From: Blastocatellia bacterium
GTDB lineage: Bacteria > Acidobacteriota > Blastocatellia > Pyrinomonadales > Pyrinomonadaceae
Direction: 5' to 3'
Assembly (NCBI GenBank): GCA_016789145.1
Contig: JAEUQI010000003.1
Coordinates: 5,206-69,205, forward strand
Length of the DNA stretch: 64,000 nucleotides
In this document: piece by piece, positions 1 through 64,000 of the stretch
Layout: the number at the start of each line of letters is the position of its first letter
Position numbering within the stretch: the stretch's first letter is position 1
Position numbers and translations under genes: made by a program
Notes under the pieces: model-generated
Database searches by the model: none
The model's input: the letters and a program-made list of their open reading frames with translations, nothing else
What the model was told of the DNA's origin: nothing

Positions 1-2
1 TA

Positions 3-1094
3 AATGTCGACAACGGCCGCATTGCTCAGATACTCTACAACACCTGCGACGGGCCTGCCGCCGCGGTAGCTGACGTTACGGCAAAGCTCGACCCTGAGTC
101 GTTCCTCGCATCGGCGATCACTTGGCTTGAGGCTCTCTCGGCACGGAAAAAGGGTCCGATACTTTCCATCAATATCATTGCCGAAAAGCCTCGTGCTGCA
201 AATCTGCAAAAGCTTCACGCTTTGTTGAATGATAAATGGCGTTCGAAGATAAGCATCATTCGCATCGACCGGACCGGCGAATCACCACGGCTGCAGGTGC
301 TTTCGTCAAGGAAACTCAGCGAACTTTGGCGCGAAAAACCACGCAAACTCATACGGCCTGACAGTGAATTGCCCAGCAAATTAGCGCGGCAAATAATGTC
401 GCTTTCCTTTAACAATATCGATAGCGTTAACACCAGAAATGGCGAGACTCTTCGATTCAATGGCCTGCAATTCGCAAGAGTTCGCACGGTAATGAAAACT
501 GAGCGTGCATGGTTTGGCATGAATCGTGAGATGATCCCCTTGACAGAAGCCAGCCGTCCGAAACTGAGTGGCCTTGTGGGTGAACTTGCCAATTATCGCA
601 CGCCGGAATGCACGAATTTGCGTCATCGATATTACAAGGCTTCGCCCGAGGCTTGGCTCGAATCGATCTTGCGACGCGATGTAAATCAGCTCGATCCGAA
701 TCTGTTCGTATCGCCCGTCTATAATCAATTTCGCTCTGCAGGCGACAAAATAGATCTGTTGGCTCTACGCAATGATGGTCGTTTAGTGCTGGTCGAGATC
801 AAGACTTCGCCTGATAGGACGATGCCCTTTCAGGCGGCAGGCTATTGGCGGCGGATCGAGTTGCAGCGGCGCCGCGGCATTCTGGCTGAGGCCGATCTGT
901 TCGAAGGCCGCGAGATCGCAGATGTTCCGACGCTAGTTTATTTGGTCGCCCCGGCGTGGAGCTATCATGCCGATCACGAACGATTTGCGGCAATGGTCTC
1001 GAGAGAGATCGAGATGTGGCGTTTTGAGCTGCACGAAGACTGGCGTCGCGAGATACGCGTGGTCGGACGTTCGAGTGCCCATCACGGCGTTTGA
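3..1094 (+). CDS. Hypothetical protein, 5'-truncated by the window edge, with a C-terminal PD-(D/E)xK (NucS/DUF91-like) nuclease-fold domain
   Basis: The frame of the listed 222..1094 ORF stays open back to base 3 (NVDNGRIAQILYN...), so the true start lies upstream of the window. The C-terminal 'GDKIDLLALRNDGRLVLVEIK' fits the D...E-x-K restriction-endonuclease-fold signature. I recognise no motif in the rest. Confidence 0.55.
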   Translation, partial: NVDNGRIAQILYNTCDGPAAAVADVTAKLDPESFLASAITWLEALSARKKGPILSINIIAEKPRAANLQKLHALLNDKWRSKISIIRIDRTGESPRLQVLSSRKLSELWREKPRKLIRPDSELPSKLARQIMSLSFNNIDSVNTRNGETLRFNGLQFARVRTVMKTERAWFGMNREMIPLTEASRPKLSGLVGELANYRTPECTNLRHRYYKASPEAWLESILRRDVNQLDPNLFVSPVYNQFRSAGDKIDLLALRNDGRLVLVEIKTSPDRTMPFQAAGYWRRIELQRRRGILAEADLFEGREIADVPTLVYLVAPAWSYHADHERFAAMVSREIEMWRFELHEDWRREIRVVGRSSAHHGV

Positions 1095-1789
1095 TTCAGT
1101 CGGTAACCTACGCCGCGAACGGTCTCAACGATCTTAGGATTGTTCGGCTCATCCTCGACGTAGCGCCGCAGACGCACGATAAAATTATCGATCGCTCGCG
1201 TATCGGTATCTTCCTGCAGTTGCCAAACGTCCTCGAGAATAGACTTTCGCGAAACCGGCTTCCCGATGTTTGCGATCAAGTACTCGATCAGCTTTGCCTC
1301 CATCAGCGTCAGCCGAATCACCTCATCGCCTTTAGACAAAGTCAGATTCTCGAGATCGATCTTACGCCCGTTGATATCGAAGATATTTGCATTTCTGGCA
1401 TTCGAAGGCTTACTTCGCGACCAAGAATCGCGTCTGATCAGCCCACTGACTCTCACGAGCAGGATGTTCAGATCGAAAGGCTTTGTGAGGTAATCGTCGG
1501 CTCCTGATTCGAAACCAAGCAACACATCTTCCGGGCGACCCAGAGCTGTCAGCATAAGGATCGGCGTGTAATCGCCGCGTTCTCTCAAATCGGCCGCAAC
1601 CTCAAAGCCGCTTTTGCCGGGCATCATCACGTCGAGAACGATGGCGTCATATTTCGATTCGTTCAATCGTTCGAGAGCGACCTCGCCCGTTGCGGCAACA
1701 TCGGCAGCGTAGCCTTCGGCATCGAAATTAAATCGTAAGCCCTCGGCAAGCGAGAACTCGTCTTCGACGATCAAAACTTTCATTTGCAT
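1082..1789 (-). CDS. OmpR/PhoB-family response regulator (REC plus winged helix)
   Basis: It has 'KVLIVEDE', the acceptor context 'DAIVLDVMMPG', 'LMLTA' and 'TKPF'. The C-terminal winged helix ends in 'VRGVGYRL'. An ATGA overlap with the upstream kinase suggests the real start is Met3 (1783). Confidence 0.9.
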   Translation of the reverse strand: MQMKVLIVEDEFSLAEGLRFNFDAEGYAADVAATGEVALERLNESKYDAIVLDVMMPGKSGFEVAADLRERGDYTPILMLTALGRPEDVLLGFESGADDYLTKPFDLNILLVRVSGLIRRDSWSRSKPSNARNANIFDINGRKIDLENLTLSKGDEVIRLTLMEAKLIEYLIANIGKPVSRKSILEDVWQLQEDTDTRAIDNFIVRLRRYVEDEPNNPKIVETVRGVGYRLNQTP

Positions 1790-2661
1790 GGCAATCTCAT
1801 TACGAACGTGCTGCCGCGGCCCAGTCCGCGGCTCTCGGCAGACACATCGCCGCCATGTTTGCTAACGATAGACGATACGATCCATAGCCCGAGTCCCGTG
1901 CCCTTTATTGGCTTGTCGCTTATATTAGCAACGCGATAAAAGCGCGTGAATATCCGCTTTAGATCGCTACTTTCGATACCCTTGCCGTTATCTTTGATGT
2001 ATAACTCCGCAGTTTTTCCGCTCCTACGCAATTTGATCGAGATCTTGGGCCCATCCGGCGAATACTTGATCGCGTTGTCGATCAGGTTTGCGATCGCTGT
2101 CTGCAATTCCTCACGGACACCATTTACAATAACTGGTTCTGAAGGAACGGTGAGCCTGATCACGCCCTCTTCGAGATGATAACGGCTGTTCGTTACGTAA
2201 ACCGACTCTTCAACCACGGCATTCAGATCGAGGTCGGTTTTGGATTCTAATCGCTGCTTCTCTCGCACCTGGCTTGCTCTCAACACCTGTTCGACGGTAC
2301 CGAGAAGGCGGGCATTATCGGCGAGCATCACGTCGTAGAACTCGCGTCGTTTTGCCTCATCAACGTCGTGCTTCTTGAGAGTATCGAGATAGAGTTTGAT
2401 GGAGGCGATGGGCGTTTTTAGTTCGTGAGTTACGGCGTTAAGGAACGCATCGTGCTGCTCATTTCTGCGGATCTCACGAACAAGGAAGATTGTATTAAGT
2501 ATCAAACCCGTGATGATCAGAGCAAAGAAAACAACTCCGAACACAAGCAGAGCGACTTCGCGTAAACTTAAGATGACCCAACCGATATTTAATGCAACGG
2601 CAAGTGCAGACAAGCAAATGCCGAAGATCAAAAAGAATATCGCTGTCTTACGCCGACGCAT
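1780..2661 (-). CDS. Sensor histidine kinase (HisKA + HATPase_c) with two N-terminal TM helices and no extracytoplasmic domain
   Basis: It has the H-box 'THELKTPIASI', the N-box 'LIDNAIKYS', and G-boxes 'DNGKGI' and 'GTGLGL'. The N-terminus is two hydrophobic helices joined by only about 5 residues. Confidence 0.9.
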   Translation of the reverse strand: MRRRKTAIFFLIFGICLSALAVALNIGWVILSLREVALLVFGVVFFALIITGLILNTIFLVREIRRNEQHDAFLNAVTHELKTPIASIKLYLDTLKKHDVDEAKRREFYDVMLADNARLLGTVEQVLRASQVREKQRLESKTDLDLNAVVEESVYVTNSRYHLEEGVIRLTVPSEPVIVNGVREELQTAIANLIDNAIKYSPDGPKISIKLRRSGKTAELYIKDNGKGIESSDLKRIFTRFYRVANISDKPIKGTGLGLWIVSSIVSKHGGDVSAESRGLGRGSTFVMRLPCK

Positions 2662-2675
2662 GCTAACTAGAAGTT

Positions 2676-2720
2676 AGAAAGTAAAAGGGCAAAAGTAAAT
2701 GTGACATCTACTTTTGCCCT
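2676..2720 (-). terminator. Rho-independent terminator after the desaturase gene
   Basis: A perfect 11-bp stem pairs GGGCAAAAGTA (2687..2697) with TACTTTTGCCC (2709..2719). On the minus strand the stem is followed by TTTTACTTTC. Confidence 0.6.
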
Positions 2721-2742
2721 CGGAAACTTTCCTATCTCTTGA

Positions 2743-3612
2743 TCAGGCAGCCATCTTGATCGCTTCGGTGTTCTTTTCGTCCTCTAGGTCATAGGCGTAA
2801 ACGTCTGTGGCGAGGCCGAGTTTCTCGAGCACTCGGATCTGCATCCAATTGATGTCGAACTCACGCCACGTCAGTCCGTGCTTGGCTGAACGCGGAACGG
2901 CATGATGGTTATTGTGCCAGCCCTCGCCCCAAGTCAACGCAGCAACGACGGCATTGTTTCTGGAGTCGTCACGCACATCGAACCTGCGGCTGCCCCACAT
3001 ATGTGTCGCCGAATTTACGAGCCAGGTAAAATGCCAAAGCATCACGGTTCGTAGGAAGACGGTCGCTAATAGCATAGGCACTCCGCCGATCAAAAATGCA
3101 GCTGCACCGACCACGACGGTAGGCACGTAGTAATACTTTTCGAGTGCTACTAGATATGGATCTTTCAGAAGGTCAGGAGAGTATTTTTCAACGACTGACT
3201 GCGGCTGAACCTGTGCGGTTCCCTTAAATATCCAACCAATGTGTGCCCAATAACCGCCATTTCGTGGGCTATGCGGATCGCGATCCGTATCGGTGAACGC
3301 GTGGTGCAGACGATGCGTTGTGACCCAAGCGATCGGCCCGGACTGAAGCGCGAGAGCACCAAATGTGGCCAGCGTTCGCATCAACCAACGCGGGGTCTTA
3401 AATCCCTTGTGTGTGAGCAAGCGATGATACCCGAGCCCGATGCCAAGGCTTCCGCTGATCCACCATGTCAGAACGAGGGCCGCGAGGCTCGCCCAGTTCA
3501 TCATGAACAACGATACGATCGCGATCACGTGAAATATCGCGACAAGAATGATGGTGTCCCAATTGAGCCTTTGGCTAGCAGGTGATTCAAATTTGATTAC
3601 GTTTGTAGGCAT
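2743..3612 (-). CDS. Membrane acyl-CoA/acyl-lipid fatty acid desaturase (delta-9 type)
   Basis: It carries three His boxes ('HRLLTH', 'HRLHHAFTD', 'HNNHHA') and hydrophobic segments. The start is placed at the second Met (MPTNVIKF); the ORF itself extends to 3657. Confidence 0.85.
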   Translation of the reverse strand: MPTNVIKFESPASQRLNWDTIILVAIFHVIAIVSLFMMNWASLAALVLTWWISGSLGIGLGYHRLLTHKGFKTPRWLMRTLATFGALALQSGPIAWVTTHRLHHAFTDTDRDPHSPRNGGYWAHIGWIFKGTAQVQPQSVVEKYSPDLLKDPYLVALEKYYYVPTVVVGAAAFLIGGVPMLLATVFLRTVMLWHFTWLVNSATHMWGSRRFDVRDDSRNNAVVAALTWGEGWHNNHHAVPRSAKHGLTWREFDINWMQIRVLEKLGLATDVYAYDLEDEKNTEAIKMAA

Positions 3613-3764
3613 TAGTGTTTCCTTGATAGGTATATATCCGGGCGAGTATCGCCTCAATTTCAGCCTAACAGGAATTTCGATCGGCGATTGTAAGAGTTTT
3701 GTAAGAGTTACTTTGCGTACAAATTTGCCGTCGCGAAAGGCGACGACTAAAGTTATTACTGTCG

Positions 3765-4694
3765 ATGGCGAAAAAGAGCGGACTACAGATCAACATTGAA
3801 TACGCTGCGTTCCGGGCTGCCTTTTTTCTGATAGGCATATTGCCGAGAAAGGCGGCGATACGAGTCTGCTCGGCAGCGTTCAAACTTAGTGCGAGATTCG
3901 TCCCGAGAGCAAAGAATGTTGGGTTAAAGAATCTCTCCTTAGCTTTCCCCGAACTAGATGATGCTGAACGTAGGCGAATACTGATCGGCTCTTTCGAGAG
4001 CCTCGGACGCGTCGTCGGAGAACTGAGTCAGTTTCACAAGTACACGCCTGAAACACTTGCCGATATCATCGATTTCAGTTTCGATGAAGAGACGGAAGCA
4101 CTCTATAAGCGAGTCAAGAACGAAAAGCGTGGCGTGCTGCTGGTTACGGGGCATTTTGGGAACTGGGAAATATTGGTTCTCGCGTTTGCGGCGCTTTACG
4201 AGCCGATCAGTTATCTGGCCCGGCCGCTGGATAATCCGAAGATCGAAGAATTGCTGTCGTCACTTAGGATGCGGTTTGGGAATACGCCTATTAACAAGTC
4301 GAATTCTGCGATGACCGCGATCAGCGTCCTGAAAACGAAATTCGGTCTTGGCATCCTGGCTGACGTCAACGCCCATCCACGCGAAGGCGTTTTCGTTCCT
4401 TTCTTCGGAGTCCCTGCCTGCACGCCAACGGGAGCAGCAATGATCGCGATCCGTTCCAACGCTTACCTGTATCCCGTCGCCTGTGTATGGGACAAAGAGA
4501 AGTCTCGTTATAGGTTCATACACGGAAAGCTGATGGAGACCGCAAATACCGGAGACCGAAAGCGTGACGTGCTTGAGACCACCGCTGCATTTACGGCAGA
4601 GCTTGAGTCCCTGATCCGACAGTATCCCGAACAATGGATGTGGACCCACAAACGTTGGAAAACGCGTCCGCCCGGCGAAGACCCGATCTACTGA
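3765..4694 (+). CDS. LpxL/HtrB/MsbB-family late (lipid A / lysophospholipid) acyltransferase
   Basis: It has an N-terminal membrane anchor and the 'TGHFGNWE' catalytic motif characteristic of the lauroyl/myristoyl acyltransferase family. It is divergent from the desaturase. Confidence 0.8.
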   Translation: MAKKSGLQINIEYAAFRAAFFLIGILPRKAAIRVCSAAFKLSARFVPRAKNVGLKNLSLAFPELDDAERRRILIGSFESLGRVVGELSQFHKYTPETLADIIDFSFDEETEALYKRVKNEKRGVLLVTGHFGNWEILVLAFAALYEPISYLARPLDNPKIEELLSSLRMRFGNTPINKSNSAMTAISVLKTKFGLGILADVNAHPREGVFVPFFGVPACTPTGAAMIAIRSNAYLYPVACVWDKEKSRYRFIHGKLMETANTGDRKRDVLETTAAFTAELESLIRQYPEQWMWTHKRWKTRPPGEDPIY

Positions 4695-4771
4695 CTTCGT
4701 TTCGTTGGCCGATTGCTCGCGAGAGAGCATAACTATATACTCGCATTTGAATTGTTAGGCAGGAAAACGCT

Positions 4772-5053
4772 ATGGCAACCGGAACAGTTGAAGAACGAGT
4801 ACGACAAGTATTCGCCGATTTTAAGAAAGTATCTGTTGATGAGATCAAGAGCGAGACTACGTTCGAAGAGCTGGGTTTTGATTCGCTCGATGGTTTGAAT
4901 CTTATTTTCGAACTGGAGGAGGCGTTCGACATTATGATCCCGGATGACAAGGTTCAGTCAATGAAGAGCGTCGCCGAGGCAGTCGAGGGCATCGAATGGC
5001 TCTTGGCAAATCCTGATCAAATGGCGAACGTCCCACGCCCCCCGGCAGCATAG
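4772..5053 (+). CDS. Acyl carrier protein (dedicated copy)
   Basis: It has the phosphopantetheine attachment motif 'LGFDSLDGLNLIFELEEAF' and is about 90 aa, acidic. Confidence 0.85.
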   Translation: MATGTVEERVRQVFADFKKVSVDEIKSETTFEELGFDSLDGLNLIFELEEAFDIMIPDDKVQSMKSVAEAVEGIEWLLANPDQMANVPRPPAA

Positions 5054-5060
5054 ACCGCTA

Positions 5061-6272
5061 ATGAATAGAGTTGTAATTACCGGCGTTGGAGTCGTATCGG
5101 CAATTGGAAAGAACGTTGGCGAATTTTGGGATTCGCTGAGCAACGGCCGCTCCGGCATAGGGCCAATTTCTAAACTAGATAATTCGACGATCCGCTTTCG
5201 CAACGCCGCTGAGATCAAGGGCTTTGACGGACTCGAACATTTCGAGGAAAAGAATCTGCTCTGGCTCGATCCGTTCGCTCAATACGGAATTGTTGCTGCC
5301 CGCGAGGCTGTAAATGCCTCAGGTATCGAATTCGACGACAAACTAAAGGATCGCTGCGGCGTCATCACCGGCTCGTGTCTCGGCGGGAAGATGACCGAGG
5401 ATGAGCTCTATTACAAGCTCTACGCCGAGGGCCAACAGCGGCATCAGCCGATCGCCATTCCCCGCGGTATGAGCAACGCCGTTGCGAGCCACGTGTCGAT
5501 GGAGTATGGGCTGACCGGAGCAACATTCACGACCTCGACAGCGTGTTCGTCGGCAAATCATGCGATCGGACAAGCGTTTTGGCTCGTCAGGCAGGGCACG
5601 TTAGATGCGGCGATCACAGGTGGTAGCGAGGCTCCGATCTGCTACGGGAACCTCAAGGCTTGGGAAACGATGCGGGTTGTTTCTCCCGACACATGCCGAC
5701 CGTTCTCGAAAGACCGCACCGGAATGATACTAGGCGAGGGAGCCGCGATGTTCGTCATTGAGTCGCTAGAACGCGCCCAAGCCCGAGGTGCTGAGATCAT
5801 AGCCGAGATCGTCGGGTTTGGAATGTCGGCCGACGCTCATCATTTGACGATGCCGCTTGCCAACGGGGCCGCAAAGGCAATGCGGCAGGCTCTCGAAGAC
5901 GGAAATGTCGCGGTTGAAGAAGTAGGCTATGCCAACGCCCATGGCACGGCAACACAGGCGAACGACACAATGGAAGCCGAAGCTCTCGGCATCGTGTTCG
6001 GCGAGCATGTAAAGAATGTCGCTGTTAGTTCGACCAAGTCGATGCACGGCCATGCTCTCGGTGCCGCCGGCGCGATAGAAGCGGCCGCGACCGTTCTCGG
6101 ACTTAGGAACAAACTATTGCCGCCAACCGCTAACTTCACCGAAATAGATCCGCAATGTAACGTCGATGTCATCGCCAACAAGGCTCGTCCGGCTGATGTC
6201 GATGCGGCTATCTCGTCGTCGTTTGCATTCGGCGGGCTAAACGCCGTGCTGGCTTTCCGTAGCTGGCAATAA
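5061..6272 (+). CDS. Beta-ketoacyl-ACP synthase (FabF/FabB-like KAS)
   Basis: The Cys-His-His triad contexts 'TACSSANHA', 'NAHGTAT' and 'KSMHGHALGAAG' are present. It starts 8 nt after the ACP stop. Confidence 0.9.
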   Translation: MNRVVITGVGVVSAIGKNVGEFWDSLSNGRSGIGPISKLDNSTIRFRNAAEIKGFDGLEHFEEKNLLWLDPFAQYGIVAAREAVNASGIEFDDKLKDRCGVITGSCLGGKMTEDELYYKLYAEGQQRHQPIAIPRGMSNAVASHVSMEYGLTGATFTTSTACSSANHAIGQAFWLVRQGTLDAAITGGSEAPICYGNLKAWETMRVVSPDTCRPFSKDRTGMILGEGAAMFVIESLERAQARGAEIIAEIVGFGMSADAHHLTMPLANGAAKAMRQALEDGNVAVEEVGYANAHGTATQANDTMEAEALGIVFGEHVKNVAVSSTKSMHGHALGAAGAIEAAATVLGLRNKLLPPTANFTEIDPQCNVDVIANKARPADVDAAISSSFAFGGLNAVLAFRSWQ

Positions 6273-6280
6273 TCAGACCT

Positions 6281-7078
6281 ATGAAGTTTCGCTTACAGTT
6301 TGTCATAGTCTCGATCATAGTTTTCAGCAGTATTGCATTCGGGCAGCAACGTCTATTGGTCGTTGGAGGCGGCGCAAGGCCGGCCGATGCGATGAAGAAA
6401 TTTGTCGAATGGAGCGGTGGGCAAAAATCACAGATCCTCGTAATAACGTGGGCGAGCGGCGTGCCTGAGGAGAGTTTTGTCTCGCTCCAAAAGCAGTTTA
6501 CCGAATCAGGTTCGCCATCCGTCATCCACGCCGCTACACGGCCTCTGGACGCAGAAAAGAAAGCAAAATTCATTGCGCAGTTGGGTGCCGCAACCGGCGT
6601 CTTCTTCTCAGGCGGCGACCAGAATCGCACGATGGACGTCCTTGCAGATGCTGAGTTGCTCAAGCTCATTCGCGAGAAATACGCGAACGGCATTCCATTT
6701 GGCGGCACAAGTGCCGGAGCCGCCGTCATGTCCGACCCTATGATGACCGGCGATGCTGATCTGAAGATACTCGACGGAAAGAAAGTCGGCGTCCGCGGCG
6801 GCCTCGGCCTCATTCCGAACGTGATGTTCGATCAGCATTTCCTCGTTCGCCAACGCCACAATCGCTTATTCGGATTCATCATCGAAAATTCAAAATACCT
6901 CGGCGTCGGCATCGACGAAGACACCGCCGTCCTCATCGAAGACAATCGACAACTAACTGTCGCCGGAGCAACACAAGTGATGTTTGTTGATAATGCTAAT
7001 GCAAAGAACGGTATGACCGTATTCTTTCTCAAGCCGACGGAAAAATTCGACCTGAAAAAAAGAAAGCCGACTAAGTGA
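6281..7078 (+). CDS. Secreted peptidase S51, cyanophycinase-like
   Basis: It has a signal peptide ([21 protein letters not shown]), 'FFSGGDQ', the nucleophile context '[11 protein letters not shown]' and 'FDQHF'. Confidence 0.75.
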
Positions 7079-8075
7079 GCTTTCTCGCCTGCGATTGCAC
7101 TGCCGTTATGGCAACTGCATCAACGATGTCTTCGGCTTTGCAGCCTCGCGATAGGTCGTTGCAGGGGCGGTCGAGGCCTTGGAGAATGGGGCCGATTGCC
7201 GCGCCGCCCGTGAGGCGTTCGGTTAGTTTGTAGGCGATGTTTCCGGCGTTGAGGTCCGGGAAGATGAGCACGTTGGCTCGGCCGGCGACGTTTGACGCCG
7301 GAGCTTTTGACGAGGCGACGGATGGCACAAGAGCAGCGTCAGCTTGGAGTTCGCCATCGATGACGAGTTCGGGCATTCTGGCACGGACGGTCTTAGTTGC
7401 TTCGACGACCTTGTCGATCTGTTGGTGTTTCGCACTGCCTTTTGTGGAGAACGACAGCATCGCCACTCGCGGTTCCGCCTCAAGTAACGCCCGGCACGAA
7501 TCGGCCGATGCGATAGCGATCTCAGCAAGTTCGCCTGAGTCAGGATCGATAACGACGCCGCAATCGGCATAGATCATCGCACCTTTCTCGCCAAATTTCT
7601 TATCCGGCACGACCATCAGAAAGAAGGACGAGACGGTCTTCATTCCGGCTTTCACACCGATGCAACGCAATGCCGCTGCGACCGTGTGAGCTGTCGTGTT
7701 TGTTGCCCCCGCAACGCTGCCGTCGGCTTTGCCTTCGCGAACGAGCAAGTTTCCGAAATACAAAGGATCGCGGACGGCCTGTTCGGCTTCTTCAAGCGTG
7801 GTGCCTTTTGCACGGCGCATTTGATGATACAAATTGGCGAACTTCGCTCGTTCGTGGGACGTTTTATGATCGATGATCTCGACGCCGTTGAGATTTGCTC
7901 CTGCCTTTGCGGCTTGTTCGCGGATGACGGATTCGGAACCAATGAGCGTGATCTTGGCAATCCGATCACGCGAACAGATGGCCGCAGCCTCAATGGTGCG
8001 AATGTCTTCGCCCTCGGGCAAGATGATGTGTTGGATGTCGGCGGCGGCTCGCTCGCGAATTCGTTGCAAGATCAT
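7071..8075 (-). CDS. pta: Phosphate acetyltransferase
   Basis: It resembles a PTA_PTB domain along its full length ('[15 protein letters not shown]', 'REGKADG', 'SFSTKGS', '[12 protein letters not shown]'). It overlaps the previous gene convergently by 8 nt. Confidence 0.85.
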
Positions 8076-8176
8076 GATCTGAACCTAGAATTTACCATAC
8101 AACTAAATCCGACAAAACTTGCACAAAGCACAGGTTGTTTCTAGACTTGGGTCTATACACGGAGAACGTAGATAAA

Positions 8177-8707
8177 ATGAGCAAGCTCGTAAAAACAGAA
8201 AAGCGGATCGCACGCAGCGAAAGGTCGGAGATGAAAGGTCGGCTCAGAAGCTTTTTGATGTTTCTGCCAAACCTGGTCGTTCTGCTCGGACGCTTGCTCA
8301 AGGATGGGCGAGTTCCGACGGCTGAGAAGGCACTATTCCTAGGAGCGATCGTTTATGTGATCTCGCCGCTCGATTTTATTCCTGACGTTTTGCCGTTCAT
8401 TGGTCAGATCGACGACCTTTACTTAGTTGCACTTACGCTATTGAGATTGGTGAATCGTACGGACGAAACCGTCGTACGCGAACTATGGCCCGGCGGCGGC
8501 GACATCGTGTCGCTGGCTGATTCGATCGCAGCGATCGCACCGAAATTCTTGCCGCGTCGAATTGCTCGTGTGCTCACCTCAAAGGTCGAACTCGCACCGG
8601 CTGGTAAGATGCTTCGCGGTGTCACAAAACGTGACCAAGCCATCGTACGCGAGATCGTTGGGGACGACCACTTTGATCTTGAACCACTCTCGGCGCGACC
8701 GAACTAA
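8177..8707 (+). CDS. DUF1232 (YkvA-like) membrane protein
   Basis: It has 'ISPLDFIPDVLPFIGQIDDLYL', the DUF1232 hallmark. I prefer the ATG at 8177, which has GGAGAA about 10 nt upstream, over the listed TTG at 8135. Confidence 0.7.
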   Translation: MSKLVKTEKRIARSERSEMKGRLRSFLMFLPNLVVLLGRLLKDGRVPTAEKALFLGAIVYVISPLDFIPDVLPFIGQIDDLYLVALTLLRLVNRTDETVVRELWPGGGDIVSLADSIAAIAPKFLPRRIARVLTSKVELAPAGKMLRGVTKRDQAIVREIVGDDHFDLEPLSARPN

Positions 8708-8872
8708 TTTTTCTCAATAAATTGCTCAACAAATCTGGATTTACGATTGCTTTGCGCGTTTTAGGATAACTAAGCTCGTAAGGCAGTTTTTTCTTTTAAA
8801 ATTTAACGAAATGGAGTCCCATCTCGGCTATAATTGTTTTCAGTCGATATCGCTGGGGAAGTTGTCCTATTT

Positions 8873-11275
8873 ATGTTCGAACGTTATACCGAGAGGTCAC
8901 GCAGAGTAATTTTTTTCGCACGCTACGAAGCTCTGCAGTACGGTTCGCAAGTCATCGCCCCTGAACACATCCTGCTCGGCCTGATGCGTGAAGACAAAAA
9001 TCTTCCGGCTCGCTTTTTCCCGTTCAATCATTCGCTGACTGTCGATACGATCCGCCGCGATGTCGAGCAGCGTATCGTTTTGCGTGAACGAATTCCGCAA
9101 TCATCCGAGCTTCACCTCGCACCATTGACCAAGCGAATTCTGTTTTACGCTAACGAAGAAAGCCGTCAACTAAAGAACCGTCACATTGGACCGGAGCATC
9201 TGCTGCTCGGATTGGTTCGTGAAGAACGTAGCGTTGCCGCCGAGATTTTGTTCGGCTATGGATTACGTCTGCACGATGTACGCGGCGAAATGTCGAAACA
9301 AGCGGCAGTTCCGGGCGTTTTCAATCAGGCGCCTGCAGAAGAAGCAAAGCCCGATGGCCTATCAGAATATACACGCGATCTGACTCGCGACGCCGCCGAT
9401 GGCAAACTAGATCCGCTCGTCGGGCGCGAAGACGAAATTGAACGTTTGATAGAGATCCTTTGTCGTCGCACAAAGAACAACCCTGTATTGATCGGCGAAT
9501 CGGGCGTAGGCAAGACTGCGATCATCGAGGGGCTGGCTCAACGGATCGTCGATCGCTCAGTTCCGTCGTTTTTGGAACGGAAGCGTATCTTGTCGCTCGA
9601 TCTCTCAGCTACCGTTGCCGGTACAAAGTATCGAGGCCAGTTCGAAGAGCGTCTCAAAAAGATCATGACCGAGCTGCAGAAGAGCACTGACATGATCATT
9701 TTCATTGACGAGATCCACACACTCGTCGGTGCCGGCTCTGCCGAAGGAACGCTTGATGCGGCAAACATTTTGAAGCCTGCATTGTCTCGCGGCGAAATGC
9801 AGTGCATAGGCGCAACTACACCTTCGGAATATCGCAAGACCATCGCCAAAGATCGTGCTCTAGAACGCCGCTTTCAGGTCGTCAAGGTCGAACCGCCGTC
9901 AGAAGACGAAGCATTGCAGATCGTGCTCGGCGTTGCGGAACGCTATGAGGCATTTCACCAAGTTCGCTATACACCCGAGGCTCTCGCGGCTGCAGTCAAA
10001 CAATCGAACCGCTACATTACCGACCGTTTTCTGCCGGACAAGGCGATCGACGTTCTTGACGAGGCAGGTGCCAAGGCGAAGTTGCGCCATCAGCAAGAAT
10101 CGTTCGACGAGCCATCGTGGAAAGACACGGTAGATAAATGGAAACGCCTGTCGGCTAACGAAGACCAGTTGATCTCACTCGAATTGCGATCGATCGAAAG
10201 CACTTTTTTCGGTACCGAAGTGTCTGCCGACGACGTCAACAATGTCATATCAAAATGGACGGGAATTCCCGTTACGGCTATTGGCCAAGAAGAAGCCGCT
10301 AAGCTGATGAGCATTGAATCAGCCCTGCATGAACGCATCGTCGCCCAACGGCCGGCGATCTCAGCTCTTGCTAGAGCTATTCGTCGCTCTCGCGCCGGAT
10401 TGAAGAATCCAAATCGTCCTGTCGGCTCGTTCTTGTTCCTTGGGCCCACAGGCGTCGGCAAGACCGAGGTTGCTCGTTCCATAGCTGAGTTCCTATTCGG
10501 TTCAGAACGGTCGCTTGTGCGATTCGACATGAGCGAGTTCATGGAGAAACATTCGGTCTCGAAATTCATCGGCTCGCCTCCGGGATATGTCGGCCATGAA
10601 GAGGGCGGCCAGTTGACCGAGAAGCTAAGGCGTTCGCCATATGCCGTTGTGCTATTCGACGAGATCGAAAAAGCTCATCCTGACGTCTACAACGTACTGC
10701 TGCAAGTGTTCGAAGACGGCATACTAACTGATGCGAACGGCCAAACGATCGACTGCAAACACGCGATCTTCGTGATGACCTCAAATATCGGCGCACGTGC
10801 GATCCAGAAGAGCGGTTCGCTCGGATTTGCTGCCGACCGCAACGCTAGCCGCGAGAAACTAGAAGAGAACGTGATGGCGTCGGTCAAGCAAACTTTCGCT
10901 CCGGAATTTATCAATCGTCTTGATGAGATCGTAATGTTCGACGAGCTTACGGACGAAGATCTGTTACGCATAATCGACCTGCAGATCGGCAAGCTCAACA
11001 CGATAACGGCCGGTCAGAATATCTCCGTCGCACTCACTGACGACGCTAAGAATTGGCTCATCGAGATAACCTGTGCAGACAGAAAATACGGTGCTAGGCC
11101 TTTGAAAAGAGCATTGCAAAAGTACGTCGAGGACGAATTGTCCGAATCGATACTAAAGGGGAACATTGGCTCGTCGGGCAAGATCGAGGTATTTAGCCAC
11201 GAAGGCGGGCTTGCATTTCGTACGGCAACGGCGGACACTACGGATTCAGAATTAGTGTCGCAAGCGGCATCGTAA
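8873..11275 (+). CDS. clpC: Clp/Hsp100 AAA+ chaperone, ClpC type
   Basis: It has Clp_N repeats ('HILLGLMRE', 'HLLLGLVRE'), two Walker A motifs ('GESGVGKT', 'GPTGVGKT'), and 'ARPLKRALQ' in the C-terminal D2-small domain. The start is placed at '[11 protein letters not shown]'. Confidence 0.9.
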
Positions 11276-11279
11276 AGAA

Positions 11280-11450
11280 ATGTACAGACGCTCGAAATTC
11301 AACGAGATTCTCCTTGAGATTCGCGAAACGATGTCCGCGGAGTCTGAGTTTGATGTCGCGAAGTTTGTCGAGCCGATGCTTGCGAAAGATACAGAGGCCA
11401 ATAGCGTCGGAGCAGAAGAAGCCTCTGAACTTACTTCCAAAGCAGACTAG
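11280..11450 (+). CDS. Possible small acidic protein (56 aa), unannotated because it is under 60 aa
   Basis: An ATG 4 nt after the clpC stop opens an uninterrupted frame, MYRRSKFNEILLEIRETMSAESEFDVAKFVEPMLAKDTEANSVGAEEASELTSKAD*. I recognise no motif and see no clear SD. Confidence 0.3.
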   Translation: MYRRSKFNEILLEIRETMSAESEFDVAKFVEPMLAKDTEANSVGAEEASELTSKAD

Positions 11451-11490
11451 CATTACCTAACAACCACTCTCTGTTGTAAACTCGGTTCGA

Positions 11491-12069
11491 ATGGGCCGAT
11501 ATCTCATTTCGATAATTTTCGTCATTGCCGTGATCGTCGGCTCGGCGGCCATCTATTTTCCCGGCTATTGGGAACATCGATTCGACACGCTGATCGAACG
11601 GCACTCGCGCGTTTATCGCGTTGACGAACTGCTCGTTTGGAGCATTATTTACGAGGAAACTTACTATCGTCCGTGGAAGGTCGGAGCCGACCAAGAGGTT
11701 GGCTTGATGCAAGTTACTCCTACCGTTGCCCGCGAATGGGCGAAAGAAACCGGCCTCAAGGTTTACGAGCGACAAGCGTCCGAAGACCTCTATGGCTTGC
11801 TTTCAGATCCGGAAAAGAACATACAGGTCGGCTGCTGGTATTTAGAGAAACTTCGCGAACAATATCGTGGTCGACAAGCCGAAACGGCGATGATGCTCGC
11901 CGCATATAACGCCGGCCCGAGCCGTGTGACCGAATGGACAAAAGATATTGACGCAGACACGATAAGCGAGGCCGATTTCATCTCCCGCATCGGAATTTCA
12001 TCAACCAAGGCCTATGTCACGTCGATCCTAAGGCGTTACCGTGAAATTCCTGCAAAGACCGCAAAATGA
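11491..12069 (+). CDS. Lytic transglycosylase (SLT domain), membrane-anchored
   Basis: It has the catalytic 'EE' context with 'EVGLMQVTP' and 'AAYNAGPSRV', plus an N-terminal TM helix. Confidence 0.8.
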   Translation: MGRYLISIIFVIAVIVGSAAIYFPGYWEHRFDTLIERHSRVYRVDELLVWSIIYEETYYRPWKVGADQEVGLMQVTPTVAREWAKETGLKVYERQASEDLYGLLSDPEKNIQVGCWYLEKLREQYRGRQAETAMMLAAYNAGPSRVTEWTKDIDADTISEADFISRIGISSTKAYVTSILRRYREIPAKTAK

Positions 12070-13343
12070 AAATTCTCACAGCCGATCACGTCTTGCCGAT
12101 ATCTTCGCCGCCTATTAAGGACAGCTTTGTTGCGATCGATGGCGACACGATCCACGCTGTTGGCGAGCAAGCGGAACTCGGCTCGCGTTTCGCCGATGCT
12201 GAGATTGTCAAACTCGGAAACGCGGCGATACTGCCGGGCTTTGTGAACTGTCATTCGCATCTCGAGATCACGGCGATGCGGAATCAGCTCGACGATGTCG
12301 AACACGATTTTGCGACATGGCTGCTGAAACTAAATTCGATCCGAGCTGAATTGTCAGAAGACGAATTGCTATCTGCCGCGATCATCGGTGTCCGCGAAGG
12401 TGCTCGTGCGGGCGTCACTTGTTTTGGAGATATTGGGCGTAACGGCAATGTTGGGTTAACGGCGATCAAAGAGGTCGGGCTTCGCGGGGTTGTGTTTCAG
12501 GAGACAGAATTTTCGCCGGATAATCGTACGGCGAACGATGATTTTCTGGCTCTTGCGACCAAGTTCGAAGCTCTCAAAAGCGAAGAAACTCACTTGGTCA
12601 GCATTGGCATTTCTCCTCATTCGCCGTACACCGTTAGCTCACAGTTATTCGAACTCATCGCCCAATACGCCATTATCAATCGAGTCCCGCTCTCAATCCA
12701 CGCTGCCGAATCGCTTGCGGAGGTCGAACTGCTTACGCGTGGAACTGGTTTCTTTTCAGAGGTTTACGAGAGGTTTGAACTGGAATGGTACAGCCCGCAT
12801 TCGTCGCCGATCGAGTATTTGGATCGTCTTGGGGTACTCTCTACACGGCCACTTCTTGGACATTGTGTTCATGTTTCCGACGACGATATTCGCCGTATTG
12901 AATCATCAGGCTCATCGATCGCTCACTGCCCGAAATCCAACGCAAAGTTTGGCCATGGAGCGGCACCATTAGAGAAGTTTCTCAATTCTGGAATTATTGT
13001 CGGCCTTGGCAGCGATTCGGTCGCAAGTAATAACCTTTGCGACATCATCGAAGAATCGAGATTTGCCGCGCTAACAGCACGAAATCGAAACGACTCGAAC
13101 CGCTTCATACAAGCCGGAGAAATGCTAAGGATCGTCACACTCGGCGGGGCCGAGGCATTAGGACTTGACGACAAGATCGGCTCGTTAGAGGTCGGCAAAC
13201 AAGCCGACATCGCCGTAATCTCACTTGAACATCAATCTATGAAGCCGCTGGGAGACGTCGAATCGGCGATCGTTTTCTCAGCAAGCGGCCGTGATGTGTC
13301 AGACACATACGTCGCCGGAAAATCGGTCTATTCGAAAGCGTAG
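12066..13343 (+). CDS. Metal-dependent amidohydrolase (chlorohydrolase/deaminase family)
   Basis: It has the 'NCHSHLE' HxH metal motif, 'SIHAAES', 'HCVH' and 'GSDS'. It overlaps the preceding gene by ATGA. Confidence 0.8.
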   Translation: MKILTADHVLPISSPPIKDSFVAIDGDTIHAVGEQAELGSRFADAEIVKLGNAAILPGFVNCHSHLEITAMRNQLDDVEHDFATWLLKLNSIRAELSEDELLSAAIIGVREGARAGVTCFGDIGRNGNVGLTAIKEVGLRGVVFQETEFSPDNRTANDDFLALATKFEALKSEETHLVSIGISPHSPYTVSSQLFELIAQYAIINRVPLSIHAAESLAEVELLTRGTGFFSEVYERFELEWYSPHSSPIEYLDRLGVLSTRPLLGHCVHVSDDDIRRIESSGSSIAHCPKSNAKFGHGAAPLEKFLNSGIIVGLGSDSVASNNLCDIIEESRFAALTARNRNDSNRFIQAGEMLRIVTLGGAEALGLDDKIGSLEVGKQADIAVISLEHQSMKPLGDVESAIVFSASGRDVSDTYVAGKSVYSKA

Positions 13344-13352
13344 GTCTTATTC

Positions 13353-14237
13353 CTATTTTGCGGCGTGTCCCAACGCATCAAGCAATTCCTGCGGTTTCCA
13401 CGTGCTGCCGTTGAAAATCCTCACGACCTTGCCTTCTGGTGAGACGACGATGGTGCGAAGGTTGTGTTGGAATTGGGTCTTGTCGGTCTCGTCGATGCGG
13501 TACTTTAGGCCGAAGAAATCGGCGACCTTGCGGACCTCGGCGTCTTTGCCGACGGCTAGTTTCCAGACTGTGAAGTCAGGCTTGGCATCTTTGCCAAGAT
13601 AGCCGATGCCGTAGGAACGAAGCTTCGCGGGCGTGTCGGTTTCGGGATCGAACGAGATGCTGAGCAAGCGAACCTTGTCTTTGATCGCGTCATCTTTTGC
13701 AGCGGCACGTGCAATGTCGCTGAAATTCGTTGACATCTTGATGCAAAATTCCGGCAGCGGACATCGCGAATAGATGAACGTGATCGCTAAGGCTTTGCCC
13801 TTGTAATCGCTGAGTGAAACAGGTTTGCCGTCTTGGTCAGTTAGCGTGAACTCCGGCACTTGTTGCCCAACTTGACCGACGTTCGGATCGACTGCGGGGT
13901 CTTGGCCCGGGATCGAAGCAGCTTCGATCGCTATCTTTTCTAGCCAATATTTTCCGTTTGCGTTATCGACGACGAGTTCGGATTGAATACGAACGCCGGG
14001 CTGCAGGTCTTCCCAAACCCAATTCTCGCGGATCTCAAAATCCATCGTCATCGGCGGCATGTAGCCCGGAACCTCTTCGTGTTCGACCGTAGCTTTCTTG
14101 TTCGCTTTATCGACGGCAGTGACCTTGCCCTTTAGCGGATATCGTTTGGCGGTCGCGGAAACGTCGTTGGTGTTTTCCGGTTTAGTTCCGCACGCAAGAA
14201 TGAAGGCTGAAAATAGAACAATGATAAAAAGACGCAT
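13353..14237 (-). CDS. SCO1/SenC-family copper chaperone lipoprotein with an N-terminal CusF-like Met-rich domain
   Basis: It has the lipobox 'ILAC', 'VPGYMPPMTMDFEI' in the CusF-like part, and the thioredoxin-fold CxxxC 'YSRCPLPEFC'. Confidence 0.8.
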   Translation of the reverse strand: MRLFIIVLFSAFILACGTKPENTNDVSATAKRYPLKGKVTAVDKANKKATVEHEEVPGYMPPMTMDFEIRENWVWEDLQPGVRIQSELVVDNANGKYWLEKIAIEAASIPGQDPAVDPNVGQVGQQVPEFTLTDQDGKPVSLSDYKGKALAITFIYSRCPLPEFCIKMSTNFSDIARAAAKDDAIKDKVRLLSISFDPETDTPAKLRSYGIGYLGKDAKPDFTVWKLAVGKDAEVRKVADFFGLKYRIDETDKTQFQHNLRTIVVSPEGKVVRIFNGSTWKPQELLDALGHAAK

Positions 14238-14239
14238 AA

Positions 14240-16651
14240 CTAATTCAATAAATTCAACTCGCGGTCATATAAATGACAATACATTCGATAGTTTGCCATA
14301 ACGCGGTAAACGTAGTCTTTCGACTGAGTAAAAATTATCTCGGCGACATAAAGATCAGGGTCGTTACCGCCTGAACGTGCGACCCATCGTTTGAGATTAT
14401 CTTCGCCGCCATTGTAGCTGGCGACCACGGCCTGCGGCTGTTCGGGAAACAGTTTGAACAGGTCCTCGATGTAACGCGATCCAAATTCTATCGCCGTTTT
14501 CGCAGAATATAGCTCCTCTTGCCGAAAGCCATCGCGGCCCAAAGATGTCGCGATCTTATTTGCGGTCGGAGCGATGAATTGCATCAGCCCGCGTGCCGCT
14601 GCGTTCGACCTGGCGTCGGTGCGAAAACGCGATTCCTGTCGCATTATCGCGAGCAGCAACCTCGGATCGACCTTGTGACGATCACCAAAGAACAAAAGGT
14701 CGTCGCGGTTTAGTATCGGATAAAGCAGACGCAATTGCTCTCGTGGCAACATTTCCGGCAATATATCCGCCGGAACTTTCGACCACAGTGGCTCGGTCAC
14801 CGCAACTGAACGCTCAGCATTGCCGCCCCGAAGCATGACGGCGAGCGTCTCGCTTTTGTTCGACGATTCGCTCGCTGCAAACTGCATCGCGGCCTCGTCA
14901 TACAGACCGAGAAAGAGTAATTCCGCCGCACCGTCGCGAGGCATTTTCGTATCTGCCGTGAGAACTTGACGAGCGACAGGTAGCGTCGGCTTGAGCTCCG
15001 GAAATTGCGAATACGCCGGCATTTGTTTGACCGCTGCGAGGTAAGCCTCCGTCGCCCTTGCTCGAACTTCCTTATCGTTCGACAGCCGAAGTAGATCGTT
15101 GGCAGCACGACGCTGCTCGTCGGTATTCTTCGCTTTAAGCGTTAACAGCGATCGCGAAACATGTTGCAATATGAATGGTCGAGCGGCCTCGTCCGATCCT
15201 AATTCGGCCAGCCGCAATGTCGAACGCCAGCCATAATATGAATCGCGGCCATCGGGAATTGCGAGGTAGCAGACGATCGCTTCGTCGGTTCGAACTAGTT
15301 TTTCGAGTGCTCGGCATCGCAGGAAACCGACCTCAGTTGCGTCGGTTCCGCCGGGAATTGTCTTGCCGCCAAGATCAGACACCCCACGAAGACGGTCCAG
15401 TTTCTCAAGAGCCAGCAACCATTCATTGCGAGACAAATGGATCCTTGCTTCGACAAACAATGCGATCGTTGCCGGAAGTTTTCCTGCGAATATTTCTTGT
15501 GTTTTCGAGGTCCATTTCAACGCCTCGTTGATATCGCCTTGGTCGCGAAGCAGATCGATCACGTTCAAATAAGCTCGATCGAGCTTTTCATCACTCGGAT
15601 ATCTGTCGATGAATCGCTGATAGCGTGTGATCGATTCGCGAGGTTTGCCGACACGGGCGTAGGCTGCTGCGTTTTGAAGTAGAGCGTCTTTTGCGATCGC
15701 AGTGTTCGGATATTGTTCGAGAATGCGTTCAAACCATTTCAAAACCTCGACGTATTCATTCGATTGGGCATAGCCGCGGCCGATCTGGAACAAAGAATCG
15801 GCTATCACGTCGGGCGATGCACCGGTGTTTCCCATCGCTTCGAAATGAGCGTTGGCAAGACGGAAGTCCCTATTGAATTGATAGATCTTCGCTCGCTGAA
15901 TATGCTCGGCCTCGGTCAGTTTCGCAACTGTCACGGTCGTACCGTCTAATCTTCCGCCGGCGATGAGATCGAGCCCACGCGCCGCCGAACGGGCGGCGTC
16001 ATCGGGCTGTTCTGCGATCGGAGTCGAAGCGATCAAGGCCGTAAATATTGCCTGAGCTTCGTCGACACGGCCTTGGCGCATGCGGACCTCGCCGAGCAGA
16101 ACCTGGTCGTCTCGCCAGTAATTAGCTCCCCTCGCGGAAGTGTCGCCCGCAGCCTTGAAATTATTCGACAACAAATGCGTGGCCGCTGATGCGAAGTTTT
16201 CGACCTCATTTGCACTTCGAGCGAGCCGTGCGTTCGCGACCGAAACGAGCAAGCTGCCGGGAGTTTCGATCAAAATTCGCTCTAAATAAACTCGTTCTAT
16301 CAACAAGTTTCCCATCGAACGAAAACACTGCGAAAGGTGGAAAAGTGCGTACGCTTTGAGTATCGAATTTCGAGCGACGACAGAATGGTAGTTTTCGACC
16401 GCAAGCGAAACGTTCCCTGATCTTTCCGCGATTCGCGCCAGCAAATAATCGAGGTTATTAGCAGCAAAAACACTCGGATCCTGAAGTTTCTGGCGATGAA
16501 GCTCTTCTATCGCCGGGCCAGGCCTGTCGGATTCTGCTAGACCGGCGATCGGCGAAATATGTTGAGCAGGCACACCAAAACCAAGCGTCGCGACCAAAAT
16601 AGCGACCGCGATAGACCTTGGTGCCCATGAACTGATCCGTTTAATAAACAT
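14240..16651 (-). CDS. Large TPR/superhelical soluble lytic murein transglycosylase (Slt70-like)
   Basis: It has a signal peptide, a long helical-repeat N-terminal region, and a C-terminal SLT domain ('QESRF', 'ARGLMQFIAPTA', 'ASYNGGEDNL'). Confidence 0.8.
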   Translation of the reverse strand: MFIKRISSWAPRSIAVAILVATLGFGVPAQHISPIAGLAESDRPGPAIEELHRQKLQDPSVFAANNLDYLLARIAERSGNVSLAVENYHSVVARNSILKAYALFHLSQCFRSMGNLLIERVYLERILIETPGSLLVSVANARLARSANEVENFASAATHLLSNNFKAAGDTSARGANYWRDDQVLLGEVRMRQGRVDEAQAIFTALIASTPIAEQPDDAARSAARGLDLIAGGRLDGTTVTVAKLTEAEHIQRAKIYQFNRDFRLANAHFEAMGNTGASPDVIADSLFQIGRGYAQSNEYVEVLKWFERILEQYPNTAIAKDALLQNAAAYARVGKPRESITRYQRFIDRYPSDEKLDRAYLNVIDLLRDQGDINEALKWTSKTQEIFAGKLPATIALFVEARIHLSRNEWLLALEKLDRLRGVSDLGGKTIPGGTDATEVGFLRCRALEKLVRTDEAIVCYLAIPDGRDSYYGWRSTLRLAELGSDEAARPFILQHVSRSLLTLKAKNTDEQRRAANDLLRLSNDKEVRARATEAYLAAVKQMPAYSQFPELKPTLPVARQVLTADTKMPRDGAAELLFLGLYDEAAMQFAASESSNKSETLAVMLRGGNAERSVAVTEPLWSKVPADILPEMLPREQLRLLYPILNRDDLLFFGDRHKVDPRLLLAIMRQESRFRTDARSNAAARGLMQFIAPTANKIATSLGRDGFRQEELYSAKTAIEFGSRYIEDLFKLFPEQPQAVVASYNGGEDNLKRWVARSGGNDPDLYVAEIIFTQSKDYVYRVMANYRMYCHLYDRELNLLN

Positions 16652-16736
16652 TCTAGCTCAGATTGAAATGGTATCTCGCAATTTCTTCGCCGGCAATGCT
16701 GACACCGATGCCGGCGTCGGTTAGAATCATCTTTTT

Positions 16737-17669
16737 ATGAGAGCACGAGTTCTTAGCGGACGAAAAATTGCTGACGAGATCATTGCCGAGGTTGCGGCAG
16801 AAGTTGCCGATCTGCGTGAGATCCATGGATTTTCGCCTCGGCTGGATGTCATTCGCGTGGGCGAGGATCCCGCATCCGAGGTCTATGTCGGCAACAAAGT
16901 TAAGATGGCGGCAGAAGTCGGCATCGAGTCGAGGCTTCATCATTTGCCTGCCGAGACGACGACCGATGAATTGCTTGCGCTGGTAACCGAACTTTCGAAC
17001 AATGACATCGTGGATGGCATCCTTGTCCAACTGCCCTTGCCGGATCAGATCGATGAACGTGCCGTGCTCGAAGCCGTTGCTGCTGATAAAGATGTCGATG
17101 GATTTCACCCTCTCAACGTCGGCCGCCTTAATCTTGGCCACAAAGCTTTGGTGCCATGCACGCCCGCCGGTGTTATCGAAATTCTAAAGCGTTCAAATAT
17201 TGAGATCGCAGGCAAACACGCGGTCATCGTCGGTCGCAGCAATATCGTCGGAAAACCGATGGCGGCATTGTTGTTGCGTGAAAACGCGACAGTGACGATA
17301 TGTCATTCGCGAACCGCAGACCTCGCCGCGATCACGCGCTCGGCTGAAATCCTCGTCGCCGCGATCGGGCGACCGGCTTACATCAAGGCAGAACACATTG
17401 GAGAAGGCTCGACTGTGATCGATGTCGGCATCAATCCGTTTGTTGACCTAAATGCTGTTGCTTCAACTTTTCCCGACGAGGATGTCGAAAAGCGTCTCGC
17501 GGCGATCGAAAAGCGAGGTTCAACACTGATCGGTGACGTAAATCAGCGTGACGCAATGGCAAAAGCTGCGAATTTCACGCCTGTTCCAGGCGGCGTTGGC
17601 TTGTTGACCGTGGCGATGTTGATGAAGAACACGGTCGATGCCGCAAAGACGAGGCGACTGAATGGTTAA
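16737..17669 (+). CDS. folD: Bifunctional methylenetetrahydrofolate dehydrogenase/cyclohydrolase
   Basis: It has 'VGEDPASEVYVGNKVK', 'DGILVQLPLP', 'DVDGFHP', 'GRSNIVGKP' and 'TPVPGGVG'. Confidence 0.92.
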   Translation: MRARVLSGRKIADEIIAEVAAEVADLREIHGFSPRLDVIRVGEDPASEVYVGNKVKMAAEVGIESRLHHLPAETTTDELLALVTELSNNDIVDGILVQLPLPDQIDERAVLEAVAADKDVDGFHPLNVGRLNLGHKALVPCTPAGVIEILKRSNIEIAGKHAVIVGRSNIVGKPMAALLLRENATVTICHSRTADLAAITRSAEILVAAIGRPAYIKAEHIGEGSTVIDVGINPFVDLNAVASTFPDEDVEKRLAAIEKRGSTLIGDVNQRDAMAKAANFTPVPGGVGLLTVAMLMKNTVDAAKTRRLNG

Positions 17670-17759
17670 GATCTCAAATCTTTAAGAGTTAAAGCCCCGG
17701 ACCGTCTGCATTCTGTCAGTTTTCACTTTTTCACGTTTGTACGTTTTCACTTTTACTAT

Positions 17760-18065
17760 ATGAATTTCGAAGAATACCAATCCGAAGCGAGCCAAACGGC
17801 CCTCTATCCTCGTCGAATGTCGAACTTGGAATATCCGACGCTCGGCCTAGCCGGTGAAGCTGGCGAGGTCGCAAACATCGTCAAAAAGATCCAACGCGAC
17901 AACGCTGGAGTTATCACCGACGAAGTTCGTGGAAAACTCAAAGACGAACTCGGCGACGTGCTCTGGTACATCTCAGCTTGTGCAGATGAACTCAGGCTGA
18001 CGCTAGCCGAGATCGCCGAATTCAATGTCGCAAAGCTCGCAAAGCGCCACGATCGGGCCGTCTAA
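17760..18065 (+). CDS. MazG-like nucleotide pyrophosphohydrolase domain protein
   Basis: It has the small all-helical MazG signature 'GLAGEAGEVANIVKK...ELGDVLWY'. Confidence 0.75.
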   Translation: MNFEEYQSEASQTALYPRRMSNLEYPTLGLAGEAGEVANIVKKIQRDNAGVITDEVRGKLKDELGDVLWYISACADELRLTLAEIAEFNVAKLAKRHDRAV

Positions 18066-18703
18066 TGCTGAAAGTCGGTCTTACAGGTTCAATTGCTGTC
18101 GGGAAATCGTTCGTGCTCGAATGCTTTCGCGAGCTTGGCTGTCACGTGCTTGATGCCGACCGAACTGCACGCGAAGTCGTTGCAAAAGGCACCGAAGGCC
18201 TCGCCGAGATAGTTGATAATTTTGGTCAAGAGATACTCGATGGCGATGGTTCGCTTGATCGAAAGCGCATGGCAGCGATCGTATTCGCAGATGCCGCAAA
18301 ACGCGAATTACTCAATTCGATCGTGCATCCGCGCGTATTTACGGCTCAGCATGAATGGCTCGCGAATATTGAGCAAGACGACGCTGACAGCATTGCAATC
18401 GTCGATGCGGCTCTTATGATCGAATCGGGCGGATATCGGCGGTTCGACAAATTGATTGTCGTATGGTGCGAAAGCGCGATACAATTGAAAAGATTGATGT
18501 TACGCGATTCTCTTGACCGAGAAACGGCTGAGAAACGGATCGCCGCACAGCTATCACAGGATGAGAAAAAGAGATTTGCGGACTTTCTGATAGACACTTC
18601 AGCCGGATTTGACGATACAAAACGACAAGTCAACGAAGTTTACAGCGATCTCTTTTCATTGAAATGCAGCGACGGAACGGACCAATCTCAAACTCCCGAA
18701 TAG
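18065..18703 (+). CDS. coaE: Dephospho-CoA kinase
   Basis: It has the P-loop 'GLTGSIAVGKS' and full-length CoaE-like similarity ('VDAALMIESG'). Its start overlaps the previous stop. Confidence 0.88.
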   Translation: MLKVGLTGSIAVGKSFVLECFRELGCHVLDADRTAREVVAKGTEGLAEIVDNFGQEILDGDGSLDRKRMAAIVFADAAKRELLNSIVHPRVFTAQHEWLANIEQDDADSIAIVDAALMIESGGYRRFDKLIVVWCESAIQLKRLMLRDSLDRETAEKRIAAQLSQDEKKRFADFLIDTSAGFDDTKRQVNEVYSDLFSLKCSDGTDQSQTPE

Positions 18704-20544
18704 ATGCCTTGAGCATCGGCCTCGTAGCGCTCATTCTCAGTTCGCTTTTGCTTTTCTCATCGTGCGCTCAGATCGAAAAGCCAACGGTCAAACCGTACCT
18801 AGCCGAGACCGCAGCACCAAAGCTACAAGAGATCCGCTGGTCAAATGGAAAAGCGCCAAAGCATTTCGATCCGGCACTCGCGGCGGCCGCACCTGAGACC
18901 GACATACTTCGCGCTACCTACGAGGGCCTTACCGAGATCGACCCACGCAGCCTTGATGCAATTCCGGGCACAGCGGAAAGTTGGACAACGAGCGAAGACC
19001 AGCGTGTATGGACGTTTGTTATTCGCAGCAATGCAAAATGGTCAAATGGCCATAAGCTAAACTCGGCCGATTTCTTACGTTCATTCAAACGCCTTGCCGC
19101 AATTGGCGACCGCGGAGCTCATCGCGGCTTGCTTTCTAATATTGTCGGATTCAGCGATACGGACGCGGCGAAACTGACCGAAACGCCTGAGATCGAAAAA
19201 AATGTTTCGAATGGTCAATCAACACCGTCAGAACCAACCTCGCAGTTTCAAAAGCCAAAAGTCGAACCTGTCCAAATTCCGGTTCCCGAGGTCGCCGCGC
19301 CGTCGTCGCCGATAACAGCCAAACCGTCGGGCGACAGTTTTGGTGTGATCGCTAAAGACGAAAATACGATCGAGATCAGATTACGTCGACCTGACGCAAA
19401 CCTACCAAAACTTTTGGCAAACCCGATCTTTATGCCGGTTTACGGCGATGGCAAAGGTCTCGATAACGGAAAGCCGAACGTTGAGACCATTACGAATGGC
19501 CCGTTCAAGCTGGTAAAGGCCGTTGACGGCAGACTTGAGTTAGAACGCTCGGAAACCTATTGGGATAGCAGTTCAGTTAAGCTCGACAGGCTTGTTTTTG
19601 TCGAACAGCAGAATCCTGACCAAGCGTTTGATGCGTACAAGAAAGGTCAGATCGACATCGTAACGAACTCTGATTTTGAGCCATTGGCGTTGAAATTGAT
19701 GACGCCGTTCAAGGATTTCCGTCGAAATACGCACGCTGCTTTGAATTTTTATCAGGTCAATACTGCCGTCCCGCCGTTCAGTGACCGCCGTGTTCGTGAG
19801 GCATTAGCCCTTGCGATCGACAGGGAGCAGATCGTTGATGCGGAATTGCGCGGATCAGCCGAGCCCGCTAACCGATTCCTGCCGCTGGGCAAAACAACCG
19901 AGCCTTCGTTGTCATTCAATGCCGAACGAGCGAAACAATTATTAGAACTAGCCGGATTTCCAAACGGTAGCGGCTTTCCGAAAATTCGTCTCGTAGTTAA
20001 CCGAAACGACCTGCAGCAGCGTGTAGCCCGAGCTGTCGCCAAAACTTGGAAACAACACTTAAATATTGAGACGGAGTTATTGTTCAAGGACAATGCGGAA
20101 TTAGCCTCAATAAGGAAAAGCGGCGAATTCGATCTGTTAAGGCGAGGTGTTGTCTTGCCGTCCGCTGATGAAACGATGAGCCTCGCCGCAATACTTGGCT
20201 ACGACAAGATGGTTATCCCGCAACTTGATGTTGAACGAACCACGCCGGACTTTTTATCACCTGAGGCCGATCTGCCGCCGTCAGGCCCGAATGCGATCGC
20301 CTCCGAAGACACCGACCCGAGTTCAGCCCTTACTGCTCAACCGGAAAGTTCGCCTGCGGAAAAGCTATTTAACGAAGAAGATGCACTTTACGATCTGAGG
20401 GCGATACCGATCTACTTTCCTACGTCGTATTCGCTAGTGAAGCCCTATGTTCTGGGATTCGAAACGAACGTTCTTGATGCCCCACTGCTCAAAGCGATAT
20501 CCATTGATACCGAATGGAGCGAAAGCTCGAACCTAGCTGAATAA
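18664..20544 (+). CDS. ABC transporter substrate-binding lipoprotein, family 5 (peptide/nickel)
   Basis: It has the lipobox 'LFSSC' and SBP_bac_5-like regions ('ESWTTSEDQRVWTFVIRSNAKWSNG'). It also carries Pro/Ser-rich low-complexity insertions. The listed start overlaps coaE by 40 nt, so the start is uncertain. Confidence 0.75.
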   Translation: MQRRNGPISNSRIDALSIGLVALILSSLLLFSSCAQIEKPTVKPYLAETAAPKLQEIRWSNGKAPKHFDPALAAAAPETDILRATYEGLTEIDPRSLDAIPGTAESWTTSEDQRVWTFVIRSNAKWSNGHKLNSADFLRSFKRLAAIGDRGAHRGLLSNIVGFSDTDAAKLTETPEIEKNVSNGQSTPSEPTSQFQKPKVEPVQIPVPEVAAPSSPITAKPSGDSFGVIAKDENTIEIRLRRPDANLPKLLANPIFMPVYGDGKGLDNGKPNVETITNGPFKLVKAVDGRLELERSETYWDSSSVKLDRLVFVEQQNPDQAFDAYKKGQIDIVTNSDFEPLALKLMTPFKDFRRNTHAALNFYQVNTAVPPFSDRRVREALALAIDREQIVDAELRGSAEPANRFLPLGKTTEPSLSFNAERAKQLLELAGFPNGSGFPKIRLVVNRNDLQQRVARAVAKTWKQHLNIETELLFKDNAELASIRKSGEFDLLRRGVVLPSADETMSLAAILGYDKMVIPQLDVERTTPDFLSPEADLPPSGPNAIASEDTDPSSALTAQPESSPAEKLFNEEDALYDLRAIPIYFPTSYSLVKPYVLGFETNVLDAPLLKAISIDTEWSESSNLAE

Positions 20545-20652
20545 CTATCAAAACTCTAGGGGTTTCATTTTTGGTTCGATTCGGCTAAGATTCTGTAGCG
20601 GCTTTCCCCTAGCGAACATCTCTGATTTCTTTTGTGCGGTTTGATCCGATCT

Positions 20653-22698
20653 ATGGAGAACAGGACGTCTTCTTGTAACAATCGACTCCTCGCCTTATTT
20701 CTGCTGTGGACCACCGCATTGGGTCTCGTTGGCTGTTCGACGTCAGCTTCGAGCAAATATTTCGGCAGAACTTCCCCGCCGTCTGACAACGTCCTTCGCT
20801 ACGTTACAGGCTCAGAACCTGAAACTCTCGACCCTCAATTGCCCGACGGCCAGCCCGAAGCTCGTATCTTCATGGCTCTCTACGAGGGACTTGTGGAATA
20901 TGGTCCGAAGGACCAGCAACCGATCCCGGCTCTGGCCAAAAGCTGGGAGATCAGCCCAAAGGTCGATGAATTCATTTTCCACCTGCGCCAAGACGCAAAA
21001 TGGAGCGATGGGAAACCGATAACGGCAAATGATTTTGTTTACAGTTTAAGACGAGGATTCTCGCCGGAAACGACATCGCGGACTGCCGGACTTGGCTATG
21101 CGATCAAGTATTCTGAGGATTTCAATGGTGAGAAGGTCTTTATAAAAAAGGACGGCAGATTCCTGACCGAGGCAGATCTCGAACCGACGCCCGCAAAGCC
21201 TTCTACTCCATTCGGTCCCGAGACAGAATTTCGCAAGTTCATGCAGTCGCCGACTCGGCTCACTATCTATGGCGATGAGAAGAAGCGAACGAAGGTTCTC
21301 GATGGCGACGAAAAACTGAAGGCCCTCGTTCAAGGCGCAGAGTTCGTGCCGATCGAAGGCAAGGATATCGGCGTCGAGGCGATCGACGACTACACTTTAC
21401 GTATCACTCTCAAACAAAGTGCACCATATTTCCTCGGCCTTTTCGCTCATCAGTTCTTCCGCCTAGTTCCGCAGCATGCCATCGAAAAGCATGGAAAAGA
21501 CTGGACGCGGCCTGAGAATATCGTCACCAACGGCCCGTTCAAGATCAAGGAATACAGGCCATACGACCGCCTGATCGTCGAACGCGATCCGAACTATTGG
21601 GACGCTAAGAATGTGCACCTCGACCGCATCGATTTCTATCCTGTCGAGGAAAACTCGACGATATTGAACCTTTACAAAGCAGGCTCTATCGATGCCTTCC
21701 TCAACCACACGGTTCCATCATCGTGGATAAACGAGGTTCGCCAGTACAAGGACGAGTATCTTGATTTTCCCGAAGCGGCTACGGCGTATTATTCGATGAA
21801 TACGACCAAGCCGCCGTTCGACAATGTGAAAGTCAGACGTGCTTTCTTGCTTGGCCTCGACCGTGAGGCTCTGTCCAAATTCCGCAAGATCACACAGCCG
21901 CTTTACGGAAAGGTTCCGCAGGGCAGTTTCCCTGATTATGCCAAGGCTGCAGCGAAAGTTGGCGAAGAGATCCGAAACGAAAAGGGCATCGCAGCCGACG
22001 CTTGGGAAAAGCGTTATAAGTTCGATCCGGAGACCGCGAGGAAATTGCTGACCGAAGCAGGTTTTCCGGTCGTTAAGAACGGCGACCAGTTTGAATGCCC
22101 GACGTTTCCCGTCGATCGGCTGGCGATCAATTTCAACACGAACGAGAACAACAAATCGGTCGCCGAATTCCTACAGGCACAGTGGAAGCGAAACCTTGGC
22201 GTCACGGTGCCGCTCAAGACGATGGAATTCAAAACGTACTTGCCGTTCTTCAAATCGCTACAGTACGAGGGCTTTGCTCAGTTCCTCTGGTCGGGCGACT
22301 ATATGGATCCATATACGTTCCTGAGTCTGCAATACGGCAAGGATAACGAAGGTGCCGCAGGTTTTTACGACCCCAAATACGACAAGTTGCTCGACGATGC
22401 CAACGTCGAACTCGACGCCCAAAAACGATACGAACTGATGGCTCGCGCAGAAGAATATCTGATGGAGCAGCTGCCGATGATACCGCTCACGGTAAACGCG
22501 ACCAATTGGATGAAAAAACCTTATGTAAAAGGAATGTACCCAAATCCTGGGACGCTTTTGCCCTGGAAGTTCGTCTATATCGAACGCAATCCGGCGAAAT
22601 GGGACAAGGACGTCGCGAACATAATGAATGTGCCGGACGCACAGGTCGATCAACAACTGGCCGACCTTGTGAGCACGCAAAAGGCTGCGCAGAAATAA
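20653..22698 (+). CDS. Oligopeptide ABC transporter substrate-binding lipoprotein (OppA-like)
   Basis: It has the lipobox 'LVGC', 'LAKSWEISPKVDEFIFHLRQDAKWSDGKPITANDFVYS' and 'YYSMNTTKPPFDNVKVRRA'. The start is placed at 'MENRTSS'. Confidence 0.85.
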   Translation: MENRTSSCNNRLLALFLLWTTALGLVGCSTSASSKYFGRTSPPSDNVLRYVTGSEPETLDPQLPDGQPEARIFMALYEGLVEYGPKDQQPIPALAKSWEISPKVDEFIFHLRQDAKWSDGKPITANDFVYSLRRGFSPETTSRTAGLGYAIKYSEDFNGEKVFIKKDGRFLTEADLEPTPAKPSTPFGPETEFRKFMQSPTRLTIYGDEKKRTKVLDGDEKLKALVQGAEFVPIEGKDIGVEAIDDYTLRITLKQSAPYFLGLFAHQFFRLVPQHAIEKHGKDWTRPENIVTNGPFKIKEYRPYDRLIVERDPNYWDAKNVHLDRIDFYPVEENSTILNLYKAGSIDAFLNHTVPSSWINEVRQYKDEYLDFPEAATAYYSMNTTKPPFDNVKVRRAFLLGLDREALSKFRKITQPLYGKVPQGSFPDYAKAAAKVGEEIRNEKGIAADAWEKRYKFDPETARKLLTEAGFPVVKNGDQFECPTFPVDRLAINFNTNENNKSVAEFLQAQWKRNLGVTVPLKTMEFKTYLPFFKSLQYEGFAQFLWSGDYMDPYTFLSLQYGKDNEGAAGFYDPKYDKLLDDANVELDAQKRYELMARAEEYLMEQLPMIPLTVNATNWMKKPYVKGMYPNPGTLLPWKFVYIERNPAKWDKDVANIMNVPDAQVDQQLADLVSTQKAAQK

Positions 22699-22701
22699 CG
22701 A

Positions 22702-23619
22702 ATGCTGAGCTTCATCATACGCAGGACCCTGATCATAATCCCGATGGCACTCATAGTAGTGACATTGACCTGGGGTTTGGTGCGTCTTGCGCCCGGCAAT
22801 TTCTACACCGGCGAAAAGAAGCTGCCTGCCGCGATCGAAGCAAACATCAAGAAGAAATACGGACTCGATCAGCCGTGGTACACGCAATACGGCATGATGA
22901 TGTCGAACATCATCCGCGGCGATTTTGGCGATTCCGTTAAATACCAAGGCCAATCCGTTAACGAGATCATCACTCGGCATCTGCCGTATTCGGCGACGAT
23001 CGGAATTCTCGGTTACTTGCTCGCGTTGTTGATCGGTCTGTCTGCCGGAACATTCGCTGCACTTAAACAAAATTCGTCGTTCGACTACGGCTCGATGTCG
23101 CTTGCGATGCTTGGGTTATCGGTGCCGAATTTTGTCCTGGGACCATTGCTGGTGCTTGTGTTCTCGTTCTGGCTTTACTGGCTGCCGCCGGCTCGTTGGG
23201 GCGGGATCGCAGGACTCATACTGCCGGTTTGCACACTCGCGGCGATCTATGCGGCGTATATCGCACGTTTGACTCGTGCGGGAATGCTCGAGGTTTTGCG
23301 GTCGGACTACATTCGCACGGCACGTGCCAAAGGCCTTGATGAGAAGACGGTGTTATTCCGCCATGCGCTTCGCGGCGGTTTGGTTCCGGTGTTGTCGTTT
23401 ACAGGCCCGGCACTCGCGGCATTGCTCGCGGGAACGGTCGTTGTCGAAAAGGTCTTCGCAATTCCCGGCCTCGGCAATATTTTTATTCAATCAGTTTTCA
23501 ATCGCGACGAACCGCTGATACTCGGCATCGTCGCTTTTCTGTCGATCTTGATCATGGTCTTTAACCTGATCGTCGATGTTTGTTACGGATTTCTCGATCC
23601 GCGGATCAGGTACGAATAG
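22702..23619 (+). CDS. Oligopeptide ABC transporter permease (OppB-like)
   Basis: It has six hydrophobic segments and the EAA-type motif 'SDYIRTARAKGL'. Confidence 0.88.
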   Translation: MLSFIIRRTLIIIPMALIVVTLTWGLVRLAPGNFYTGEKKLPAAIEANIKKKYGLDQPWYTQYGMMMSNIIRGDFGDSVKYQGQSVNEIITRHLPYSATIGILGYLLALLIGLSAGTFAALKQNSSFDYGSMSLAMLGLSVPNFVLGPLLVLVFSFWLYWLPPARWGGIAGLILPVCTLAAIYAAYIARLTRAGMLEVLRSDYIRTARAKGLDEKTVLFRHALRGGLVPVLSFTGPALAALLAGTVVVEKVFAIPGLGNIFIQSVFNRDEPLILGIVAFLSILIMVFNLIVDVCYGFLDPRIRYE

Positions 23620-23621
23620 TT

Positions 23622-24584
23622 ATGTCGGAGGAAGTTAGCACACAAAAGCCAACCTCGCTCTGGCGAGACGCTTGGCGGCGCCTGCTAAAAAATAAGCTCG
23701 CGGTGTTCGGGCTTTGTGTGCTCGTGTTTATGGTCGTCGCCGTGATCGTGGGGCCATACATCGTAAAGGCCGCGACTGGTTTTTCGTACGACACGATGCC
23801 GACGGACGGTAACCTCGCACGCTCAATGCCACCGTCATTGCAGCATCCGATGGGCACCGACGACGCCGGACGCGACCTGTTGGCTCGCGTATTACAAGGC
23901 GGCCGTATCAGCCTGATGGTCGGCATAATATCAACGCTCGTGTCGCTGCTGATCGGCGTTTCGTATGGTGCGATAGCGGGCTATCTTGGCGGATTCATCG
24001 ACAACGTGATGATGCGCATTGTCGATATTTTTTATTCGATACCTTACATCCTCATCGTCATCGTATTGCTCGCCGTGTTCGGCGGACCGAGCACGCCGGA
24101 ATGGATCAAATGGCTATCAACTAATATCGGCGGTGCCGGCAATCAAGGCCTAAGCCAGATATTTCTGTTGTTTTTTGCGCTTGGATTGGTGTCTTGGCTA
24201 ACGATGGCACGCGTTGTTCGTGGGCAGGTTTTGACCTTGAAGAATCAGGAGTTTGTGCTCGCGGCAAAGGCGACGGGCGTTTCGACGTTCGGCATTATCT
24301 TTCGCCATCTGATACCGAACACGCTCGGGCCTGTGATCGTTTACGCGACGCTGACGATCCCGAGCGTAATGCTGACCGAGGCGTTTCTATCGTTCCTCGG
24401 CCTAGGCGTTCAGCCGCCGTACGCGTCGTGGGGCAGCCTCGCGGCTGATGGAATAAAGAATCTGGCGATATTCCCGTGGCAGCTTATCGCTCCGGGCGTG
24501 ACGATGGCATTGACTTTGTTTTCACTTAATTTCTTAGGCGACGGCCTGCGTGATGCTCTAGATCCGCAGACTCGAAAGTTTTAG
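23622..24584 (+). CDS. Oligopeptide ABC transporter permease (OppC-like)
   Basis: It has the OppC N-terminal motif 'SLWRDAWRRLLKNKLAV' and 'EFVLAAKATGVS'. The start is placed at the ATG at 23622 rather than the listed upstream start. Confidence 0.88.
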   Translation: MSEEVSTQKPTSLWRDAWRRLLKNKLAVFGLCVLVFMVVAVIVGPYIVKAATGFSYDTMPTDGNLARSMPPSLQHPMGTDDAGRDLLARVLQGGRISLMVGIISTLVSLLIGVSYGAIAGYLGGFIDNVMMRIVDIFYSIPYILIVIVLLAVFGGPSTPEWIKWLSTNIGGAGNQGLSQIFLLFFALGLVSWLTMARVVRGQVLTLKNQEFVLAAKATGVSTFGIIFRHLIPNTLGPVIVYATLTIPSVMLTEAFLSFLGLGVQPPYASWGSLAADGIKNLAIFPWQLIAPGVTMALTLFSLNFLGDGLRDALDPQTRKF

Positions 24585-24621
24585 CAACGGACCGCACGCG
24601 TCTCGCGTGCACACGATACGA

Positions 24622-25629
24622 ATGACTGATCCGATCTTAAAAGTTGACGGCCTTAAGACGTATTTCCGTACGGAAGACGGCGTCGTCAAGGCTGTTGACG
24701 ATGTGTCGTTCGAGTTGAAAAAGGGCGAGACGCTTGGGATCGTTGGCGAATCAGGTTCGGGCAAATCGGTGACGAATCTCTCGGTGATGCGGCTGATACA
24801 AACGCCGCCGGGCGAGATCGCGGGCGGCAGCGTTACGTTTGACGGCATTGATGTGCTGGCGTTACCGATCGACGAGGTTCGCAAGATCCGCGGGAAGCGT
24901 ATCGCGATGATCTTTCAAGATCCGATGACGTCGCTAAATCCGTTTCTCAAGATCTCGAAACAGTTGATGGAGGTGACGCAGCTTCATCTCGGCCACACGA
25001 AGACGCAGGCTCGCGAGCATGCCTTGAAGATGCTTCAACTCGTCGGCATTCCCGATGCCGAGCATCGGCTCGACGAATATCCGCACGAATTCTCCGGCGG
25101 CATGCGGCAACGCGTGATGATCGCGATGGCGTTGAGCTGCGAACCGGAATTGCTGATCGCTGACGAACCGACGACCGCTCTCGACGTTACGATCCAAGCC
25201 CAAATTCTCGAGTTGATCAAAGACCTCAAGTCGCGAATGGGCACAAGCGTGATCCTGATCACGCACGACCTCGGCGTCGTCGCCGGCATGACCGACAAAA
25301 TCATAGTAATGTACGCCGGCAAGGTTTTTGAGCAGGCACCGACCAAGGAATTGTTCTCGCGGCCCGCGAATCCTTATACCAAGGGCCTGCTCCGCAGCGT
25401 TCCTGATCCTGCCCACGTACAAGGCAAGGAGCTTTACCAAATTCCCGGCTTGCCGCCCGACGTCGCAAACCTACCGGCGGGCTGCCCGTTTGCCGAACGC
25501 TGCGACCGAGCAGAAGATATCTGCCGCCGCGAGTTTCCGCCGTTTGTTGAGGTTGCCGCAGGACACCATTCGCTTTGTCATTTCGCCGAGCGGGTTTACG
25601 AGCAATCGAAAAGCGAGGTGAATAGCTGA
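24622..25629 (+). CDS. Oligopeptide ABC transporter ATPase (OppD-like)
   Basis: It has Walker A 'GESGSGKS', the signature 'FSGGMRQR', Walker B 'LLIADEPT', and a C-terminal oligopeptide domain with 'CPFAERC'. Confidence 0.9.
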   Translation: MTDPILKVDGLKTYFRTEDGVVKAVDDVSFELKKGETLGIVGESGSGKSVTNLSVMRLIQTPPGEIAGGSVTFDGIDVLALPIDEVRKIRGKRIAMIFQDPMTSLNPFLKISKQLMEVTQLHLGHTKTQAREHALKMLQLVGIPDAEHRLDEYPHEFSGGMRQRVMIAMALSCEPELLIADEPTTALDVTIQAQILELIKDLKSRMGTSVILITHDLGVVAGMTDKIIVMYAGKVFEQAPTKELFSRPANPYTKGLLRSVPDPAHVQGKELYQIPGLPPDVANLPAGCPFAERCDRAEDICRREFPPFVEVAAGHHSLCHFAERVYEQSKSEVNS

Positions 25630-26783
25630 TGTTGATACACCTTAGCTGTCCAAAATGTGCCGCGAATCTCGACGTCAATGACGGCGACCGCTTGGTGAAG
25701 TGTAAGTTCTGCGGTGCGGTCTCTGCACTTAAGTTGGACGAGCGGAAAGAGCCAACGTTGTCGCTAACGGGAGGCAAACAATTTGTGCCGTCCGCAGACG
25801 CTTTGATCACGCTCGACGATCTGAGAGTCCATTACCGCAGCGGCGGCGGGCTTTTGAGTGCGTTCAAGACCGTCAAAGCTGTCGATGGCGTGTCGCTCGA
25901 TATCAAGAAAGGCGAGACGCTTGGCCTCGTCGGCGAATCAGGTTGCGGTAAATCTACGCTTGGAAAAGCGATCCTTAGACTTACAAATCCGACAGGCGGA
26001 AAGGTAATTTACAACGGCAAAGACCTCGCTCATCTGCCAAATTCGGCGATGCGTGACCAGCGAAAGCATCTGCAGATGATCTTTCAAGACCCTTACGCGA
26101 GCCTCAATCCGCGAATGACCGTCGGGCAGATCATCGGTGAACCGTTGAACACGTTCGGACTCAAAGGCAGCGTGAGCGTTGAGCAGTTGATGGAGACAGT
26201 AGGCCTGTCGCGTCGTTTTATAAAACGCTATCCACACGAGTTTTCCGGCGGCCAGCGTCAGCGAATCGGAATTGCCCGAGCACTTGCTGTAGATCCGGAA
26301 TTCATTGTCGCCGATGAACCGATCTCCGCTCTTGATGTCTCAATTCAGGCTCAGATAATGAACCTAATGGAGCGTTTGCAGGCTGAAAAGCAATTGACGT
26401 ATCTGTTCATTTCACACGATTTACGGGCTGTCAGGCATCTATCAGATCGAGTCGCAGTGATGTACCTCGGCCGTATCGTCGAGCTAGCTGACGCAAAAGA
26501 TATCTACAAAGAACCGTTAATGCCATACACGCAGGCATTGATCTCAGCCGTACCAGTTCCCGACCCTGAGGTCGAAGCGAAACGTGAGCGAATCATTTTG
26601 AAAGGCGACGTTCCTTCGCCGATAAACCCGCCGACCGGCTGCCATTTTCACACGCGTTGCCAATACGCTGTCCCCGAATGTAAGACGACGACACCGCAGC
26701 TCGTCGAGATCAAGCCGCGACATTACGCCGCGTGCATTCGCATCTCGCCCGAGCGGCCCCACATATCCGAGAACACGAATTAG
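25629..26783 (+). CDS. Oligopeptide ABC transporter ATPase (OppF-like) with a possible N-terminal zinc-ribbon extension
   Basis: It has Walker A 'GESGCGKS', 'FSGGQRQR', 'FIVADEP' and 'CHFHTRC'. The first 52 codons encode 'CPKC...x14...CKFC'. An alternative in-frame GTG at 25785 is preceded by GGGAGG. Confidence 0.85.
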
Positions 26784-26941
26784 ATCGTTGCCTTCATTCC
26801 GTAAAACCCAAAGGTGGCTAGCTTTATTTGCGGCCTCTCTTTTTTGCTCGCCATCCGGCCTAAAGCGGCGAGCACGCCGAGCACTACGAGCGCGATGATC
26901 GCAATGAGCGTAACAATCTTTGCGACGGTTCTTTCGATCAA
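26780..26941 (-). CDS. Possible small single-pass membrane protein (53 aa, TTG start)
   Basis: This is the C-terminal part of the listed 26780..27175 ORF, 'IERTVAKIVTLIAIIALVVLGVLAALGRMASKKERPQ...', and it contains a clean 20-residue hydrophobic helix. It has no convincing SD. The upstream part of the ORF runs through repeat DNA and is probably not coding. Confidence 0.25.
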   Translation of the reverse strand: MIERTVAKIVTLIAIIALVVLGVLAALGRMASKKERPQIKLATFGFYGMKATI

Positions 26942-26944
26942 AAT

Positions 26945-26978
26945 GGTAGAGGTCTCTTTTTTAAAAAACACCTCTACC
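26945..26978. promoter_or_regulatory. Near-perfect palindrome around an A/T core
   Basis: GGTAGAGGT (26945..26953) pairs with ACCTCTACC (26970..26978), flanking CTCTTTTTTAAAAAAC. The right arm is also the start of the first 22-bp repeat unit. Confidence 0.6.
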
Positions 26979-27059
26979 ACTTGGGCACTTCTCCGGTACC
27001 ACTTTAGGCAAAGTACTCTACCACTTTCCGGAAAGTACTCTACCACTTGGGGTCTAGCT
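26972..27059. repeat. Four tandem 22-bp direct repeats with a conserved CTCTACCACTT core
   Basis: The core TACCACTT starts at 26975, 26997, 27019 and 27041, an exact 22-bp phasing. Units 2 and 3 also contain the internal palindromes ACTTT-N4-AAAGT (27001..27014 and 27023..27036). Confidence 0.85.
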
Positions 27060-27122
27060 GTTACAGATTTGCCTGTAAACACGGCATTCTGGGCATTCAT
27101 TGGCGTGGCACAGCGTTGCATA

Positions 27123-27191
27123 TGTGGTACGTACCACAATTTTGTGCGACAACTTGTAACGCGACTTTTGACCAAATTTGTCGCGCGACAA
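27123..27191. promoter_or_regulatory. Operator-like palindrome cluster upstream of the GGDEF operon
   Basis: There is a 16-bp perfect palindrome TGTGGTACGTACCACA (27123..27138), which reuses the GTACCAC core of the repeats. It is followed by three TTGT-N-GCGAC(AA) sites: TTGTGCGACAA (27142..27152), TTGTAACGCGAC (27154..27165) and the 14-bp perfect palindrome TTGTCGCGCGACAA (27178..27191). Confidence 0.6.
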
Positions 27192-27417
27192 TTCGTGTCA
27201 AAAACAATGAAATTGACCCACGAAAATTTACATTTATAGATCGAATCCTTGTTCCCGCCTTCTCGCCATTGTGCGATCGGAGGCGAGCTGTCTCACGACT
27301 GCGTCTTTTTTATTGAAATCTCATTGCTATTGGGCGTTTTAGCCCGATACAGGAAATTAGCATTTACGAATTCGCGGCGTTATCAACCGTTAGTTCGCGG
27401 GCTATTATTTGACGAAT

Positions 27418-29469
27418 ATGGCACGACTAAAAGAAGTTCCACCGCAAAGAGAATTGAGCGATCTGGCAGACAGTTCCGGCTTGGCGATCTCGGTCATCGA
27501 CCGCAGCGGCGTTGAGACGACGGCGCTCAATAACAATTCGATCTGCCGCAGCCTTAATCCCGACGGCGAGTTTGTCGGCAAGTGCAACGCATTCTGCGGC
27601 AAGGCTCTCGACAATGCTCTTAACGCGGGCCGCGAGATCGGCTTCACGTGTCACGCCGGCCTCGATTGCCGAGCGCTTGCGATGTCAGATAACGGCAAAC
27701 CTGTGGCAGTTGTCGTTGGCCGTACATTTACGAGATCGGAGAACTATCGCAGAGCCGCCTCATTTGCAGCCACAGGCGAATGGAGCTCAATGCCCGTCTC
27801 GGCCATGTTTGGCAACGTACTGCTTACGGGCTCTTCCGTCGCTCTTGAAAAGACGGTCGAAAAGCTCGAACGCCTCGGCCGAGAGATCGAGGTGGAAGTT
27901 CAACCGGCGATGACCGAGACCATCGAGATCGAGCGTTTTGAGCCCGAGATCGTTGATTTCGCCGAGGTCATCGAAGAAGACCTCGAACCGGTCCGAGCAT
28001 TACCAAAAGATGAAACATCCGATTGGCGTTCGCTCTATTCGACGATCTTGAGCCAAGACTATCGCACCGCATGCGAGATGCTGCTCGACTTTGCAGCTGA
28101 TCACTACGGCCTCGGATCGGCGGCTATTCTCGCTGTAAGAAAAGAGAAATTCGTTAACGTCACTGCACGCGGACAAATGGCGATATCAGGAATTCGAATC
28201 GGCATCTCGCCGACTGACGAACGTATCGCAACCGCTATATCCGACGGCGATGCTCTTGTTCTCAGCGAACGCCGCTCAAAAAATGGCGAAGGTCGAACGC
28301 TGACGATCCTGCCCGTCGCCGTCGCAACCGATGCGACCGCGGCGATCGCAACCCTAGACCAGTTCGAAAGTGATGACAGACGGCGCCAGCTATTGCGGCT
28401 CGTGAATACAGTAGCCGGACGGCTCGAGATCTTGCGATTACGCGCCGAGCTCGACGGACGTGAGTCTATCGAACGTTCGGTCAAGAAATTTGACAGCGAA
28501 CTGCGGAATGCCGAGGGCGACGATCTGTGGCAGCAGCTTGCCGCAAATTCTGCTCAACTATTGCAAGCCGAGCGTGCTTCGTTGCTTCTGATTGACGAAT
28601 TGTCCGGTAAATTCCGAGTTGCCGCCTCGGTAGGCATGACCGCCGAAGGCACGGCCGAACAAGATCCCGGACGCCGCGTCGCTCATGCGATATTTGAACG
28701 AGGTAAGACAGCCTTGGTTCCTGACGCCCTCAAGGCCGGACTGCAAGACAATGTCGAGGAACGCGGATATCGCACTCGGTCATTCATCAGCAGCCCTATC
28801 GTGCTTGGCGAAAAAAAGATCGGCGTGCTGAGTTTCACGGACAAAGCAACGTCAACTGCATTTAATGCCAAGGACCTCGAAATGGTAGAGGCCATCGCTC
28901 CGCAGATCGCCGTTGCAATTGACCGAGAAGCCCTCAGGGCAAAGGCCGGTGAGTTCGAACAGCTCTCGGTAACCGACGCTCTGACCGGTTTGCTCAATCG
29001 CCGCTACATAGAGCAGCGTCTGGATGAAGAAGTTAAACGTTCGAATCGTCATGGTTATCCGATGAGTTTTCTCCTGCTCGATGTCGATCATTTCAAATCG
29101 TACAATGACACCTACGGCCATCCGGCGGGCGACGTTGCTCTTAAAATGGTCGCCGACGTGATCAAAGATACGCTGCGTGGAGCTGACGTAGCAGCAAGAT
29201 TTGGCGGTGAAGAATTTGCGATCCTGCTGCCGCAAACGGTTGACGAAGAAGCCGCCGCGATCGCCGAACGTGTCCGCCGCAATATCGAGGCGACCGAGTT
29301 TCCTCATCGCGAGGTGACGGTGAGCATCGGCATTGCCAGCTGTTCGAGTGAACTTTGTTCGACGACAGGCTTGGTAGATGCGGCAGACAAGGCGTTGTAC
29401 GACGCCAAACGATTGGGACGAAACGGCGTCCGAATGTTTGCCCAAATGGAGATAGAGCGTTTTGAATGA
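27418..29469 (+). CDS. Diguanylate cyclase with PocR-like sensor, GAF domain(s) and GGDEF domain
   Basis: The N-terminal Cys/His pattern 'CRSLNPDGEFVGKCNAFCGKA...FTCHAGLDCRALAM' is PocR-like. A GAF-like region follows ('AERASLLLIDE...IGVLSF'). The GGDEF domain has 'LLLDVDHFKSYNDTYGHPAGD', the active site 'GGEEF' (29203..29217) and the I-site 'RGAD' (29176..29187). Confidence 0.88.
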   Translation: MARLKEVPPQRELSDLADSSGLAISVIDRSGVETTALNNNSICRSLNPDGEFVGKCNAFCGKALDNALNAGREIGFTCHAGLDCRALAMSDNGKPVAVVVGRTFTRSENYRRAASFAATGEWSSMPVSAMFGNVLLTGSSVALEKTVEKLERLGREIEVEVQPAMTETIEIERFEPEIVDFAEVIEEDLEPVRALPKDETSDWRSLYSTILSQDYRTACEMLLDFAADHYGLGSAAILAVRKEKFVNVTARGQMAISGIRIGISPTDERIATAISDGDALVLSERRSKNGEGRTLTILPVAVATDATAAIATLDQFESDDRRRQLLRLVNTVAGRLEILRLRAELDGRESIERSVKKFDSELRNAEGDDLWQQLAANSAQLLQAERASLLLIDELSGKFRVAASVGMTAEGTAEQDPGRRVAHAIFERGKTALVPDALKAGLQDNVEERGYRTRSFISSPIVLGEKKIGVLSFTDKATSTAFNAKDLEMVEAIAPQIAVAIDREALRAKAGEFEQLSVTDALTGLLNRRYIEQRLDEEVKRSNRHGYPMSFLLLDVDHFKSYNDTYGHPAGDVALKMVADVIKDTLRGADVAARFGGEEFAILLPQTVDEEAAAIAERVRRNIEATEFPHREVTVSIGIASCSSELCSTTGLVDAADKALYDAKRLGRNGVRMFAQMEIERFE

Positions 29470-31661
29470 GCGACACTAGCTCGCAAAAACTGATTTCAAG
29501 CGTCCCGCTGACCGACCTGATCGGACGGCTGGACGAGATCGCGCGCCTCGAATCACACGCGGCCGGACATTCTGCGGACAATTTGCTGGTCGTCTCGGGT
29601 GCTCCGCGAGTGGGCGTTTCGGAGATCCTTCGTCAGACGTATGATCGCGTTTTTCTAGCCAATGCCGACATATTACCGATCTATTTCTCGGTCTCAGCCA
29701 ATGACCGTGACGCGATCAGCTCGGCACGAAGATTCGCATATGAGTTCCTGTTGCAATTTCTTGCGTTCAAGCGAAACGACGCTTCGTTGCTGGAACTTCG
29801 ACCGAGTCTCGACGAGATAACACGCCTCGCCGGCTTATCAGATGCTGTATTTGTCGATCAGGTCGTCGAACTATTAACGTCAAACGCTGAGAATCCTTGG
29901 GTCGATCTATATCGGACGTTATTCGCATTGCCTTCGCGGCTGAGTGCGGCCGGCACGCGGTGCTTTGTCATATTCGACAATGTTCATCGAGCGTTGAGTT
30001 TCGCTGACAGCGAAGTTGCGATGAATGCGATTAGCGAAGTTTGCATTGAAGCCGGTTTTCCTTGCGTAGTCGGCGGACGTCGGCGTGCAGTTTACGGCAA
30101 GTTCACCGACAAAGTGTTGGCCGTGGAGCGGCTAGGTTTCGAAGACGCAGGCCTACTTATTGAATCGCTCGCTCGAAAGAACAACGTTACGATCAACGAT
30201 CAAACTCGCGACCTCATTGCGGTCCAACTCGACCGAGATCCGCAGTTTATCGGCGACATCATTCGCCGCGCGGCGGTTACAAATACATCGCTAGATAGTT
30301 TTCAAGCGTTCGAATCGGTCTATGCCGACGAGATGAGCGGCGGCATGATCTCGCGGCGATTGGATTCTGAGTTTTCCATCGCGGGTGGCGATCGTGAGCT
30401 TGGTCATGCTCTCTCGTTGCTTACGGCAAAGGTCTCTTCGTCGCCGCAACAGTCTGCCTCGGCAAAGAAGGTCGGCGAGCGTTTGGGAATTGGCTCGATA
30501 GACCTGCAAAGGTCAATGGCATGTTTGTATTCGGCGGAGATCGCGTCGATCAACGGCGATCGATTTATGGTCGAGACCGAATGCAGAGCATTGGACGACT
30601 ATCTCGAACTGCATCGAACAGTGGAAACTCCGGGCATATCGCGTGCACAAGCAATTGGCGAACGAGCCGCTCATTACGTCAAGCGTGCTCCGCATTTGAT
30701 GGCAAGGCATTATCGTCGCCTATCGGCCCTCGGCATTGCGGACTTACTTCGTACGTTCGATGGCCGAGAAGTTCCGCTGGCGATGCTCGATTATGGCAAG
30801 TTTCGCGACGACTTAAAGGGTCGCGATGCGTCTGAGATCGCCGATCGCCTGGCGACTGACACCGACATAATTACATTGCCAAAGATCGTCTACACGGCTC
30901 ATAGCTCTGCATACTATCGCCCGATCGGTGAGTTTGTAGATACAGAACGCTCTGCCGTTGCTCTCGGTTTTGAACAGAATGATGGGAGCGACATCGCGTG
31001 GCTTGCGACCGAGCTTGATTCGAAACTTGAAGCTTCGGCGAGCCTGACCGAGTTTTGGTGCGATCGTCTCGAGATGCTCGCCGCCCATTGCGATCTGCCG
31101 GCATTCAAGATCTGGCTTATCGCTCCCGAAGGCTTTTCGCCGGAGGCTTTGGCAGTTTTAGCAGAGAGAAATGCCATTGGGTCAAGTCGGGCTCAGGTTG
31201 CATTACTACGTTCACATGTTGGCATCGAGAACGTCTCCGCCGTCGATGACAGCGAAGAATTTCGTATGACTATCCCGATGGGGGACGACACCGAAATGCT
31301 CGCAGTTCATATGATCGAAGAGATCGCGAGACGAAACGAGTATCCTAGTTCGGCTATAAACCAGATCAAGACCGCCGTTGTCGAAGCCTGCATCAACGCC
31401 GCAGAACACAGCCTAAGCCCCGATCGCAAGATCTACATCGGCGTTACGGCAAAGAGAGACAACATTCAAATTTCGATCGAAAATCGTGGCGTTAGTGTCG
31501 CGATAAAACAGGCCGCTTCGACCGAGGAGGCGACCGGACGCCGAGGTTGGGGATTGAAGCTTATCAAGAATCTCATGGACGAGCTTGTTTTCCAGCAGTC
31601 GGATGATGGCACGAGGCTCGTGATGTCGAAAACTGTCGAGCGGAAAGCCGCTGCTGCGTAG
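29466..31661 (+). CDS. Large fusion protein: N-terminal AAA_16/STAND-like domain with degenerate Walker A, uncharacterised middle, C-terminal RsbW/SpoIIAB-type serine kinase (HATPase_c_2)
   Basis: The N-terminal 'LIGRLDEIARLESH...LLVVSGAPRVGVSEIL' and 'CFVIFDNVH' resemble a P-loop NTPase, but the Walker A Lys is replaced by Val. The C-terminal 'IKTAVVEACINAAEHS' (N-box) and 'GWGLKLIKNLMDEL' (G-box) match anti-sigma kinase domains. It overlaps the cyclase gene by ATGA. Confidence 0.75.
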   Translation: MSDTSSQKLISSVPLTDLIGRLDEIARLESHAAGHSADNLLVVSGAPRVGVSEILRQTYDRVFLANADILPIYFSVSANDRDAISSARRFAYEFLLQFLAFKRNDASLLELRPSLDEITRLAGLSDAVFVDQVVELLTSNAENPWVDLYRTLFALPSRLSAAGTRCFVIFDNVHRALSFADSEVAMNAISEVCIEAGFPCVVGGRRRAVYGKFTDKVLAVERLGFEDAGLLIESLARKNNVTINDQTRDLIAVQLDRDPQFIGDIIRRAAVTNTSLDSFQAFESVYADEMSGGMISRRLDSEFSIAGGDRELGHALSLLTAKVSSSPQQSASAKKVGERLGIGSIDLQRSMACLYSAEIASINGDRFMVETECRALDDYLELHRTVETPGISRAQAIGERAAHYVKRAPHLMARHYRRLSALGIADLLRTFDGREVPLAMLDYGKFRDDLKGRDASEIADRLATDTDIITLPKIVYTAHSSAYYRPIGEFVDTERSAVALGFEQNDGSDIAWLATELDSKLEASASLTEFWCDRLEMLAAHCDLPAFKIWLIAPEGFSPEALAVLAERNAIGSSRAQVALLRSHVGIENVSAVDDSEEFRMTIPMGDDTEMLAVHMIEEIARRNEYPSSAINQIKTAVVEACINAAEHSLSPDRKIYIGVTAKRDNIQISIENRGVSVAIKQAASTEEATGRRGWGLKLIKNLMDELVFQQSDDGTRLVMSKTVERKAAAA

Positions 31662-31761
31662 GCAATTTGCGAGTTGTAATGGCTTTCGTTCTGTGTTAAA
31701 CATATCACTCAAGTACTATCTCAGTGCGCGCATCGTAAACAAACGTAAGGAATATATTTAA

Positions 31762-32082
31762 GTGATCGCAGAAAACCACTACGAGCCTGCGGCGCCTGCC
31801 GCCGAAAACATCGCGGTCGTGACGGCCGGAGACTATTTGAACAAGCTAACCGGCGAACGCATCGAACGCGAATGCAAGGATCGCCTCGAACAAGGCTGCC
31901 GCGAACTCGTCGTCGATTTTTCGCAGACCGAGGTCATCAACAGCATCGGCATCTCGATCCTGCTCGGCGTTATCGATTCCGCAAAGAACTCGGGCGCAAA
32001 GGTCGTTTTCTCGGAACTCAACGATGACTCCGCACAACTTTTTGAATCGCTCGGCCTAACCAATCATGTGACCATAGCTTAG
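31762..32082 (+). CDS. STAS-domain anti-sigma-factor antagonist (RsbV/SpoIIAA-like)
   Basis: It is 106 aa with a GTG start 8 nt after AAGGAA. 'LVVDFSQTEVINSIGISILLGVI' has a conserved phosphorylatable-Ser position (S61, 31942..31944). Confidence 0.85.
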   Translation: MIAENHYEPAAPAAENIAVVTAGDYLNKLTGERIERECKDRLEQGCRELVVDFSQTEVINSIGISILLGVIDSAKNSGAKVVFSELNDDSAQLFESLGLTNHVTIA

Positions 32083-32092
32083 GAGTTTCGCC

Positions 32093-33382
32093 ATGATCGA
32101 AGATCGTACCAAACTGATCCACGCCTTTGGCGCACTCGCCGAACTCGGCAGCGAAGTCGCCAACAAGAATAGCTTTCAGGAGACCATTCGCACATCGCTG
32201 CATTTGATCTCAGGAGCACTGGCGATCATGCGTGGCGGTGTTGCTCGTTATTCGCGATATGGGCATGAACTGAATATGCTTGCGGTTCGTGGTCTCGGCG
32301 ACGATTTTCCGTTGAGCTTGTCGCTGTGTTTAGAGGACGAAAGACAGTTCATCGCCAACGGCCTGAACGCGATCGAAACGTCACAAGCAAAGGTTTTACC
32401 GTTCTTTCAAGTCTATGATCGCAGCCTCGAATCTCGAAAGATCGAACTGTTTGTGCCGCTCGTTGTTCGTGATGAGATCGTCGGTGCGTTGTTCCTTGGC
32501 GAAAAGGCAACTTCGCTTCCATACACGACCTACGAAAAGGAGATAATCTGCGCGATGGGCCGCCACATTGGCGTCGCTATTGCTCAGCGAAATCTGATGG
32601 CCGAGATCGAACGACACGCAGAAGAGAATCGAAAGTTAGTCGACGATATGCGAACGACCTACAACGATACTGTTAAAGCGTTTGCGACCGCGATCGACTG
32701 CAAAGATAAATATACAGAAGGCCACTCGGTTCGAGTCGGCAAATACAGCGAGATCATCGCAACCGAGCTTGAATGGGGCCCGCAAGAAGTCGAGGGAGCA
32801 GCCGTTGCCGGGTATTTGCACGATGTCGGCAAGCTGACAGTCGAACGAAAGATAATCAATGCCCCGTATCGCATTAACGCAAAAGAATCTGCCGAGCTGA
32901 ACAAGCATCCGGGTGTCGGCTACGAGATCTTGCTGCCGATACACCATCCGTACACCAACGTACCGCTTGCCGCGAAATATCACCACGAACGCCTCGACGG
33001 CCGTGGCTATCCCGACGGATTGTATGATCGCGAAATTCCGTACATAGCAAAGCTCGTCAATCTCGCCGATTCGTTCGATGCGATGACCACCGACCGACCG
33101 TACAAGGCTCGACGCCCGGCGGCGGACGTCGTTGACGATCTCCGACGAAACGCGGGCAAACAGTTCGCACCGGAACTTGTGACGGCATTCCTACGCGGAA
33201 TGTTGAAAGAATTGACCGGCGATAATAAGGAAAAGCGTTTCCGCAAGCTTCTCGGCCGCGAATATATGGAAGCCGAAGGAATTGTCCCGATCCTGCGAAC
33301 GGCATTAAACGAAATGACGCCTACGTCGCCCCTGACCTACATCAATTCAGAGCCACAGGCCGAAGGACCTACTATTTTATAG
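32093..33382 (+). CDS. GAF-domain HD-GYP phosphodiesterase
   Basis: It has an N-terminal GAF-like domain. The HD-GYP motifs are 'EGHSVRVGKY', 'GYLHDVGKL' and 'HHERLDGRGYPDGL'. AGGAG lies 7 nt upstream of the ATG. Confidence 0.88.
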   Translation: MIEDRTKLIHAFGALAELGSEVANKNSFQETIRTSLHLISGALAIMRGGVARYSRYGHELNMLAVRGLGDDFPLSLSLCLEDERQFIANGLNAIETSQAKVLPFFQVYDRSLESRKIELFVPLVVRDEIVGALFLGEKATSLPYTTYEKEIICAMGRHIGVAIAQRNLMAEIERHAEENRKLVDDMRTTYNDTVKAFATAIDCKDKYTEGHSVRVGKYSEIIATELEWGPQEVEGAAVAGYLHDVGKLTVERKIINAPYRINAKESAELNKHPGVGYEILLPIHHPYTNVPLAAKYHHERLDGRGYPDGLYDREIPYIAKLVNLADSFDAMTTDRPYKARRPAADVVDDLRRNAGKQFAPELVTAFLRGMLKELTGDNKEKRFRKLLGREYMEAEGIVPILRTALNEMTPTSPLTYINSEPQAEGPTIL

Positions 33383-33406
33383 AGAAAACTTCTACTAGTA
33401 TCTAAC

Positions 33407-33447
33407 GGGAACAGCGGGTCTATATTCGCTGTTCCTCTTCTTTGTTT
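33407..33447 (+). terminator. Rho-independent terminator closing the GGDEF/HD-GYP operon
   Basis: A 9-bp perfect stem pairs GGAACAGCG (33408..33416) with CGCTGTTCC (33427..33435). It is followed by TCTTCTTTGTTT. Confidence 0.75.
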
Positions 33448-33520
33448 GGCTAGCTTAGTCGAGAAAACCCTTGTGACCTCGTGCAATACGGTTACGGAAA
33501 GCGATAAACTCTAACTTTCC

Positions 33521-35374
33521 ATGTCAGACGCCGTAGCCAAATATCACGAGGAAGACGCGATCGGAAAGACGTATGATCTTAGGATCGCACGACGTTTGCT
33601 GCGGTATCTGCGACCGTACTGGAAGACGGCCGCGGCGGCTCTGTTTCTCACATTTATCACGAACATTCTGATCTCAACCCAGCCATATTTTACAAAGATG
33701 GCGGTCGATGATTTCATCACGCCAAAGAAGACAGACGGTCTGTGGGTATTCGCCGTCGCGTTTTTTGGTGTGTTCTTGTTCAGGTTCTTGTTCTCATATG
33801 TACAGGAAATTTTGCTCAACACGGTCGGCCAGCGCGTAATGTTCGACATAAGGACCGAGTTGTTTACCAAGCTGCAGAAACAAGAGATAGCGTATTTTGA
33901 CAATTATCCAGTTGGGCGGACGATGACGCGGCTGACCGGCGACGTCGATGCTTTAAATGAATTGTTCACCTCAGGCGTGATCGACGTGCTGGGCGATCTT
34001 GTCATCATCTTTGCGATCCTCGGAATAATGTTCTTCCTTGATTGGAAACTGGCTTTGGTTTCGCTTATTACCGTTCCGTTACTATTCACGGCGACGAATT
34101 GGTTTCGTAAACATGCGAGGACAGGTTTCGACAGAGTCAGAACTCGGAATGCGCGGCTGAATGCGTTTCTACAAGAGTACATTTCGGGTGCTCAAACGGT
34201 TCAGCTTTTCAACGCCGAGGGCAAGGCTAAGTCGCGTTTTCGCAAGATCAACAACGACTATCGCGAAGCAAATATTGAGACGATCTATTACTACTCGATC
34301 TTTTATCCGATGGTGGATCTGATCGGTGCTGTCGGTATTGCCGCAGTGATCTTTTTCTTCGGATTTGAGTATCTAGCCGGATTTTCGACTGCGGGCCAGG
34401 CCGTGACAATCGGTATTCTTGCGTCTTTCATTCAGTATTCGCTTCAATTATTTCAGCCGATCCGCGATCTGTCGGACAAATTCAATGTGCTGCAGGCGGC
34501 GATCGTTGCGTCGCATCGGATATTTATTCTGTTGGATAGAGATATCGAGGTAACTTCGCCGGCGGAGCCGAAACACGAGGGCAAGGTCGTCGGTAGGATC
34601 GAGTTTGAGAATGTTTGGTTCGCTTATAAAGAGGAAGATTGGGTTTTGAAAGATGTTTCGTTCACGGTCGAACCTGGCGAAAGCATCGCGCTTGTTGGGC
34701 ATACCGGCTCGGGCAAAACGACGATCACGAATTTGATAATGCGGTTCTACGATGTTCAGAGAGGCCGTATACTGCTCGACGGAACCGATATTCGCGAATG
34801 GAACCTACATGATCTGAGATCGAATTTTGCTGTCGTCTTGCAAGACGTTTTCCTATTTCGCGGTACTGTCGCCGAGAACATCAGGCTTGGAAATTCGAAG
34901 ATCGACGATGACGCGATAATGTGGGCGGCAAAAGAAGTTCGGGCAGATGAATTTATCGCGAAACTCGACGACGGCTATTCGTCTGAGGTGCAGGAACGTG
35001 GTGCGGGGCTTTCTGTCGGGCAAAAACAACTGATATCATTTGCGAGAGCATTGTCTTTCGATCCGTCGATTCTGATCCTGGATGAGGCGACTAGCTCGAT
35101 AGACACCGAGACGGAACAGTTGATACAACAGGCCGTTACGCGCGTGATGACTGGCCGTACATCGCTGGTAGTCGCGCATCGCCTGTCGACGATTCAGGAC
35201 TGTGACCGTATAATTGTGATGCATCATGGCGAGTTGCGCGAGATCGGAACACACGCCGAATTATTGGCAAATCGTGGGCTGTATTGGCGTCTATATCGTT
35301 TGCAGTATTCCGACGAAAAGCTGCATATTTCAGAGCCCGGAATCACGACAGAGGGCTACGTTTCGCCGGCTTAG
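33521..35374 (+). CDS. ABC exporter, fused permease-ATPase (MsbA/multidrug type)
   Basis: It has an N-terminal six-helix TMD, Walker A 'GHTGSGKTT', the signature 'LSVGQKQ' and Walker B 'ILILDEATS'. Confidence 0.88.
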
Positions 35375-35379
35375 AACTG

Positions 35380-36366
35380 ATGAATTCAGACACCTCACAA
35401 TACCTAACTGACGAAATTGCTCGCATTTACGAGCAGTGTGAGGCTGAGGCTCCAAATCTCGGCGTTACGCTCCTGCAATTCTCATCGTCGATCGAACGCA
35501 CCGTTGCCAAATATCTCGAACCAGCTTCAGATACACCCATAACTACCGAAGAAATTCGTGAGTTTTTCGACAATCTTCAGGCAAATGATCTGTTCCTAGC
35601 TCTCGCGTGTTCGGTCGGAAACGAACGGGCTTGGTGGGAATTTGACCAGCAGCATCGCTCGTATATGGAACGGGTCGCACGTCATTTGGCAAAAACCGAG
35701 ATCGACGCGACCGAGGTCGTCGATGCGGTTTACGTCGAGCTTTACGGCACGAGGGTAGTCGATGGCGAGCGAGTTTCTAAGTTCGCACTATACAGCGGAC
35801 GCGGTTCGCTGCGAGGATGGCTGCGTACTGTGATCTGGCATTCGGTGGTCGATCTACATCGCGCAGGCCATGGCGAAGTTTCGCTCGACGAGATGACCGA
35901 AAACATCGGTGAAGGAGCAGCCCACGCAAACTTTGCCCTAGAGAATCCGACCGGCGAAGACGCTGCTGAGAGAGAACTTATACGCAGCCGGTATCGTGCC
36001 GCAACGGTCGCTTCGCTCGCTGAGGCAATGTCCTCACTCGACGCCCACGAACGCCTCTTACTCAAGTATTATCACGTAGATGGATTAAAGCTAAGAGAGA
36101 TCTCTCGGCTGGCTGAGAACGAGAGTTCGCCTCTAAGAGACTGGTTTCAACGGCGTTCGCAAACGCGTGAAGCAAAGCCCGATGCCAAGGTTTACGAATC
36201 GACCGTAATGCGTTGGCTGGAGAAGAGTTACGCTATTATTCAGCAACGATTTCGGGACGAATTGGCATCGAAGCACGGGCTTTCGCCAAAGGACATCGAT
36301 CTGTGTTTGGAGCTTGCATCCGAAGACGTGCACTCAGGCGGTTTGTTTGGAAATTTAGGAAGTTAA
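35380..36366 (+). CDS. Atypical long ECF-like sigma-70 family factor
   Basis: 'DLFLALACSVGNERAWWEFDQQH' and 'SLRGWLRTVIWHSVVDLHR' look like region 2. 'ERLLLKYYHVDGLKLREISRLA...YESTVMRWLEKS' looks like region 4. It is 328 aa against about 190 for a typical ECF. The ATG lies 5 nt after the ABC exporter stop. Confidence 0.7.
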   Translation: MNSDTSQYLTDEIARIYEQCEAEAPNLGVTLLQFSSSIERTVAKYLEPASDTPITTEEIREFFDNLQANDLFLALACSVGNERAWWEFDQQHRSYMERVARHLAKTEIDATEVVDAVYVELYGTRVVDGERVSKFALYSGRGSLRGWLRTVIWHSVVDLHRAGHGEVSLDEMTENIGEGAAHANFALENPTGEDAAERELIRSRYRAATVASLAEAMSSLDAHERLLLKYYHVDGLKLREISRLAENESSPLRDWFQRRSQTREAKPDAKVYESTVMRWLEKSYAIIQQRFRDELASKHGLSPKDIDLCLELASEDVHSGGLFGNLGS

Positions 36367-36426
36367 AAGTTTTTTCCGTTAGTTACGCAAAAGTTGCGCT
36401 AAGGTCGCGTCTATCTAACGGAGGTA

Positions 36427-36855
36427 ATGTCAGTGATGAAAGAGTTCGAAAAGATCGCAAAAGTAAACGACAGATTTCAAGCAATCGTGGCTGAATTTCT
36501 GATCGCGGACGATTCGGACATCTCCGGCAGCCTCCATCATCTTGATAACGATACGCTGGCGGCGTTTACCGAAGGTTCAATGTCCCAACGTGAGGCTCGC
36601 CCTGTTGTCGCCCACCTCGCCGCATGCGGTCATTGCCGCAATATTACGGTCGAGTTGGTTCGAACCGAAATGGCTATGGCAGGCGAAGACCGTAATGAAC
36701 CGGTGACGGAATCAACCCCGGCGACGATCTCGTCGGTGCTGAGTGGAATAGTCTCTCGCCTCTTCGAACGGAGTGACGCGGCAGTTTTTGCCCACGGCGA
36801 GAAAGAAGAAGAAGCCGACGAAGACAAGACAAAAGAGAGCGACAAGGAAGACTAA
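36427..36855 (+). CDS. Putative zinc-binding (ZAS, HxxxCxxC) anti-sigma factor, soluble, with an acidic tail
   Basis: It has 'VAHLAACGHCRN', no TM helix, and the C-terminus 'EKEEEADEDKTKESDKED'. GGAGGT lies just upstream. Confidence 0.65.
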   Translation: MSVMKEFEKIAKVNDRFQAIVAEFLIADDSDISGSLHHLDNDTLAAFTEGSMSQREARPVVAHLAACGHCRNITVELVRTEMAMAGEDRNEPVTESTPATISSVLSGIVSRLFERSDAAVFAHGEKEEEADEDKTKESDKED

Positions 36856-36879
36856 GTCTCCTTTTTGCAACAATTGCAG

Positions 36880-36916
36880 GCAACCGTACAGCATAGTCCC
36901 GTACGGTTGCTTTTTT
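36880..36916 (+). terminator. Rho-independent terminator after the anti-sigma gene
   Basis: A 10-bp perfect stem pairs GCAACCGTAC (36880..36889) with GTACGGTTGC (36901..36910). It is followed by TTTTTT. Confidence 0.8.
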
Positions 36917-37039
36917 GCATTGCCGAATCTATCCAGACACCGTCAACGAATATATGGAATTTAGGTTACACAAGAGATATACTTTTAGAAACACATGTTG
37001 GTCAACGCAAAGCCCTTAGTGGAAAACAGTTGTTGTGAA

Positions 37040-37642
37040 ATGGTAGGCTCGGATCGGACGGTCGAGCGAGTTGCCGAAGCAAATCTTCCTACGGAATATG
37101 GCGATTTTCGCATCGCCGGTTACCGTTCTACGATCAGCGACGAAGAATTCGTCGTCCTATACAAAGGCACACTCGACGCCGAAACTCCTACGCTAGTTCG
37201 AATTCATTCTCAGTGTCTTACAGGCGATGTTTTCGGTTCGATCAAGTGCGATTGCGGCCCACAGCTTCACCGGGCAATTTGGATGATCGAAGAATCCGGA
37301 CGCGGAGCGATAGTCTATCAGCAGCAAGAAGGCCGAGGTATCGGCATCCTAAACAAAATTAGAGCTTACGCCCTACAAGACGAAGGTGCCGACACCGTGG
37401 AGGCAAACGAACGCCTTGGTTTCGCCGTTGACAGTCGAGACTATCGGCAGTGTGCCGAGATACTTTTCGATTTGGGTCTGTGCAAAGTTCGTGTAATATC
37501 AAACAATCCGGACAAGCTTAAGGCCCTCGAGGATGCAGGCCTTCGCGTCGTCGAACGGATCCCGATCGAGGTTGCCGCTGAGGCTCCGGCAGCACACTAT
37601 TTGAAGACAAAGAAAGAAAAGATGGGTCACCTCATTAAGTGA
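37040..37642 (+). CDS. ribA: GTP cyclohydrolase II (stand-alone, not fused to RibB)
   Basis: It has '[23 protein letters not shown]' and '[17 protein letters not shown]'. The start is placed at the internal Met ([11 protein letters not shown]), giving 200 aa; the ORF extends to 36995. Confidence 0.88.
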
Positions 37643-37654
37643 CGGAGGTTATTT

Positions 37655-38659
37655 ATGAACAAAAAAAGCCACATTGTAGTCTGGGCGGTCACCCTCCTAC
37701 TTTTTGCAGGGGTTAGCGAATCAATTGCACAATCGTCAGGCCTAATGCAGGTGGGCCTCAACCGCATTGAGGGTCGAATAACTGGAGAAGCGAATACCGG
37801 CGTAAATGCCTATGTTGAGCTCTATGATAATCTCGGAACTTTGGTCAATCGTCAGCGAGCCGTCGGGCAGGGTAGATTTAGCTTCAGGGGCATGCCGTAT
37901 GGGCGATATACCATAGCGGTCAAGCCGTAGGGCTCAAATTATCTTGAAGATTCTCAAGAGATAGAGATCAACAATCAAGCGGGTCGCGGTGAAACAAAGT
38001 TTGTTGAATTTCGATTGAGAATCGACAAACGCTTTCGTACTGAAGTGCCCGGCGTGCTAGGAACTGTGTACGCTCAAGAGGTGCCGGATAATGCCAAAAA
38101 GTTGTACGAAGATGCACTTGATAAGATCATAAGTGATCCGGAAAAGGCGAAAGTTAGCTTAGAGGCTGCCATAAAAGCGTTTCCACAGTACTTCAATGCT
38201 CTCGCAGTCTTGGGCAAGACTCTTGTGGTCACCGGCAAATATCAGGAAGGCTATCCGTATCTGCTCAAGGCTCTTGATGTTAATGCGAAATGCTCTGATT
38301 GTCTCTACAGTCTTGCGATCGCTTTTTACAAAATGGACGAACTCCCGGCAGCCAACAAGGCGATCTCAGAAGCCTCGAAGCAACAGCCACAGGTAAGTGC
38401 TATTCATTTGCTATACGGGATAATTCTCCGACTGCAAAAAGACCTACCCAATGCGGAAAAACAACTGTTGTTGGCAAAGACATTAGCGAAGACACCAAAC
38501 CCTGAGATCCATTATCAATTGTCATTCGTTTACAATCGACAGGGCCGAAATGATGAGGCCGCTAATGAACTTGAAGCCTATCTAAAGCATAGTGAGGACT
38601 TGAGTAAGGAAGAAAAGGAGAGTACGAAGAAATTGATCGAACGATTAAGGAAAAAGTGA
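37655..38659 (+). pseudogene. Secreted CarboxypepD_reg-like plus TPR protein interrupted by a single in-frame TAG (37928..37930)
   Basis: The listed ORFs 37655..37930 and 38015..38659 share one frame. The 84 nt between them has no other stop. The beta-sandwich sequence runs across the stop ('GRYTIAVKP*GSNYLEDSQEIEINN...FVEFRL'). The downstream part has no SD or ATG start of its own. Confidence 0.6.
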
Positions 38660-38918
38660 ACATCGATCTTCGTGAACGCTAAAAATCCAATAATCTGAAC
38701 AATGTCCGAGTCGTCGTACGATTCGGCGCTTGCGAGCCGTTCTTTAGGCGCCTACCAAGCCCGCTAACCCAGTATTCTACAACAGCTTACGTGTAGATGG
38801 GAGATGCGGGCTTCTTGGCTTTCAAATTGCATACATTAAGGTAGCAGAAGTACTACGCATACATAGAATTCTGTTCTAGTAGAGAGTTTTCTCTAATCTT
38901 CTTAAGGAGAATGATTAA

Positions 38919-41900
38919 ATGACTAAAATGTTAAAATTGATTGTTTCGATCCTCTCCGTGTTTGCTTTGACCAGCGCTATCGCTTTTGGTCAGGGCACCG
39001 CGGGTGCGGTCGAGGGAACGGTCAAGGATCAATCGGGCGCAGTTGTCCCGGGAGCATCAGTCTCGATCACCGGTTTGACTGCCGGTTTCAATCAGACGAC
39101 TACCTCCAATGACAGCGGTGTTTTCCGTTTTGAACGCGTTCCCGGTGGTCGTTACAAGATCACGGTTGCCGCTATCAGCGGCTTCGTAGAAAAATCAGCA
39201 GAAGTACTCGTACTTGCTGAAAAGACAACAACTTCCGAGATCGTCATGGGCACATCAGTTGCTGCTGACGTTATCGTTACGGCCGACCCGCTGGGCGTGG
39301 TCGTTGACTCGACAGACAGTAAGGCAAGTACGACAGTTACTGCTGAATTGGCTGATCGTCTGCCTCTCGGAACCAGCTTCAGCTCGATCCTTAAGCTTTC
39401 ACCCGGAACCCGTGGTGAAGCTTTGACGGGCGGCTTTACGGTTGACGGTGCTTCGAAGGCTGAAAACTCGTTCGTACTTGATGGCCAGGAAGTTACCAGC
39501 TATCGCTATGGTACGCTCGACAGCGTCCAGAACGTTCCAACCGCTCTTATCAAAGAAGTTTCAGTCAAGACCGGTGGTTTTGAAGCTGAATTCGGTGGTG
39601 CTAGCGGCGGCGTGATCTCGGTTCTGACCAAGTCAGGCACCAACGAGCTTCACGGTGAATTTGGCTCGCAGTTTACGACTTCGAAACTGCAGCCGAATCC
39701 GCGTTTTGTAACACAAAACTATGCACCAGTAACGGGTGTTAATGGCATCTATCCGGATTACCAGCGTTTCTACGCGATCCAGGCACCTAAGACGAATTCA
39801 TTGGCTTTCGAGCCAACGGCATCGATGGGCGGCCGCATCGTTAAGGATCACCTTTGGTTCTACGGTATCTATGCTCCGCAGCGTTATTCGTCGACACGTA
39901 CTACCAAGTACTACAACGCTTTCACTGCTGCAAGCGGTCCGGTTTTGACCCCTGCAAATGGTGCTGCATTCCAAGACGAGATCTACACTGCTGAAGAGCG
40001 TTATGAATACGCTCAGGGCCGTTTGGACTACTCGCTCTTTAACAAACTCAACGGTTTCAGCTCATTCTTGTGGAACCCGCGTGTCATCGAGGGCATCCTC
40101 AATGGCTCGATCGTAACCGGCGGTTCGGGAACCCCGACCCAGCAAGGTTATTCGCAGACAGGCCCAAGCCTCTATCGCTTGAAGGGTGGACGTGAAAACG
40201 CAAACCTCTTCACGACTCAGGCAACCTATTTGCTGCTAAGCAACGTAGCTATCACGGGTCGTTATGGCCGTGGCTACCAAAACAGCAAGCCATCGGCATA
40301 TGCTGCTTTCTTTGACACCAACTTCCGCTGCCGCGGCAGCTCGTCGTCGGTGTTTTACACCAGCGGTCAGACTGGCTGTCCGTCGGGCTTCAACACATCG
40401 AACACCGGTAACGGTGGCGTCGAGTTCGAAGTTTCCAAGCGTGACACCTTCAACGTTGATGCTCAATGGCTATTCAAGGCCGGCGGCAGCCACATTCTGA
40501 AGGGTGGTTATGAGCGTGCGAAGCTTTTCGCTTCAATGCGCGGTTCGACAGCTACGGTTAACACCAACGGTCGTGTAACCCTTAACTACAACTCGAATCC
40601 GTCTGCACTTGGCGGTCTCATTACGTGTAACTACGTTGTGGTGAACCCTGCTCCGACAGACTGTATCGGTTGGGGCGAGCTTGTGCGGTTTGGTGAGAAC
40701 GGTACGGCAAGCAACTTGGCACAGGCTGTTTACATCCAGGACAAGTGGACGTATAAGCGTTTGACCTTGAACCTTGGTGTACGAGCTGAGAGCGAAAATC
40801 TACCTGCATTCAACACTGGTGCAGGCAGCCAAGCTATCCCAATTGAGATCCCTTGGAGCAAGAAGATCGCTCCGCGTCTCGGTGCTGCTTTCGATCTTTT
40901 CGGAAATGGCAAGAGCCGTATCTACGGTAGCTGGGGTGATTTTAGCGACCGTATGAAGTTTGAACTTCCTATCGGTTCGTTTGGTGGTGCGATCTATCAG
41001 GTCGATTACTTCCCGATCCGTGCAGCTAACGTCAACTACACGTACTACACACCAGCTCGAATTCTTGGTAACTGGAACCCGCAAACCATCGGTGGCGGTA
41101 ACCCGTCGACCCAGGGTGGCCTGAGCCAGTACCAGACCGATTTCCGTATTCCGTCGAACCTGCCAGCTAGCGTCTATCAGAATCTAGTTGGTGTGCCGCT
41201 CGTCGGTGTCGATCCTGACCTCAAGCCTTTCCGTCAACGTGAGATCACAGTTGGTTTTGAAACCGAACTGTATGGACCTTTTGTTCTAAACTCGCGTTTC
41301 ACGCAGAAGAAGCTTATCAACGGTGTCGAGGATATCGGCTACATTGATAACGGAAACAACGAGTACTACACGATCGGTAACCCGGGACAGGGCGTTGCTC
41401 TTCAGCAACGTATTGCTCTTGGTTACAGCAAGCAGACAAAGGCTCGTCGCGATTACAATGCATTCGAGATCGGTCTTACCAAGCGTTTCACGAACAACTA
41501 CTACTTCAACGTTAACTATACCTATAGCCGTTTGAAGGGTAACTACTCGGGTCTCGCAGCGTCTGACTACTTCGATGGCGGTGCTCTTGACGGCTCGGCA
41601 GCTACACGTTCGTCGCCAGGCGTTAACCGTTTCTTTGACTGGGCTATCAATGGTTTCACCGCTCAGGGAACGGAAGACTATGGCTTCCTCGCAACAGATC
41701 GTCCGCATGTCTTTAAGGCATACGGTGGTTACAACTTTGACTGGTGGGGCAGCAAGTCGAATTCGACCGAATTCACTTTCTTCACCACCGCGCAGAGCGG
41801 ATCACCGCAGACGACCGCTGTTGAGATCATCCAAACGTTCATCGTTTGGAAAGAGCGTGGAGACATGGGTCGCACACCTTGGTTGACCTCGACCGATCTT

Positions 41901-42245
41901 GGTATTACGCACACGTACAAGTTTGGACGTGACAGCAAGTACAAGATCATGTTCGACATCACGGCACTCAATGCATTTAACGAAAACAACGTTACTGCAT
42001 TGAATCCGTCGCGTTGGTTTGACTTCATCGTTGATGCTGCAGATATCACCTATACGGTGAACCCTGCACATCCGGCTGCTTTCCGTGACAACGTTGGCCT
42101 CCAGAATGCTATCCTCAACGGAACCGCATTCTCGCAGATCAATGCTGCTCTCGAGCGTCCGCTCAACATGAACAAACTTTACGGTGCTCCGAGTGCTTAT
42201 CAAGCTGCTCGTAACATCCGTTTCGGTTTCCGATTTGTTTTCTAA
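38919..42245 (+). CDS. TonB-dependent outer-membrane receptor with an N-terminal carboxypeptidase-regulatory-like domain
   Basis: It has a signal peptide, 'GAVEGTVKDQSGAVVPGASVSITG...GGRYKITV', a plug region ('SFVLDGQE') and a long beta-barrel ending in the C-terminal 'RFGFRFVF'. Confidence 0.88.
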   Translation: MTKMLKLIVSILSVFALTSAIAFGQGTAGAVEGTVKDQSGAVVPGASVSITGLTAGFNQTTTSNDSGVFRFERVPGGRYKITVAAISGFVEKSAEVLVLAEKTTTSEIVMGTSVAADVIVTADPLGVVVDSTDSKASTTVTAELADRLPLGTSFSSILKLSPGTRGEALTGGFTVDGASKAENSFVLDGQEVTSYRYGTLDSVQNVPTALIKEVSVKTGGFEAEFGGASGGVISVLTKSGTNELHGEFGSQFTTSKLQPNPRFVTQNYAPVTGVNGIYPDYQRFYAIQAPKTNSLAFEPTASMGGRIVKDHLWFYGIYAPQRYSSTRTTKYYNAFTAASGPVLTPANGAAFQDEIYTAEERYEYAQGRLDYSLFNKLNGFSSFLWNPRVIEGILNGSIVTGGSGTPTQQGYSQTGPSLYRLKGGRENANLFTTQATYLLLSNVAITGRYGRGYQNSKPSAYAAFFDTNFRCRGSSSSVFYTSGQTGCPSGFNTSNTGNGGVEFEVSKRDTFNVDAQWLFKAGGSHILKGGYERAKLFASMRGSTATVNTNGRVTLNYNSNPSALGGLITCNYVVVNPAPTDCIGWGELVRFGENGTASNLAQAVYIQDKWTYKRLTLNLGVRAESENLPAFNTGAGSQAIPIEIPWSKKIAPRLGAAFDLFGNGKSRIYGSWGDFSDRMKFELPIGSFGGAIYQVDYFPIRAANVNYTYYTPARILGNWNPQTIGGGNPSTQGGLSQYQTDFRIPSNLPASVYQNLVGVPLVGVDPDLKPFRQREITVGFETELYGPFVLNSRFTQKKLINGVEDIGYIDNGNNEYYTIGNPGQGVALQQRIALGYSKQTKARRDYNAFEIGLTKRFTNNYYFNVNYTYSRLKGNYSGLAASDYFDGGALDGSAATRSSPGVNRFFDWAINGFTAQGTEDYGFLATDRPHVFKAYGGYNFDWWGSKSNSTEFTFFTTAQSGSPQTTAVEIIQTFIVWKERGDMGRTPWLTSTDLGITHTYKFGRDSKYKIMFDITALNAFNENNVTALNPSRWFDFIVDAADITYTVNPAHPAAFRDNVGLQNAILNGTAFSQINAALERPLNMNKLYGAPSAYQAARNIRFGFRFVF

Positions 42246-42271
42246 ACTTCGCCTTTCTAGGCAATTACGGG

Positions 42272-42300
42272 GGCCGTCCTTTGGGGCGGCCTCTTTTTTT
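42272..42300 (+). terminator. Rho-independent terminator after the TonB-dependent receptor
   Basis: An 8-bp stem with one G.U pair joins GGCCGTCC (42272..42279) and GGGCGGCC (42284..42291) around a TTTG loop. It is followed by TCTTTTTTT. Confidence 0.8.
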
Positions 42301-42334
42301 GTCTTGTAATCGGTTAAACTAATCGATAAGCACG

Positions 42335-43615
42335 ATGGCTAGGAATTACCGCGACGCTGTTCACAATATTATACGGATCGAGACTGATCGACCGGTTGGC
42401 AGGCTATTGGTCGACCTCGTCGATACTCGCGAGTTTCAGCGCTTGCGTCGGATCCGCCAACTTGGCCTTGCTTATTTTGCGTATCAAGGTGCCGAACACT
42501 CACGTTTCACTCATTCGCTGGGCGCTCAGCATCTCGCGACGCGGATGCTCGATCGTCTTCGTACCAAATACCACATAAGTGATGAGGACTATACGGCCGT
42601 TCGGGTTGCGGCTTTGTTGCACGACGTTGGGCATGGACCATTTTCGCATGTGATCGAGTCGATCCTTGGGTTCCACCACGAGCGATTTTCGATCGAAGCG
42701 ATCATGAGCGAAGACACCGAGATCGGGCAAGTGCTCAACTCGCATTCCGATTCGATGGCCTCTGACGTTGCGGCTATCATTCGCGGTGATTTCAGGCGTG
42801 TTGCATTGGCACAACTCGTTTCTTCGCAGCTGGATGTCGACCGAATGGATTATCTACTGCGAGACAGTTTGATGACAGGTGCGAAGTACGGCATCTATGA
42901 CCTTGAATGGATAATCAAGTCGGTCGAAATAAACGAGGCGGACGACCATCTTTACGTCTCAGCTCCGGGAATCTTCGCCGTCGAAGATTACTTACAAGCT
43001 CGTTATTATATGTTTCGGCAGGTCTATTTTCACCGAACACTTCGCAGCGCCGAGGCGGTTCTCAAATCATTGCTAAGGCGAGCGATCGATGTCAATAGTT
43101 CTGGCGGTGATGTCTGGCACCGATCTGAAACGCCGTTTGGCAAGGTTCTGCGGAACGAAACTCTTGACCTCGGCGAACATCTTTCGCTTGATGATGCCGA
43201 TTTCTTGTTCTATATCAAGGAGTGGCGAAGTTCGACCGACAGGATACTCGCAGATCTTTCGTCGCGTTTTTTGGATCGACGTCTTTTCAAGGCGTTCGAT
43301 CTGGATATGCCGGCACAAGAACGTTCAGCATTCATTAGCTCAGCCCGGCAAATTGTCGCCAATCGAGGTCTCGACCCGGAGTATTACGTCGTCGAAGATG
43401 CGATGAACGACGGGAGCAATTATTTTTATACCAGAGACAAAGGCAAGCAAAAGGACCTGATATACGTCGAACACGGATTTTCTCGTCCCGAGATTCGCGA
43501 GATCTCGGAGGTCAGTGCGGCCGTTCGTGGTCTGCAAGAAGGCTATTCGTTGCACCGCCTATGTTTTCCCGCAGAATTAAAGGATGAGATCGGTAAGCTA
43601 TACCATAGTATTTAG
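42335..43615 (+). CDS. HD-domain phosphohydrolase (COG1078 / dNTP-triphosphohydrolase-like)
   Basis: It has 'HSRFTHSLG', 'LLHDVGHGPFSH' and 'DVDRMDYLLRDS'. Confidence 0.8.
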   Translation: MARNYRDAVHNIIRIETDRPVGRLLVDLVDTREFQRLRRIRQLGLAYFAYQGAEHSRFTHSLGAQHLATRMLDRLRTKYHISDEDYTAVRVAALLHDVGHGPFSHVIESILGFHHERFSIEAIMSEDTEIGQVLNSHSDSMASDVAAIIRGDFRRVALAQLVSSQLDVDRMDYLLRDSLMTGAKYGIYDLEWIIKSVEINEADDHLYVSAPGIFAVEDYLQARYYMFRQVYFHRTLRSAEAVLKSLLRRAIDVNSSGGDVWHRSETPFGKVLRNETLDLGEHLSLDDADFLFYIKEWRSSTDRILADLSSRFLDRRLFKAFDLDMPAQERSAFISSARQIVANRGLDPEYYVVEDAMNDGSNYFYTRDKGKQKDLIYVEHGFSRPEIREISEVSAAVRGLQEGYSLHRLCFPAELKDEIGKLYHSI

Positions 43616-44420
43616 TACGCTGTTGATCGTCGTGCTTTGTTCCGCCTCGGGGGCCCAAAGACTAGCGTTTGCGTGGGAGAAGAATGACATTTGCGACAAG
43701 TTTGTCGCCGCACTCGCCGCTCATGAAACGTCGACGATCAAGTTGATCGATACCGATCTGAGCCAAACTGCTATTAGATCCGCTCTGGGGAATAAGCTAT
43801 ACAATTTACTTGCTGAACAAGGCATCCTCGCCGCAAATGTTGCAGGCAGTGACTTTATTATGTTTGTACGGGCCGAAGCATTACGACGCACTTCGTTCGA
43901 ACTCGGCGATCACTACGAAGCTTGGGCAGCCATTTTCTTAGTAGACGGGCGTACCGGCACGCTAGTCTCGCATCAACTGAAAAGCGGTAAAGGCAGTACC
44001 GAGAAAAAAGCAATAGACAACCTGCTGAGTCTTACATCGGACACAATGAAGGAAGTGTCTGCGGTCGCGATAAAAAGCAACCGCCCTACCCGCATGAACA
44101 CCGGCAATATCCAATCCGTCCCGGATAAAGGTTCTAGGGAATCCGCTGGCTTCGTTGCTCCCGCTCCATACAGCCGCATCAAGCCGGAGTATACACAAAC
44201 CGCATATCTTTACAGCGTCACGGCAACGGTCGAGATAGAGATCGAGTTAGACGAAACTGGCAAGATCACACAGACGCAGATCGTGCGATGGGCAGGCTTC
44301 GGTCTAGACGAATCCGTCGAGCGTGCGGTTCGAGCAATGAACTGGCGGCCGGCTTACTTCGGCAAGACGCCACAGCCGATACGATTTGTGGCACAATATA
44401 ATTTTAGAAAACCTCAATAG
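43584..44420 (+). CDS. Secreted/anchored protein with a TonB C-terminal-like domain
   Basis: It has an N-terminal hydrophobic signal. The C-terminus 'KPEYTQTAY...ATVEIEIELDETGKIT...VRAMNWRPAYF' resembles the TonB_C fold. The listed start overlaps the HD gene by 32 nt. Confidence 0.6.
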   Translation: MRSVSYTIVFSTLLIVVLCSASGAQRLAFAWEKNDICDKFVAALAAHETSTIKLIDTDLSQTAIRSALGNKLYNLLAEQGILAANVAGSDFIMFVRAEALRRTSFELGDHYEAWAAIFLVDGRTGTLVSHQLKSGKGSTEKKAIDNLLSLTSDTMKEVSAVAIKSNRPTRMNTGNIQSVPDKGSRESAGFVAPAPYSRIKPEYTQTAYLYSVTATVEIEIELDETGKITQTQIVRWAGFGLDESVERAVRAMNWRPAYFGKTPQPIRFVAQYNFRKPQ

Positions 44421-45167
44421 ATGCGTACCCTCCGTGCCAGTTTCAGATTTACTCGTTTTTTTATAGGAACACTAGCGATCTGGGGCTGGTGGTTGGTGTT
44501 AAGCCCTTTCAAGCAGAATAGGATAGGGTGGCGGCAAATAACGTTCGGGCGTTGGACGAAGAGCTTTGTTAAGCTCTCAAAAATGCATATCGAGGTCACT
44601 GGGACAATACCGACGCCACCCTTCTTTCTCGTTACAAATCACCTCAGCTATACAGACATAGCGGCGTTACGCGCGGTTGTCGGGTGCGTTTTCGTTGCAA
44701 AGGCCGAGATCGAATCGTGGCCGCTGGCTGGACGTATTGTTCGTGATATGGGAACTATCTTTATCGATCGGCAGAACCGACGCGACATTCCGCGTGCCGG
44801 CGAACTAATTATTGAACGCCTCGATGCCGGCGAAGGCGTTGTAGTGTTTCCCGAGGGCACGAGTACCAAGGGTGAAGAGGTGCTACCGTTCAATTCGTCG
44901 TTTCTCGAGTTTGCCGCTGCGAAAAATATTCCCGTTTCGTACGCATCCTTAAGCTATCGAACGCCGTCGGGCGAACTCGACGCGAATCTCGCCGTCTGCT
45001 GGTGGGAAGACATCGGATTTTTCCCGCACATGTGGCGGCTGTTTCATCAGCGTGAGTACACCGCGATCATCAATTTTGGCGATAAACCTATCGCAAATCC
45101 GGATCGAAAGCTTTTAGCTCGCGAGTTACGAGATCGCGTAGATAAGCTATTTGAGCCCGTGCCTTAA
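44421..45167 (+). CDS. plsC: 1-acyl-sn-glycerol-3-phosphate acyltransferase family protein
   Basis: It has the HX4D motif 'NHLSYTDI' and 'VVFPEGTS'. The ATG directly follows the previous stop. Confidence 0.8.
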   Translation: MRTLRASFRFTRFFIGTLAIWGWWLVLSPFKQNRIGWRQITFGRWTKSFVKLSKMHIEVTGTIPTPPFFLVTNHLSYTDIAALRAVVGCVFVAKAEIESWPLAGRIVRDMGTIFIDRQNRRDIPRAGELIIERLDAGEGVVVFPEGTSTKGEEVLPFNSSFLEFAAAKNIPVSYASLSYRTPSGELDANLAVCWWEDIGFFPHMWRLFHQREYTAIINFGDKPIANPDRKLLARELRDRVDKLFEPVP

Positions 45168-45221
45168 CCTTTTTCGGGCAAAAAGCGTAGAATAGCCAGC
45201 AAGTTCTTTGGAGAAAAATTT

Positions 45222-47246
45222 ATGAAAAGACGAACCTTTAACGCCGTTGTCGCGGCCTTTTTGTCGTTCTCGATGTATTCAGCAGCCAATGCTCAGAGCA
45301 CTGGTTTCGACACCTCTCGAATGGATACCTCGGTCGAGGCGTGCACGGATTTCTTTCAGTATGCTAACGGAAGTTGGCTCAAAAGCACACAGATACCGCC
45401 AACCGAATCGCGTTGGGGCACATTCGACATTCTGCGCGATTCGAACAGCAACTTGCTTCGTGAAATTCTTGAGACTGCCGCAAGGACTAAGTCGCCGAAA
45501 GGCAGTAATTCACAAATGATCGGCGATTACTATTCGGCTTGTATGGACGAAGCATCGATAGAAAAAGCTGGCCTCAAGCCACTAAAGCCGTTTTTGTCCA
45601 AGATCGATAAGGTAAAGTCATCGGCTGACGTTATCAGGCTGATCGGCGAAATGCATAGCGCAGGATTGCCGGCCTTGTTCAGCTTTGGAGCGGGACCTGA
45701 CCTGAAAGACGCGAATGCCGTGATCATCAACGCGGGCCAAGGCGGCCTGACAATGCCCGGCAAGGATTACTACACCAAAGACGATGCCAAATCCGTCGAG
45801 ACAAAAGCCAAGTTCGTCGACTATATGACCAATATGTTCAAATTGCTCGGCGACACGCCTGACGCAGCGGCGGCTCACGCGTCTAAGGTGATGGACATGC
45901 AAACGCGCCTTGCTAAGGCTTCGCTGAGCTCGACCGAGCTACGAAATCCCGATCTTCGCTATAACAAGGTCACCATGGCGACGGCTCAGGAAATGACTCC
46001 GAACATAAATTGGACAACCTATTTTGCGGCTCGCGGCGTCACGCCAGAAGCAACTCTGAACCTAGCACAGCCCAATTTTTTCAAAGAAGCGAACACGATG
46101 GTATCAACCGTTTCGATCGATGATTGGAAAGTATACCTTCGCTGGATGGCAGTGAATTCGATGGCTGCAATGCTACCAAAGGCTTTTGCCGACGAGAATT
46201 TCAACTTCTTTGGCAAGCACCTAAGTGGCCAGAAAGAACGGCAGCCGCGATGGAAGACGTGCGTACAGAACGTCGATGGAGCTCTGGGCGAAGCCCTAGG
46301 TATGGAGTACGCCTCTCGTGTATTCAAGCCCGAAGCGAAAGCAAGAATGAACGAGCTGATCGATAACCTAATGGTATCGATGAAAGGCCGTATCGACGGC
46401 CTGGCATGGATGGGAAGTGAAACCAAGAAACAGGCTCAGGCAAAGCTATCGACCTTCAAGCGAAAGATCGGTTATCCTGACAAACTCCGCGGATATGCCG
46501 GCCTGATGGTCGACCGTAAGTCCTACGCCGGAAATGTGATGGCATCGAACAAGTTTCAGATCAATCGCAATTTCATGGACCTAGGCAAACCTCGGGACAA
46601 GAGCCGTATGGGGATGACGCCGCCAACGGTCAATGCCTCGTACAGCAGCGTGAACAACGATATCACGTTCCCTGCGGGTATATTGCAGCCGCCGTTCTTT
46701 AATTTTAACGCCGACGACGCCATAAATTATGGAGCCATTGGCGGCGTGATCGGCCATGAGATAACGCATGGCTTTGATGACCAAGGCTCACGATTTGACG
46801 CAGACGGAAATCTTAAGATGTGGTGGACCGCAGACGATCGCAAGGCGTTCGAGGAGCGCGCCGACTGTGTGGTAAAACAGTTCAATGATTATGAAGTGCA
46901 GCCAAATCTGTTCATCAACGGCCGTCTCACTCTTGGCGAGAACATTGGTGATTTCGCAGGCCTGACAGTCTCATACTATGCGTTCAAGAGATCGCTTGAG
47001 GGCAAACCTCGCCCCGCTAACATCGATGGCTTCACGCCCGAACAGCGATTCTTCCTCGGCTGGGCTCAGGTCTGGGCCGGCAAATACTCGCCCGAAGCCG
47101 AACGCCTACAGGTCGCTACTAACACGCACTCGCTACCACGATGGCGTGTCAACGGCCCGCTTTCGAACATGCCCGAATTCGCCGAGGCCTTCGCCTGCAA
47201 AGCCCCGGCGAAAATGGTCCGAACAAAACCCTGCGAGATCTGGTAG
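45222..47246 (+). CDS. M13-family zinc metallopeptidase (PepO/endothelin-converting-enzyme-like)
   Basis: It has a signal peptide, the zincin motif 'VIGHEITHGFD' and a downstream 'GENIGDFAG'. Confidence 0.88.
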   Translation: MKRRTFNAVVAAFLSFSMYSAANAQSTGFDTSRMDTSVEACTDFFQYANGSWLKSTQIPPTESRWGTFDILRDSNSNLLREILETAARTKSPKGSNSQMIGDYYSACMDEASIEKAGLKPLKPFLSKIDKVKSSADVIRLIGEMHSAGLPALFSFGAGPDLKDANAVIINAGQGGLTMPGKDYYTKDDAKSVETKAKFVDYMTNMFKLLGDTPDAAAAHASKVMDMQTRLAKASLSSTELRNPDLRYNKVTMATAQEMTPNINWTTYFAARGVTPEATLNLAQPNFFKEANTMVSTVSIDDWKVYLRWMAVNSMAAMLPKAFADENFNFFGKHLSGQKERQPRWKTCVQNVDGALGEALGMEYASRVFKPEAKARMNELIDNLMVSMKGRIDGLAWMGSETKKQAQAKLSTFKRKIGYPDKLRGYAGLMVDRKSYAGNVMASNKFQINRNFMDLGKPRDKSRMGMTPPTVNASYSSVNNDITFPAGILQPPFFNFNADDAINYGAIGGVIGHEITHGFDDQGSRFDADGNLKMWWTADDRKAFEERADCVVKQFNDYEVQPNLFINGRLTLGENIGDFAGLTVSYYAFKRSLEGKPRPANIDGFTPEQRFFLGWAQVWAGKYSPEAERLQVATNTHSLPRWRVNGPLSNMPEFAEAFACKAPAKMVRTKPCEIW

Positions 47247-47264
47247 ATAATAGCCATAAGAATC

Positions 47265-47302
47265 AAAAAGCCGAGGTGACTATTCACCTCGGCTTTCTTT
47301 TG
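47265..47302. terminator. Bidirectional terminator between the convergent peptidase and rpoC genes
   Basis: A 10-bp perfect stem pairs AGCCGAGGTG (47269..47278) with CACCTCGGCT (47285..47294). It is flanked by AAAAA on the left and TTTCTTTT on the right. A second 7-bp hairpin, CCGGACA/TGTCCGG, sits at 47312..47329 next to the rpoC stop. Confidence 0.75.
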
Positions 47303-47336
47303 GACTTAAGACCGGACAAGAGTGTCCGGGCTCCGT

Positions 47337-50300
47337 TTAGAGTTCATCGTCGTCCGGGATCTCGATCTTCATGGCTTCATCGATGTCGAAGATCTCTTCT
47401 GCTTCGATATCTTCTTCTATTTCGATGTCATCGCCTTCGAAATCCTCGTCAGCATCGATGCCTGGGATGTCCATCAACGGCGGTAGTTCGAGGCCGCCGC
47501 GGATGTCAGCCAATTCATCGAATTCATCCTCTTGCTTCATATCAGCGGTCGGATCGTGATCGATCTGAACGTTGCGGTAATGCTTCATACCGGTTCCAGC
47601 CGGAATAAGGCGTCCCATGATGACGTTCTCCTTGAGGCCGCGAAGGTAATCTACGCGTCCCGAGATTGCAGCTTCTGTAAGCACGCGAGTCGTTTCTTGG
47701 AACGAAGCCGCCGAGATGAACGAATCGGTGGAGAGCGATGCCTTCGTAATACCGAGAAGGAGCGGCTCACCCACCGAAGGCGATCCGCCTTCGTCAGTGA
47801 CGCGGCGATTCTCGTCATCATAACGGAAACGATCGACCTGCTCTTCCATCAGGAATTCGGTGTCGCCGACGTCCTTGATCTTGACCCAACGGAGCATCTG
47901 GCGAACGATCACCTCAATGTGTTTGTCATTGATGTTAACGCCCTGCAGACGATAGACCTCTTGGATCTCGTTCACGAGGTAATTCTGCAACGCACCGGTT
48001 CCGAGTACACGCAAGATATCGTGCGGGTTGAGCGGGCCGTCCATGAGCGGTTCACCGGCTCGAACACGGTCGCCTTCCTGCACGTTAATGTGCGTACCAC
48101 GTGGAATATCGTATTCCTTTTCGGTGCCGTCGTCGCCGGTAACGATGAGTTTACGTTTACCTTTGGAGATAGGCCCAAAAGCGATAGTACCGTTGATCTC
48201 GGACATTACCGCCGTTTCGCCCGGGCGACGAGCCTCGAAAAGCTCGACGACACGCGGCAGACCACCGACGATGTCTTTCGTCTTGGTAGTCTCACGCGGG
48301 ATCTTGGCAATGATGTCACCGGCACGAACTTCGTCGCCGTCTTCGACGTGAAGATTAGCACGGATCGGCATCTGATAGGTCTTTAGAACCTTGTTGTTGC
48401 CACCGCGGATCTCAAGACGAGGCTGATTTTTCTCGTCCGAGTCTTTAACCACGAGACGTTTCTGGCCCGTAACCTTATCGATCTCTTCTTCAACGGTCTT
48501 GCCTTCTTTTAGGTCCTGATACTTGATCGTACCGTCAACCTCGGAAAGGATTGCGAACGTGAATGGATCCCATGTTACAAGAACATCATCCTCTTTGACT
48601 TTTTGGCCATCCTTGACGTGGATCTGAGCACCGTAAACGACGGTATAACGGGCGACTTCACGACCGCGATCGTCTAGGAGAGCGATCTCCGATTGACGAC
48701 GTAAACTGACGAACTCACCGGCTCGGTTCTTAATTACCTTCATATCCTCGCCGAGGAATTTGACGGTTCCGTCAACGGCCGCAAGATGCTTCGTTTCCTG
48801 TTCGAGACGCGCCGTACCACCGACGTGGAACGTACGCATCGTCAGCTGTGTTCCCGGTTCACCGATCGACTGAGCAGCGATAACGCCGACAGCCTCACCG
48901 ATCTCGACCGTGTTTCCGGTCGCGAGGTTGCGGCCGTAACATTTGACGCAGATACCGCGACGCGATTCGCAGGTCAGAGCCGAGCGAATGCGAACTTTCT
49001 GCAAGCCCGAGAGCTGAACTGCAGCACCGAGATCTTCGTCGATCTCAGTGTTTGCAGTGACGATGACCGTTCCCTCGACCGGATCGATGATATCGTCGAG
49101 CGACGTGCAACCAACGATACGGTCGCGAAGTGATTCGACCTCTTCACCATTACGGATAATGGCCTCTGCCCAAACTCCACGAAGCGTTCCACAATCCTCT
49201 TCAGAAACGATCACGTCCTGAGCAACGTCCACCAGGCGACGCGTCAGATAGCCCGAATCAGCGGTCTTGAGTGCCGTATCGGCAAGACCCTTACGAGCAC
49301 CGTGCGTCGAAATGAAGTATTGCAGAACATCGAGCCCCTCGCGGAAATTGGCGAGAATAGGATTCTCGATGATCTCACCCGAAGGCTTAGCCATCAGGCC
49401 GCGCATACCGGCGAGCTGTCGGATCTGAGCCTCAGAACCTCGAGCACCTGAATCAGCCATGACGAGGATCGGATTGAGCTCGTTGCGTTCCTTTTCACGC
49501 TCGTGCATGGCCTTGAACATTTCTTTCGCAACACGATCGGTAACGTCTGACCAGATGGCCGTGACCTTATTGGTACGTTCCATGTCGGTCATCGTTGCGT
49601 CTTCGTACTGCTTCTGAAGTTTGTCGACCTCTTTACGGGCTTCGATGATGATGCCCTTCTTGCTTGCCGGTGTGACCATGTCATCGATGCCAATCGACAT
49701 GCCTGAACGCGTTGCGTACAGGAAGCCCATCGCCTTAAGATCGTCGAGCAAAGCAACGGTCTGTTCGTGGCCGAGCTTGAGATGACAGAATGTGACCAGC
49801 GACTGGAGGCCTTTCTTCTTGAGCGTTCCGTTAACGAACGGCAAGCCGTCACGCGTCAGGCGCTCGTTAAAGATGGCACGTCCGGCCGTTGTTTCGATGA
49901 TGACATCGACGTTCTCACGAACGTTCGCACGCATAACATCTTGACCAGCATGTTCTGCCGTCAGGTCGATCAGATCACCACGCCATCGCAGGCGGATCTT
50001 CGATTGAGTTTCGACAACGCCTGCGTCGAGTGCTAACAGTGCATCTTCGATCGAGTTGAACGCCTTGCCTTCGCCGCGAAGTTTATCGCGACCAAGCGTC
50101 AAATAGTAACAACCAAGCACGATATCCTGCGAAGGAACCGTGATCGGCTGGCCCGACGCCGGTGACAGAAGGTTGTTCGACGCAAGCATCAAGACGCTTG
50201 CTTCGATCTGTGCCTCAGGTGAGAGCGGAATATGCACGGCCATCTGGTCACCGTCAAAATCAGCGTTGAACGCTGTACAGACGAGCGGATGGATCTTGAT

Positions 50301-51638
50301 AGCTTTGCCCTCTACGAGTACCGGCTCGAAAGCCTGGATACCGAGACGGTGAAGCGTCGGAGCACGGTTCAGCAGAACCGGATGCTCGCGAATTACTTCT
50401 TCGAGAATGTCCCAAACGATCGGCTCTTGGCGTTCGACCATTTCACGAGCTTGTTTGATCGTCGCTGCGTGGGCGTCCTTTTCAAGCTTGTTATAAATGA
50501 ACGGCTTGAACAGTTCGAGTGCCATTTTCTTTGGCAGACCGCACTGGTGAAGCTTGAGTTCCGGCCCGACGACGATGACCGAACGGCCTGAATAATCGAC
50601 ACGTTTTCCGAGCAGGTTCTGACGGAAACGGCCTTGCTTACCTTTCAATGTACCCGAAAGCGACTTGAGCGGACGATTGTTCGCACCGCGAAGCACGCGA
50701 CCGCGGCGTCCGTTATCGAACAACGCATCGACTGCCTCTTGCAGCATACGCTTTTCGTTGCGAACGATGACCTCAGGCGCACGCAGTTCGATAAGCTTTT
50801 TGAGACGGTTATTACGGTTGATCACGCGACGATAAAGGTCGTTAAGATCTGATGTAGCAAAACGTCCGCCATCAAGCGGCACGAGCGGACGAAGCTCGGG
50901 CGGGATTACCGGAATCACGTCGAGGATCATCCAATCAGGATGATTGCCCGAACGCAGGAACGAGTTCGAAACCTTCAATCGCTTAGAATACTTGAGCTTT
51001 TTCTGCTGCGAAGTCTCGTCCTTCATCTTGGCACGAAGATCTTCGACAAGCTCAGCGATATCGATCGTTTGAAGCAGATCCTTGATCGCCTCAGCACCCA
51101 TTTTTGCAACAAACTGATTCGGATGATCGCGCATCAATTCGCGATAACGCTCGTCCGAAAGCAGCTCTTTCTCTTTCAATTCGGGCACGTCGCCCGGATC
51201 AACCACAATGTAGGTCTCGAAGTAAAGGATCTTTTCGAGATCACGCAAGGTGATGTCGAGCAAGTGGCCGATTCTCGACGGAAGGCCTTTGAAGAACCAA
51301 ACATGCGAACACGGCGAAGCAAGTTCGATGTGGCCGAGACGTTCGCGTCGCACCTTCGACTGCGTAACCTCGACGCCGCACTTGTCGCAGATCACGCCGC
51401 GGTGCTTCATTCGCTTGTATTTGCCGCACAGACATTCCCAGTCGGATACCGGTCCGAAGATGCGGGCACAGAACAGCCCATCGCGCTCTGGTTTGAACGT
51501 ACGGTAATTAATAGTTTCCGGCTTGGTGACCTCACCATGCGACCACGATCGGATCTTATCCGGCGAAGCAAGCGAAATTCGGATTGCCTCGTAATTCGTG
51601 GTCAATTGTGTTTTGTTGTCTTGATTAAATCGAAACAT
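47337..51638 (-). CDS. rpoC: DNA-directed RNA polymerase subunit beta'
   Basis: It has the catalytic '[12 protein letters not shown]', Zn-binding 'CLCGKYK...CDKCGVEV', the full-length beta' architecture and an acidic C-terminal tail. Confidence 0.97.
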
Positions 51639-51741
51639 CTTTTTCTTTTAAGTTCCTAGTTCCAAGTTCCACGTTCCATGTTTCTATTGACTCACACGTT
51701 TCAGGCTCCGAAACTTGGAACCCGAAACGTGAAACCTGAAA

Positions 51742-56190
<4,449 letters not shown>

Positions 56191-56556
56191 ATTAAAACCA
56201 ATTGCGCCTCACGCGCTTTAGGGGTAAAAAACCTGTTGACGTATCGCGCTCGACTTGTTACGATGCTCGTAATCCAAGTTTTACGGCTACGTTTGCCATA
56301 GAAAGACGGCAAATGCGGTCTTGGGTAAAGTTTTCCCAGACCGCTTGATAAGCAGTAGATGCCTTAACTAATTTTTCCGAGCGTGTCGGTGTAAGACACT
56401 CACTCCCCATTTGTGCGGCCTAAATACCGCTGAAAAAACCACGATAGTGCGGCATAAATGCCCCAAGATCGTATTGCTGAACATCGCAGATCGGGAAAAA
56501 CCGTCCAAACCTCGCGAAACTATCAGCTTAACAGCACTTTTTTCAATAAGCAAGCA

Positions 56557-56587
56557 ATGGAGAGCCAACATCAAGCCGGCTCTCCAT
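56557..56587 (-). terminator. Hairpin (attenuator/partial terminator candidate) just after rplL
   Basis: A 10-bp perfect stem pairs ATGGAGAGCC (56557..56566) with GGCTCTCCAT (56578..56587), 17 nt downstream of the rplL stop. The downstream tract on the minus strand is only moderately T-rich (TGCTTGCTTATTG). Confidence 0.45.
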
Positions 56588-56603
56588 CGTTATTGCTGAT
56601 CTA

Positions 56604-56996
56604 CTATTTGAGCTCGATCGTAGCGCCGGCTTCAGTAAGCTTAGCTTTGATCTCTTCAGCTTCGGCCTTCGATGCGCCTTCTTTAATCGCTTTCGGTGCG
56701 CTGTCAACGAGATCCTTAGCTTCCTTGAGGCCGAGACCTGCAACGACTTCGCGAACAACCTTAATGACCGCGATCTTGTTGCCACCGGCTGATTCGAGGA
56801 TAACGTCGAACGAATCCTTCTCTTCTGCCGCGGCACCGCCGCCATCACCGCCTGCCGGAGCTGCCATCATCATCGGTGCTGCCGCTGCCGCAGCCGAAAC
56901 TCCGAATACTTCTTCGAGTTCCTTGACCAATTCCGACGCTTCGAGAAGCGACATACCTTTCAAAAATTCAACAACATCAGCTTTTGTAACTGCCAT
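56604..56996 (-). CDS. rplL: 50S ribosomal protein L7/L12
   Basis: It has '[29 protein letters not shown]', an Ala/Gly hinge and the C-terminal 'LKEAKDLVD...EAGATIELK'. Confidence 0.97.
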
Positions 56997-57233
56997 GATT
57001 TTTATCTATCTCCTATTTAGGGTTCTTTTATTTCAATTAAATTGCCGCTAGAACCCAGGGACACACAATGAATGGGTTGCATCACCTTTCATTTAGTATC
57101 CGAAGCCAATGTGCCTGACAACACGTCGGCTCGTTTTACCTTGAGCACGGCTTTCACGAACCGTTTAAGGCTCGTGATCTCAAATCTGAGATCTAAGACC
57201 TCAAATTCTATCGAGATCGATCGATCTCAAAAC

Positions 57234-57977
57234 TTATTCGGCTGCCGGCTCTTCCTCAGCCGGAACCTCCAATTCAACCTCGTCCGCAACAGGTACTTCT
57301 TCCGCCGGAGCAGCTTCGGCCTCAGCAGCCGGAGCGTCTTCCGCCGGTGCGGCTTCTACTTCAGCGGCCGGAGTTTCATCCGCAGGAGCAGCCTCGACCT
57401 CTGCGACACTCTCTTCAACTGCCGCGGCCGGTGTTGCTGATACTTCTCCAGCGGCACGCCCTTCCTGTTCTCCGATCTGTTTGATCACAACTGCCAGGTC
57501 ACGCGGAACTGCGTTGATAACCGTAACGATACGCTGCGCCTGTGCGTTGAGCACGTAGAGCAATTTCGAAATAAGCTCTTCTTTCGAAGGCAGATTTGCG
57601 ATAGTGGTCAACTGTGCGAGATCTACAAGCTTGCCGTCAACCACACCTGTTTTGAAGGTGTAGATGTCAGCATTCTCTTTCATGAACTTCGAAATTGCTT
57701 TCGACAGAACGACAGGATCGTTCTTCGTCCATGCGATCGCAGTGACGCCCTTGAAGTGCTCAGTTGCTTCCTCAAACTGCGTTCCTTTGACCGCAATACG
57801 AGCCAGCGTATTCTTTACAACTTGGTATTCTGCACCTGCCTCGCGAAGGCTGTTGCGAAACTCTTGGTCCTTGGTCACCGTCAAGCCCGTAAAGCTAACG
57901 ACCATTGCGGACGTGGAATTAGCAAGCGAATCGGTGAGTGCGGCCAGATCTTGTGCTTTTGTTTCTCTTGATTTCAT
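57234..57977 (-). CDS. rplJ: 50S ribosomal protein L10 with a roughly 74-aa acidic Ala/Glu/Pro C-terminal extension
   Basis: The L10 core runs from 'AMVVSFTGLTV...LREAGAEYQVVKNTLAR' to the alpha8-like 'LISKLLYVLNAQAQRIVTVINAV'. The tail begins 'AAGEVSATPAAAVEES...'. GAGGAGG lies upstream. Confidence 0.93.
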   Translation of the reverse strand: MKSRETKAQDLAALTDSLANSTSAMVVSFTGLTVTKDQEFRNSLREAGAEYQVVKNTLARIAVKGTQFEEATEHFKGVTAIAWTKNDPVVLSKAISKFMKENADIYTFKTGVVDGKLVDLAQLTTIANLPSKEELISKLLYVLNAQAQRIVTVINAVPRDLAVVIKQIGEQEGRAAGEVSATPAAAVEESVAEVEAAPADETPAAEVEAAPAEDAPAAEAEAAPAEEVPVADEVELEVPAEEEPAAE

Positions 57978-57997
57978 TTCTCTTAGTGCCTCCTCAC

Positions 57998-58690
57998 TTA
58001 AACGTACGACAACTCATCGAGCAATACGCCCGGGCTCATCGTTGCTGCTAAATTGATCTTCTTCAAATAACGGCCTTTTGCTGTGGTCGGCTTAGCCTTC
58101 ATGACGGCACCGATCAGGACGCGAGTATTCTCCAACAGCTTTGCGTCATCGAACGACACTTTGCCAACCGGCGAGTGAATAACGCCCGTTTTATCGACGC
58201 GGTATTCTACCTTACCAGCCTTGGTCTCTTCGACGGCCGTTTTCACGTCCATCGTTACCGTTCCTGTTTTTGGATTTGGCATCAGGCCTCGAGGACCGAG
58301 AACCTTACCAAGCTGTCCGACCTTACCCATCATGTCGGGCGTCGCAATTAGTGCGTCAAAATCGAGCCAGCCGCCTTTGATCTTATCGACGATATCATCG
58401 CCCCCGGCTTCATCTGCTCCGGCATCGAGTGCCTCGCGGATCTTGTCGCCCTGAGCAACAACGACGACCTTTTTGGCTGCTCCGCCCAAACCGTGCGGCA
58501 GAACGATCGTGCCGCGGACGAGCTGATCTGCCTTACGCGGATCGACGCCCAACCACATCGTCAGTTCGACGGTTTCGTCAAACTTTGCAAAAGCGATCTC
58601 TTTCAATTTTGAGACCGCGTCTTCAAGTGTGTACTTCTTGCCGTCCTCGATCTTTTCGAGGGCAGCAAGATATTTCTTGCCTCGTTTCAT
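57998..58690 (-). CDS. rplA: 50S ribosomal protein L1
   Basis: It has 'MKRGKKY', '[25 protein letters not shown]' and '[15 protein letters not shown]'. Confidence 0.97.
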
Positions 58691-58773
58691 ATTACCTCCA
58701 GGTATTAACGGCGATACATGATCGCCTCCCTATAGGTCGTATAGGACGAATTAGTCCTATAGGTCCTAAAATC

Positions 58774-59199
58774 TTACTCAACAGTCAAGCCCATGCTCTT
58801 CGCGGTTCCCTCGATCGTCCGCATAGCGGATTCGAGGTTGGTCGTGTTGAGATCTTGCATTTTCAGCTTTGCGATCTCTTCGATCTTTGCACGGCTGATA
58901 GTGCCTGATTTTTCGCGATTCGGCTTGCCCGAACCTTTTGCAATTCCCGAAGCCTTTCTCAAAAGATCGGCTGCCGGCGGCGTTTTTGTCTCGAAAGTGA
59001 ACGAACGGTCTGCATAGACTGTGATCACGACCGGGATCTTCATATCCGGATCGTCATTCTGCGTTTTGGCGTTGAACGCCTTGCAGAATTCCATGATGTT
59101 AACGCCGTGCTGACCCAAAGCAGGGCCGATCGGCGGAGCCGGATTGGCCTTACCTGCCGGGATCTGTAGCTTGATGTAACCTTCTATCTTCTTTGCCAT
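58774..59199 (-). CDS. rplK: 50S ribosomal protein L11
   Basis: It has '[35 protein letters not shown]'. Confidence 0.97.
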
Positions 59200-59253
59200 C
59201 TTCTTTTTCGATTAACGATGCCGGTGTTTTTGTCGGCAATGTCCTCTTCTAAT

Positions 59254-59814
59254 TTATTCATCCTCGGCGAAGGTAACTTTCTCCACCTCGAGGAATGTCA
59301 ACTCGTACGGAGTCGAGCGTCCAAAAATCGTGATCGAAACCTTAAGTGTCGATTTGTCTTCATTGACCTCTTCAACCTTGCCCGTGAAGCTCGCGAACGG
59401 TCCCGATTTGATACGAACGACCTCGCCAACTTCGTATGTGAACTTCGGTTTCGGCTTTTCGGTCGTGACCTCGATATTGTGATCGATCTGGTCGACCTCA
59501 GCTTGCGAAAGCGGCGTTGGCTGCTTTCCGCCGAGAAATCCTGTCACTTTCGGCGTCGATTTGATCGCGTGAAACACGTTGTCAGGGATCTTGCCCTTTT
59601 CGTCACATTCAATCTCAACGAGCACGTAGCCCGGATAGAACATTCGCTCCGAGACGTACTCTTTGTTGCCACGCATCTCGACGACTTTTTCTTTCGGAAG
59701 CTTTACCTCGGTGATCTGCTCGCCGAGCTCCATGTCGCGAATCCTCGCAGCAAGGCTCTCAACGACCTTGTTCTCGTGTCCCGAATATGTGTGGATGAAA
59801 TACCACTGCTTCAT
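59254..59814 (-). CDS. nusG: Transcription termination/antitermination factor NusG
   Basis: It has '[14 protein letters not shown]', and a KOW region '[21 protein letters not shown]'. Confidence 0.95.
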
Positions 59815-59828
59815 TTCAAATATCCTTG

Positions 59829-60083
59829 TTAGATGCCTGCGATCTTGTTAACAACCCACGTCAAACCTTCGAGAATATACGTCCACGCATGATCTACGAG
59901 AAACAGATAAGCTGCAAAAAAGATGACGTTCAAAATAACAATGATCGTCGTGCCGCGCACATCACTCGATGATGGGAACGTCGTCTTGTCCAATTCAGCG
60001 CGAGTCTTCGTAATGAAATCGCCGATGCCTTGCTTTCCGCTATTTTCTGTCGTTGCTGCTGCGTCTGACACTGTTTTCTCCAT
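59829..60083 (-). CDS. secE: Preprotein translocase subunit SecE
   Basis: It has the conserved position between tRNA-Trp and nusG, '[16 protein letters not shown]' and a single C-terminal TM helix. Confidence 0.85.
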
Positions 60084-60136
60084 AGATCTCGGATCTCAAA
60101 TCCAAGATCTCAAATCACAATTCTAAAATCTTACTT

Positions 60137-60212
60137 TGGCAGGGGTAGCAGGACTCGAACCCGCACCTTAGGTTTTGGAGACCCGCATGCTAACCATTGA
60201 CACCATACCCCT
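60137..60212 (-). tRNA. tRNA-Trp (anticodon CCA)
   Basis: The reverse complement is AGGGGTA..CTCCAAA..GCGGGTTCGAGTCCTGC TACCCCT G CCA. It folds as a cloverleaf with the 7-nt anticodon loop CTCCAAA, and the CCA end is encoded. The anticodon stem has one C-A mismatch. Confidence 0.85.
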
Positions 60213-60284
60213 GTGATCAGTGAATAGTTAGTAGTAAAAAGTGAACAGTTTCAAACTTCTCACTTTTTAACATTACCTTTTCAC

Positions 60285-60437
60285 TTACTTGTTTTCTCGA
60301 TGCAACTGGTGCTTGCGGCAGCGACGGCAGAACTTGCTGAACTCGAGCCTGTTAGGCGTGTTCTTCTTATTCTTTGTCGTCACGTAATTGCGCTCTTTGC
60401 ACTCCGTGCACTGCAAAATAATATTATCTCTCGGCAT
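60285..60437 (-). CDS. rpmG: 50S ribosomal protein L33
   Basis: The sequence is '[50 protein letters not shown]' (50 aa, CxxC...CxxC). The start is placed at the internal Met of the listed 70-aa ORF. Confidence 0.93.
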
Positions 60438-60521
60438 AAACCCCTCAGTATTCGGCAGTTGGCAGTCGGTAGTTAGTAGAACTAGTCTTTCTACCAACTA
60501 CCGGCTACTAGCTACTCAAAC

Positions 60522-61709
60522 TTATTCCACGACCTCTGACACCGTACCTGCACCGACTGTGCGGCCGCCTTCGCGGATGGCGAAGCGGAGGCCTTTTTCC
60601 ATTGCGATCGGAGCGATGAGCTCGATCTCCATTTGGATGTTGTCGCCCGGCATCACCATTTCGACGCCTGCAGGCAAGTGTGCAACTCCGGTCACGTCCG
60701 TTGTACGGAAGTAGAACTGCGGGCGATAGCCGGTGAAGAACGGCGTGTGACGGCCTCCTTCTTCCTTCGTCAGGACGTATGCCTCAGCCTTGAACTTCGT
60801 GTGCGGCGTGATCGTGCCCGGTTTGACGATGACCTGTCCGCGTTCAATTTCCTTTCTTTCGACGCCTCGGAGCAGCAGTCCGACGTTGTCGCCTGCCATA
60901 CCCGAATCGAGAAGCTTCTTGAACATCTCGACGCCGGTCACGACCGAGTTGCGTGTTTCACGGATACCGACGATCTCCACCGGCTCGTTAACGTTGATAA
61001 CGCCGCGTTCGATACGTCCCGTTGCCACTGTACCGCGGCCTTGGATCGTGAAGATATCTTCGACCGGCATCAGGAACGGCTTGTCCGTCTCACGTGCAGG
61101 GGTCGGGATGTAATCATCAACGGCCTGCATCAGCTCGTCGATCTTCGGCTCCCATGCAGGGTCGCCTTCGAGGCCCTTGAGTGCCGAACCTTGAACGACA
61201 GGAATGTCGTCGCCAGGGAACTCATACGAGCTCAGCAGCTCTCGGATCTCCATCTCTACCAATTCAAGCAGTTCAGGATCATCGACCATGTCCACTTTGT
61301 TCATGAACACTACCATCGACGGGATACCGACCTGACGGCCAAGCAGGATGTGCTCACGCGTCTGCGGCATCGGGCCGTCAGTCGCAGCAACCACCAGGAT
61401 AGCTCCGTCCATCTGTGCAGCTCCCGTGATCATGTTCTTGACATAGTCAGCGTGGCCCGGGCAGTCAACGTGTGCATAGTGACGATTCGCCGTCTCGTAC
61501 TCAACGTGTGCAGTCGCAATTGTGATTCCACGTGCTTTCTCTTCAGGTGCATTGTCGATCGAATCGAATGCTCGCACTTCCATCTTCGGATTGTGCTTCG
61601 ACATCACCTTCGTGATCGCCGCCGTCAATGTCGTCTTGCCGTGGTCAACGTGCCCAATTGTCCCTATGTTCACGTGCGGCTTACTACGGTCGAATTTCTC
61701 TTTGCTCAT
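60522..61709 (-). CDS. tuf: Elongation factor Tu
   Basis: It has '[15 protein letters not shown]', 'DCPGHADY' and 'NKVDMVDD'. It is 395 aa. Confidence 0.98.
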
Positions 61710-61771
61710 CTTTTTCCTCTTACTTGAATCTCAAATTTCAGATCTGAAATCTCAAAAAACTAAAAACATAC

Positions 61772-61846
61772 TGGAGCCCAAGCCGGGATTTGAACCCGGG
61801 ACCTCTTCCTTACCAAGGAAGCGCTCTACCCCTGAGCTACTTGGGC
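61772..61846 (-). tRNA. tRNA-Thr (anticodon GGT)
   Basis: The reverse complement is GCCCAAG TA GCTC AGGGGTA GAGC G CTTCC TTGGTAA GGAAG AGGTC CCGGG TTCAAAT CCCGG CTTGGGC T CCA. Confidence 0.92.
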
Positions 61847-61861
61847 TTGTGCCCAAAAGTT

Positions 61862-61937
61862 TGGAGCGGGAGACGAGGTTCGAACTCGCGACATTCAGCT
61901 TGGAAGGCTGACGCTCTACCAACTGAGCTACTCCCGC
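61862..61937 (-). tRNA. tRNA-Gly (anticodon TCC)
   Basis: The reverse complement is GCGGGAG TA GCTC AGTTGGTA GAGC G TCAGC CTTCCAA GCTGA ATGTC GCGAG TTCGAAC CTCGT CTCCCGC T CCA. Confidence 0.92.
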
Positions 61938-61941
61938 AATA

Positions 61942-62029
61942 TGGTGCATGGGGTAGGATTCGAACCTACGTAGGAAGTTAATCCGACGGGTTTACAGCCC
62001 GTTGCCTTTGACCGCTCGACCACCCATGC
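61942..62029 (-). tRNA. tRNA-Tyr (anticodon GTA, long variable arm)
   Basis: The reverse complement is GCATGGG...ACGGG CTGTAAA CCCGT, then a long variable arm, then TAGG TTCGAAT CCTA CCCATGC A CCA. Confidence 0.88.
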
Positions 62030-62139
62030 AAATAATTTTCAAAGTGCTATCAGCGTCGTATAGAGCTAAATAGCAAATTTCCAATGATAGCGAAGACGAT
62101 GAAAGCGCGCAAGCGCGGAAGTGCTTGTTTTTAGCGCAC

Positions 62140-64000
62140 TTACGCGATCAGCTTATCGGGTGTTATCGGCAGATCGCGGAGCCGTTTGCCGGTTGCGTTG
62201 AAAATGGCATTAGCGATCGCTGCAGGAATACCGACTAATCCTAGTTCACCGAGACCTTTGGCACCGAGCGGATTCACTATCTTGTCTTCTTCTGGCACAA
62301 AGATCGTCTCGATCTCGGGAATGTCAGCATTTACAGGCACATGATAGCCGGCAAGGTTCGGATTCATGATGCGAGCGTAACGGTCATCGACCTCTGTAAC
62401 CTCGGTCAAAGCCATACCGACGCCCCAAACCACGCCGCCGATCTCTTGGCTGTGGGCACCTTTTGGATTGATGATCTTGCCTGCTGCAGTCGCCTGAACG
62501 ACGCGGCGAACGCGAGCAACGCCGATCTCTTCGTCTACGGCAACCTCGACAAACTGTGCTCCGTGTGACGCGATCGAGTATTTCGAACGCTCAGCAGTAG
62601 CAACGGTCGAGCGATGCAAAACCGCAAGTTGTGGCAAATTATTGGCCGTTAATATGTCTGCAAACGATTTCTTGGTTTCAGGCTTTCCTTTGACCATGAT
62701 CGAGGCATTTTCGACTACGATATCCGCTGCAGCGACGTCTTTAAACGGCGAACCGTCGGTTTTCGCATCAACTGCGGCAAATTCGGTTCCGAGTTTCTCG
62801 CACGCTTCTTTGATAGCGGTTCCGACGCTAGACGTGATCGTCGAGCCACCTTGGCCGGGACTTGGTGGCAGTTCGCTGTCGCCAAGGGCAAAGGTGACGC
62901 GTTCGATAGGCACGCCGAGGCCTTGTGCAGCGATAGTTGCTCCCATTGTGTAGGTTCCGGGACCGATGTCGGTCGCGGCACTTTCAACAAGCACGGTGCC
63001 ATTTGCGCGGAATGTAACGCGAGCCGACGCCGGCGATTGGCCGGCGAACCAAGTTCCCGTTGCCATGCCGTAACCGATCAGCCATCGGCCGTCTTTCATC
63101 ATTCGCGGCTCAATCTTGCGTTTACTCCAACCGAACTTCTCCGAGCCTTGGCGGTAGCATTCTTTTAACTCTTTACTCGAAAATGGCTTTCCAGATTCAG
63201 GATCGGTCTCAGCGTAATTCCGAATACGTAATTCAAGCGGATCGATCTTTAGCTTGTACGCCAGCTCATCAAGTGCCGATTCGAGGGCAAATGCACCAGA
63301 AACGGCTCCCGGAGCTCGCATCCAAAGCGGCGTTTGCATGTCGAGACGTGCGACGGTTTGGCTCGTCTTCACATTCGGACACGCGTACAGCGAACGCGAT
63401 ATTCCGACTAGTCCTTCGGAAAATATCTCGTGTGACGAAGTATTGTGAACAGCCTCGTGAATGATCGCCGAGAGTTTGCCTTGCTTGTCAGACGCAAGCT
63501 TTATTCTCTGCGTAGAAGCGGGCCGATAGCCGTGAGCGGTGGCGAGTTGTCTCCGCGAATACACTACTTTCACAGGCTTTCCAACCAACTTAGCCGCCAT
63601 CGAAGCGATCAGCAACTGCGGCCCCGGACGCAATGCAGCACCGAAGGCTCCGCCGACGAAAGGAGCAACGACACGAACATTCGTGCGATCTATTCCAAAT
63701 GCTGCGGCGACGTAGCCTGCGGTTCCCTGAGTACCTTGCGTCTTGTCGTAAACGGTCAGTTTGCCGCCTTCCCACACAGCTACCGTCGCGTGAAGTTCCA
63801 TCGGATGATGATGTTCGAAAGGTATCGTATATTCGGCCTCGATCTTGACCTCAGCCGTGGCAAACACCTCTAGCGGCTTTCCTCGATCTGGTGTGACACG
63901 TGCCTCGGGCAATGCCTTTTCAAACATTCCGCGCGTGTCGCTGTCGGCTTTTGACGAAGAATAAGTTATCTTTACGAGCGACGCCGCGTATCGTGCCTCT
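62140..64000 (-). CDS. Xanthine dehydrogenase/aldehyde oxidase-family molybdopterin-binding subunit, 5'-truncated by the window edge
   Basis: The frame stays open from 63927 to the window end (EARYAASLVKITYSSSKADSDTRG-MFEK...). MoCo-binding domain similarity is seen in 'HHHPMELHATVAVWEG', 'GGAFG', 'TDIGPGTYT' and 'GQGGSTITSSVG'. Confidence 0.8.
   Translation of the reverse strand, partial: EARYAASLVKITYSSSKADSDTRGMFEKALPEARVTPDRGKPLEVFATAEVKIEAEYTIPFEHHHPMELHATVAVWEGGKLTVYDKTQGTQGTAGYVAAAFGIDRTNVRVVAPFVGGAFGAALRPGPQLLIASMAAKLVGKPVKVVYSRRQLATAHGYRPASTQRIKLASDKQGKLSAIIHEAVHNTSSHEIFSEGLVGISRSLYACPNVKTSQTVARLDMQTPLWMRAPGAVSGAFALESALDELAYKLKIDPLELRIRNYAETDPESGKPFSSKELKECYRQGSEKFGWSKRKIEPRMMKDGRWLIGYGMATGTWFAGQSPASARVTFRANGTVLVESAATDIGPGTYTMGATIAAQGLGVPIERVTFALGDSELPPSPGQGGSTITSSVGTAIKEACEKLGTEFAAVDAKTDGSPFKDVAAADIVVENASIMVKGKPETKKSFADILTANNLPQLAVLHRSTVATAERSKYSIASHGAQFVEVAVDEEIGVARVRRVVQATAAGKIINPKGAHSQEIGGVVWGVGMALTEVTEVDDRYARIMNPNLAGYHVPVNADIPEIETIFVPEEDKIVNPLGAKGLGELGLVGIPAAIANAIFNATGKRLRDLPITPDKLIA

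What the first reader, a model, noticed from the sequence alone, without database searches (positions are those of the whole stretch)
27418..33382. Four-gene operon placing a partner-switching pair (RsbW-type kinase plus STAS) between a c-di-GMP synthase and an HD-GYP phosphodiesterase
Seen in sequence:
- Four co-directional, tightly packed genes. Genes 1 and 2 overlap by ATGA, there is a 100-nt gap before the STAS gene, and a 10-nt gap before the last gene.
- They are bounded upstream by a 634-bp regulatory region and downstream by a clean terminator (33408..33447).
- The products are PocR-GAF-GGDEF with intact GGEEF and an RxxD I-site, a 731-aa protein ending in an RsbW/SpoIIAB-type kinase domain, a 106-aa STAS protein with the conserved Ser, and a GAF-HD-GYP protein with intact HD and HHExxDGxGYP motifs.

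Established knowledge:
- RsbW/SpoIIAB kinases phosphorylate STAS antagonists and normally sequester a sigma factor.
- GGDEF domains make c-di-GMP and HD-GYP domains degrade it.
- There is a precedent for a STAS protein talking to a cyclase in the P. aeruginosa HptB-HsbR-HsbA pathway, where HsbA is reported to interact with the cyclase HsbD.

Inference:
- No sigma factor is encoded in the operon.
- The partner-switch output is therefore likely one or both c-di-GMP enzymes.
- This would be a self-contained make/break second-messenger switch gated by phosphorylation.
- I do not recognise this four-gene arrangement as a described system.
Basis: partly seen in the sequence, partly recalled or inferred. 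Interest (0 to 1): 0.8.

Follow-up and report, generated by a model that had tools for sequence, protein, structure and literature searches.

The report
Split partner-switch locus for c-di-GMP turnover
The four genes are real, but they form two separate conserved pairs (c-di-GMP synthase with an unusual RsbW-type kinase, and a STAS protein with an HD-GYP c-di-GMP hydrolase), which probably make a new version of the known phosphorylation switches that control this bacterial second messenger.

Summary
Observation confirmed.

The locus is not one tight four-gene operon. It is two modules.
- Module 1 is the PocR-like/GAF/GGDEF cyclase plus a 731-aa kinase. They are adjacent in 74 of 79 related loci.
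- Module 2 is the STAS protein plus the HD-GYP enzyme. They are adjacent in 63 of 63 loci and have their own conserved promoter-like motif.
- The two modules are adjacent in only about 39% of relatives. That is less often than the presumably unrelated Opp-to-cyclase junction (76%). The case for cross-talk therefore rests on domain logic, not on synteny.

The kinase is unusual.
- Its N-terminus is an Orc1/Cdc6-like AAA+ domain that never has the Walker A lysine.
- Its C-terminus is an RsbW/SpoIIAB-fold domain with an invariant Asn where the G1-box Asp should be.

No PP2C phosphatase and no conserved sigma factor lie nearby, so the locus is not self-contained.

Partner switches that control diguanylate cyclases are already known (HsbA-HsbD, BgrUWV-BgrR, SiaABCD, Moorella MtT-MtG). 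I found no described STAS/HD-GYP pairing.

Verdict: new variant of a known kind, interpretation partly supported, interest about 0.55.

The parts
26784..27417 (+). 634-nt region upstream of the cyclase. Only the last ~115 nt (27303-27417) are conserved in close relatives, and this stretch is the likely promoter/leader. The rest is variable and holds short repeats and a palindrome.
   Evidence: Sequence. Repeats. Alignment with L161 and L001. nhmmer finds the block only in those three loci.
27418..29469 (+). Sensor diguanylate cyclase of 683 aa.
- PocR-like Cys/His-rich N-domain: residues 13-104.
- GAF: residues 368-501.
- GGDEF: residues 518-669.
- RxxD I-site: nt 29173-29184.
- GGEEF: nt 29203-29217.
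   Evidence: Pfam and NCBIfam. The motifs are invariant in 64 orthologues.
29466..31661 (+). 731-aa kinase-like protein.
- Pseudo-AAA+ (Orc1/Cdc6/Arch_ATPase-like) domain with lid and winged helix: residues ~18-420. The Walker A-like GAPRVGVS lacks the Lys (nt 29598-29621).
- Unassigned alpha/beta domain: residues ~430-590.
- RsbW/SpoIIAB-type HATPase_c_2 domain: residues 613-722 (nt 31302-31631), with the G1-box Asn673 at nt 31482-31484.
   Evidence: Pfam. Family alignment A1. PDB alignments. AF2 model with pLDDT 85.3. Foldseek. Exhaustive search with the N-terminal 590 aa.
31662..31761 (+). Kinase-to-STAS spacer holding a conserved promoter-like element: TTGTAA (31674-31679), a 17-nt spacer that includes an extended -10 TG, then TAAACA (31697-31702). 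A conserved leader and an AAGGAA ribosome-binding site follow.
   Evidence: Sequence. Six-locus alignment. The motif is present in 94 of 96 STAS upstream regions against 5.5% of shuffles.
31762..32082 (+). Single-domain STAS protein of 106 aa, RsbV/SpoIIAA-like. The candidate phospho-site Ser61 is at nt 31942-31944.
   Evidence: Pfam and NCBIfam. Alignment to SpoIIAA. Ser61 never varies in 33 orthologues.
32093..33382 (+). HD-GYP c-di-GMP phosphodiesterase of 429 aa with an N-terminal GAF-like domain that is below Pfam's threshold.
- HD: nt 32819-32824.
- HHERLDGRGYP: nt 32981-33013.
   Evidence: Pfam HD_5 99.9 bits. The motifs are conserved. Orthologues are 66-96% identical and more than 120 clusters are at least 82% identical.
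33407..33446 (+). Intrinsic-terminator-like hairpin followed by a T-rich run, ending the STAS/HD-GYP unit.
   Evidence: Sequence. Terminator scan.

Best explanation
The locus is a conserved chromosomal c-di-GMP control locus of Blastocatellia/Pyrinomonadaceae (Acidobacteriota). It consists of two transcription units that each tie one half of a partner-switch to one c-di-GMP enzyme.

Unit 1 encodes a sensor cyclase (PocR-like, GAF and GGDEF domains, with an I-site) and a large RsbW-type Ser kinase. The kinase's N-terminus is a catalytically dead AAA+-like scaffold.

Unit 2 encodes an RsbV/SpoIIAA-like STAS protein and a very conserved HD-GYP phosphodiesterase.

Proposed mechanism (inferred, not shown):
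- The kinase domain binds STAS and phosphorylates it on Ser61.
- The phosphorylation state of STAS decides whether it sits on the kinase or on its co-encoded HD-GYP enzyme, and so changes c-di-GMP hydrolysis.
- When the kinase is not occupied by STAS, it contacts its co-encoded cyclase, as the RsbT-like MtT does with the cyclase MtG in Moorella.
- Synthesis and breakdown would then be shifted in opposite directions.
- Dephosphorylation needs a phosphatase encoded elsewhere.

Shown here: gene structure, domains, intact catalytic motifs, the two conserved pairs, and the separate promoter-like motif.

Inferred: every protein-protein contact, kinase activity, and the direction of regulation.
For: - The domains and motifs are intact and conserved.
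- The kinase C-terminus has the RsbW fold (6m36_A, TM 0.92 normalised to the target, rmsd 2.0 A). Its N-box (E640, N644, E647, H648) and G2 box (RRGWGL) are invariant.
- STAS Ser61 aligns with the SpoIIAA phospho-serine and never varies.
- The cyclase lies directly upstream of the kinase in 74 of 79 informative loci.
- STAS lies upstream of HD-GYP in 63 of 63 loci.
- Cyclase, kinase, STAS and HD-GYP keep the same order and orientation in lineages where the kinase is only 35-46% identical. Inserts of 2.4-7 kb split the two pairs without reordering them.
- No other STAS gene lies near the kinase in any locus.
- Published precedents exist for STAS or kinase contact with cyclases: HsbA-HsbD, SiaC-SiaD and BgrV-BgrR, and MtT-MtG.
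- A G1-box Asn is compatible with kinase activity in VanS and ThkA, according to the VanS preprint.
Against: - The kinase-to-STAS junction is kept in only ~39% of loci. That is less than the unrelated OppF-to-cyclase junction (76%), and similar to or lower than the HD-GYP-to-LysR/Sdh junction (41-74%). Synteny therefore does not argue for cross-talk between the two pairs beyond shared ancestry.
- STAS/HD-GYP has its own promoter-like motif.
- No PP2C phosphatase is linked to the locus.
- The G1-box Asp is replaced by Asn throughout the family, which could weaken ATP binding.
- The STAS protein scores about as well against the non-phosphorylated MlaB proteins as against SpoIIAA.
- I could not test whether genomes with unlinked pairs keep both pairs.
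Confidence: 0.5

Rival explanations
1. The two modules are functionally independent and are adjacent only because the ancestral gene order was Opp - cyclase - kinase - STAS - HD-GYP - LysR - Sdh. STAS would be a constitutive or otherwise regulated subunit of HD-GYP, much as MlaB is for MlaF. The kinase would regulate only the cyclase, or an unlinked STAS or sigma partner.
For: - The junction between the pairs is broken in ~60% of relatives, more often than junctions to unrelated neighbours.
- STAS/HD-GYP has its own promoter-like motif regardless of the upstream gene.
- HD-GYP (66-96% identity) and STAS evolve much more slowly than the kinase (~40%).
- MlaB-type STAS proteins are among the best PDB sequence matches.
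Against: - It would be a coincidence for the two complementary halves of a partner-switch, each tied to an opposing c-di-GMP enzyme, to be ancestral neighbours in the same orientation.
- The phospho-site Ser never varies.
- No alternative STAS gene lies near the kinase.
Confidence: 0.27
2. The RsbW-like domain is a pseudokinase. It acts only by stoichiometric binding, in the manner of an anti-sigma factor, sequestering the cyclase or an unlinked sigma factor. STAS would relieve this without being phosphorylated, which would explain why no phosphatase is needed.
For: - The G1-box Asp is Asn in all 35 aligned family members.
- The N-terminal AAA+ domain is also a pseudo-enzyme, with no Walker A Lys in any member.
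- No PP2C gene lies in the window or the neighbourhood.
Against: - The Mg-binding N-box and the G2 box are invariant, which is unexpected for a dead site.
- The VanS preprint treats G1-Asn kinases as functional: VanS binds ATP, though weakly, and a ThkA structure shows an Asn-adenine hydrogen bond.
- That preprint also cites a GTP-dependent Bacillus anthracis histidine kinase with the same substitution.
Confidence: 0.13
3. It is a classical anti-sigma/anti-anti-sigma pair that controls a sigma factor, with the c-di-GMP enzymes as inputs or bystanders.
For: - The kinase domain's best named matches are RsbW and SpoIIAB.
- An ECF-like sigma (35284-36366) and a zf-HC2 anti-sigma (36427-36855) lie 1.9 kb downstream.
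Against: - The NCBIfam RsbW and SpoIIAB scores are far below the equivalog cut-offs (45 bits against 135-145).
- The nearby sigma has its own ZAS-type anti-sigma.
- That sigma is not a neighbour in any of the 80 related loci (no SIG hits) or in the 80%-identical relative.
- The kinase is a 731-aa multidomain protein, unlike the ~150-aa anti-sigma factors.
Confidence: 0.07

Closest known systems
SiaABCD of Pseudomonas aeruginosa (PMC8457831, PMC7647112)
   Same: A kinase sets the phosphorylation state of a small STAS-fold protein, and that protein then binds and activates a co-encoded diguanylate cyclase. The genes are clustered.
   Different: - SiaC is a DUF1987 protein, not a PF01740 STAS protein.
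- The Sia operon includes the PP2C phosphatase SiaA, and there is none here.
- The Sia operon has no phosphodiesterase.
- The SiaD model scores 168.7 bits against a cut-off of 290, so the cyclase here is not a SiaD orthologue.
- The kinase here carries a 600-aa pseudo-AAA+ N-terminus.
HptB-HsbR-HsbA-HsbD of P. aeruginosa (PMC5085249)
   Same: A STAS anti-anti-sigma protein with a phosphorylatable Ser binds a GGDEF cyclase depending on its phosphorylation state.
   Different: - In HsbR the kinase and phosphatase are fused behind a receiver domain fed by a phosphorelay.
[quoted passage not shown]
- No HD-GYP enzyme is involved.
BgrSTUWV-BgrR of Sinorhizobium meliloti (Baena et al. 2019, as cited in PMC7647112 and PMC8457831)
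   Same: A kinase/phosphatase couple controls a STAS protein (BgrV), which controls the cyclase BgrR.
   Different: That system includes a phosphatase and additional stressosome-type genes, and it has no phosphodiesterase. I did not read the primary paper.
Moorella thermoacetica stressosome module MtR/MtS/MtT/MtX-MtG (as cited in PMC7647112)
   Same: An RsbT/RsbW-type HATPase_c_2 kinase binds a diguanylate cyclase directly and attenuates it. This is the best model for the cyclase-kinase pair here.
   Different: That system has RsbR/RsbS stressosome scaffold proteins and a phosphatase. Here there is a pseudo-AAA+ N-terminal domain instead, and a STAS protein that is paired with an HD-GYP enzyme.
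RsbW-RsbV and SpoIIAB-SpoIIAA of Bacillus (PDB 6m36, 1til, 1th8)
   Same: The kinase domain has the same fold (TM 0.92 to 6m36_A), and the STAS protein has the same fold and phospho-site.
   Different: - No sigma factor target and no PP2C phosphatase.
- The G1 box has Asn, not Asp.
- The kinase is 731 aa, not ~145 aa.

Membership tests
Partner-switching system (RsbW/RsbV type) | HATPase_c_2 (RsbW/SpoIIAB-fold) Ser kinase/anti-sigma domain | tested here: met
   PF13581 67.1 bits against a cut-off of 27.4. Foldseek to RsbW 6m36_A gives TM 0.92 normalised to the target and rmsd 2.0 A.
Partner-switching system (RsbW/RsbV type) | Canonical ATP-binding boxes: N-box Asn, G1 DxGxG, G2 | tested here: inconclusive
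   The N-box and G2 box are invariant. The G1 Asp is replaced by an invariant Asn673. The VanS preprint describes the same substitution in the kinases VanS and ThkA and cites a GTP-dependent kinase that has it.
Partner-switching system (RsbW/RsbV type) | Single-domain STAS antagonist with a phosphorylatable Ser/Thr at the start of helix 2 | tested here: met
   PF01740 43.6 bits. Ser61 aligns with SpoIIAA Ser58 and never varies in 33 orthologues. Phosphorylation itself cannot be tested here.
Partner-switching system (RsbW/RsbV type) | Cognate PP2C (SpoIIE/RsbU-type) phosphatase | tested here: not met
   No PP2C/SpoIIE hit in any ORF scanned in the 64-kb window or among the recurrent neighbours in 160 related loci. 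One could be encoded elsewhere in the genome.
Partner-switching system (RsbW/RsbV type) | Sigma factor as the sequestered target | tested here: not met
   No sigma factor lies in the cluster. The ECF-like sigma 1.9 kb downstream has its own ZAS anti-sigma and is not syntenic in relatives.
SiaABCD | DUF1987 SiaC, PP2C SiaA, and a SiaD-equivalog cyclase | tested here: not met
   The small protein is PF01740 STAS, not DUF1987. No PP2C is present. NF038266 (SiaD) scores 168.7 bits against a cut-off of 290.
Active GGDEF diguanylate cyclase | GG(D/E)EF active site, plus the RxxD I-site five residues upstream | tested here: met
   GGEEF and RGAD are present and invariant in 64 orthologues. TIGR00254 scores 180 bits.
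HD-GYP c-di-GMP phosphodiesterase | HD metal-binding dyad and the HHExxDGxGYP signature | tested here: met
   H243-D244 and H297-HERLDGRGYP-307 are present and conserved. PF13487 scores 99.9 bits. Substrate specificity was not tested.
AAA+/STAND NTPase (Arch_ATPase, Orc1/Cdc6-like) | AAA+ fold with lid and winged helix | tested here: met
   Foldseek hits 2qen at E 1.1e-7, and 2qby_A and 2v1u_A at E ~1e-6. Some family members hit PF13191, PF01637 or PF24883.
AAA+/STAND NTPase (Arch_ATPase, Orc1/Cdc6-like) | Walker A GxxxxGK[ST] lysine | tested here: not met
   The motif reads G45-APRV-G50-V51-S52. The Lys position is V, S, A, T or L in all 35 aligned members. The domain is therefore a pseudo-NTPase.

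The most novel reading that the evidence does not exclude
This would be a bipartite push-pull partner switch.
- An RsbW-type kinase holds its co-encoded diguanylate cyclase, while the STAS protein gates its co-encoded HD-GYP enzyme. That would be the first partner-switch whose output is a c-di-GMP phosphodiesterase.
- The invariant G1-box Asn would make the kinase use GTP, which is the cyclase's own substrate, as reported for a Bacillus anthracis histidine kinase with the same substitution.
- STAS phosphorylation would then report the GTP pool.
- The pseudo-AAA+ domain and the possibly nuclease-fold domain would act as the sensor or scaffold.
Probability: 0.15. Interest if true: 0.8.

Novelty: new variant of a known kind. 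Interest (0 to 1): 0.55.

Why it matters
Partner-switching was long seen as a sigma-factor device. A handful of systems now show that it can drive diguanylate cyclases.

This locus would extend that idea in three ways:
- Control would reach the degradative side, through an HD-GYP enzyme bound to a dedicated STAS protein. The database search returned more than 1,200 related STAS clusters, and in the 63 loci examined STAS always sat next to HD-GYP.
- It would give a design in which the kinase and its substrate each carry one of the two opposing enzymes.
- It involves a previously undescribed kinase architecture, with a pseudo-AAA+ N-terminus and a G1-box Asn.

It also concerns Acidobacteriota, abundant soil bacteria whose signalling is almost unstudied. 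Clear in vitro tests are available.

Tried and rejected
1. Riboswitch or known RNA in the leaders. Rfam found nothing at E<=1 across 26500-33700.

2. Anti-phage defence system, suggested by the AAA+/nuclease-like/GHKL architecture. PADLOC gave no hits except generic HD similarity to Cas3. The locus sits at a fixed chromosomal place next to the opp genes.

3. PP2C phosphatase nearby. None was found.

4. The nearby ECF sigma as the target. It is not syntenic in relatives.

5. A second, divergent STAS gene near the kinase in loci that lack the pair. A family HMM search of six-frame ORFs of at least 60 aa found none.

6. Synteny as proof of coupling between the two pairs. The control junctions showed that it is not.

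7. Matching contig lengths between the kinase, STAS and HD-GYP hit lists, to test co-occurrence in genomes where the pairs are unlinked.

8. Identity of the kinase middle domain. There was no Pfam hit and no PDB sequence hit. Foldseek gave only weak matches to restriction-endonuclease-like folds (E 4e-3, TM ~0.35), which is inconclusive.

9. Conservation of the leader upstream of the cyclase beyond the three closest relatives. None was found.


Full report
**Observation**

The four co-directional ORFs exist exactly as described:
- a 683-aa protein at 27418-29469;
- a 731-aa protein at 29466-31661;
- a 106-aa protein at 31762-32082 (GTG start preceded by AAGGAA);
- a 429-aa protein at 32093-33382.

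The ORF coordinates and direct reading confirm the junctions: the ATGA overlap, the 100-nt and 10-nt gaps, and the 634-nt upstream spacer. The terminator scan finds a hairpin at 33407-33436 followed by a T-rich run.

Pfam and NCBIfam give the following:
- Cyclase: PocR (27.7 bits, a partial match), GAF and GGDEF.
- Kinase: a C-terminal HATPase_c_2 domain (67.1 bits) and nothing for its first 600 residues.
- STAS protein: STAS (43.6 bits).
- HD-GYP protein: HD_5 (99.9 bits), preceded by a GAF-like stretch below Pfam's threshold.

GGEEF and the RxxD I-site are invariant across orthologues, and HD and HHERLDGRGYP are invariant or nearly so. STAS Ser61 aligns with the phospho-serine of SpoIIAA and never varies in 33 orthologues. 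Proteins identical to the window's STAS and HD-GYP are named by NCBI as coming from a Blastocatellia MAG.

**The kinase is unusual**

An alignment of 35 family members and phmmer alignments to RsbW and SpoIIAB show three things:
- The N-box (E640, N644, E647, H648) is invariant.
- The G2 box (RRGWGL) is invariant.
- The G1-box Asp, which normally contacts the adenine, is an invariant Asn (N673).

A preprint on VanS reports the following:
- This substitution is rare but is found in VanS kinases, which bind ATP weakly.
- A ThkA structure shows an Asn-adenine hydrogen bond.
- It cites a B. anthracis histidine kinase with the same change as GTP-dependent.

The Asn therefore does not prove a dead kinase. 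It leaves nucleotide preference open.

The AF2 model has a mean pLDDT of 85.3. Foldseek gives these assignments:
- Residues ~1-400 are an AAA+ core with lid and winged helix. The closest matches are the Pyrococcus Walker-type ATPase 2qen and archaeal Orc1/Cdc6.
- Residues 597-723 have the RsbW fold (TM 0.92 normalised to the target).

The Walker A-like motif reads G45-APRV-G50-V51-S52 and never has the lysine in any family member. The AAA+ domain is therefore a pseudo-NTPase.

A middle domain (residues ~430-590) has invariant DSKLE, FWCDRLEM and APEGF blocks. Its only fold matches are weak ones to restriction-endonuclease-like folds, with no sequence match.

An exhaustive HMMER search with the first 590 residues found only 368 proteins among 1.84 billion cluster representatives. 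The full-length hits are about 700-780 aa long. This N-terminus is therefore private to this kinase family.

**Neighbourhood**

Scanning GTDB species genomes with the kinase gave 179 relatives. Of the 80 loci kept, nearly all are labelled Acidobacteriota (Pyrinomonadaceae, Blastocatellaceae or Chloracidobacterium-labelled MAGs); one MAG (L034) is labelled Actinomycetota.

From the kinase side:
- The cyclase lies directly upstream of the kinase in 74 of 79 informative loci.
- STAS/HD-GYP directly follows the kinase in 24 loci.
- It is displaced by inserts of 2.4-7.1 kb in 9 loci.
- It is absent from the 2-8 kb of available downstream sequence in 37 loci.
- Where it is absent, housekeeping genes follow instead. 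From their sequences these look like PBP4-, MurJ-, HisS- and Dxr-like proteins; I did not run a family search on them.

From the HD-GYP side, using a metagenome scan:
- STAS lies upstream of HD-GYP in 63 of 63 loci.
- The kinase is directly upstream of STAS in 21 loci, displaced in 2, and absent in 18 loci that have at least 2.8 kb upstream.
- Several of the absent cases share the HtrA-like and inositol-monophosphatase-family genes (c72, c73). In L047 and L056 these genes belong to the insert (c67-c73) that lies between the kinase and STAS.

In the loci examined, divergence is very uneven: HD-GYP is 66-96% identical, STAS 55-75% and the kinase about 40%.

**Two transcription units**

The kinase-to-STAS spacer holds a conserved promoter-like element. 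It takes one of two forms:
- TTGT-N11-20-TGnTAnA, as in the window (TTGTAA at 31674-31679, TAAACA at 31697-31702);
- TTGACA-N17-TACTTT.

One form or the other is present upstream of STAS in 94 of 96 loci. That includes all 48 loci where the kinase is not the upstream gene. Shuffled sequences match in 5.5% of trials. The scan found no terminator between the kinase and STAS genes, so read-through remains possible.

**Synteny control**

I measured how often each junction is kept within 3 kb:

| Junction | Kept |
|---|---|
| OppF to cyclase | 38 of 50 |
| Cyclase to kinase | 67 of 74 |
| Kinase to STAS/HD-GYP | 25 of 64 |
| HD-GYP to kinase, seen from the HD-GYP side | 9 of 24 |
| HD-GYP to LysR/Sdh | 7 of 17 and 20 of 27 |

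The link between the two pairs is therefore no better conserved than links to functionally unrelated neighbours. The ancestral order Opp - cyclase - kinase - STAS - HD-GYP - LysR - SdhCAB is seen intact in an 80%-identical relative. That shared ancestry is enough to explain the adjacency.

What synteny does support strongly is each pair taken separately.

**What is missing**

- No PP2C/SpoIIE phosphatase was found in any ORF scanned in the 64-kb window or among the recurrent neighbours.
- No second STAS gene lies near the kinase in any locus.
- The ECF-like sigma (35284-36366) and zf-HC2 anti-sigma (36427-36855) downstream are not conserved neighbours.
- Rfam found no known RNA element.
- PADLOC found no defence-system match.

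**Interpretation**

The best-supported reading is a partner-switch-type circuit for c-di-GMP that is split into two modules:
- the kinase is tied to the cyclase;
- the STAS protein is tied to the phosphodiesterase;
- kinase-STAS binding and Ser61 phosphorylation would link the two.

The argument for that link is domain logic:
- An RsbW-fold domain with invariant catalytic boxes needs a STAS partner.
- A STAS protein whose phospho-site Ser never varies needs a kinase.
- Each is the only such gene in the other's ancestral neighbourhood.

Published systems show STAS proteins binding cyclases:
- HsbA-HsbD;
- BgrV-BgrR;
- the STAS-like SiaC binding SiaD.

They also show an RsbT-like kinase binding a cyclase, MtT with MtG. 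None involves an HD-GYP enzyme. I found no paper that links STAS to HD-GYP.

The main rival is that the two modules work independently, with STAS acting as a dedicated subunit of HD-GYP. The synteny control keeps that rival credible.

**Verdict**

The locus is a new variant of a known kind, not a categorically new system. What is new is:
- the obligate STAS/HD-GYP pair;
- the kinase with a pseudo-AAA+ N-terminus and a G1-box Asn, paired with a cyclase;
- the apparent absence of a linked phosphatase.

Noticed in passing
window 26941-27051 and 27166-27203: The variable part of the 634-nt spacer holds three direct copies of CTCTACCACTT (two of them extended to GTACTCTACCACTT, 22 nt apart) and an inverted copy that forms a 20-nt hairpin. 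It also holds a 38-nt imperfect palindrome, TTTTGACCAAATTTGTCGCG/CGCGACAATTCGTGTCAAAA. Close relatives have only 154-440 nt here and lack these elements.
   Followed up: partly
L003-L080 and L103-L156, upstream of the cyclase gene: In most relatives, one or two divergently transcribed stress-type genes lie between the opp genes and the cyclase: DUF2383 (46 loci) and DJ-1/PfpI (23 loci). Both are missing from the window. The 131-aa minus-strand ORF at 26780-27175 has no Pfam hit and spans the repeats.
   Followed up: partly
window 31703-31761, and the equivalent STAS leaders in about 90 loci: Between the promoter-like motif and the ribosome-binding site, the STAS leader keeps two short conserved blocks: TCAAGT or TCGAGT, then CTAAAT. 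They occur in both promoter types. They could be an operator or an RNA element. Rfam has no match.
   Followed up: partly
window 35284-36366 and 36427-36855: An ECF-like sigma factor has an N-terminal extension of about 90 residues (TIGR03001, 103.7 bits, below the cut-off). Its listed TTG start overlaps the end of the preceding ABC exporter gene by 91 nt. A zf-HC2 anti-sigma factor follows. This block and the ABC exporter (33521-35374) replace the LysR-SdhCAB-BamA genes that follow HD-GYP in relatives, which marks a rearrangement breakpoint right after the terminator.
   Followed up: partly
window 27454-27729 (cyclase residues 13-104): The PocR-like N-domain keeps a conserved Cys/His pattern across 64 orthologues: C43, C56, C60, and C78-H79 within FTCHAG. 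This suggests a metal or redox sensor site.
   Followed up: no
L033, L050, L062, L067, L077: One sublineage has the kinase without the cyclase upstream. A methyltransferase-like gene and a 282-aa gene precede the kinase instead. In L033 and L050, STAS/HD-GYP still lies 2.6-5 kb downstream.
   Followed up: no
window 222-1094, 56458-57051, 59218-59832: Three ORFs of 197-290 aa have no Pfam match. The third overlaps a minus-strand ORF (59254-59814) in the ribosomal protein/EF-Tu region and may be spurious. The rest of the window is housekeeping, including rpoB/rpoC, a Clp ATPase, the opp operon, and a fabF-like gene.
   Followed up: no

What the first reader, a model, noticed from the sequence alone, without database searches (positions are those of the whole stretch)
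29466..31661. RsbW-type anti-sigma kinase fused to a large STAND/AAA_16-like domain with a dead Walker A
- Classical RsbW/SpoIIAB proteins are about 140-160 aa. Here the kinase domain (about 31263..31661; 'VEACINAAEHS', 'GWGLKLIKNLMDEL') is the C-terminus of a 731-aa protein.
- The N-terminus has the layout of AAA_16/Arch_ATPase-type signalling NTPases: 'IGRLDEIARLESH...(gap)...LLVVSGAPRVGVSEIL' and the Walker-B-like 'CFVIFDNVH'.
- The invariant Walker A Lys is Val (GAPRVGVSE, 29598..29624), and the second acidic Walker B residue is Asn. This suggests a nucleotide-binding-defective scaffold or pseudo-ATPase.
- About 350 residues between the two domains match nothing I recognise.
- A STAND-like sensor or scaffold hard-wired to a partner-switching kinase is unusual. 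It would provide the input domain of the module.
Basis: partly seen in the sequence, partly recalled or inferred. Interest (0 to 1): 0.65.

Follow-up and report, generated by a model that had tools for sequence, protein, structure and literature searches.

The report
AAA+-fused RsbW kinase in c-di-GMP operon
A real, conserved 731-residue protein joins a lysine-less AAA+ ATPase-like module and a nuclease-like domain to an RsbW-type serine kinase, and it sits in a conserved four-gene operon with a STAS protein and the enzymes that make and break cyclic-di-GMP, which suggests an undescribed partner-switching circuit aimed at this second messenger instead of a sigma factor.

Summary
ORF 29466..31661 (+) encodes 731 aa. 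Its C-terminus is RsbW/SpoIIAB-like (Pfam 2e-18; fold TM 0.77-0.92). Its N-terminus is a true P-loop fold with Val in place of the Walker A Lys. More than 200 full-length homologues exclude a fusion artefact.

The interpretation needs three corrections:
- The N-terminal module is a classical AAA+ (Arch_ATPase PF01637 / Orc1-Cdc6 type, with lid and winged helix), not demonstrably STAND.
- The 'unrecognisable' middle resolves into lid, wHTH, helical linker and a PD-(D/E)xK-nuclease-like domain.
- The lysine loss is clade-wide (197 of 214 members). Distant relatives keep GK[ST].

New findings:
- The kinase G1-box Asp is never present (Asn or Ser).
- The gene lies in a conserved cassette: PocR-GAF-GGDEF, kinase, STAS, GAF-HD-GYP. 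The DGC is adjacent in 75/76 loci, and STAS always comes with HD-GYP.
- The kinase/STAS/HD-GYP triad recurs in Nitrospirota.
- No sigma factor or PP2C phosphatase is linked.

Most likely this is a partner-switching-type module that controls c-di-GMP turnover, with the AAA+ module as a non-hydrolysing scaffold or sensor. That mechanism is inferred, not shown. I rate it a new variant of a known kind, of moderate to high interest.

The parts
27409..29469 (+). Upstream gene: PocR-(unassigned)-GAF-GGDEF diguanylate cyclase, 686 aa. The GGEEF active site and the RxxD I-site are intact. Its stop codon overlaps the kinase start (ATGA).
   Evidence: Pfam GGDEF 7.7e-48, GAF 7e-15, PocR 2.7e-6. GGEEF and RxxD are invariant in 78/78 orthologues. 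The gene is adjacent upstream in 75/76 assessable loci. The overlap is seen.
29466..31661 (+). The 731-aa multidomain kinase: AAA+ base, lid, wHTH, helical linker, PD-(D/E)xK-like domain and RsbW-type GHKL kinase.
   Evidence: ORF. AF2 model pLDDT 85, pTM 0.74. Full-length homologues.
29517..30131 (+). AAA+ alpha/beta base (residues ~18-222), Arch_ATPase / Orc1-Cdc6-like.
   Evidence: Foldseek hits 2qen, 2qby, 2fna and 2v1u at E 1e-7 to 3e-6, TMt 0.52-0.56. Profile against PDB: 2fna at 1.8e-6, plus RFC, Hda and Clp. Pfam per family member: AAA_16 in 21/26, ATPase_2 in 11/26.
29598..29624 (+). Degenerate Walker A, G45-A-P-R-V-G50-V51-S52-E53. The Lys position is Val.
   Evidence: Read directly from the sequence. 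Position 51 is K in 17 and non-K in 197 of 214 members. P47, G50, S/T52 and E53 are conserved.
29961..29987 (+). Walker B-like strand C166-FVIF-D171-N172-VH.
   Evidence: D171 is invariant. Position 172 is relaxed in the K-less clade (D 102, G 34, N 31, A 15 and others) and is D/E in 14/17 K-bearing members.
30078..30086 (+). R205-R206-R207, directly after strand beta4 (the sensor-1 / Arg-finger region).
   Evidence: R206 is present in 195/197 and R207 in 194/197 K-less members, against 5/17 and 6/17 K-bearing members. The assignment of this position to sensor-1/Arg-finger is inferred from the AAA+ topology of the model.
30138..30440 (+). AAA+ helical lid (residues ~225-325).
   Evidence: All-helical in the model. 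It aligns within the Orc1/Cdc6, RFC and Hda-lid hits.
30441..30581 (+). Winged helix-turn-helix (residues ~326-372). This is the least conserved domain.
   Evidence: The model shows a strand, two helices and a beta-hairpin. Weak hits to ArsR, GntR and MarR-type wHTH. Conservation 0.39, the lowest of any domain.
30582..30725 (+). Helical linker (residues ~373-420).
   Evidence: Long helices at 374-387 and 393-420 in the model.
30726..31235 (+). PD-(D/E)xK (restriction-endonuclease)-like domain (residues 421-590). Its catalytic status is unresolved.
   Evidence: Stand-alone model pLDDT 94, pTM 0.89. The top Foldseek hits are EndoMS/NucS, AF1548, MspJI, AspBHI, Cap4, HamA and FokI, at E 3e-4 to 0.1 and TM only 0.3-0.39. 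No Pfam or PDB sequence hit.
31011..31031 (+). Clade-specific motif E516-L-D518-S-K520-L-E522 in the nuclease-like domain.
   Evidence: E-x-[DE]-x-K is present in 178/197 K-less members (10 more have Q at the first position) and in 0/17 K-bearing members.
31254..31646 (+). RsbW/SpoIIAB-type GHKL Ser-kinase domain (residues ~597-727).
   Evidence: Pfam HATPase_c_2 at 2e-18. Profile against PDB: RsbW 1.7e-20, SpoIIAB 5e-12. Foldseek: 6m36 TMt 0.92, 1l0o TMt 0.77.
31383..31409 (+). N-box, E640-A-C-I-N644-A-A-E-H648.
   Evidence: E640, N644 and H648 are invariant. E640 aligns with RsbW Glu49, which contacts RsbV Ser56 (PMC7340262).
31482..31490 (+). Non-canonical G1 box, N673-R-G675. Asn replaces the adenine-contacting Asp.
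   Evidence: The alignment to SpoIIAB places D-E-G opposite N-R-G. The position is N in 198 and S in 16 of 214 members, never D. It is T in the Nitrospirota short form (read by eye).
31539..31553 (+). G2 box, R692-R693-G694-W-G696.
   Evidence: R693, G694 and G696 are invariant.
31762..32082 (+). STAS anti-sigma-antagonist-like protein, 106 aa. The phosphorylatable Ser61 is the codon agc at 31942-31944.
   Evidence: Pfam STAS 2.7e-11. Ser61 aligns with the phospho-Ser of SpoIIAA. It is invariant in 49/49 orthologues and is also present in the distant loci L083-L085.
32093..33382 (+). GAF-HD-GYP c-di-GMP phosphodiesterase, 429 aa.
   Evidence: Pfam HD_5 at 1.8e-28. The HD and GYP motifs are invariant in 45/45 and 44/44 orthologues. 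Whenever STAS is seen downstream, HD-GYP is with it (37/37).
33407..33436 (+). Terminator-like hairpin (13-bp stem followed by a T-rich tail) that closes the four-gene unit.
   Evidence: No + strand terminator-like site was found between 27409 and 33382.

Best explanation
ORF 29466..31661 encodes the kinase component of a four-gene, sigma-factor-independent, partner-switching-type module that controls cyclic-di-GMP turnover.

Shown:
- The protein is AAA+ base, lid, wHTH, helical linker, PD-(D/E)xK-like domain and RsbW-type GHKL kinase.
- In this acidobacterial clade the AAA+ site has lost the Walker A Lys and the second Walker B acidic residue is relaxed. The P-loop surroundings remain strongly conserved.
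- The gene is translationally coupled to an upstream PocR-GAF-GGDEF cyclase.
- It is followed by a STAS protein with an invariant phospho-acceptor Ser, and by a GAF-HD-GYP phosphodiesterase.

Inferred:
1. The kinase domain binds the STAS protein and phosphorylates Ser61.
2. Unphosphorylated STAS binds and modulates its constant neighbour, the HD-GYP phosphodiesterase, and possibly the cyclase. This would parallel how HsbA, BgrV and SiaC act on cyclases.
3. The AAA+/nuclease-like module no longer hydrolyses ATP. It acts as an oligomerising scaffold or ligand/protein sensor that couples the state of the co-translated cyclase to kinase activity.
4. The net effect would be that synthesis and degradation of c-di-GMP are switched reciprocally.
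5. The phosphatase that resets STAS is encoded elsewhere or is unconventional.
For: - Architecture and folds.
- Not an artefact.
- Walker A state: K in 17 and non-K in 197 of 214 members. Walker B second residue is D/E in 14/17 K-bearing members against 105/197 K-less ones.
- Continued selection on the P-loop: the P-loop plus helix alpha1 is more conserved (0.70) than the AAA+ base as a whole (0.54).
- Kinase competence: N-box and G2 invariant. E640 and K635 match the RsbW residues that contact RsbV.
- Substrate: STAS Ser61 aligns with the SpoIIAA phospho-Ser and is invariant in 49/49 orthologues.
- Partner enzymes look active: GGEEF and I-site in 78/78, HD in 45/45, GYP in 44/44.
- Linkage: cyclase adjacent in 75/76 loci. 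STAS lies within 6 kb in 37/68 loci and is always with HD-GYP.
- The same four-gene cassette surrounds a 22%-identical K-bearing relative (L087) and occurs in L084 and L085.
- The kinase/STAS/HD-GYP triad recurs in the Nitrospirota short form.
- Operon signals: ATGA overlap, 10-nt STAS-to-PDE spacing, and a single terminator after the PDE.
- No conserved sigma factor.
- Precedents for STAS-type proteins that control cyclases: PMC5085249 and PMC8457831.
Against: - No interaction or activity was tested. Every mechanistic step is inferred from domain content and gene linkage.
- No PP2C/SpoIIE phosphatase is present in the 64-kb window or in the 6-10 kb flanks examined, so a reversible switch is incomplete as seen.
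- The G1-box Asp that contacts adenine in GHKL enzymes is absent throughout the family. Kinase activity with ATP is therefore not assured.
- STAS and HD-GYP are missing within 6 kb in 31/68 loci.
- In L086 a stand-alone PocR protein replaces the cyclase and no HD-GYP follows.
- A wHTH plus a nuclease-like domain would also fit a nucleic-acid-related role.
Confidence: 0.5

Rival explanations
1. Classical anti-sigma factor. The RsbW domain sequesters a sigma factor encoded elsewhere, STAS is its antagonist, and the c-di-GMP enzymes are co-regulated neighbours that are not targets.
For: - The closest characterised relatives of the C-terminal domain are SpoIIAB and RsbW.
- The STAS protein is anti-sigma-antagonist-like.
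- The window has a weak sigma-70-like ORF and a zf-HC2 anti-sigma about 3.6 kb downstream.
Against: - That sigma-like/zf-HC2 pair is absent from all 89 related loci.
- No sigma gene is part of the conserved cassette in any phylum sampled.
- By contrast, the linkage to GGDEF and HD-GYP genes survives down to 22% identity.
- The protein scores far below the NCBIfam equivalog cutoffs for SpoIIAB and RsbW (45 bits against 135-155).
Confidence: 0.15
2. Double pseudo-enzyme scaffold. Both nucleotide sites are inert (a lysine-less P-loop and a GHKL pocket lacking the G1 Asp). The protein only binds STAS and the cyclase stoichiometrically, without phosphotransfer.
For: - Walker A Lys is absent and Walker B is relaxed.
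- The G1 Asp is never present.
- Kinase-dead RsbW homologues that act purely by binding are known in mycobacteria (PMC7693655).
- No phosphatase is linked to the cassette.
Against: - The N-box (Glu, Asn, His) and the G2 box are invariant.
- The STAS phospho-acceptor Ser is invariant in 49/49 orthologues and in distant loci, which is hard to explain without phosphorylation.
- Asn at the G1 position is compatible with nucleotide binding in VanS and ThkA, and with a GTP-dependent kinase (bioRxiv 10.1101/2022.12.12.520123).
Confidence: 0.15
3. A nucleic-acid-directed or defence-type NTPase. AAA+, wHTH and a restriction-endonuclease-like domain would act on DNA, with the kinase as an effector or regulator.
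For: - The domain set (AAA+ of Orc1/Cdc6 type, wHTH, PD-(D/E)xK-like fold) is typical of DNA-handling and defence proteins.
- A conserved E-x-D-x-K motif is present in this clade.
Against: - No PADLOC hit, and no meaningful PHROG hit.
- The locus is a stable chromosomal location with conserved synteny (Opp transporter upstream) across Pyrinomonadaceae, not a variable island.
- The wHTH is the least conserved domain.
- The E-x-D-x-K motif is absent from K-bearing relatives, and the nuclease-like domain is missing altogether from the short form, although both keep the same STAS/HD-GYP partners.
- The fold match is modest (TM 0.3-0.39), and no upstream catalytic Asp was identified.
Confidence: 0.05
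4. The long ORF is an assembly or frameshift artefact that joins two genes.
For: None found.
Against: More than 200 full-length homologues from independent assemblies, including complete MAG chromosomes, have the same length and align end to end.
Confidence: 0.01

Closest known systems
RsbW / SpoIIAB anti-sigma factor Ser kinases (HATPase_c_2, GHKL superfamily) with their STAS antagonists RsbV / SpoIIAA
   Same: - Same fold (TM 0.77-0.92).
- Conserved N-box Glu/Asn and G2 box.
- The Glu and Lys that contact the antagonist are conserved.
- An adjacent single-domain STAS protein has Ser at the phospho-acceptor position.
   Different: - 731 aa against ~145 aa.
- The kinase is the C-terminal fifth of a multidomain protein.
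- The G1 Asp is replaced by Asn.
- No sigma factor or PP2C phosphatase is in the conserved locus.
- It scores far below the equivalog cutoffs.
Partner-switching systems that control diguanylate cyclases: HptB-HsbR-HsbA-HsbD (P. aeruginosa), BgrSTUWV-BgrR (S. meliloti) and SiaABCD (P. aeruginosa)
   Same: - An RsbW-like kinase plus a STAS-type (or STAS-like) protein is encoded with a c-di-GMP enzyme.
- In those systems the phospho-state of the small protein decides binding to, and activity of, the cyclase (PMC5085249, PMC8457831).
   Different: - All three include a PP2C phosphatase, and their input domains are REC or others.
- Here the input is an AAA+/nuclease-like module.
- The most constant enzymatic partner of the STAS protein here is an HD-GYP phosphodiesterase, not a cyclase.
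- A cyclase and a phosphodiesterase bracket the pair.
Arch_ATPase (Pfam PF01637 ATPase_2) proteins such as SSO1545 (2fna) and PABY2304 (2qen), and Orc1/Cdc6 AAA+ initiators
   Same: - AAA+ base, helical lid and winged helix in the same order.
- These are the best fold and profile matches.
- K-bearing relatives pass PF01637.
   Different: - The window protein has no Walker A Lys.
- It has an extra nuclease-like domain and a GHKL kinase.
- The function of the archaeal proteins is itself unknown.
Multidomain RsbW-containing proteins: SypE (V. fischeri), HsbR (Pseudomonas), and Rv1364c (M. tuberculosis; from my own knowledge and the reference list of PMC7693655)
   Same: An RsbW-like kinase domain is embedded in a larger signalling protein that acts on a STAS partner.
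   Different: Those proteins carry REC, PAS and PP2C domains. None has an AAA+ or a PD-(D/E)xK-like module.
STAND NTPases (NACHT, NB-ARC, MalT/LAL; some fall under AAA_16)
   Same: The order P-loop domain, helical domain, winged helix. The role would be a signalling scaffold and not a motor.
   Different: - No significant profile match to STAND families.
- No repeat sensor domain.
- The best matches are classical AAA+ proteins.

Membership tests
RsbW/SpoIIAB-type anti-sigma factor Ser kinase (HATPase_c_2) | Bergerat/GHKL fold matching HATPase_c_2 | tested here: met
   PF13581 at E=2e-18, 67 bits against a cutoff of 27.4. Foldseek: RsbW 6m36 TMt 0.92, SpoIIAB 1l0o TMt 0.77.
RsbW/SpoIIAB-type anti-sigma factor Ser kinase (HATPase_c_2) | N-box (E-x-x-x-N) and G2 box (G-x-G) | tested here: met
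   E640, N644, R693, G694 and G696 are invariant in the family.
RsbW/SpoIIAB-type anti-sigma factor Ser kinase (HATPase_c_2) | G1 box D-x-G-x-G, with an Asp that contacts the adenine N6 | tested here: not met
   N673-R-G-V-S in the window. The position is N in 198 and S in 16 of 214 members, never D.
RsbW/SpoIIAB-type anti-sigma factor Ser kinase (HATPase_c_2) | Cognate STAS antagonist with a phosphorylatable Ser encoded alongside | tested here: met
   STAS at 31762..32082. Ser61 aligns with the SpoIIAA phospho-Ser and is invariant in 49/49 orthologues.
RsbW/SpoIIAB-type anti-sigma factor Ser kinase (HATPase_c_2) | Binds and inhibits a cognate sigma factor, usually encoded in the same operon | tested here: not met
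   Only the genomic association could be tested. There is no sigma gene in the cassette, and the window's sigma-like ORF is absent from 89 related loci. Binding itself is not testable with these tools.
RsbW/SpoIIAB-type anti-sigma factor Ser kinase (HATPase_c_2) | Passes the NCBIfam equivalog models (spIIAB TIGR01925, RsbW NF003144/TIGR01924) | tested here: not met
   36-45 bits against cutoffs of 135-155.
AAA+ ATPase, Arch_ATPase (PF01637) / Orc1-Cdc6-like | P-loop alpha/beta base, helical lid and winged helix | tested here: met
   AF2 model. Foldseek hits 2qen, 2fna, 2qby and 2v1u at probability 1.0, TMt 0.52-0.56. Profile hit to 2fna at E=1.8e-6.
AAA+ ATPase, Arch_ATPase (PF01637) / Orc1-Cdc6-like | Pfam model matched above the gathering score | tested here: not met
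   The window protein has only AAA_16 at 16 bits (cutoff 32.6) and no PF01637 hit. Among relatives, PF01637 is hit in 11/26 (best 4.5e-11) and AAA_16 in 21/26.
AAA+ ATPase, Arch_ATPase (PF01637) / Orc1-Cdc6-like | Walker A G-x-x-x-x-G-K-[ST] | tested here: not met
   G-A-P-R-V-G-V-S in the window. The Lys is absent from 197/214 members and present in 17/214 and in the Nitrospirota short form.
AAA+ ATPase, Arch_ATPase (PF01637) / Orc1-Cdc6-like | Walker B hhhhD[DE] | tested here: inconclusive
   D171 is invariant. The second residue is Asn in the window and variable in the clade.
STAND NTPases | Significant profile or fold match to NACHT, NB-ARC, MalT or other STAND families | tested here: not met
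   Only NPHP3_N in 2/26 members and nSTAND1 in 1/26. NRC4 appears at Foldseek rank 22, behind many classical AAA+ proteins. No STAND protein appears in the profile search against PDB.
STAND NTPases | C-terminal repeat sensor (TPR, WD40, LRR) | tested here: not met
   The C-terminal half is a nuclease-like domain plus a GHKL kinase.
PD-(D/E)xK nuclease superfamily | Restriction-endonuclease-like alpha/beta core | tested here: inconclusive
   The top Foldseek hits are nearly all PD-(D/E)xK proteins (EndoMS E=3e-4, AF1548, MspJI, AspBHI, Cap4, HamA, FokI), but TM is only 0.3-0.39. No sequence-level hit.
PD-(D/E)xK nuclease superfamily | Catalytic D...(D/E)-x-K residues | tested here: inconclusive
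   D518-S-K520 is present in the K-less clade only. It lies just after the strand in the model, and no conserved upstream Asp was found.
Partner-switching system controlling c-di-GMP enzymes (Hsb, Bgr, Sia type) | RsbW-like kinase, STAS-type protein and c-di-GMP enzyme in one locus | tested here: met
   Four-gene unit at 27409..33382, conserved across loci.
Partner-switching system controlling c-di-GMP enzymes (Hsb, Bgr, Sia type) | PP2C-type phosphatase that resets the STAS protein | tested here: not met
   None in the 64-kb window or in the flanks of L001, L002 and L083-L089. The rest of the genome could not be searched.
Partner-switching system controlling c-di-GMP enzymes (Hsb, Bgr, Sia type) | Phospho-dependent binding of the STAS protein to the enzyme | not testable with these tools
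   This needs biochemistry or complex modelling.

The most novel reading that the evidence does not exclude
One or both non-canonical nucleotide pockets have been retuned to guanine nucleotides. The candidates are the lysine-less but strongly conserved P-loop (with its clade-specific Arg206/Arg207) and the G1-Asn GHKL site. The protein would then sense GTP, c-di-GMP or pGpG directly, or would use GTP as phosphodonor. That would make the four-gene cassette a self-contained c-di-GMP homeostat: the messenger, or its precursor, sets STAS phosphorylation, and STAS phosphorylation in turn toggles the HD-GYP phosphodiesterase against the co-translated cyclase.
Probability: 0.12. Interest if true: 0.8.

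Novelty: new variant of a known kind. Interest (0 to 1): 0.6.

Why it matters
- Partner-switching modules are known mainly as sigma-factor switches. A few are known to control diguanylate cyclases. Here a conserved cassette, found in several phyla, pairs the kinase/STAS couple with an HD-GYP phosphodiesterase and usually also a cyclase. It has no sigma factor and no PP2C phosphatase.
- The input module is an AAA+ domain. In one large acidobacterial clade that domain has lost its catalytic lysine yet stays under strong selection.
- If the inferred wiring is right, this would be, to my knowledge, the first partner-switching control of c-di-GMP degradation. It would also offer a natural comparison of an active and a 'dead' AAA+ sensor in an otherwise identical circuit.
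- It gives a testable handle on second-messenger regulation in Acidobacteriota, an abundant soil phylum that is poorly studied genetically.

Tried and rejected
1. Fusion artefact: rejected by the full-length homologues.
2. STAND classification: not supported by the profile and fold searches.
3. Sequence-level identity of the middle domain: Pfam per member at E<=5 and a profile search against PDB gave nothing. There was a single stray NA-iREase3 hit at E=0.063.
4. Kinase-domain-only homologue search, intended to find stand-alone outgroups and judge how unusual the G1 Asn is: it returned mostly truncated fragments of the same family on short contigs, so it was uninformative.
5. Search for a PP2C phosphatase, a sigma factor or a riboswitch in the neighbourhood: none found.
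6. Defence-system reading: no PADLOC hit and no meaningful PHROG hit.
7. DUF2383 gene, which lies between the Opp transporter and the cyclase in relatives: absent from the window.
8. Repeated CTCTACCACTT motif upstream of the operon as a conserved operator: not conserved in related loci.
9. Literature searches for the AAA_16/PF01637 + HATPase_c_2 architecture, or for STAS + HD-GYP partner switching: nothing found in the searchable library.
10. Taxon names for the K-bearing long-form members could not be obtained.
11. Whether K520 or R206/R207 lie near the P-loop could not be checked, because model coordinates are not exposed.

Full report
**1. Observation**

The window contains an uninterrupted ATG-initiated ORF at 29466..31661 (+) that encodes 731 aa. 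GAPRVGVSE is encoded at 29598..29624. CFVIFDNVH is residues 166-174.

The C-terminal ~130 residues match HATPase_c_2 at E=2e-18. They match SpoIIAB and RsbW chains directly and through a family profile, with RsbW at 1.7e-20. For the window protein alone the N-terminal AAA_16 match is marginal, at 16 bits against a cutoff of 32.6.

The ORF is not an artefact. More than 120 clusters at 90% identity and about 170 clusters at 50% identity have the same 700-780 aa length and align end to end. The 80 best genomic loci all come from Pyrinomonadaceae, Blastocatellia or Chloracidobacterium MAGs, some of them complete chromosomes.

**2. Anatomy**

An AlphaFold2 model built on 37 homologues is confident, with mean pLDDT 85 and pTM 0.74. 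Foldseek against the PDB gives the following picture.

- Residues ~1-400 match the archaeal 'Walker-type ATPase' PABY2304 (2qen), SSO1545 (2fna), Orc1/Cdc6 (2qby, 2v1u), RFC subunits and RuvB.
- The C-terminus matches RsbW (TMt 0.92) and SpoIIAB (TMt 0.77).

At sequence level the family profile hits SSO1545 (E=1.8e-6), RFC, Hda and Clp, but no STAND protein. Of 26 diverse members, 21 hit AAA_16 and 11 hit PF01637 ATPase_2. The N-terminal module is therefore a bona fide P-loop fold. It is a classical AAA+ of the Arch_ATPase/Orc1-Cdc6 type, made of a base (~18-222), a helical lid (~225-325) and a winged helix (~326-372). A STAND assignment is not demonstrated.

Residues 421-590 were modelled alone (pLDDT 94, pTM 0.89). 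The hits were almost exclusively PD-(D/E)xK nucleases: EndoMS/NucS, AF1548, MspJI, AspBHI, Cap4, HamA and FokI. TM-scores were only 0.3-0.39, and no sequence-level family was detectable. I call this domain nuclease-like and leave its catalytic status unresolved.

**3. The 'dead' Walker A**

I aligned 214 full-length members to a family HMM.

- The Walker A lysine position is K in 17 members. It is A, V, S, T, L, C, I, G or Q in the other 197.
- The K-bearing members are 22-29% identical to the window protein. They have a canonical G-x-x-x-x-G-K-[ST]-E and hhhhD[DE].
- A shorter Nitrospirota form of ~560 aa lacks the nuclease-like domain and also has a canonical Walker A.

The lysine loss is therefore a clade-wide derived state within a family of otherwise canonical AAA+ proteins. 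The second Walker B acidic residue is relaxed in the K-less clade (D 102, G 34, N 31, A 15 and others). That fits a loss of hydrolysis.

The site is not decaying, however. P47, G50, S/T52, E53 and D171 are essentially invariant. The P-loop plus helix alpha1 is more conserved (0.70) than the AAA+ base overall (0.54).

Two further features are fixed in the K-less clade only.

- R206 and R207, directly after strand beta4, occur in 195 and 194 of 197 K-less members, against 5 and 6 of 17 K-bearing members.
- An E516-x-[DE]518-x-K520 motif in the nuclease-like domain occurs in 178/197 K-less members (10 more have Q at the first position) and in 0/17 K-bearing members.

These contrasts may reflect a single evolutionary event. 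They are therefore descriptive and do not amount to statistical evidence of compensation.

**4. The kinase domain**

The N-box (E640, N644, H648) and the G2 box (R693-G-x-G696) are invariant. E640 aligns with RsbW Glu49, which contacts the phospho-acceptor Ser56 of RsbV. K635 aligns with RsbW Lys44 (PMC7340262).

The G1-box Asp contacts the adenine amino group in GHKL enzymes (bioRxiv 10.1101/2022.12.12.520123; PMC9137472). In this family it is never present. The position is Asn in 198 and Ser in 16 of 214 members, and by my reading it is Thr in the short form.

According to the VanS preprint, Asp-to-Asn at this position is rare. It is compatible with an Asn-adenine hydrogen bond in ThkA, with weak ATP binding in VanS, and with a GTP-dependent histidine kinase of B. 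anthracis (Scaramozzino et al. 2009, as cited there). The kinase is therefore plausibly active, but with unverified nucleotide preference.

**5. Context**

The gene lies in a compact unit of four genes.

- **Cyclase.** A PocR-GAF-GGDEF diguanylate cyclase (27409..29469) has a stop codon that overlaps the kinase start as ATGA.
- **STAS.** A 106-aa STAS protein begins 100 nt downstream of the kinase gene (31762..32082).
- **Phosphodiesterase.** A GAF-HD-GYP phosphodiesterase follows after 10 nt (32093..33382).
- **Terminator.** A 13-bp-stem terminator-like hairpin follows at 33407..33436. No terminator-like site lies inside the unit.

Conservation across 82 loci is as follows.

| Feature | Result |
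|---|---|
| Cyclase directly upstream | 75 of 76 assessable loci |
| STAS within 6 kb downstream | 37 of 68 assessable loci |
| HD-GYP present whenever STAS is present | 37 of 37 |
| STAS Ser61 (aligns with SpoIIAA phospho-Ser) | 49 of 49 |
| GGEEF and RxxD I-site | 78 of 78 |
| HD motif | 45 of 45 |
| GYP motif | 44 of 44 |

The linkage is old.

- A K-bearing relative at 22% identity has the identical four-gene cassette (L087).
- Two further K-bearing relatives have GGDEF, kinase, STAS and HD-GYP in the same order (L084 and L085).
- Another has the kinase, STAS and HD-GYP (L083).
- The Nitrospirota short form is again followed by STAS and GAF-HD-GYP (L088 and L089).
- In L086 a stand-alone PocR protein replaces the cyclase, and no HD-GYP follows.

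No PP2C/SpoIIE phosphatase was found in the whole window or in the flanks examined. The sigma-like/zf-HC2 pair about 3.6 kb downstream in the window is absent from all 89 other loci. There is no Rfam hit, no PADLOC hit and no meaningful PHROG hit.

**6. Most likely mechanism**

The shown facts are the domain architecture, the motif states and the gene linkage. From them I infer a partner-switching-type circuit whose target is c-di-GMP metabolism, not a sigma factor.

1. The GHKL domain binds the STAS protein and phosphorylates Ser61.
2. The unphosphorylated STAS protein binds its constant neighbour, the HD-GYP phosphodiesterase, and perhaps also the cyclase. This parallels the documented action of HsbA on HsbD, BgrV on BgrR and SiaC on SiaD (PMC5085249; PMC8457831).
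3. The AAA+/nuclease-like module is co-translated with the cyclase. It acts as a non-hydrolysing oligomeric scaffold or sensor that sets kinase activity.

The two tight gene pairs, cyclase with kinase and STAS with phosphodiesterase, suggest that the kinase-STAS contact links synthesis to degradation.

The weak points are these.

- There is no phosphatase.
- The G1 box is non-canonical.
- STAS and HD-GYP are absent within 6 kb in 31 of 68 loci.
- There are no interaction data at all.

I put about 0.5 on this model as a whole. I put much more, above 0.9, on the architecture and the cassette.

**7. Rivals**

- A classical anti-sigma role (0.15) has no conserved sigma partner.
- A double pseudo-enzyme scaffold (0.15) fits the degenerate sites and the missing phosphatase. 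It does not explain the invariant N-box, G2 box and STAS Ser.
- A DNA-directed or defence role (0.05) fits the wHTH and the nuclease-like fold. Against it stand the stable chromosomal synteny, the poor conservation of the wHTH (0.39, the lowest of all domains), the absence of the nuclease-like domain from the short form with the same partners, and the empty PADLOC result.
- A fusion artefact is refuted.

**8. Comparison and novelty**

Multidomain RsbW-containing proteins exist (SypE, HsbR, Rv1364c), and partner-switching control of cyclases is established. I found no description of any of the following in the searchable literature:

- an AAA+ (PF01637-type) input fused to an RsbW kinase;
- a partner-switching pair constantly coupled to an HD-GYP phosphodiesterase;
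- the clade-wide lysine-less yet conserved P-loop in this setting.

Databases name these proteins only 'ATP-binding protein' or 'serine/threonine-protein kinase RsbW'. I classify the finding as a new variant of a known kind. My interest score is 0.6.

**9.

- Right: the fusion, the P-loop fold, the dead Walker A and its conservation.
- Not supported: the STAND label.
- Resolved: the 'unrecognisable' middle.
- Missed: the c-di-GMP operon context and the non-canonical G1 box. These are the most informative features of the locus.

Noticed in passing
window 26941-27051: There is a cluster of four to five copies of CTCTACCACTT (one inverted), partly at 22-nt spacing, about 360-470 nt upstream of the cyclase start. 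A GTGGTACGTACCAC palindrome follows at about 27123-27138. The window has 6 matches against 0.4 expected by shuffling. The array is not conserved upstream of the cassette in any related locus, so it may be a strain-specific operator array or a remnant.
   Followed up: partly
window 26783-27409: A 626-nt stretch between the Opp ATPase gene and the cyclase has no convincing ORF. Relatives (L001, L002) carry a 176-aa DUF2383 gene on the minus strand at this position. tblastn finds no trace of it in the window.
   Followed up: yes
window 25629-26783: The OppF-like ABC ATPase has an N-terminal extension of about 55 residues with two CxxC pairs (CPKC...CKFC), resembling a zinc ribbon. Most orthologues in related loci align only from residue ~50 onward. 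A few (L017, L041, L050, L053) align from the start.
   Followed up: no
window 35284-36855: A 360-aa ORF has only weak sigma-70 region 2 and region 4 matches (E 0.002 and 0.07). It is followed by a zf-HC2 anti-sigma-like protein. The annotated TTG start overlaps the end of the ABC exporter gene by 90 nt, so the true start is probably later. The pair is not linked to the cassette in other loci.
   Followed up: partly
related loci L002-L082 compared with the window: The GAF-HD-GYP phosphodiesterase is far more conserved across Pyrinomonadaceae (typically 69-89% identity, 96% in the closest locus; ~50-60% in the most divergent ones) than the kinase (36-46%), the cyclase (34-56%) or the STAS protein (51-74%) encoded beside it.
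   Followed up: no
L088 5681-6787 and L001 16006-16542: In the Nitrospirota locus a dual-specificity/PTP-like phosphatase gene (PTP-SAK, DSPc) lies directly upstream of the short-form kinase. Another lies about 6 kb downstream in the acidobacterial locus L001. It could be a non-PP2C candidate for the missing phosphatase, or it could be coincidence. It is absent from L089.
   Followed up: no
L086 9253-9954: In one K-bearing relative the gene upstream of the kinase is a stand-alone 233-aa PocR-domain protein, not a PocR-GAF-GGDEF cyclase. This hints that the PocR domain may be the element functionally tied to the AAA+ kinase.
   Followed up: no
window 47337-61709 (minus strand): This is an ordinary housekeeping cluster: rpoC, rpoB, ribosomal proteins L10 and L1, and EF-Tu. 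ClpB lies at 8834-11275 and a two-component pair at 1082-2661. The window is therefore core chromosome of an acidobacterium, not a mobile element.
   Followed up: yes
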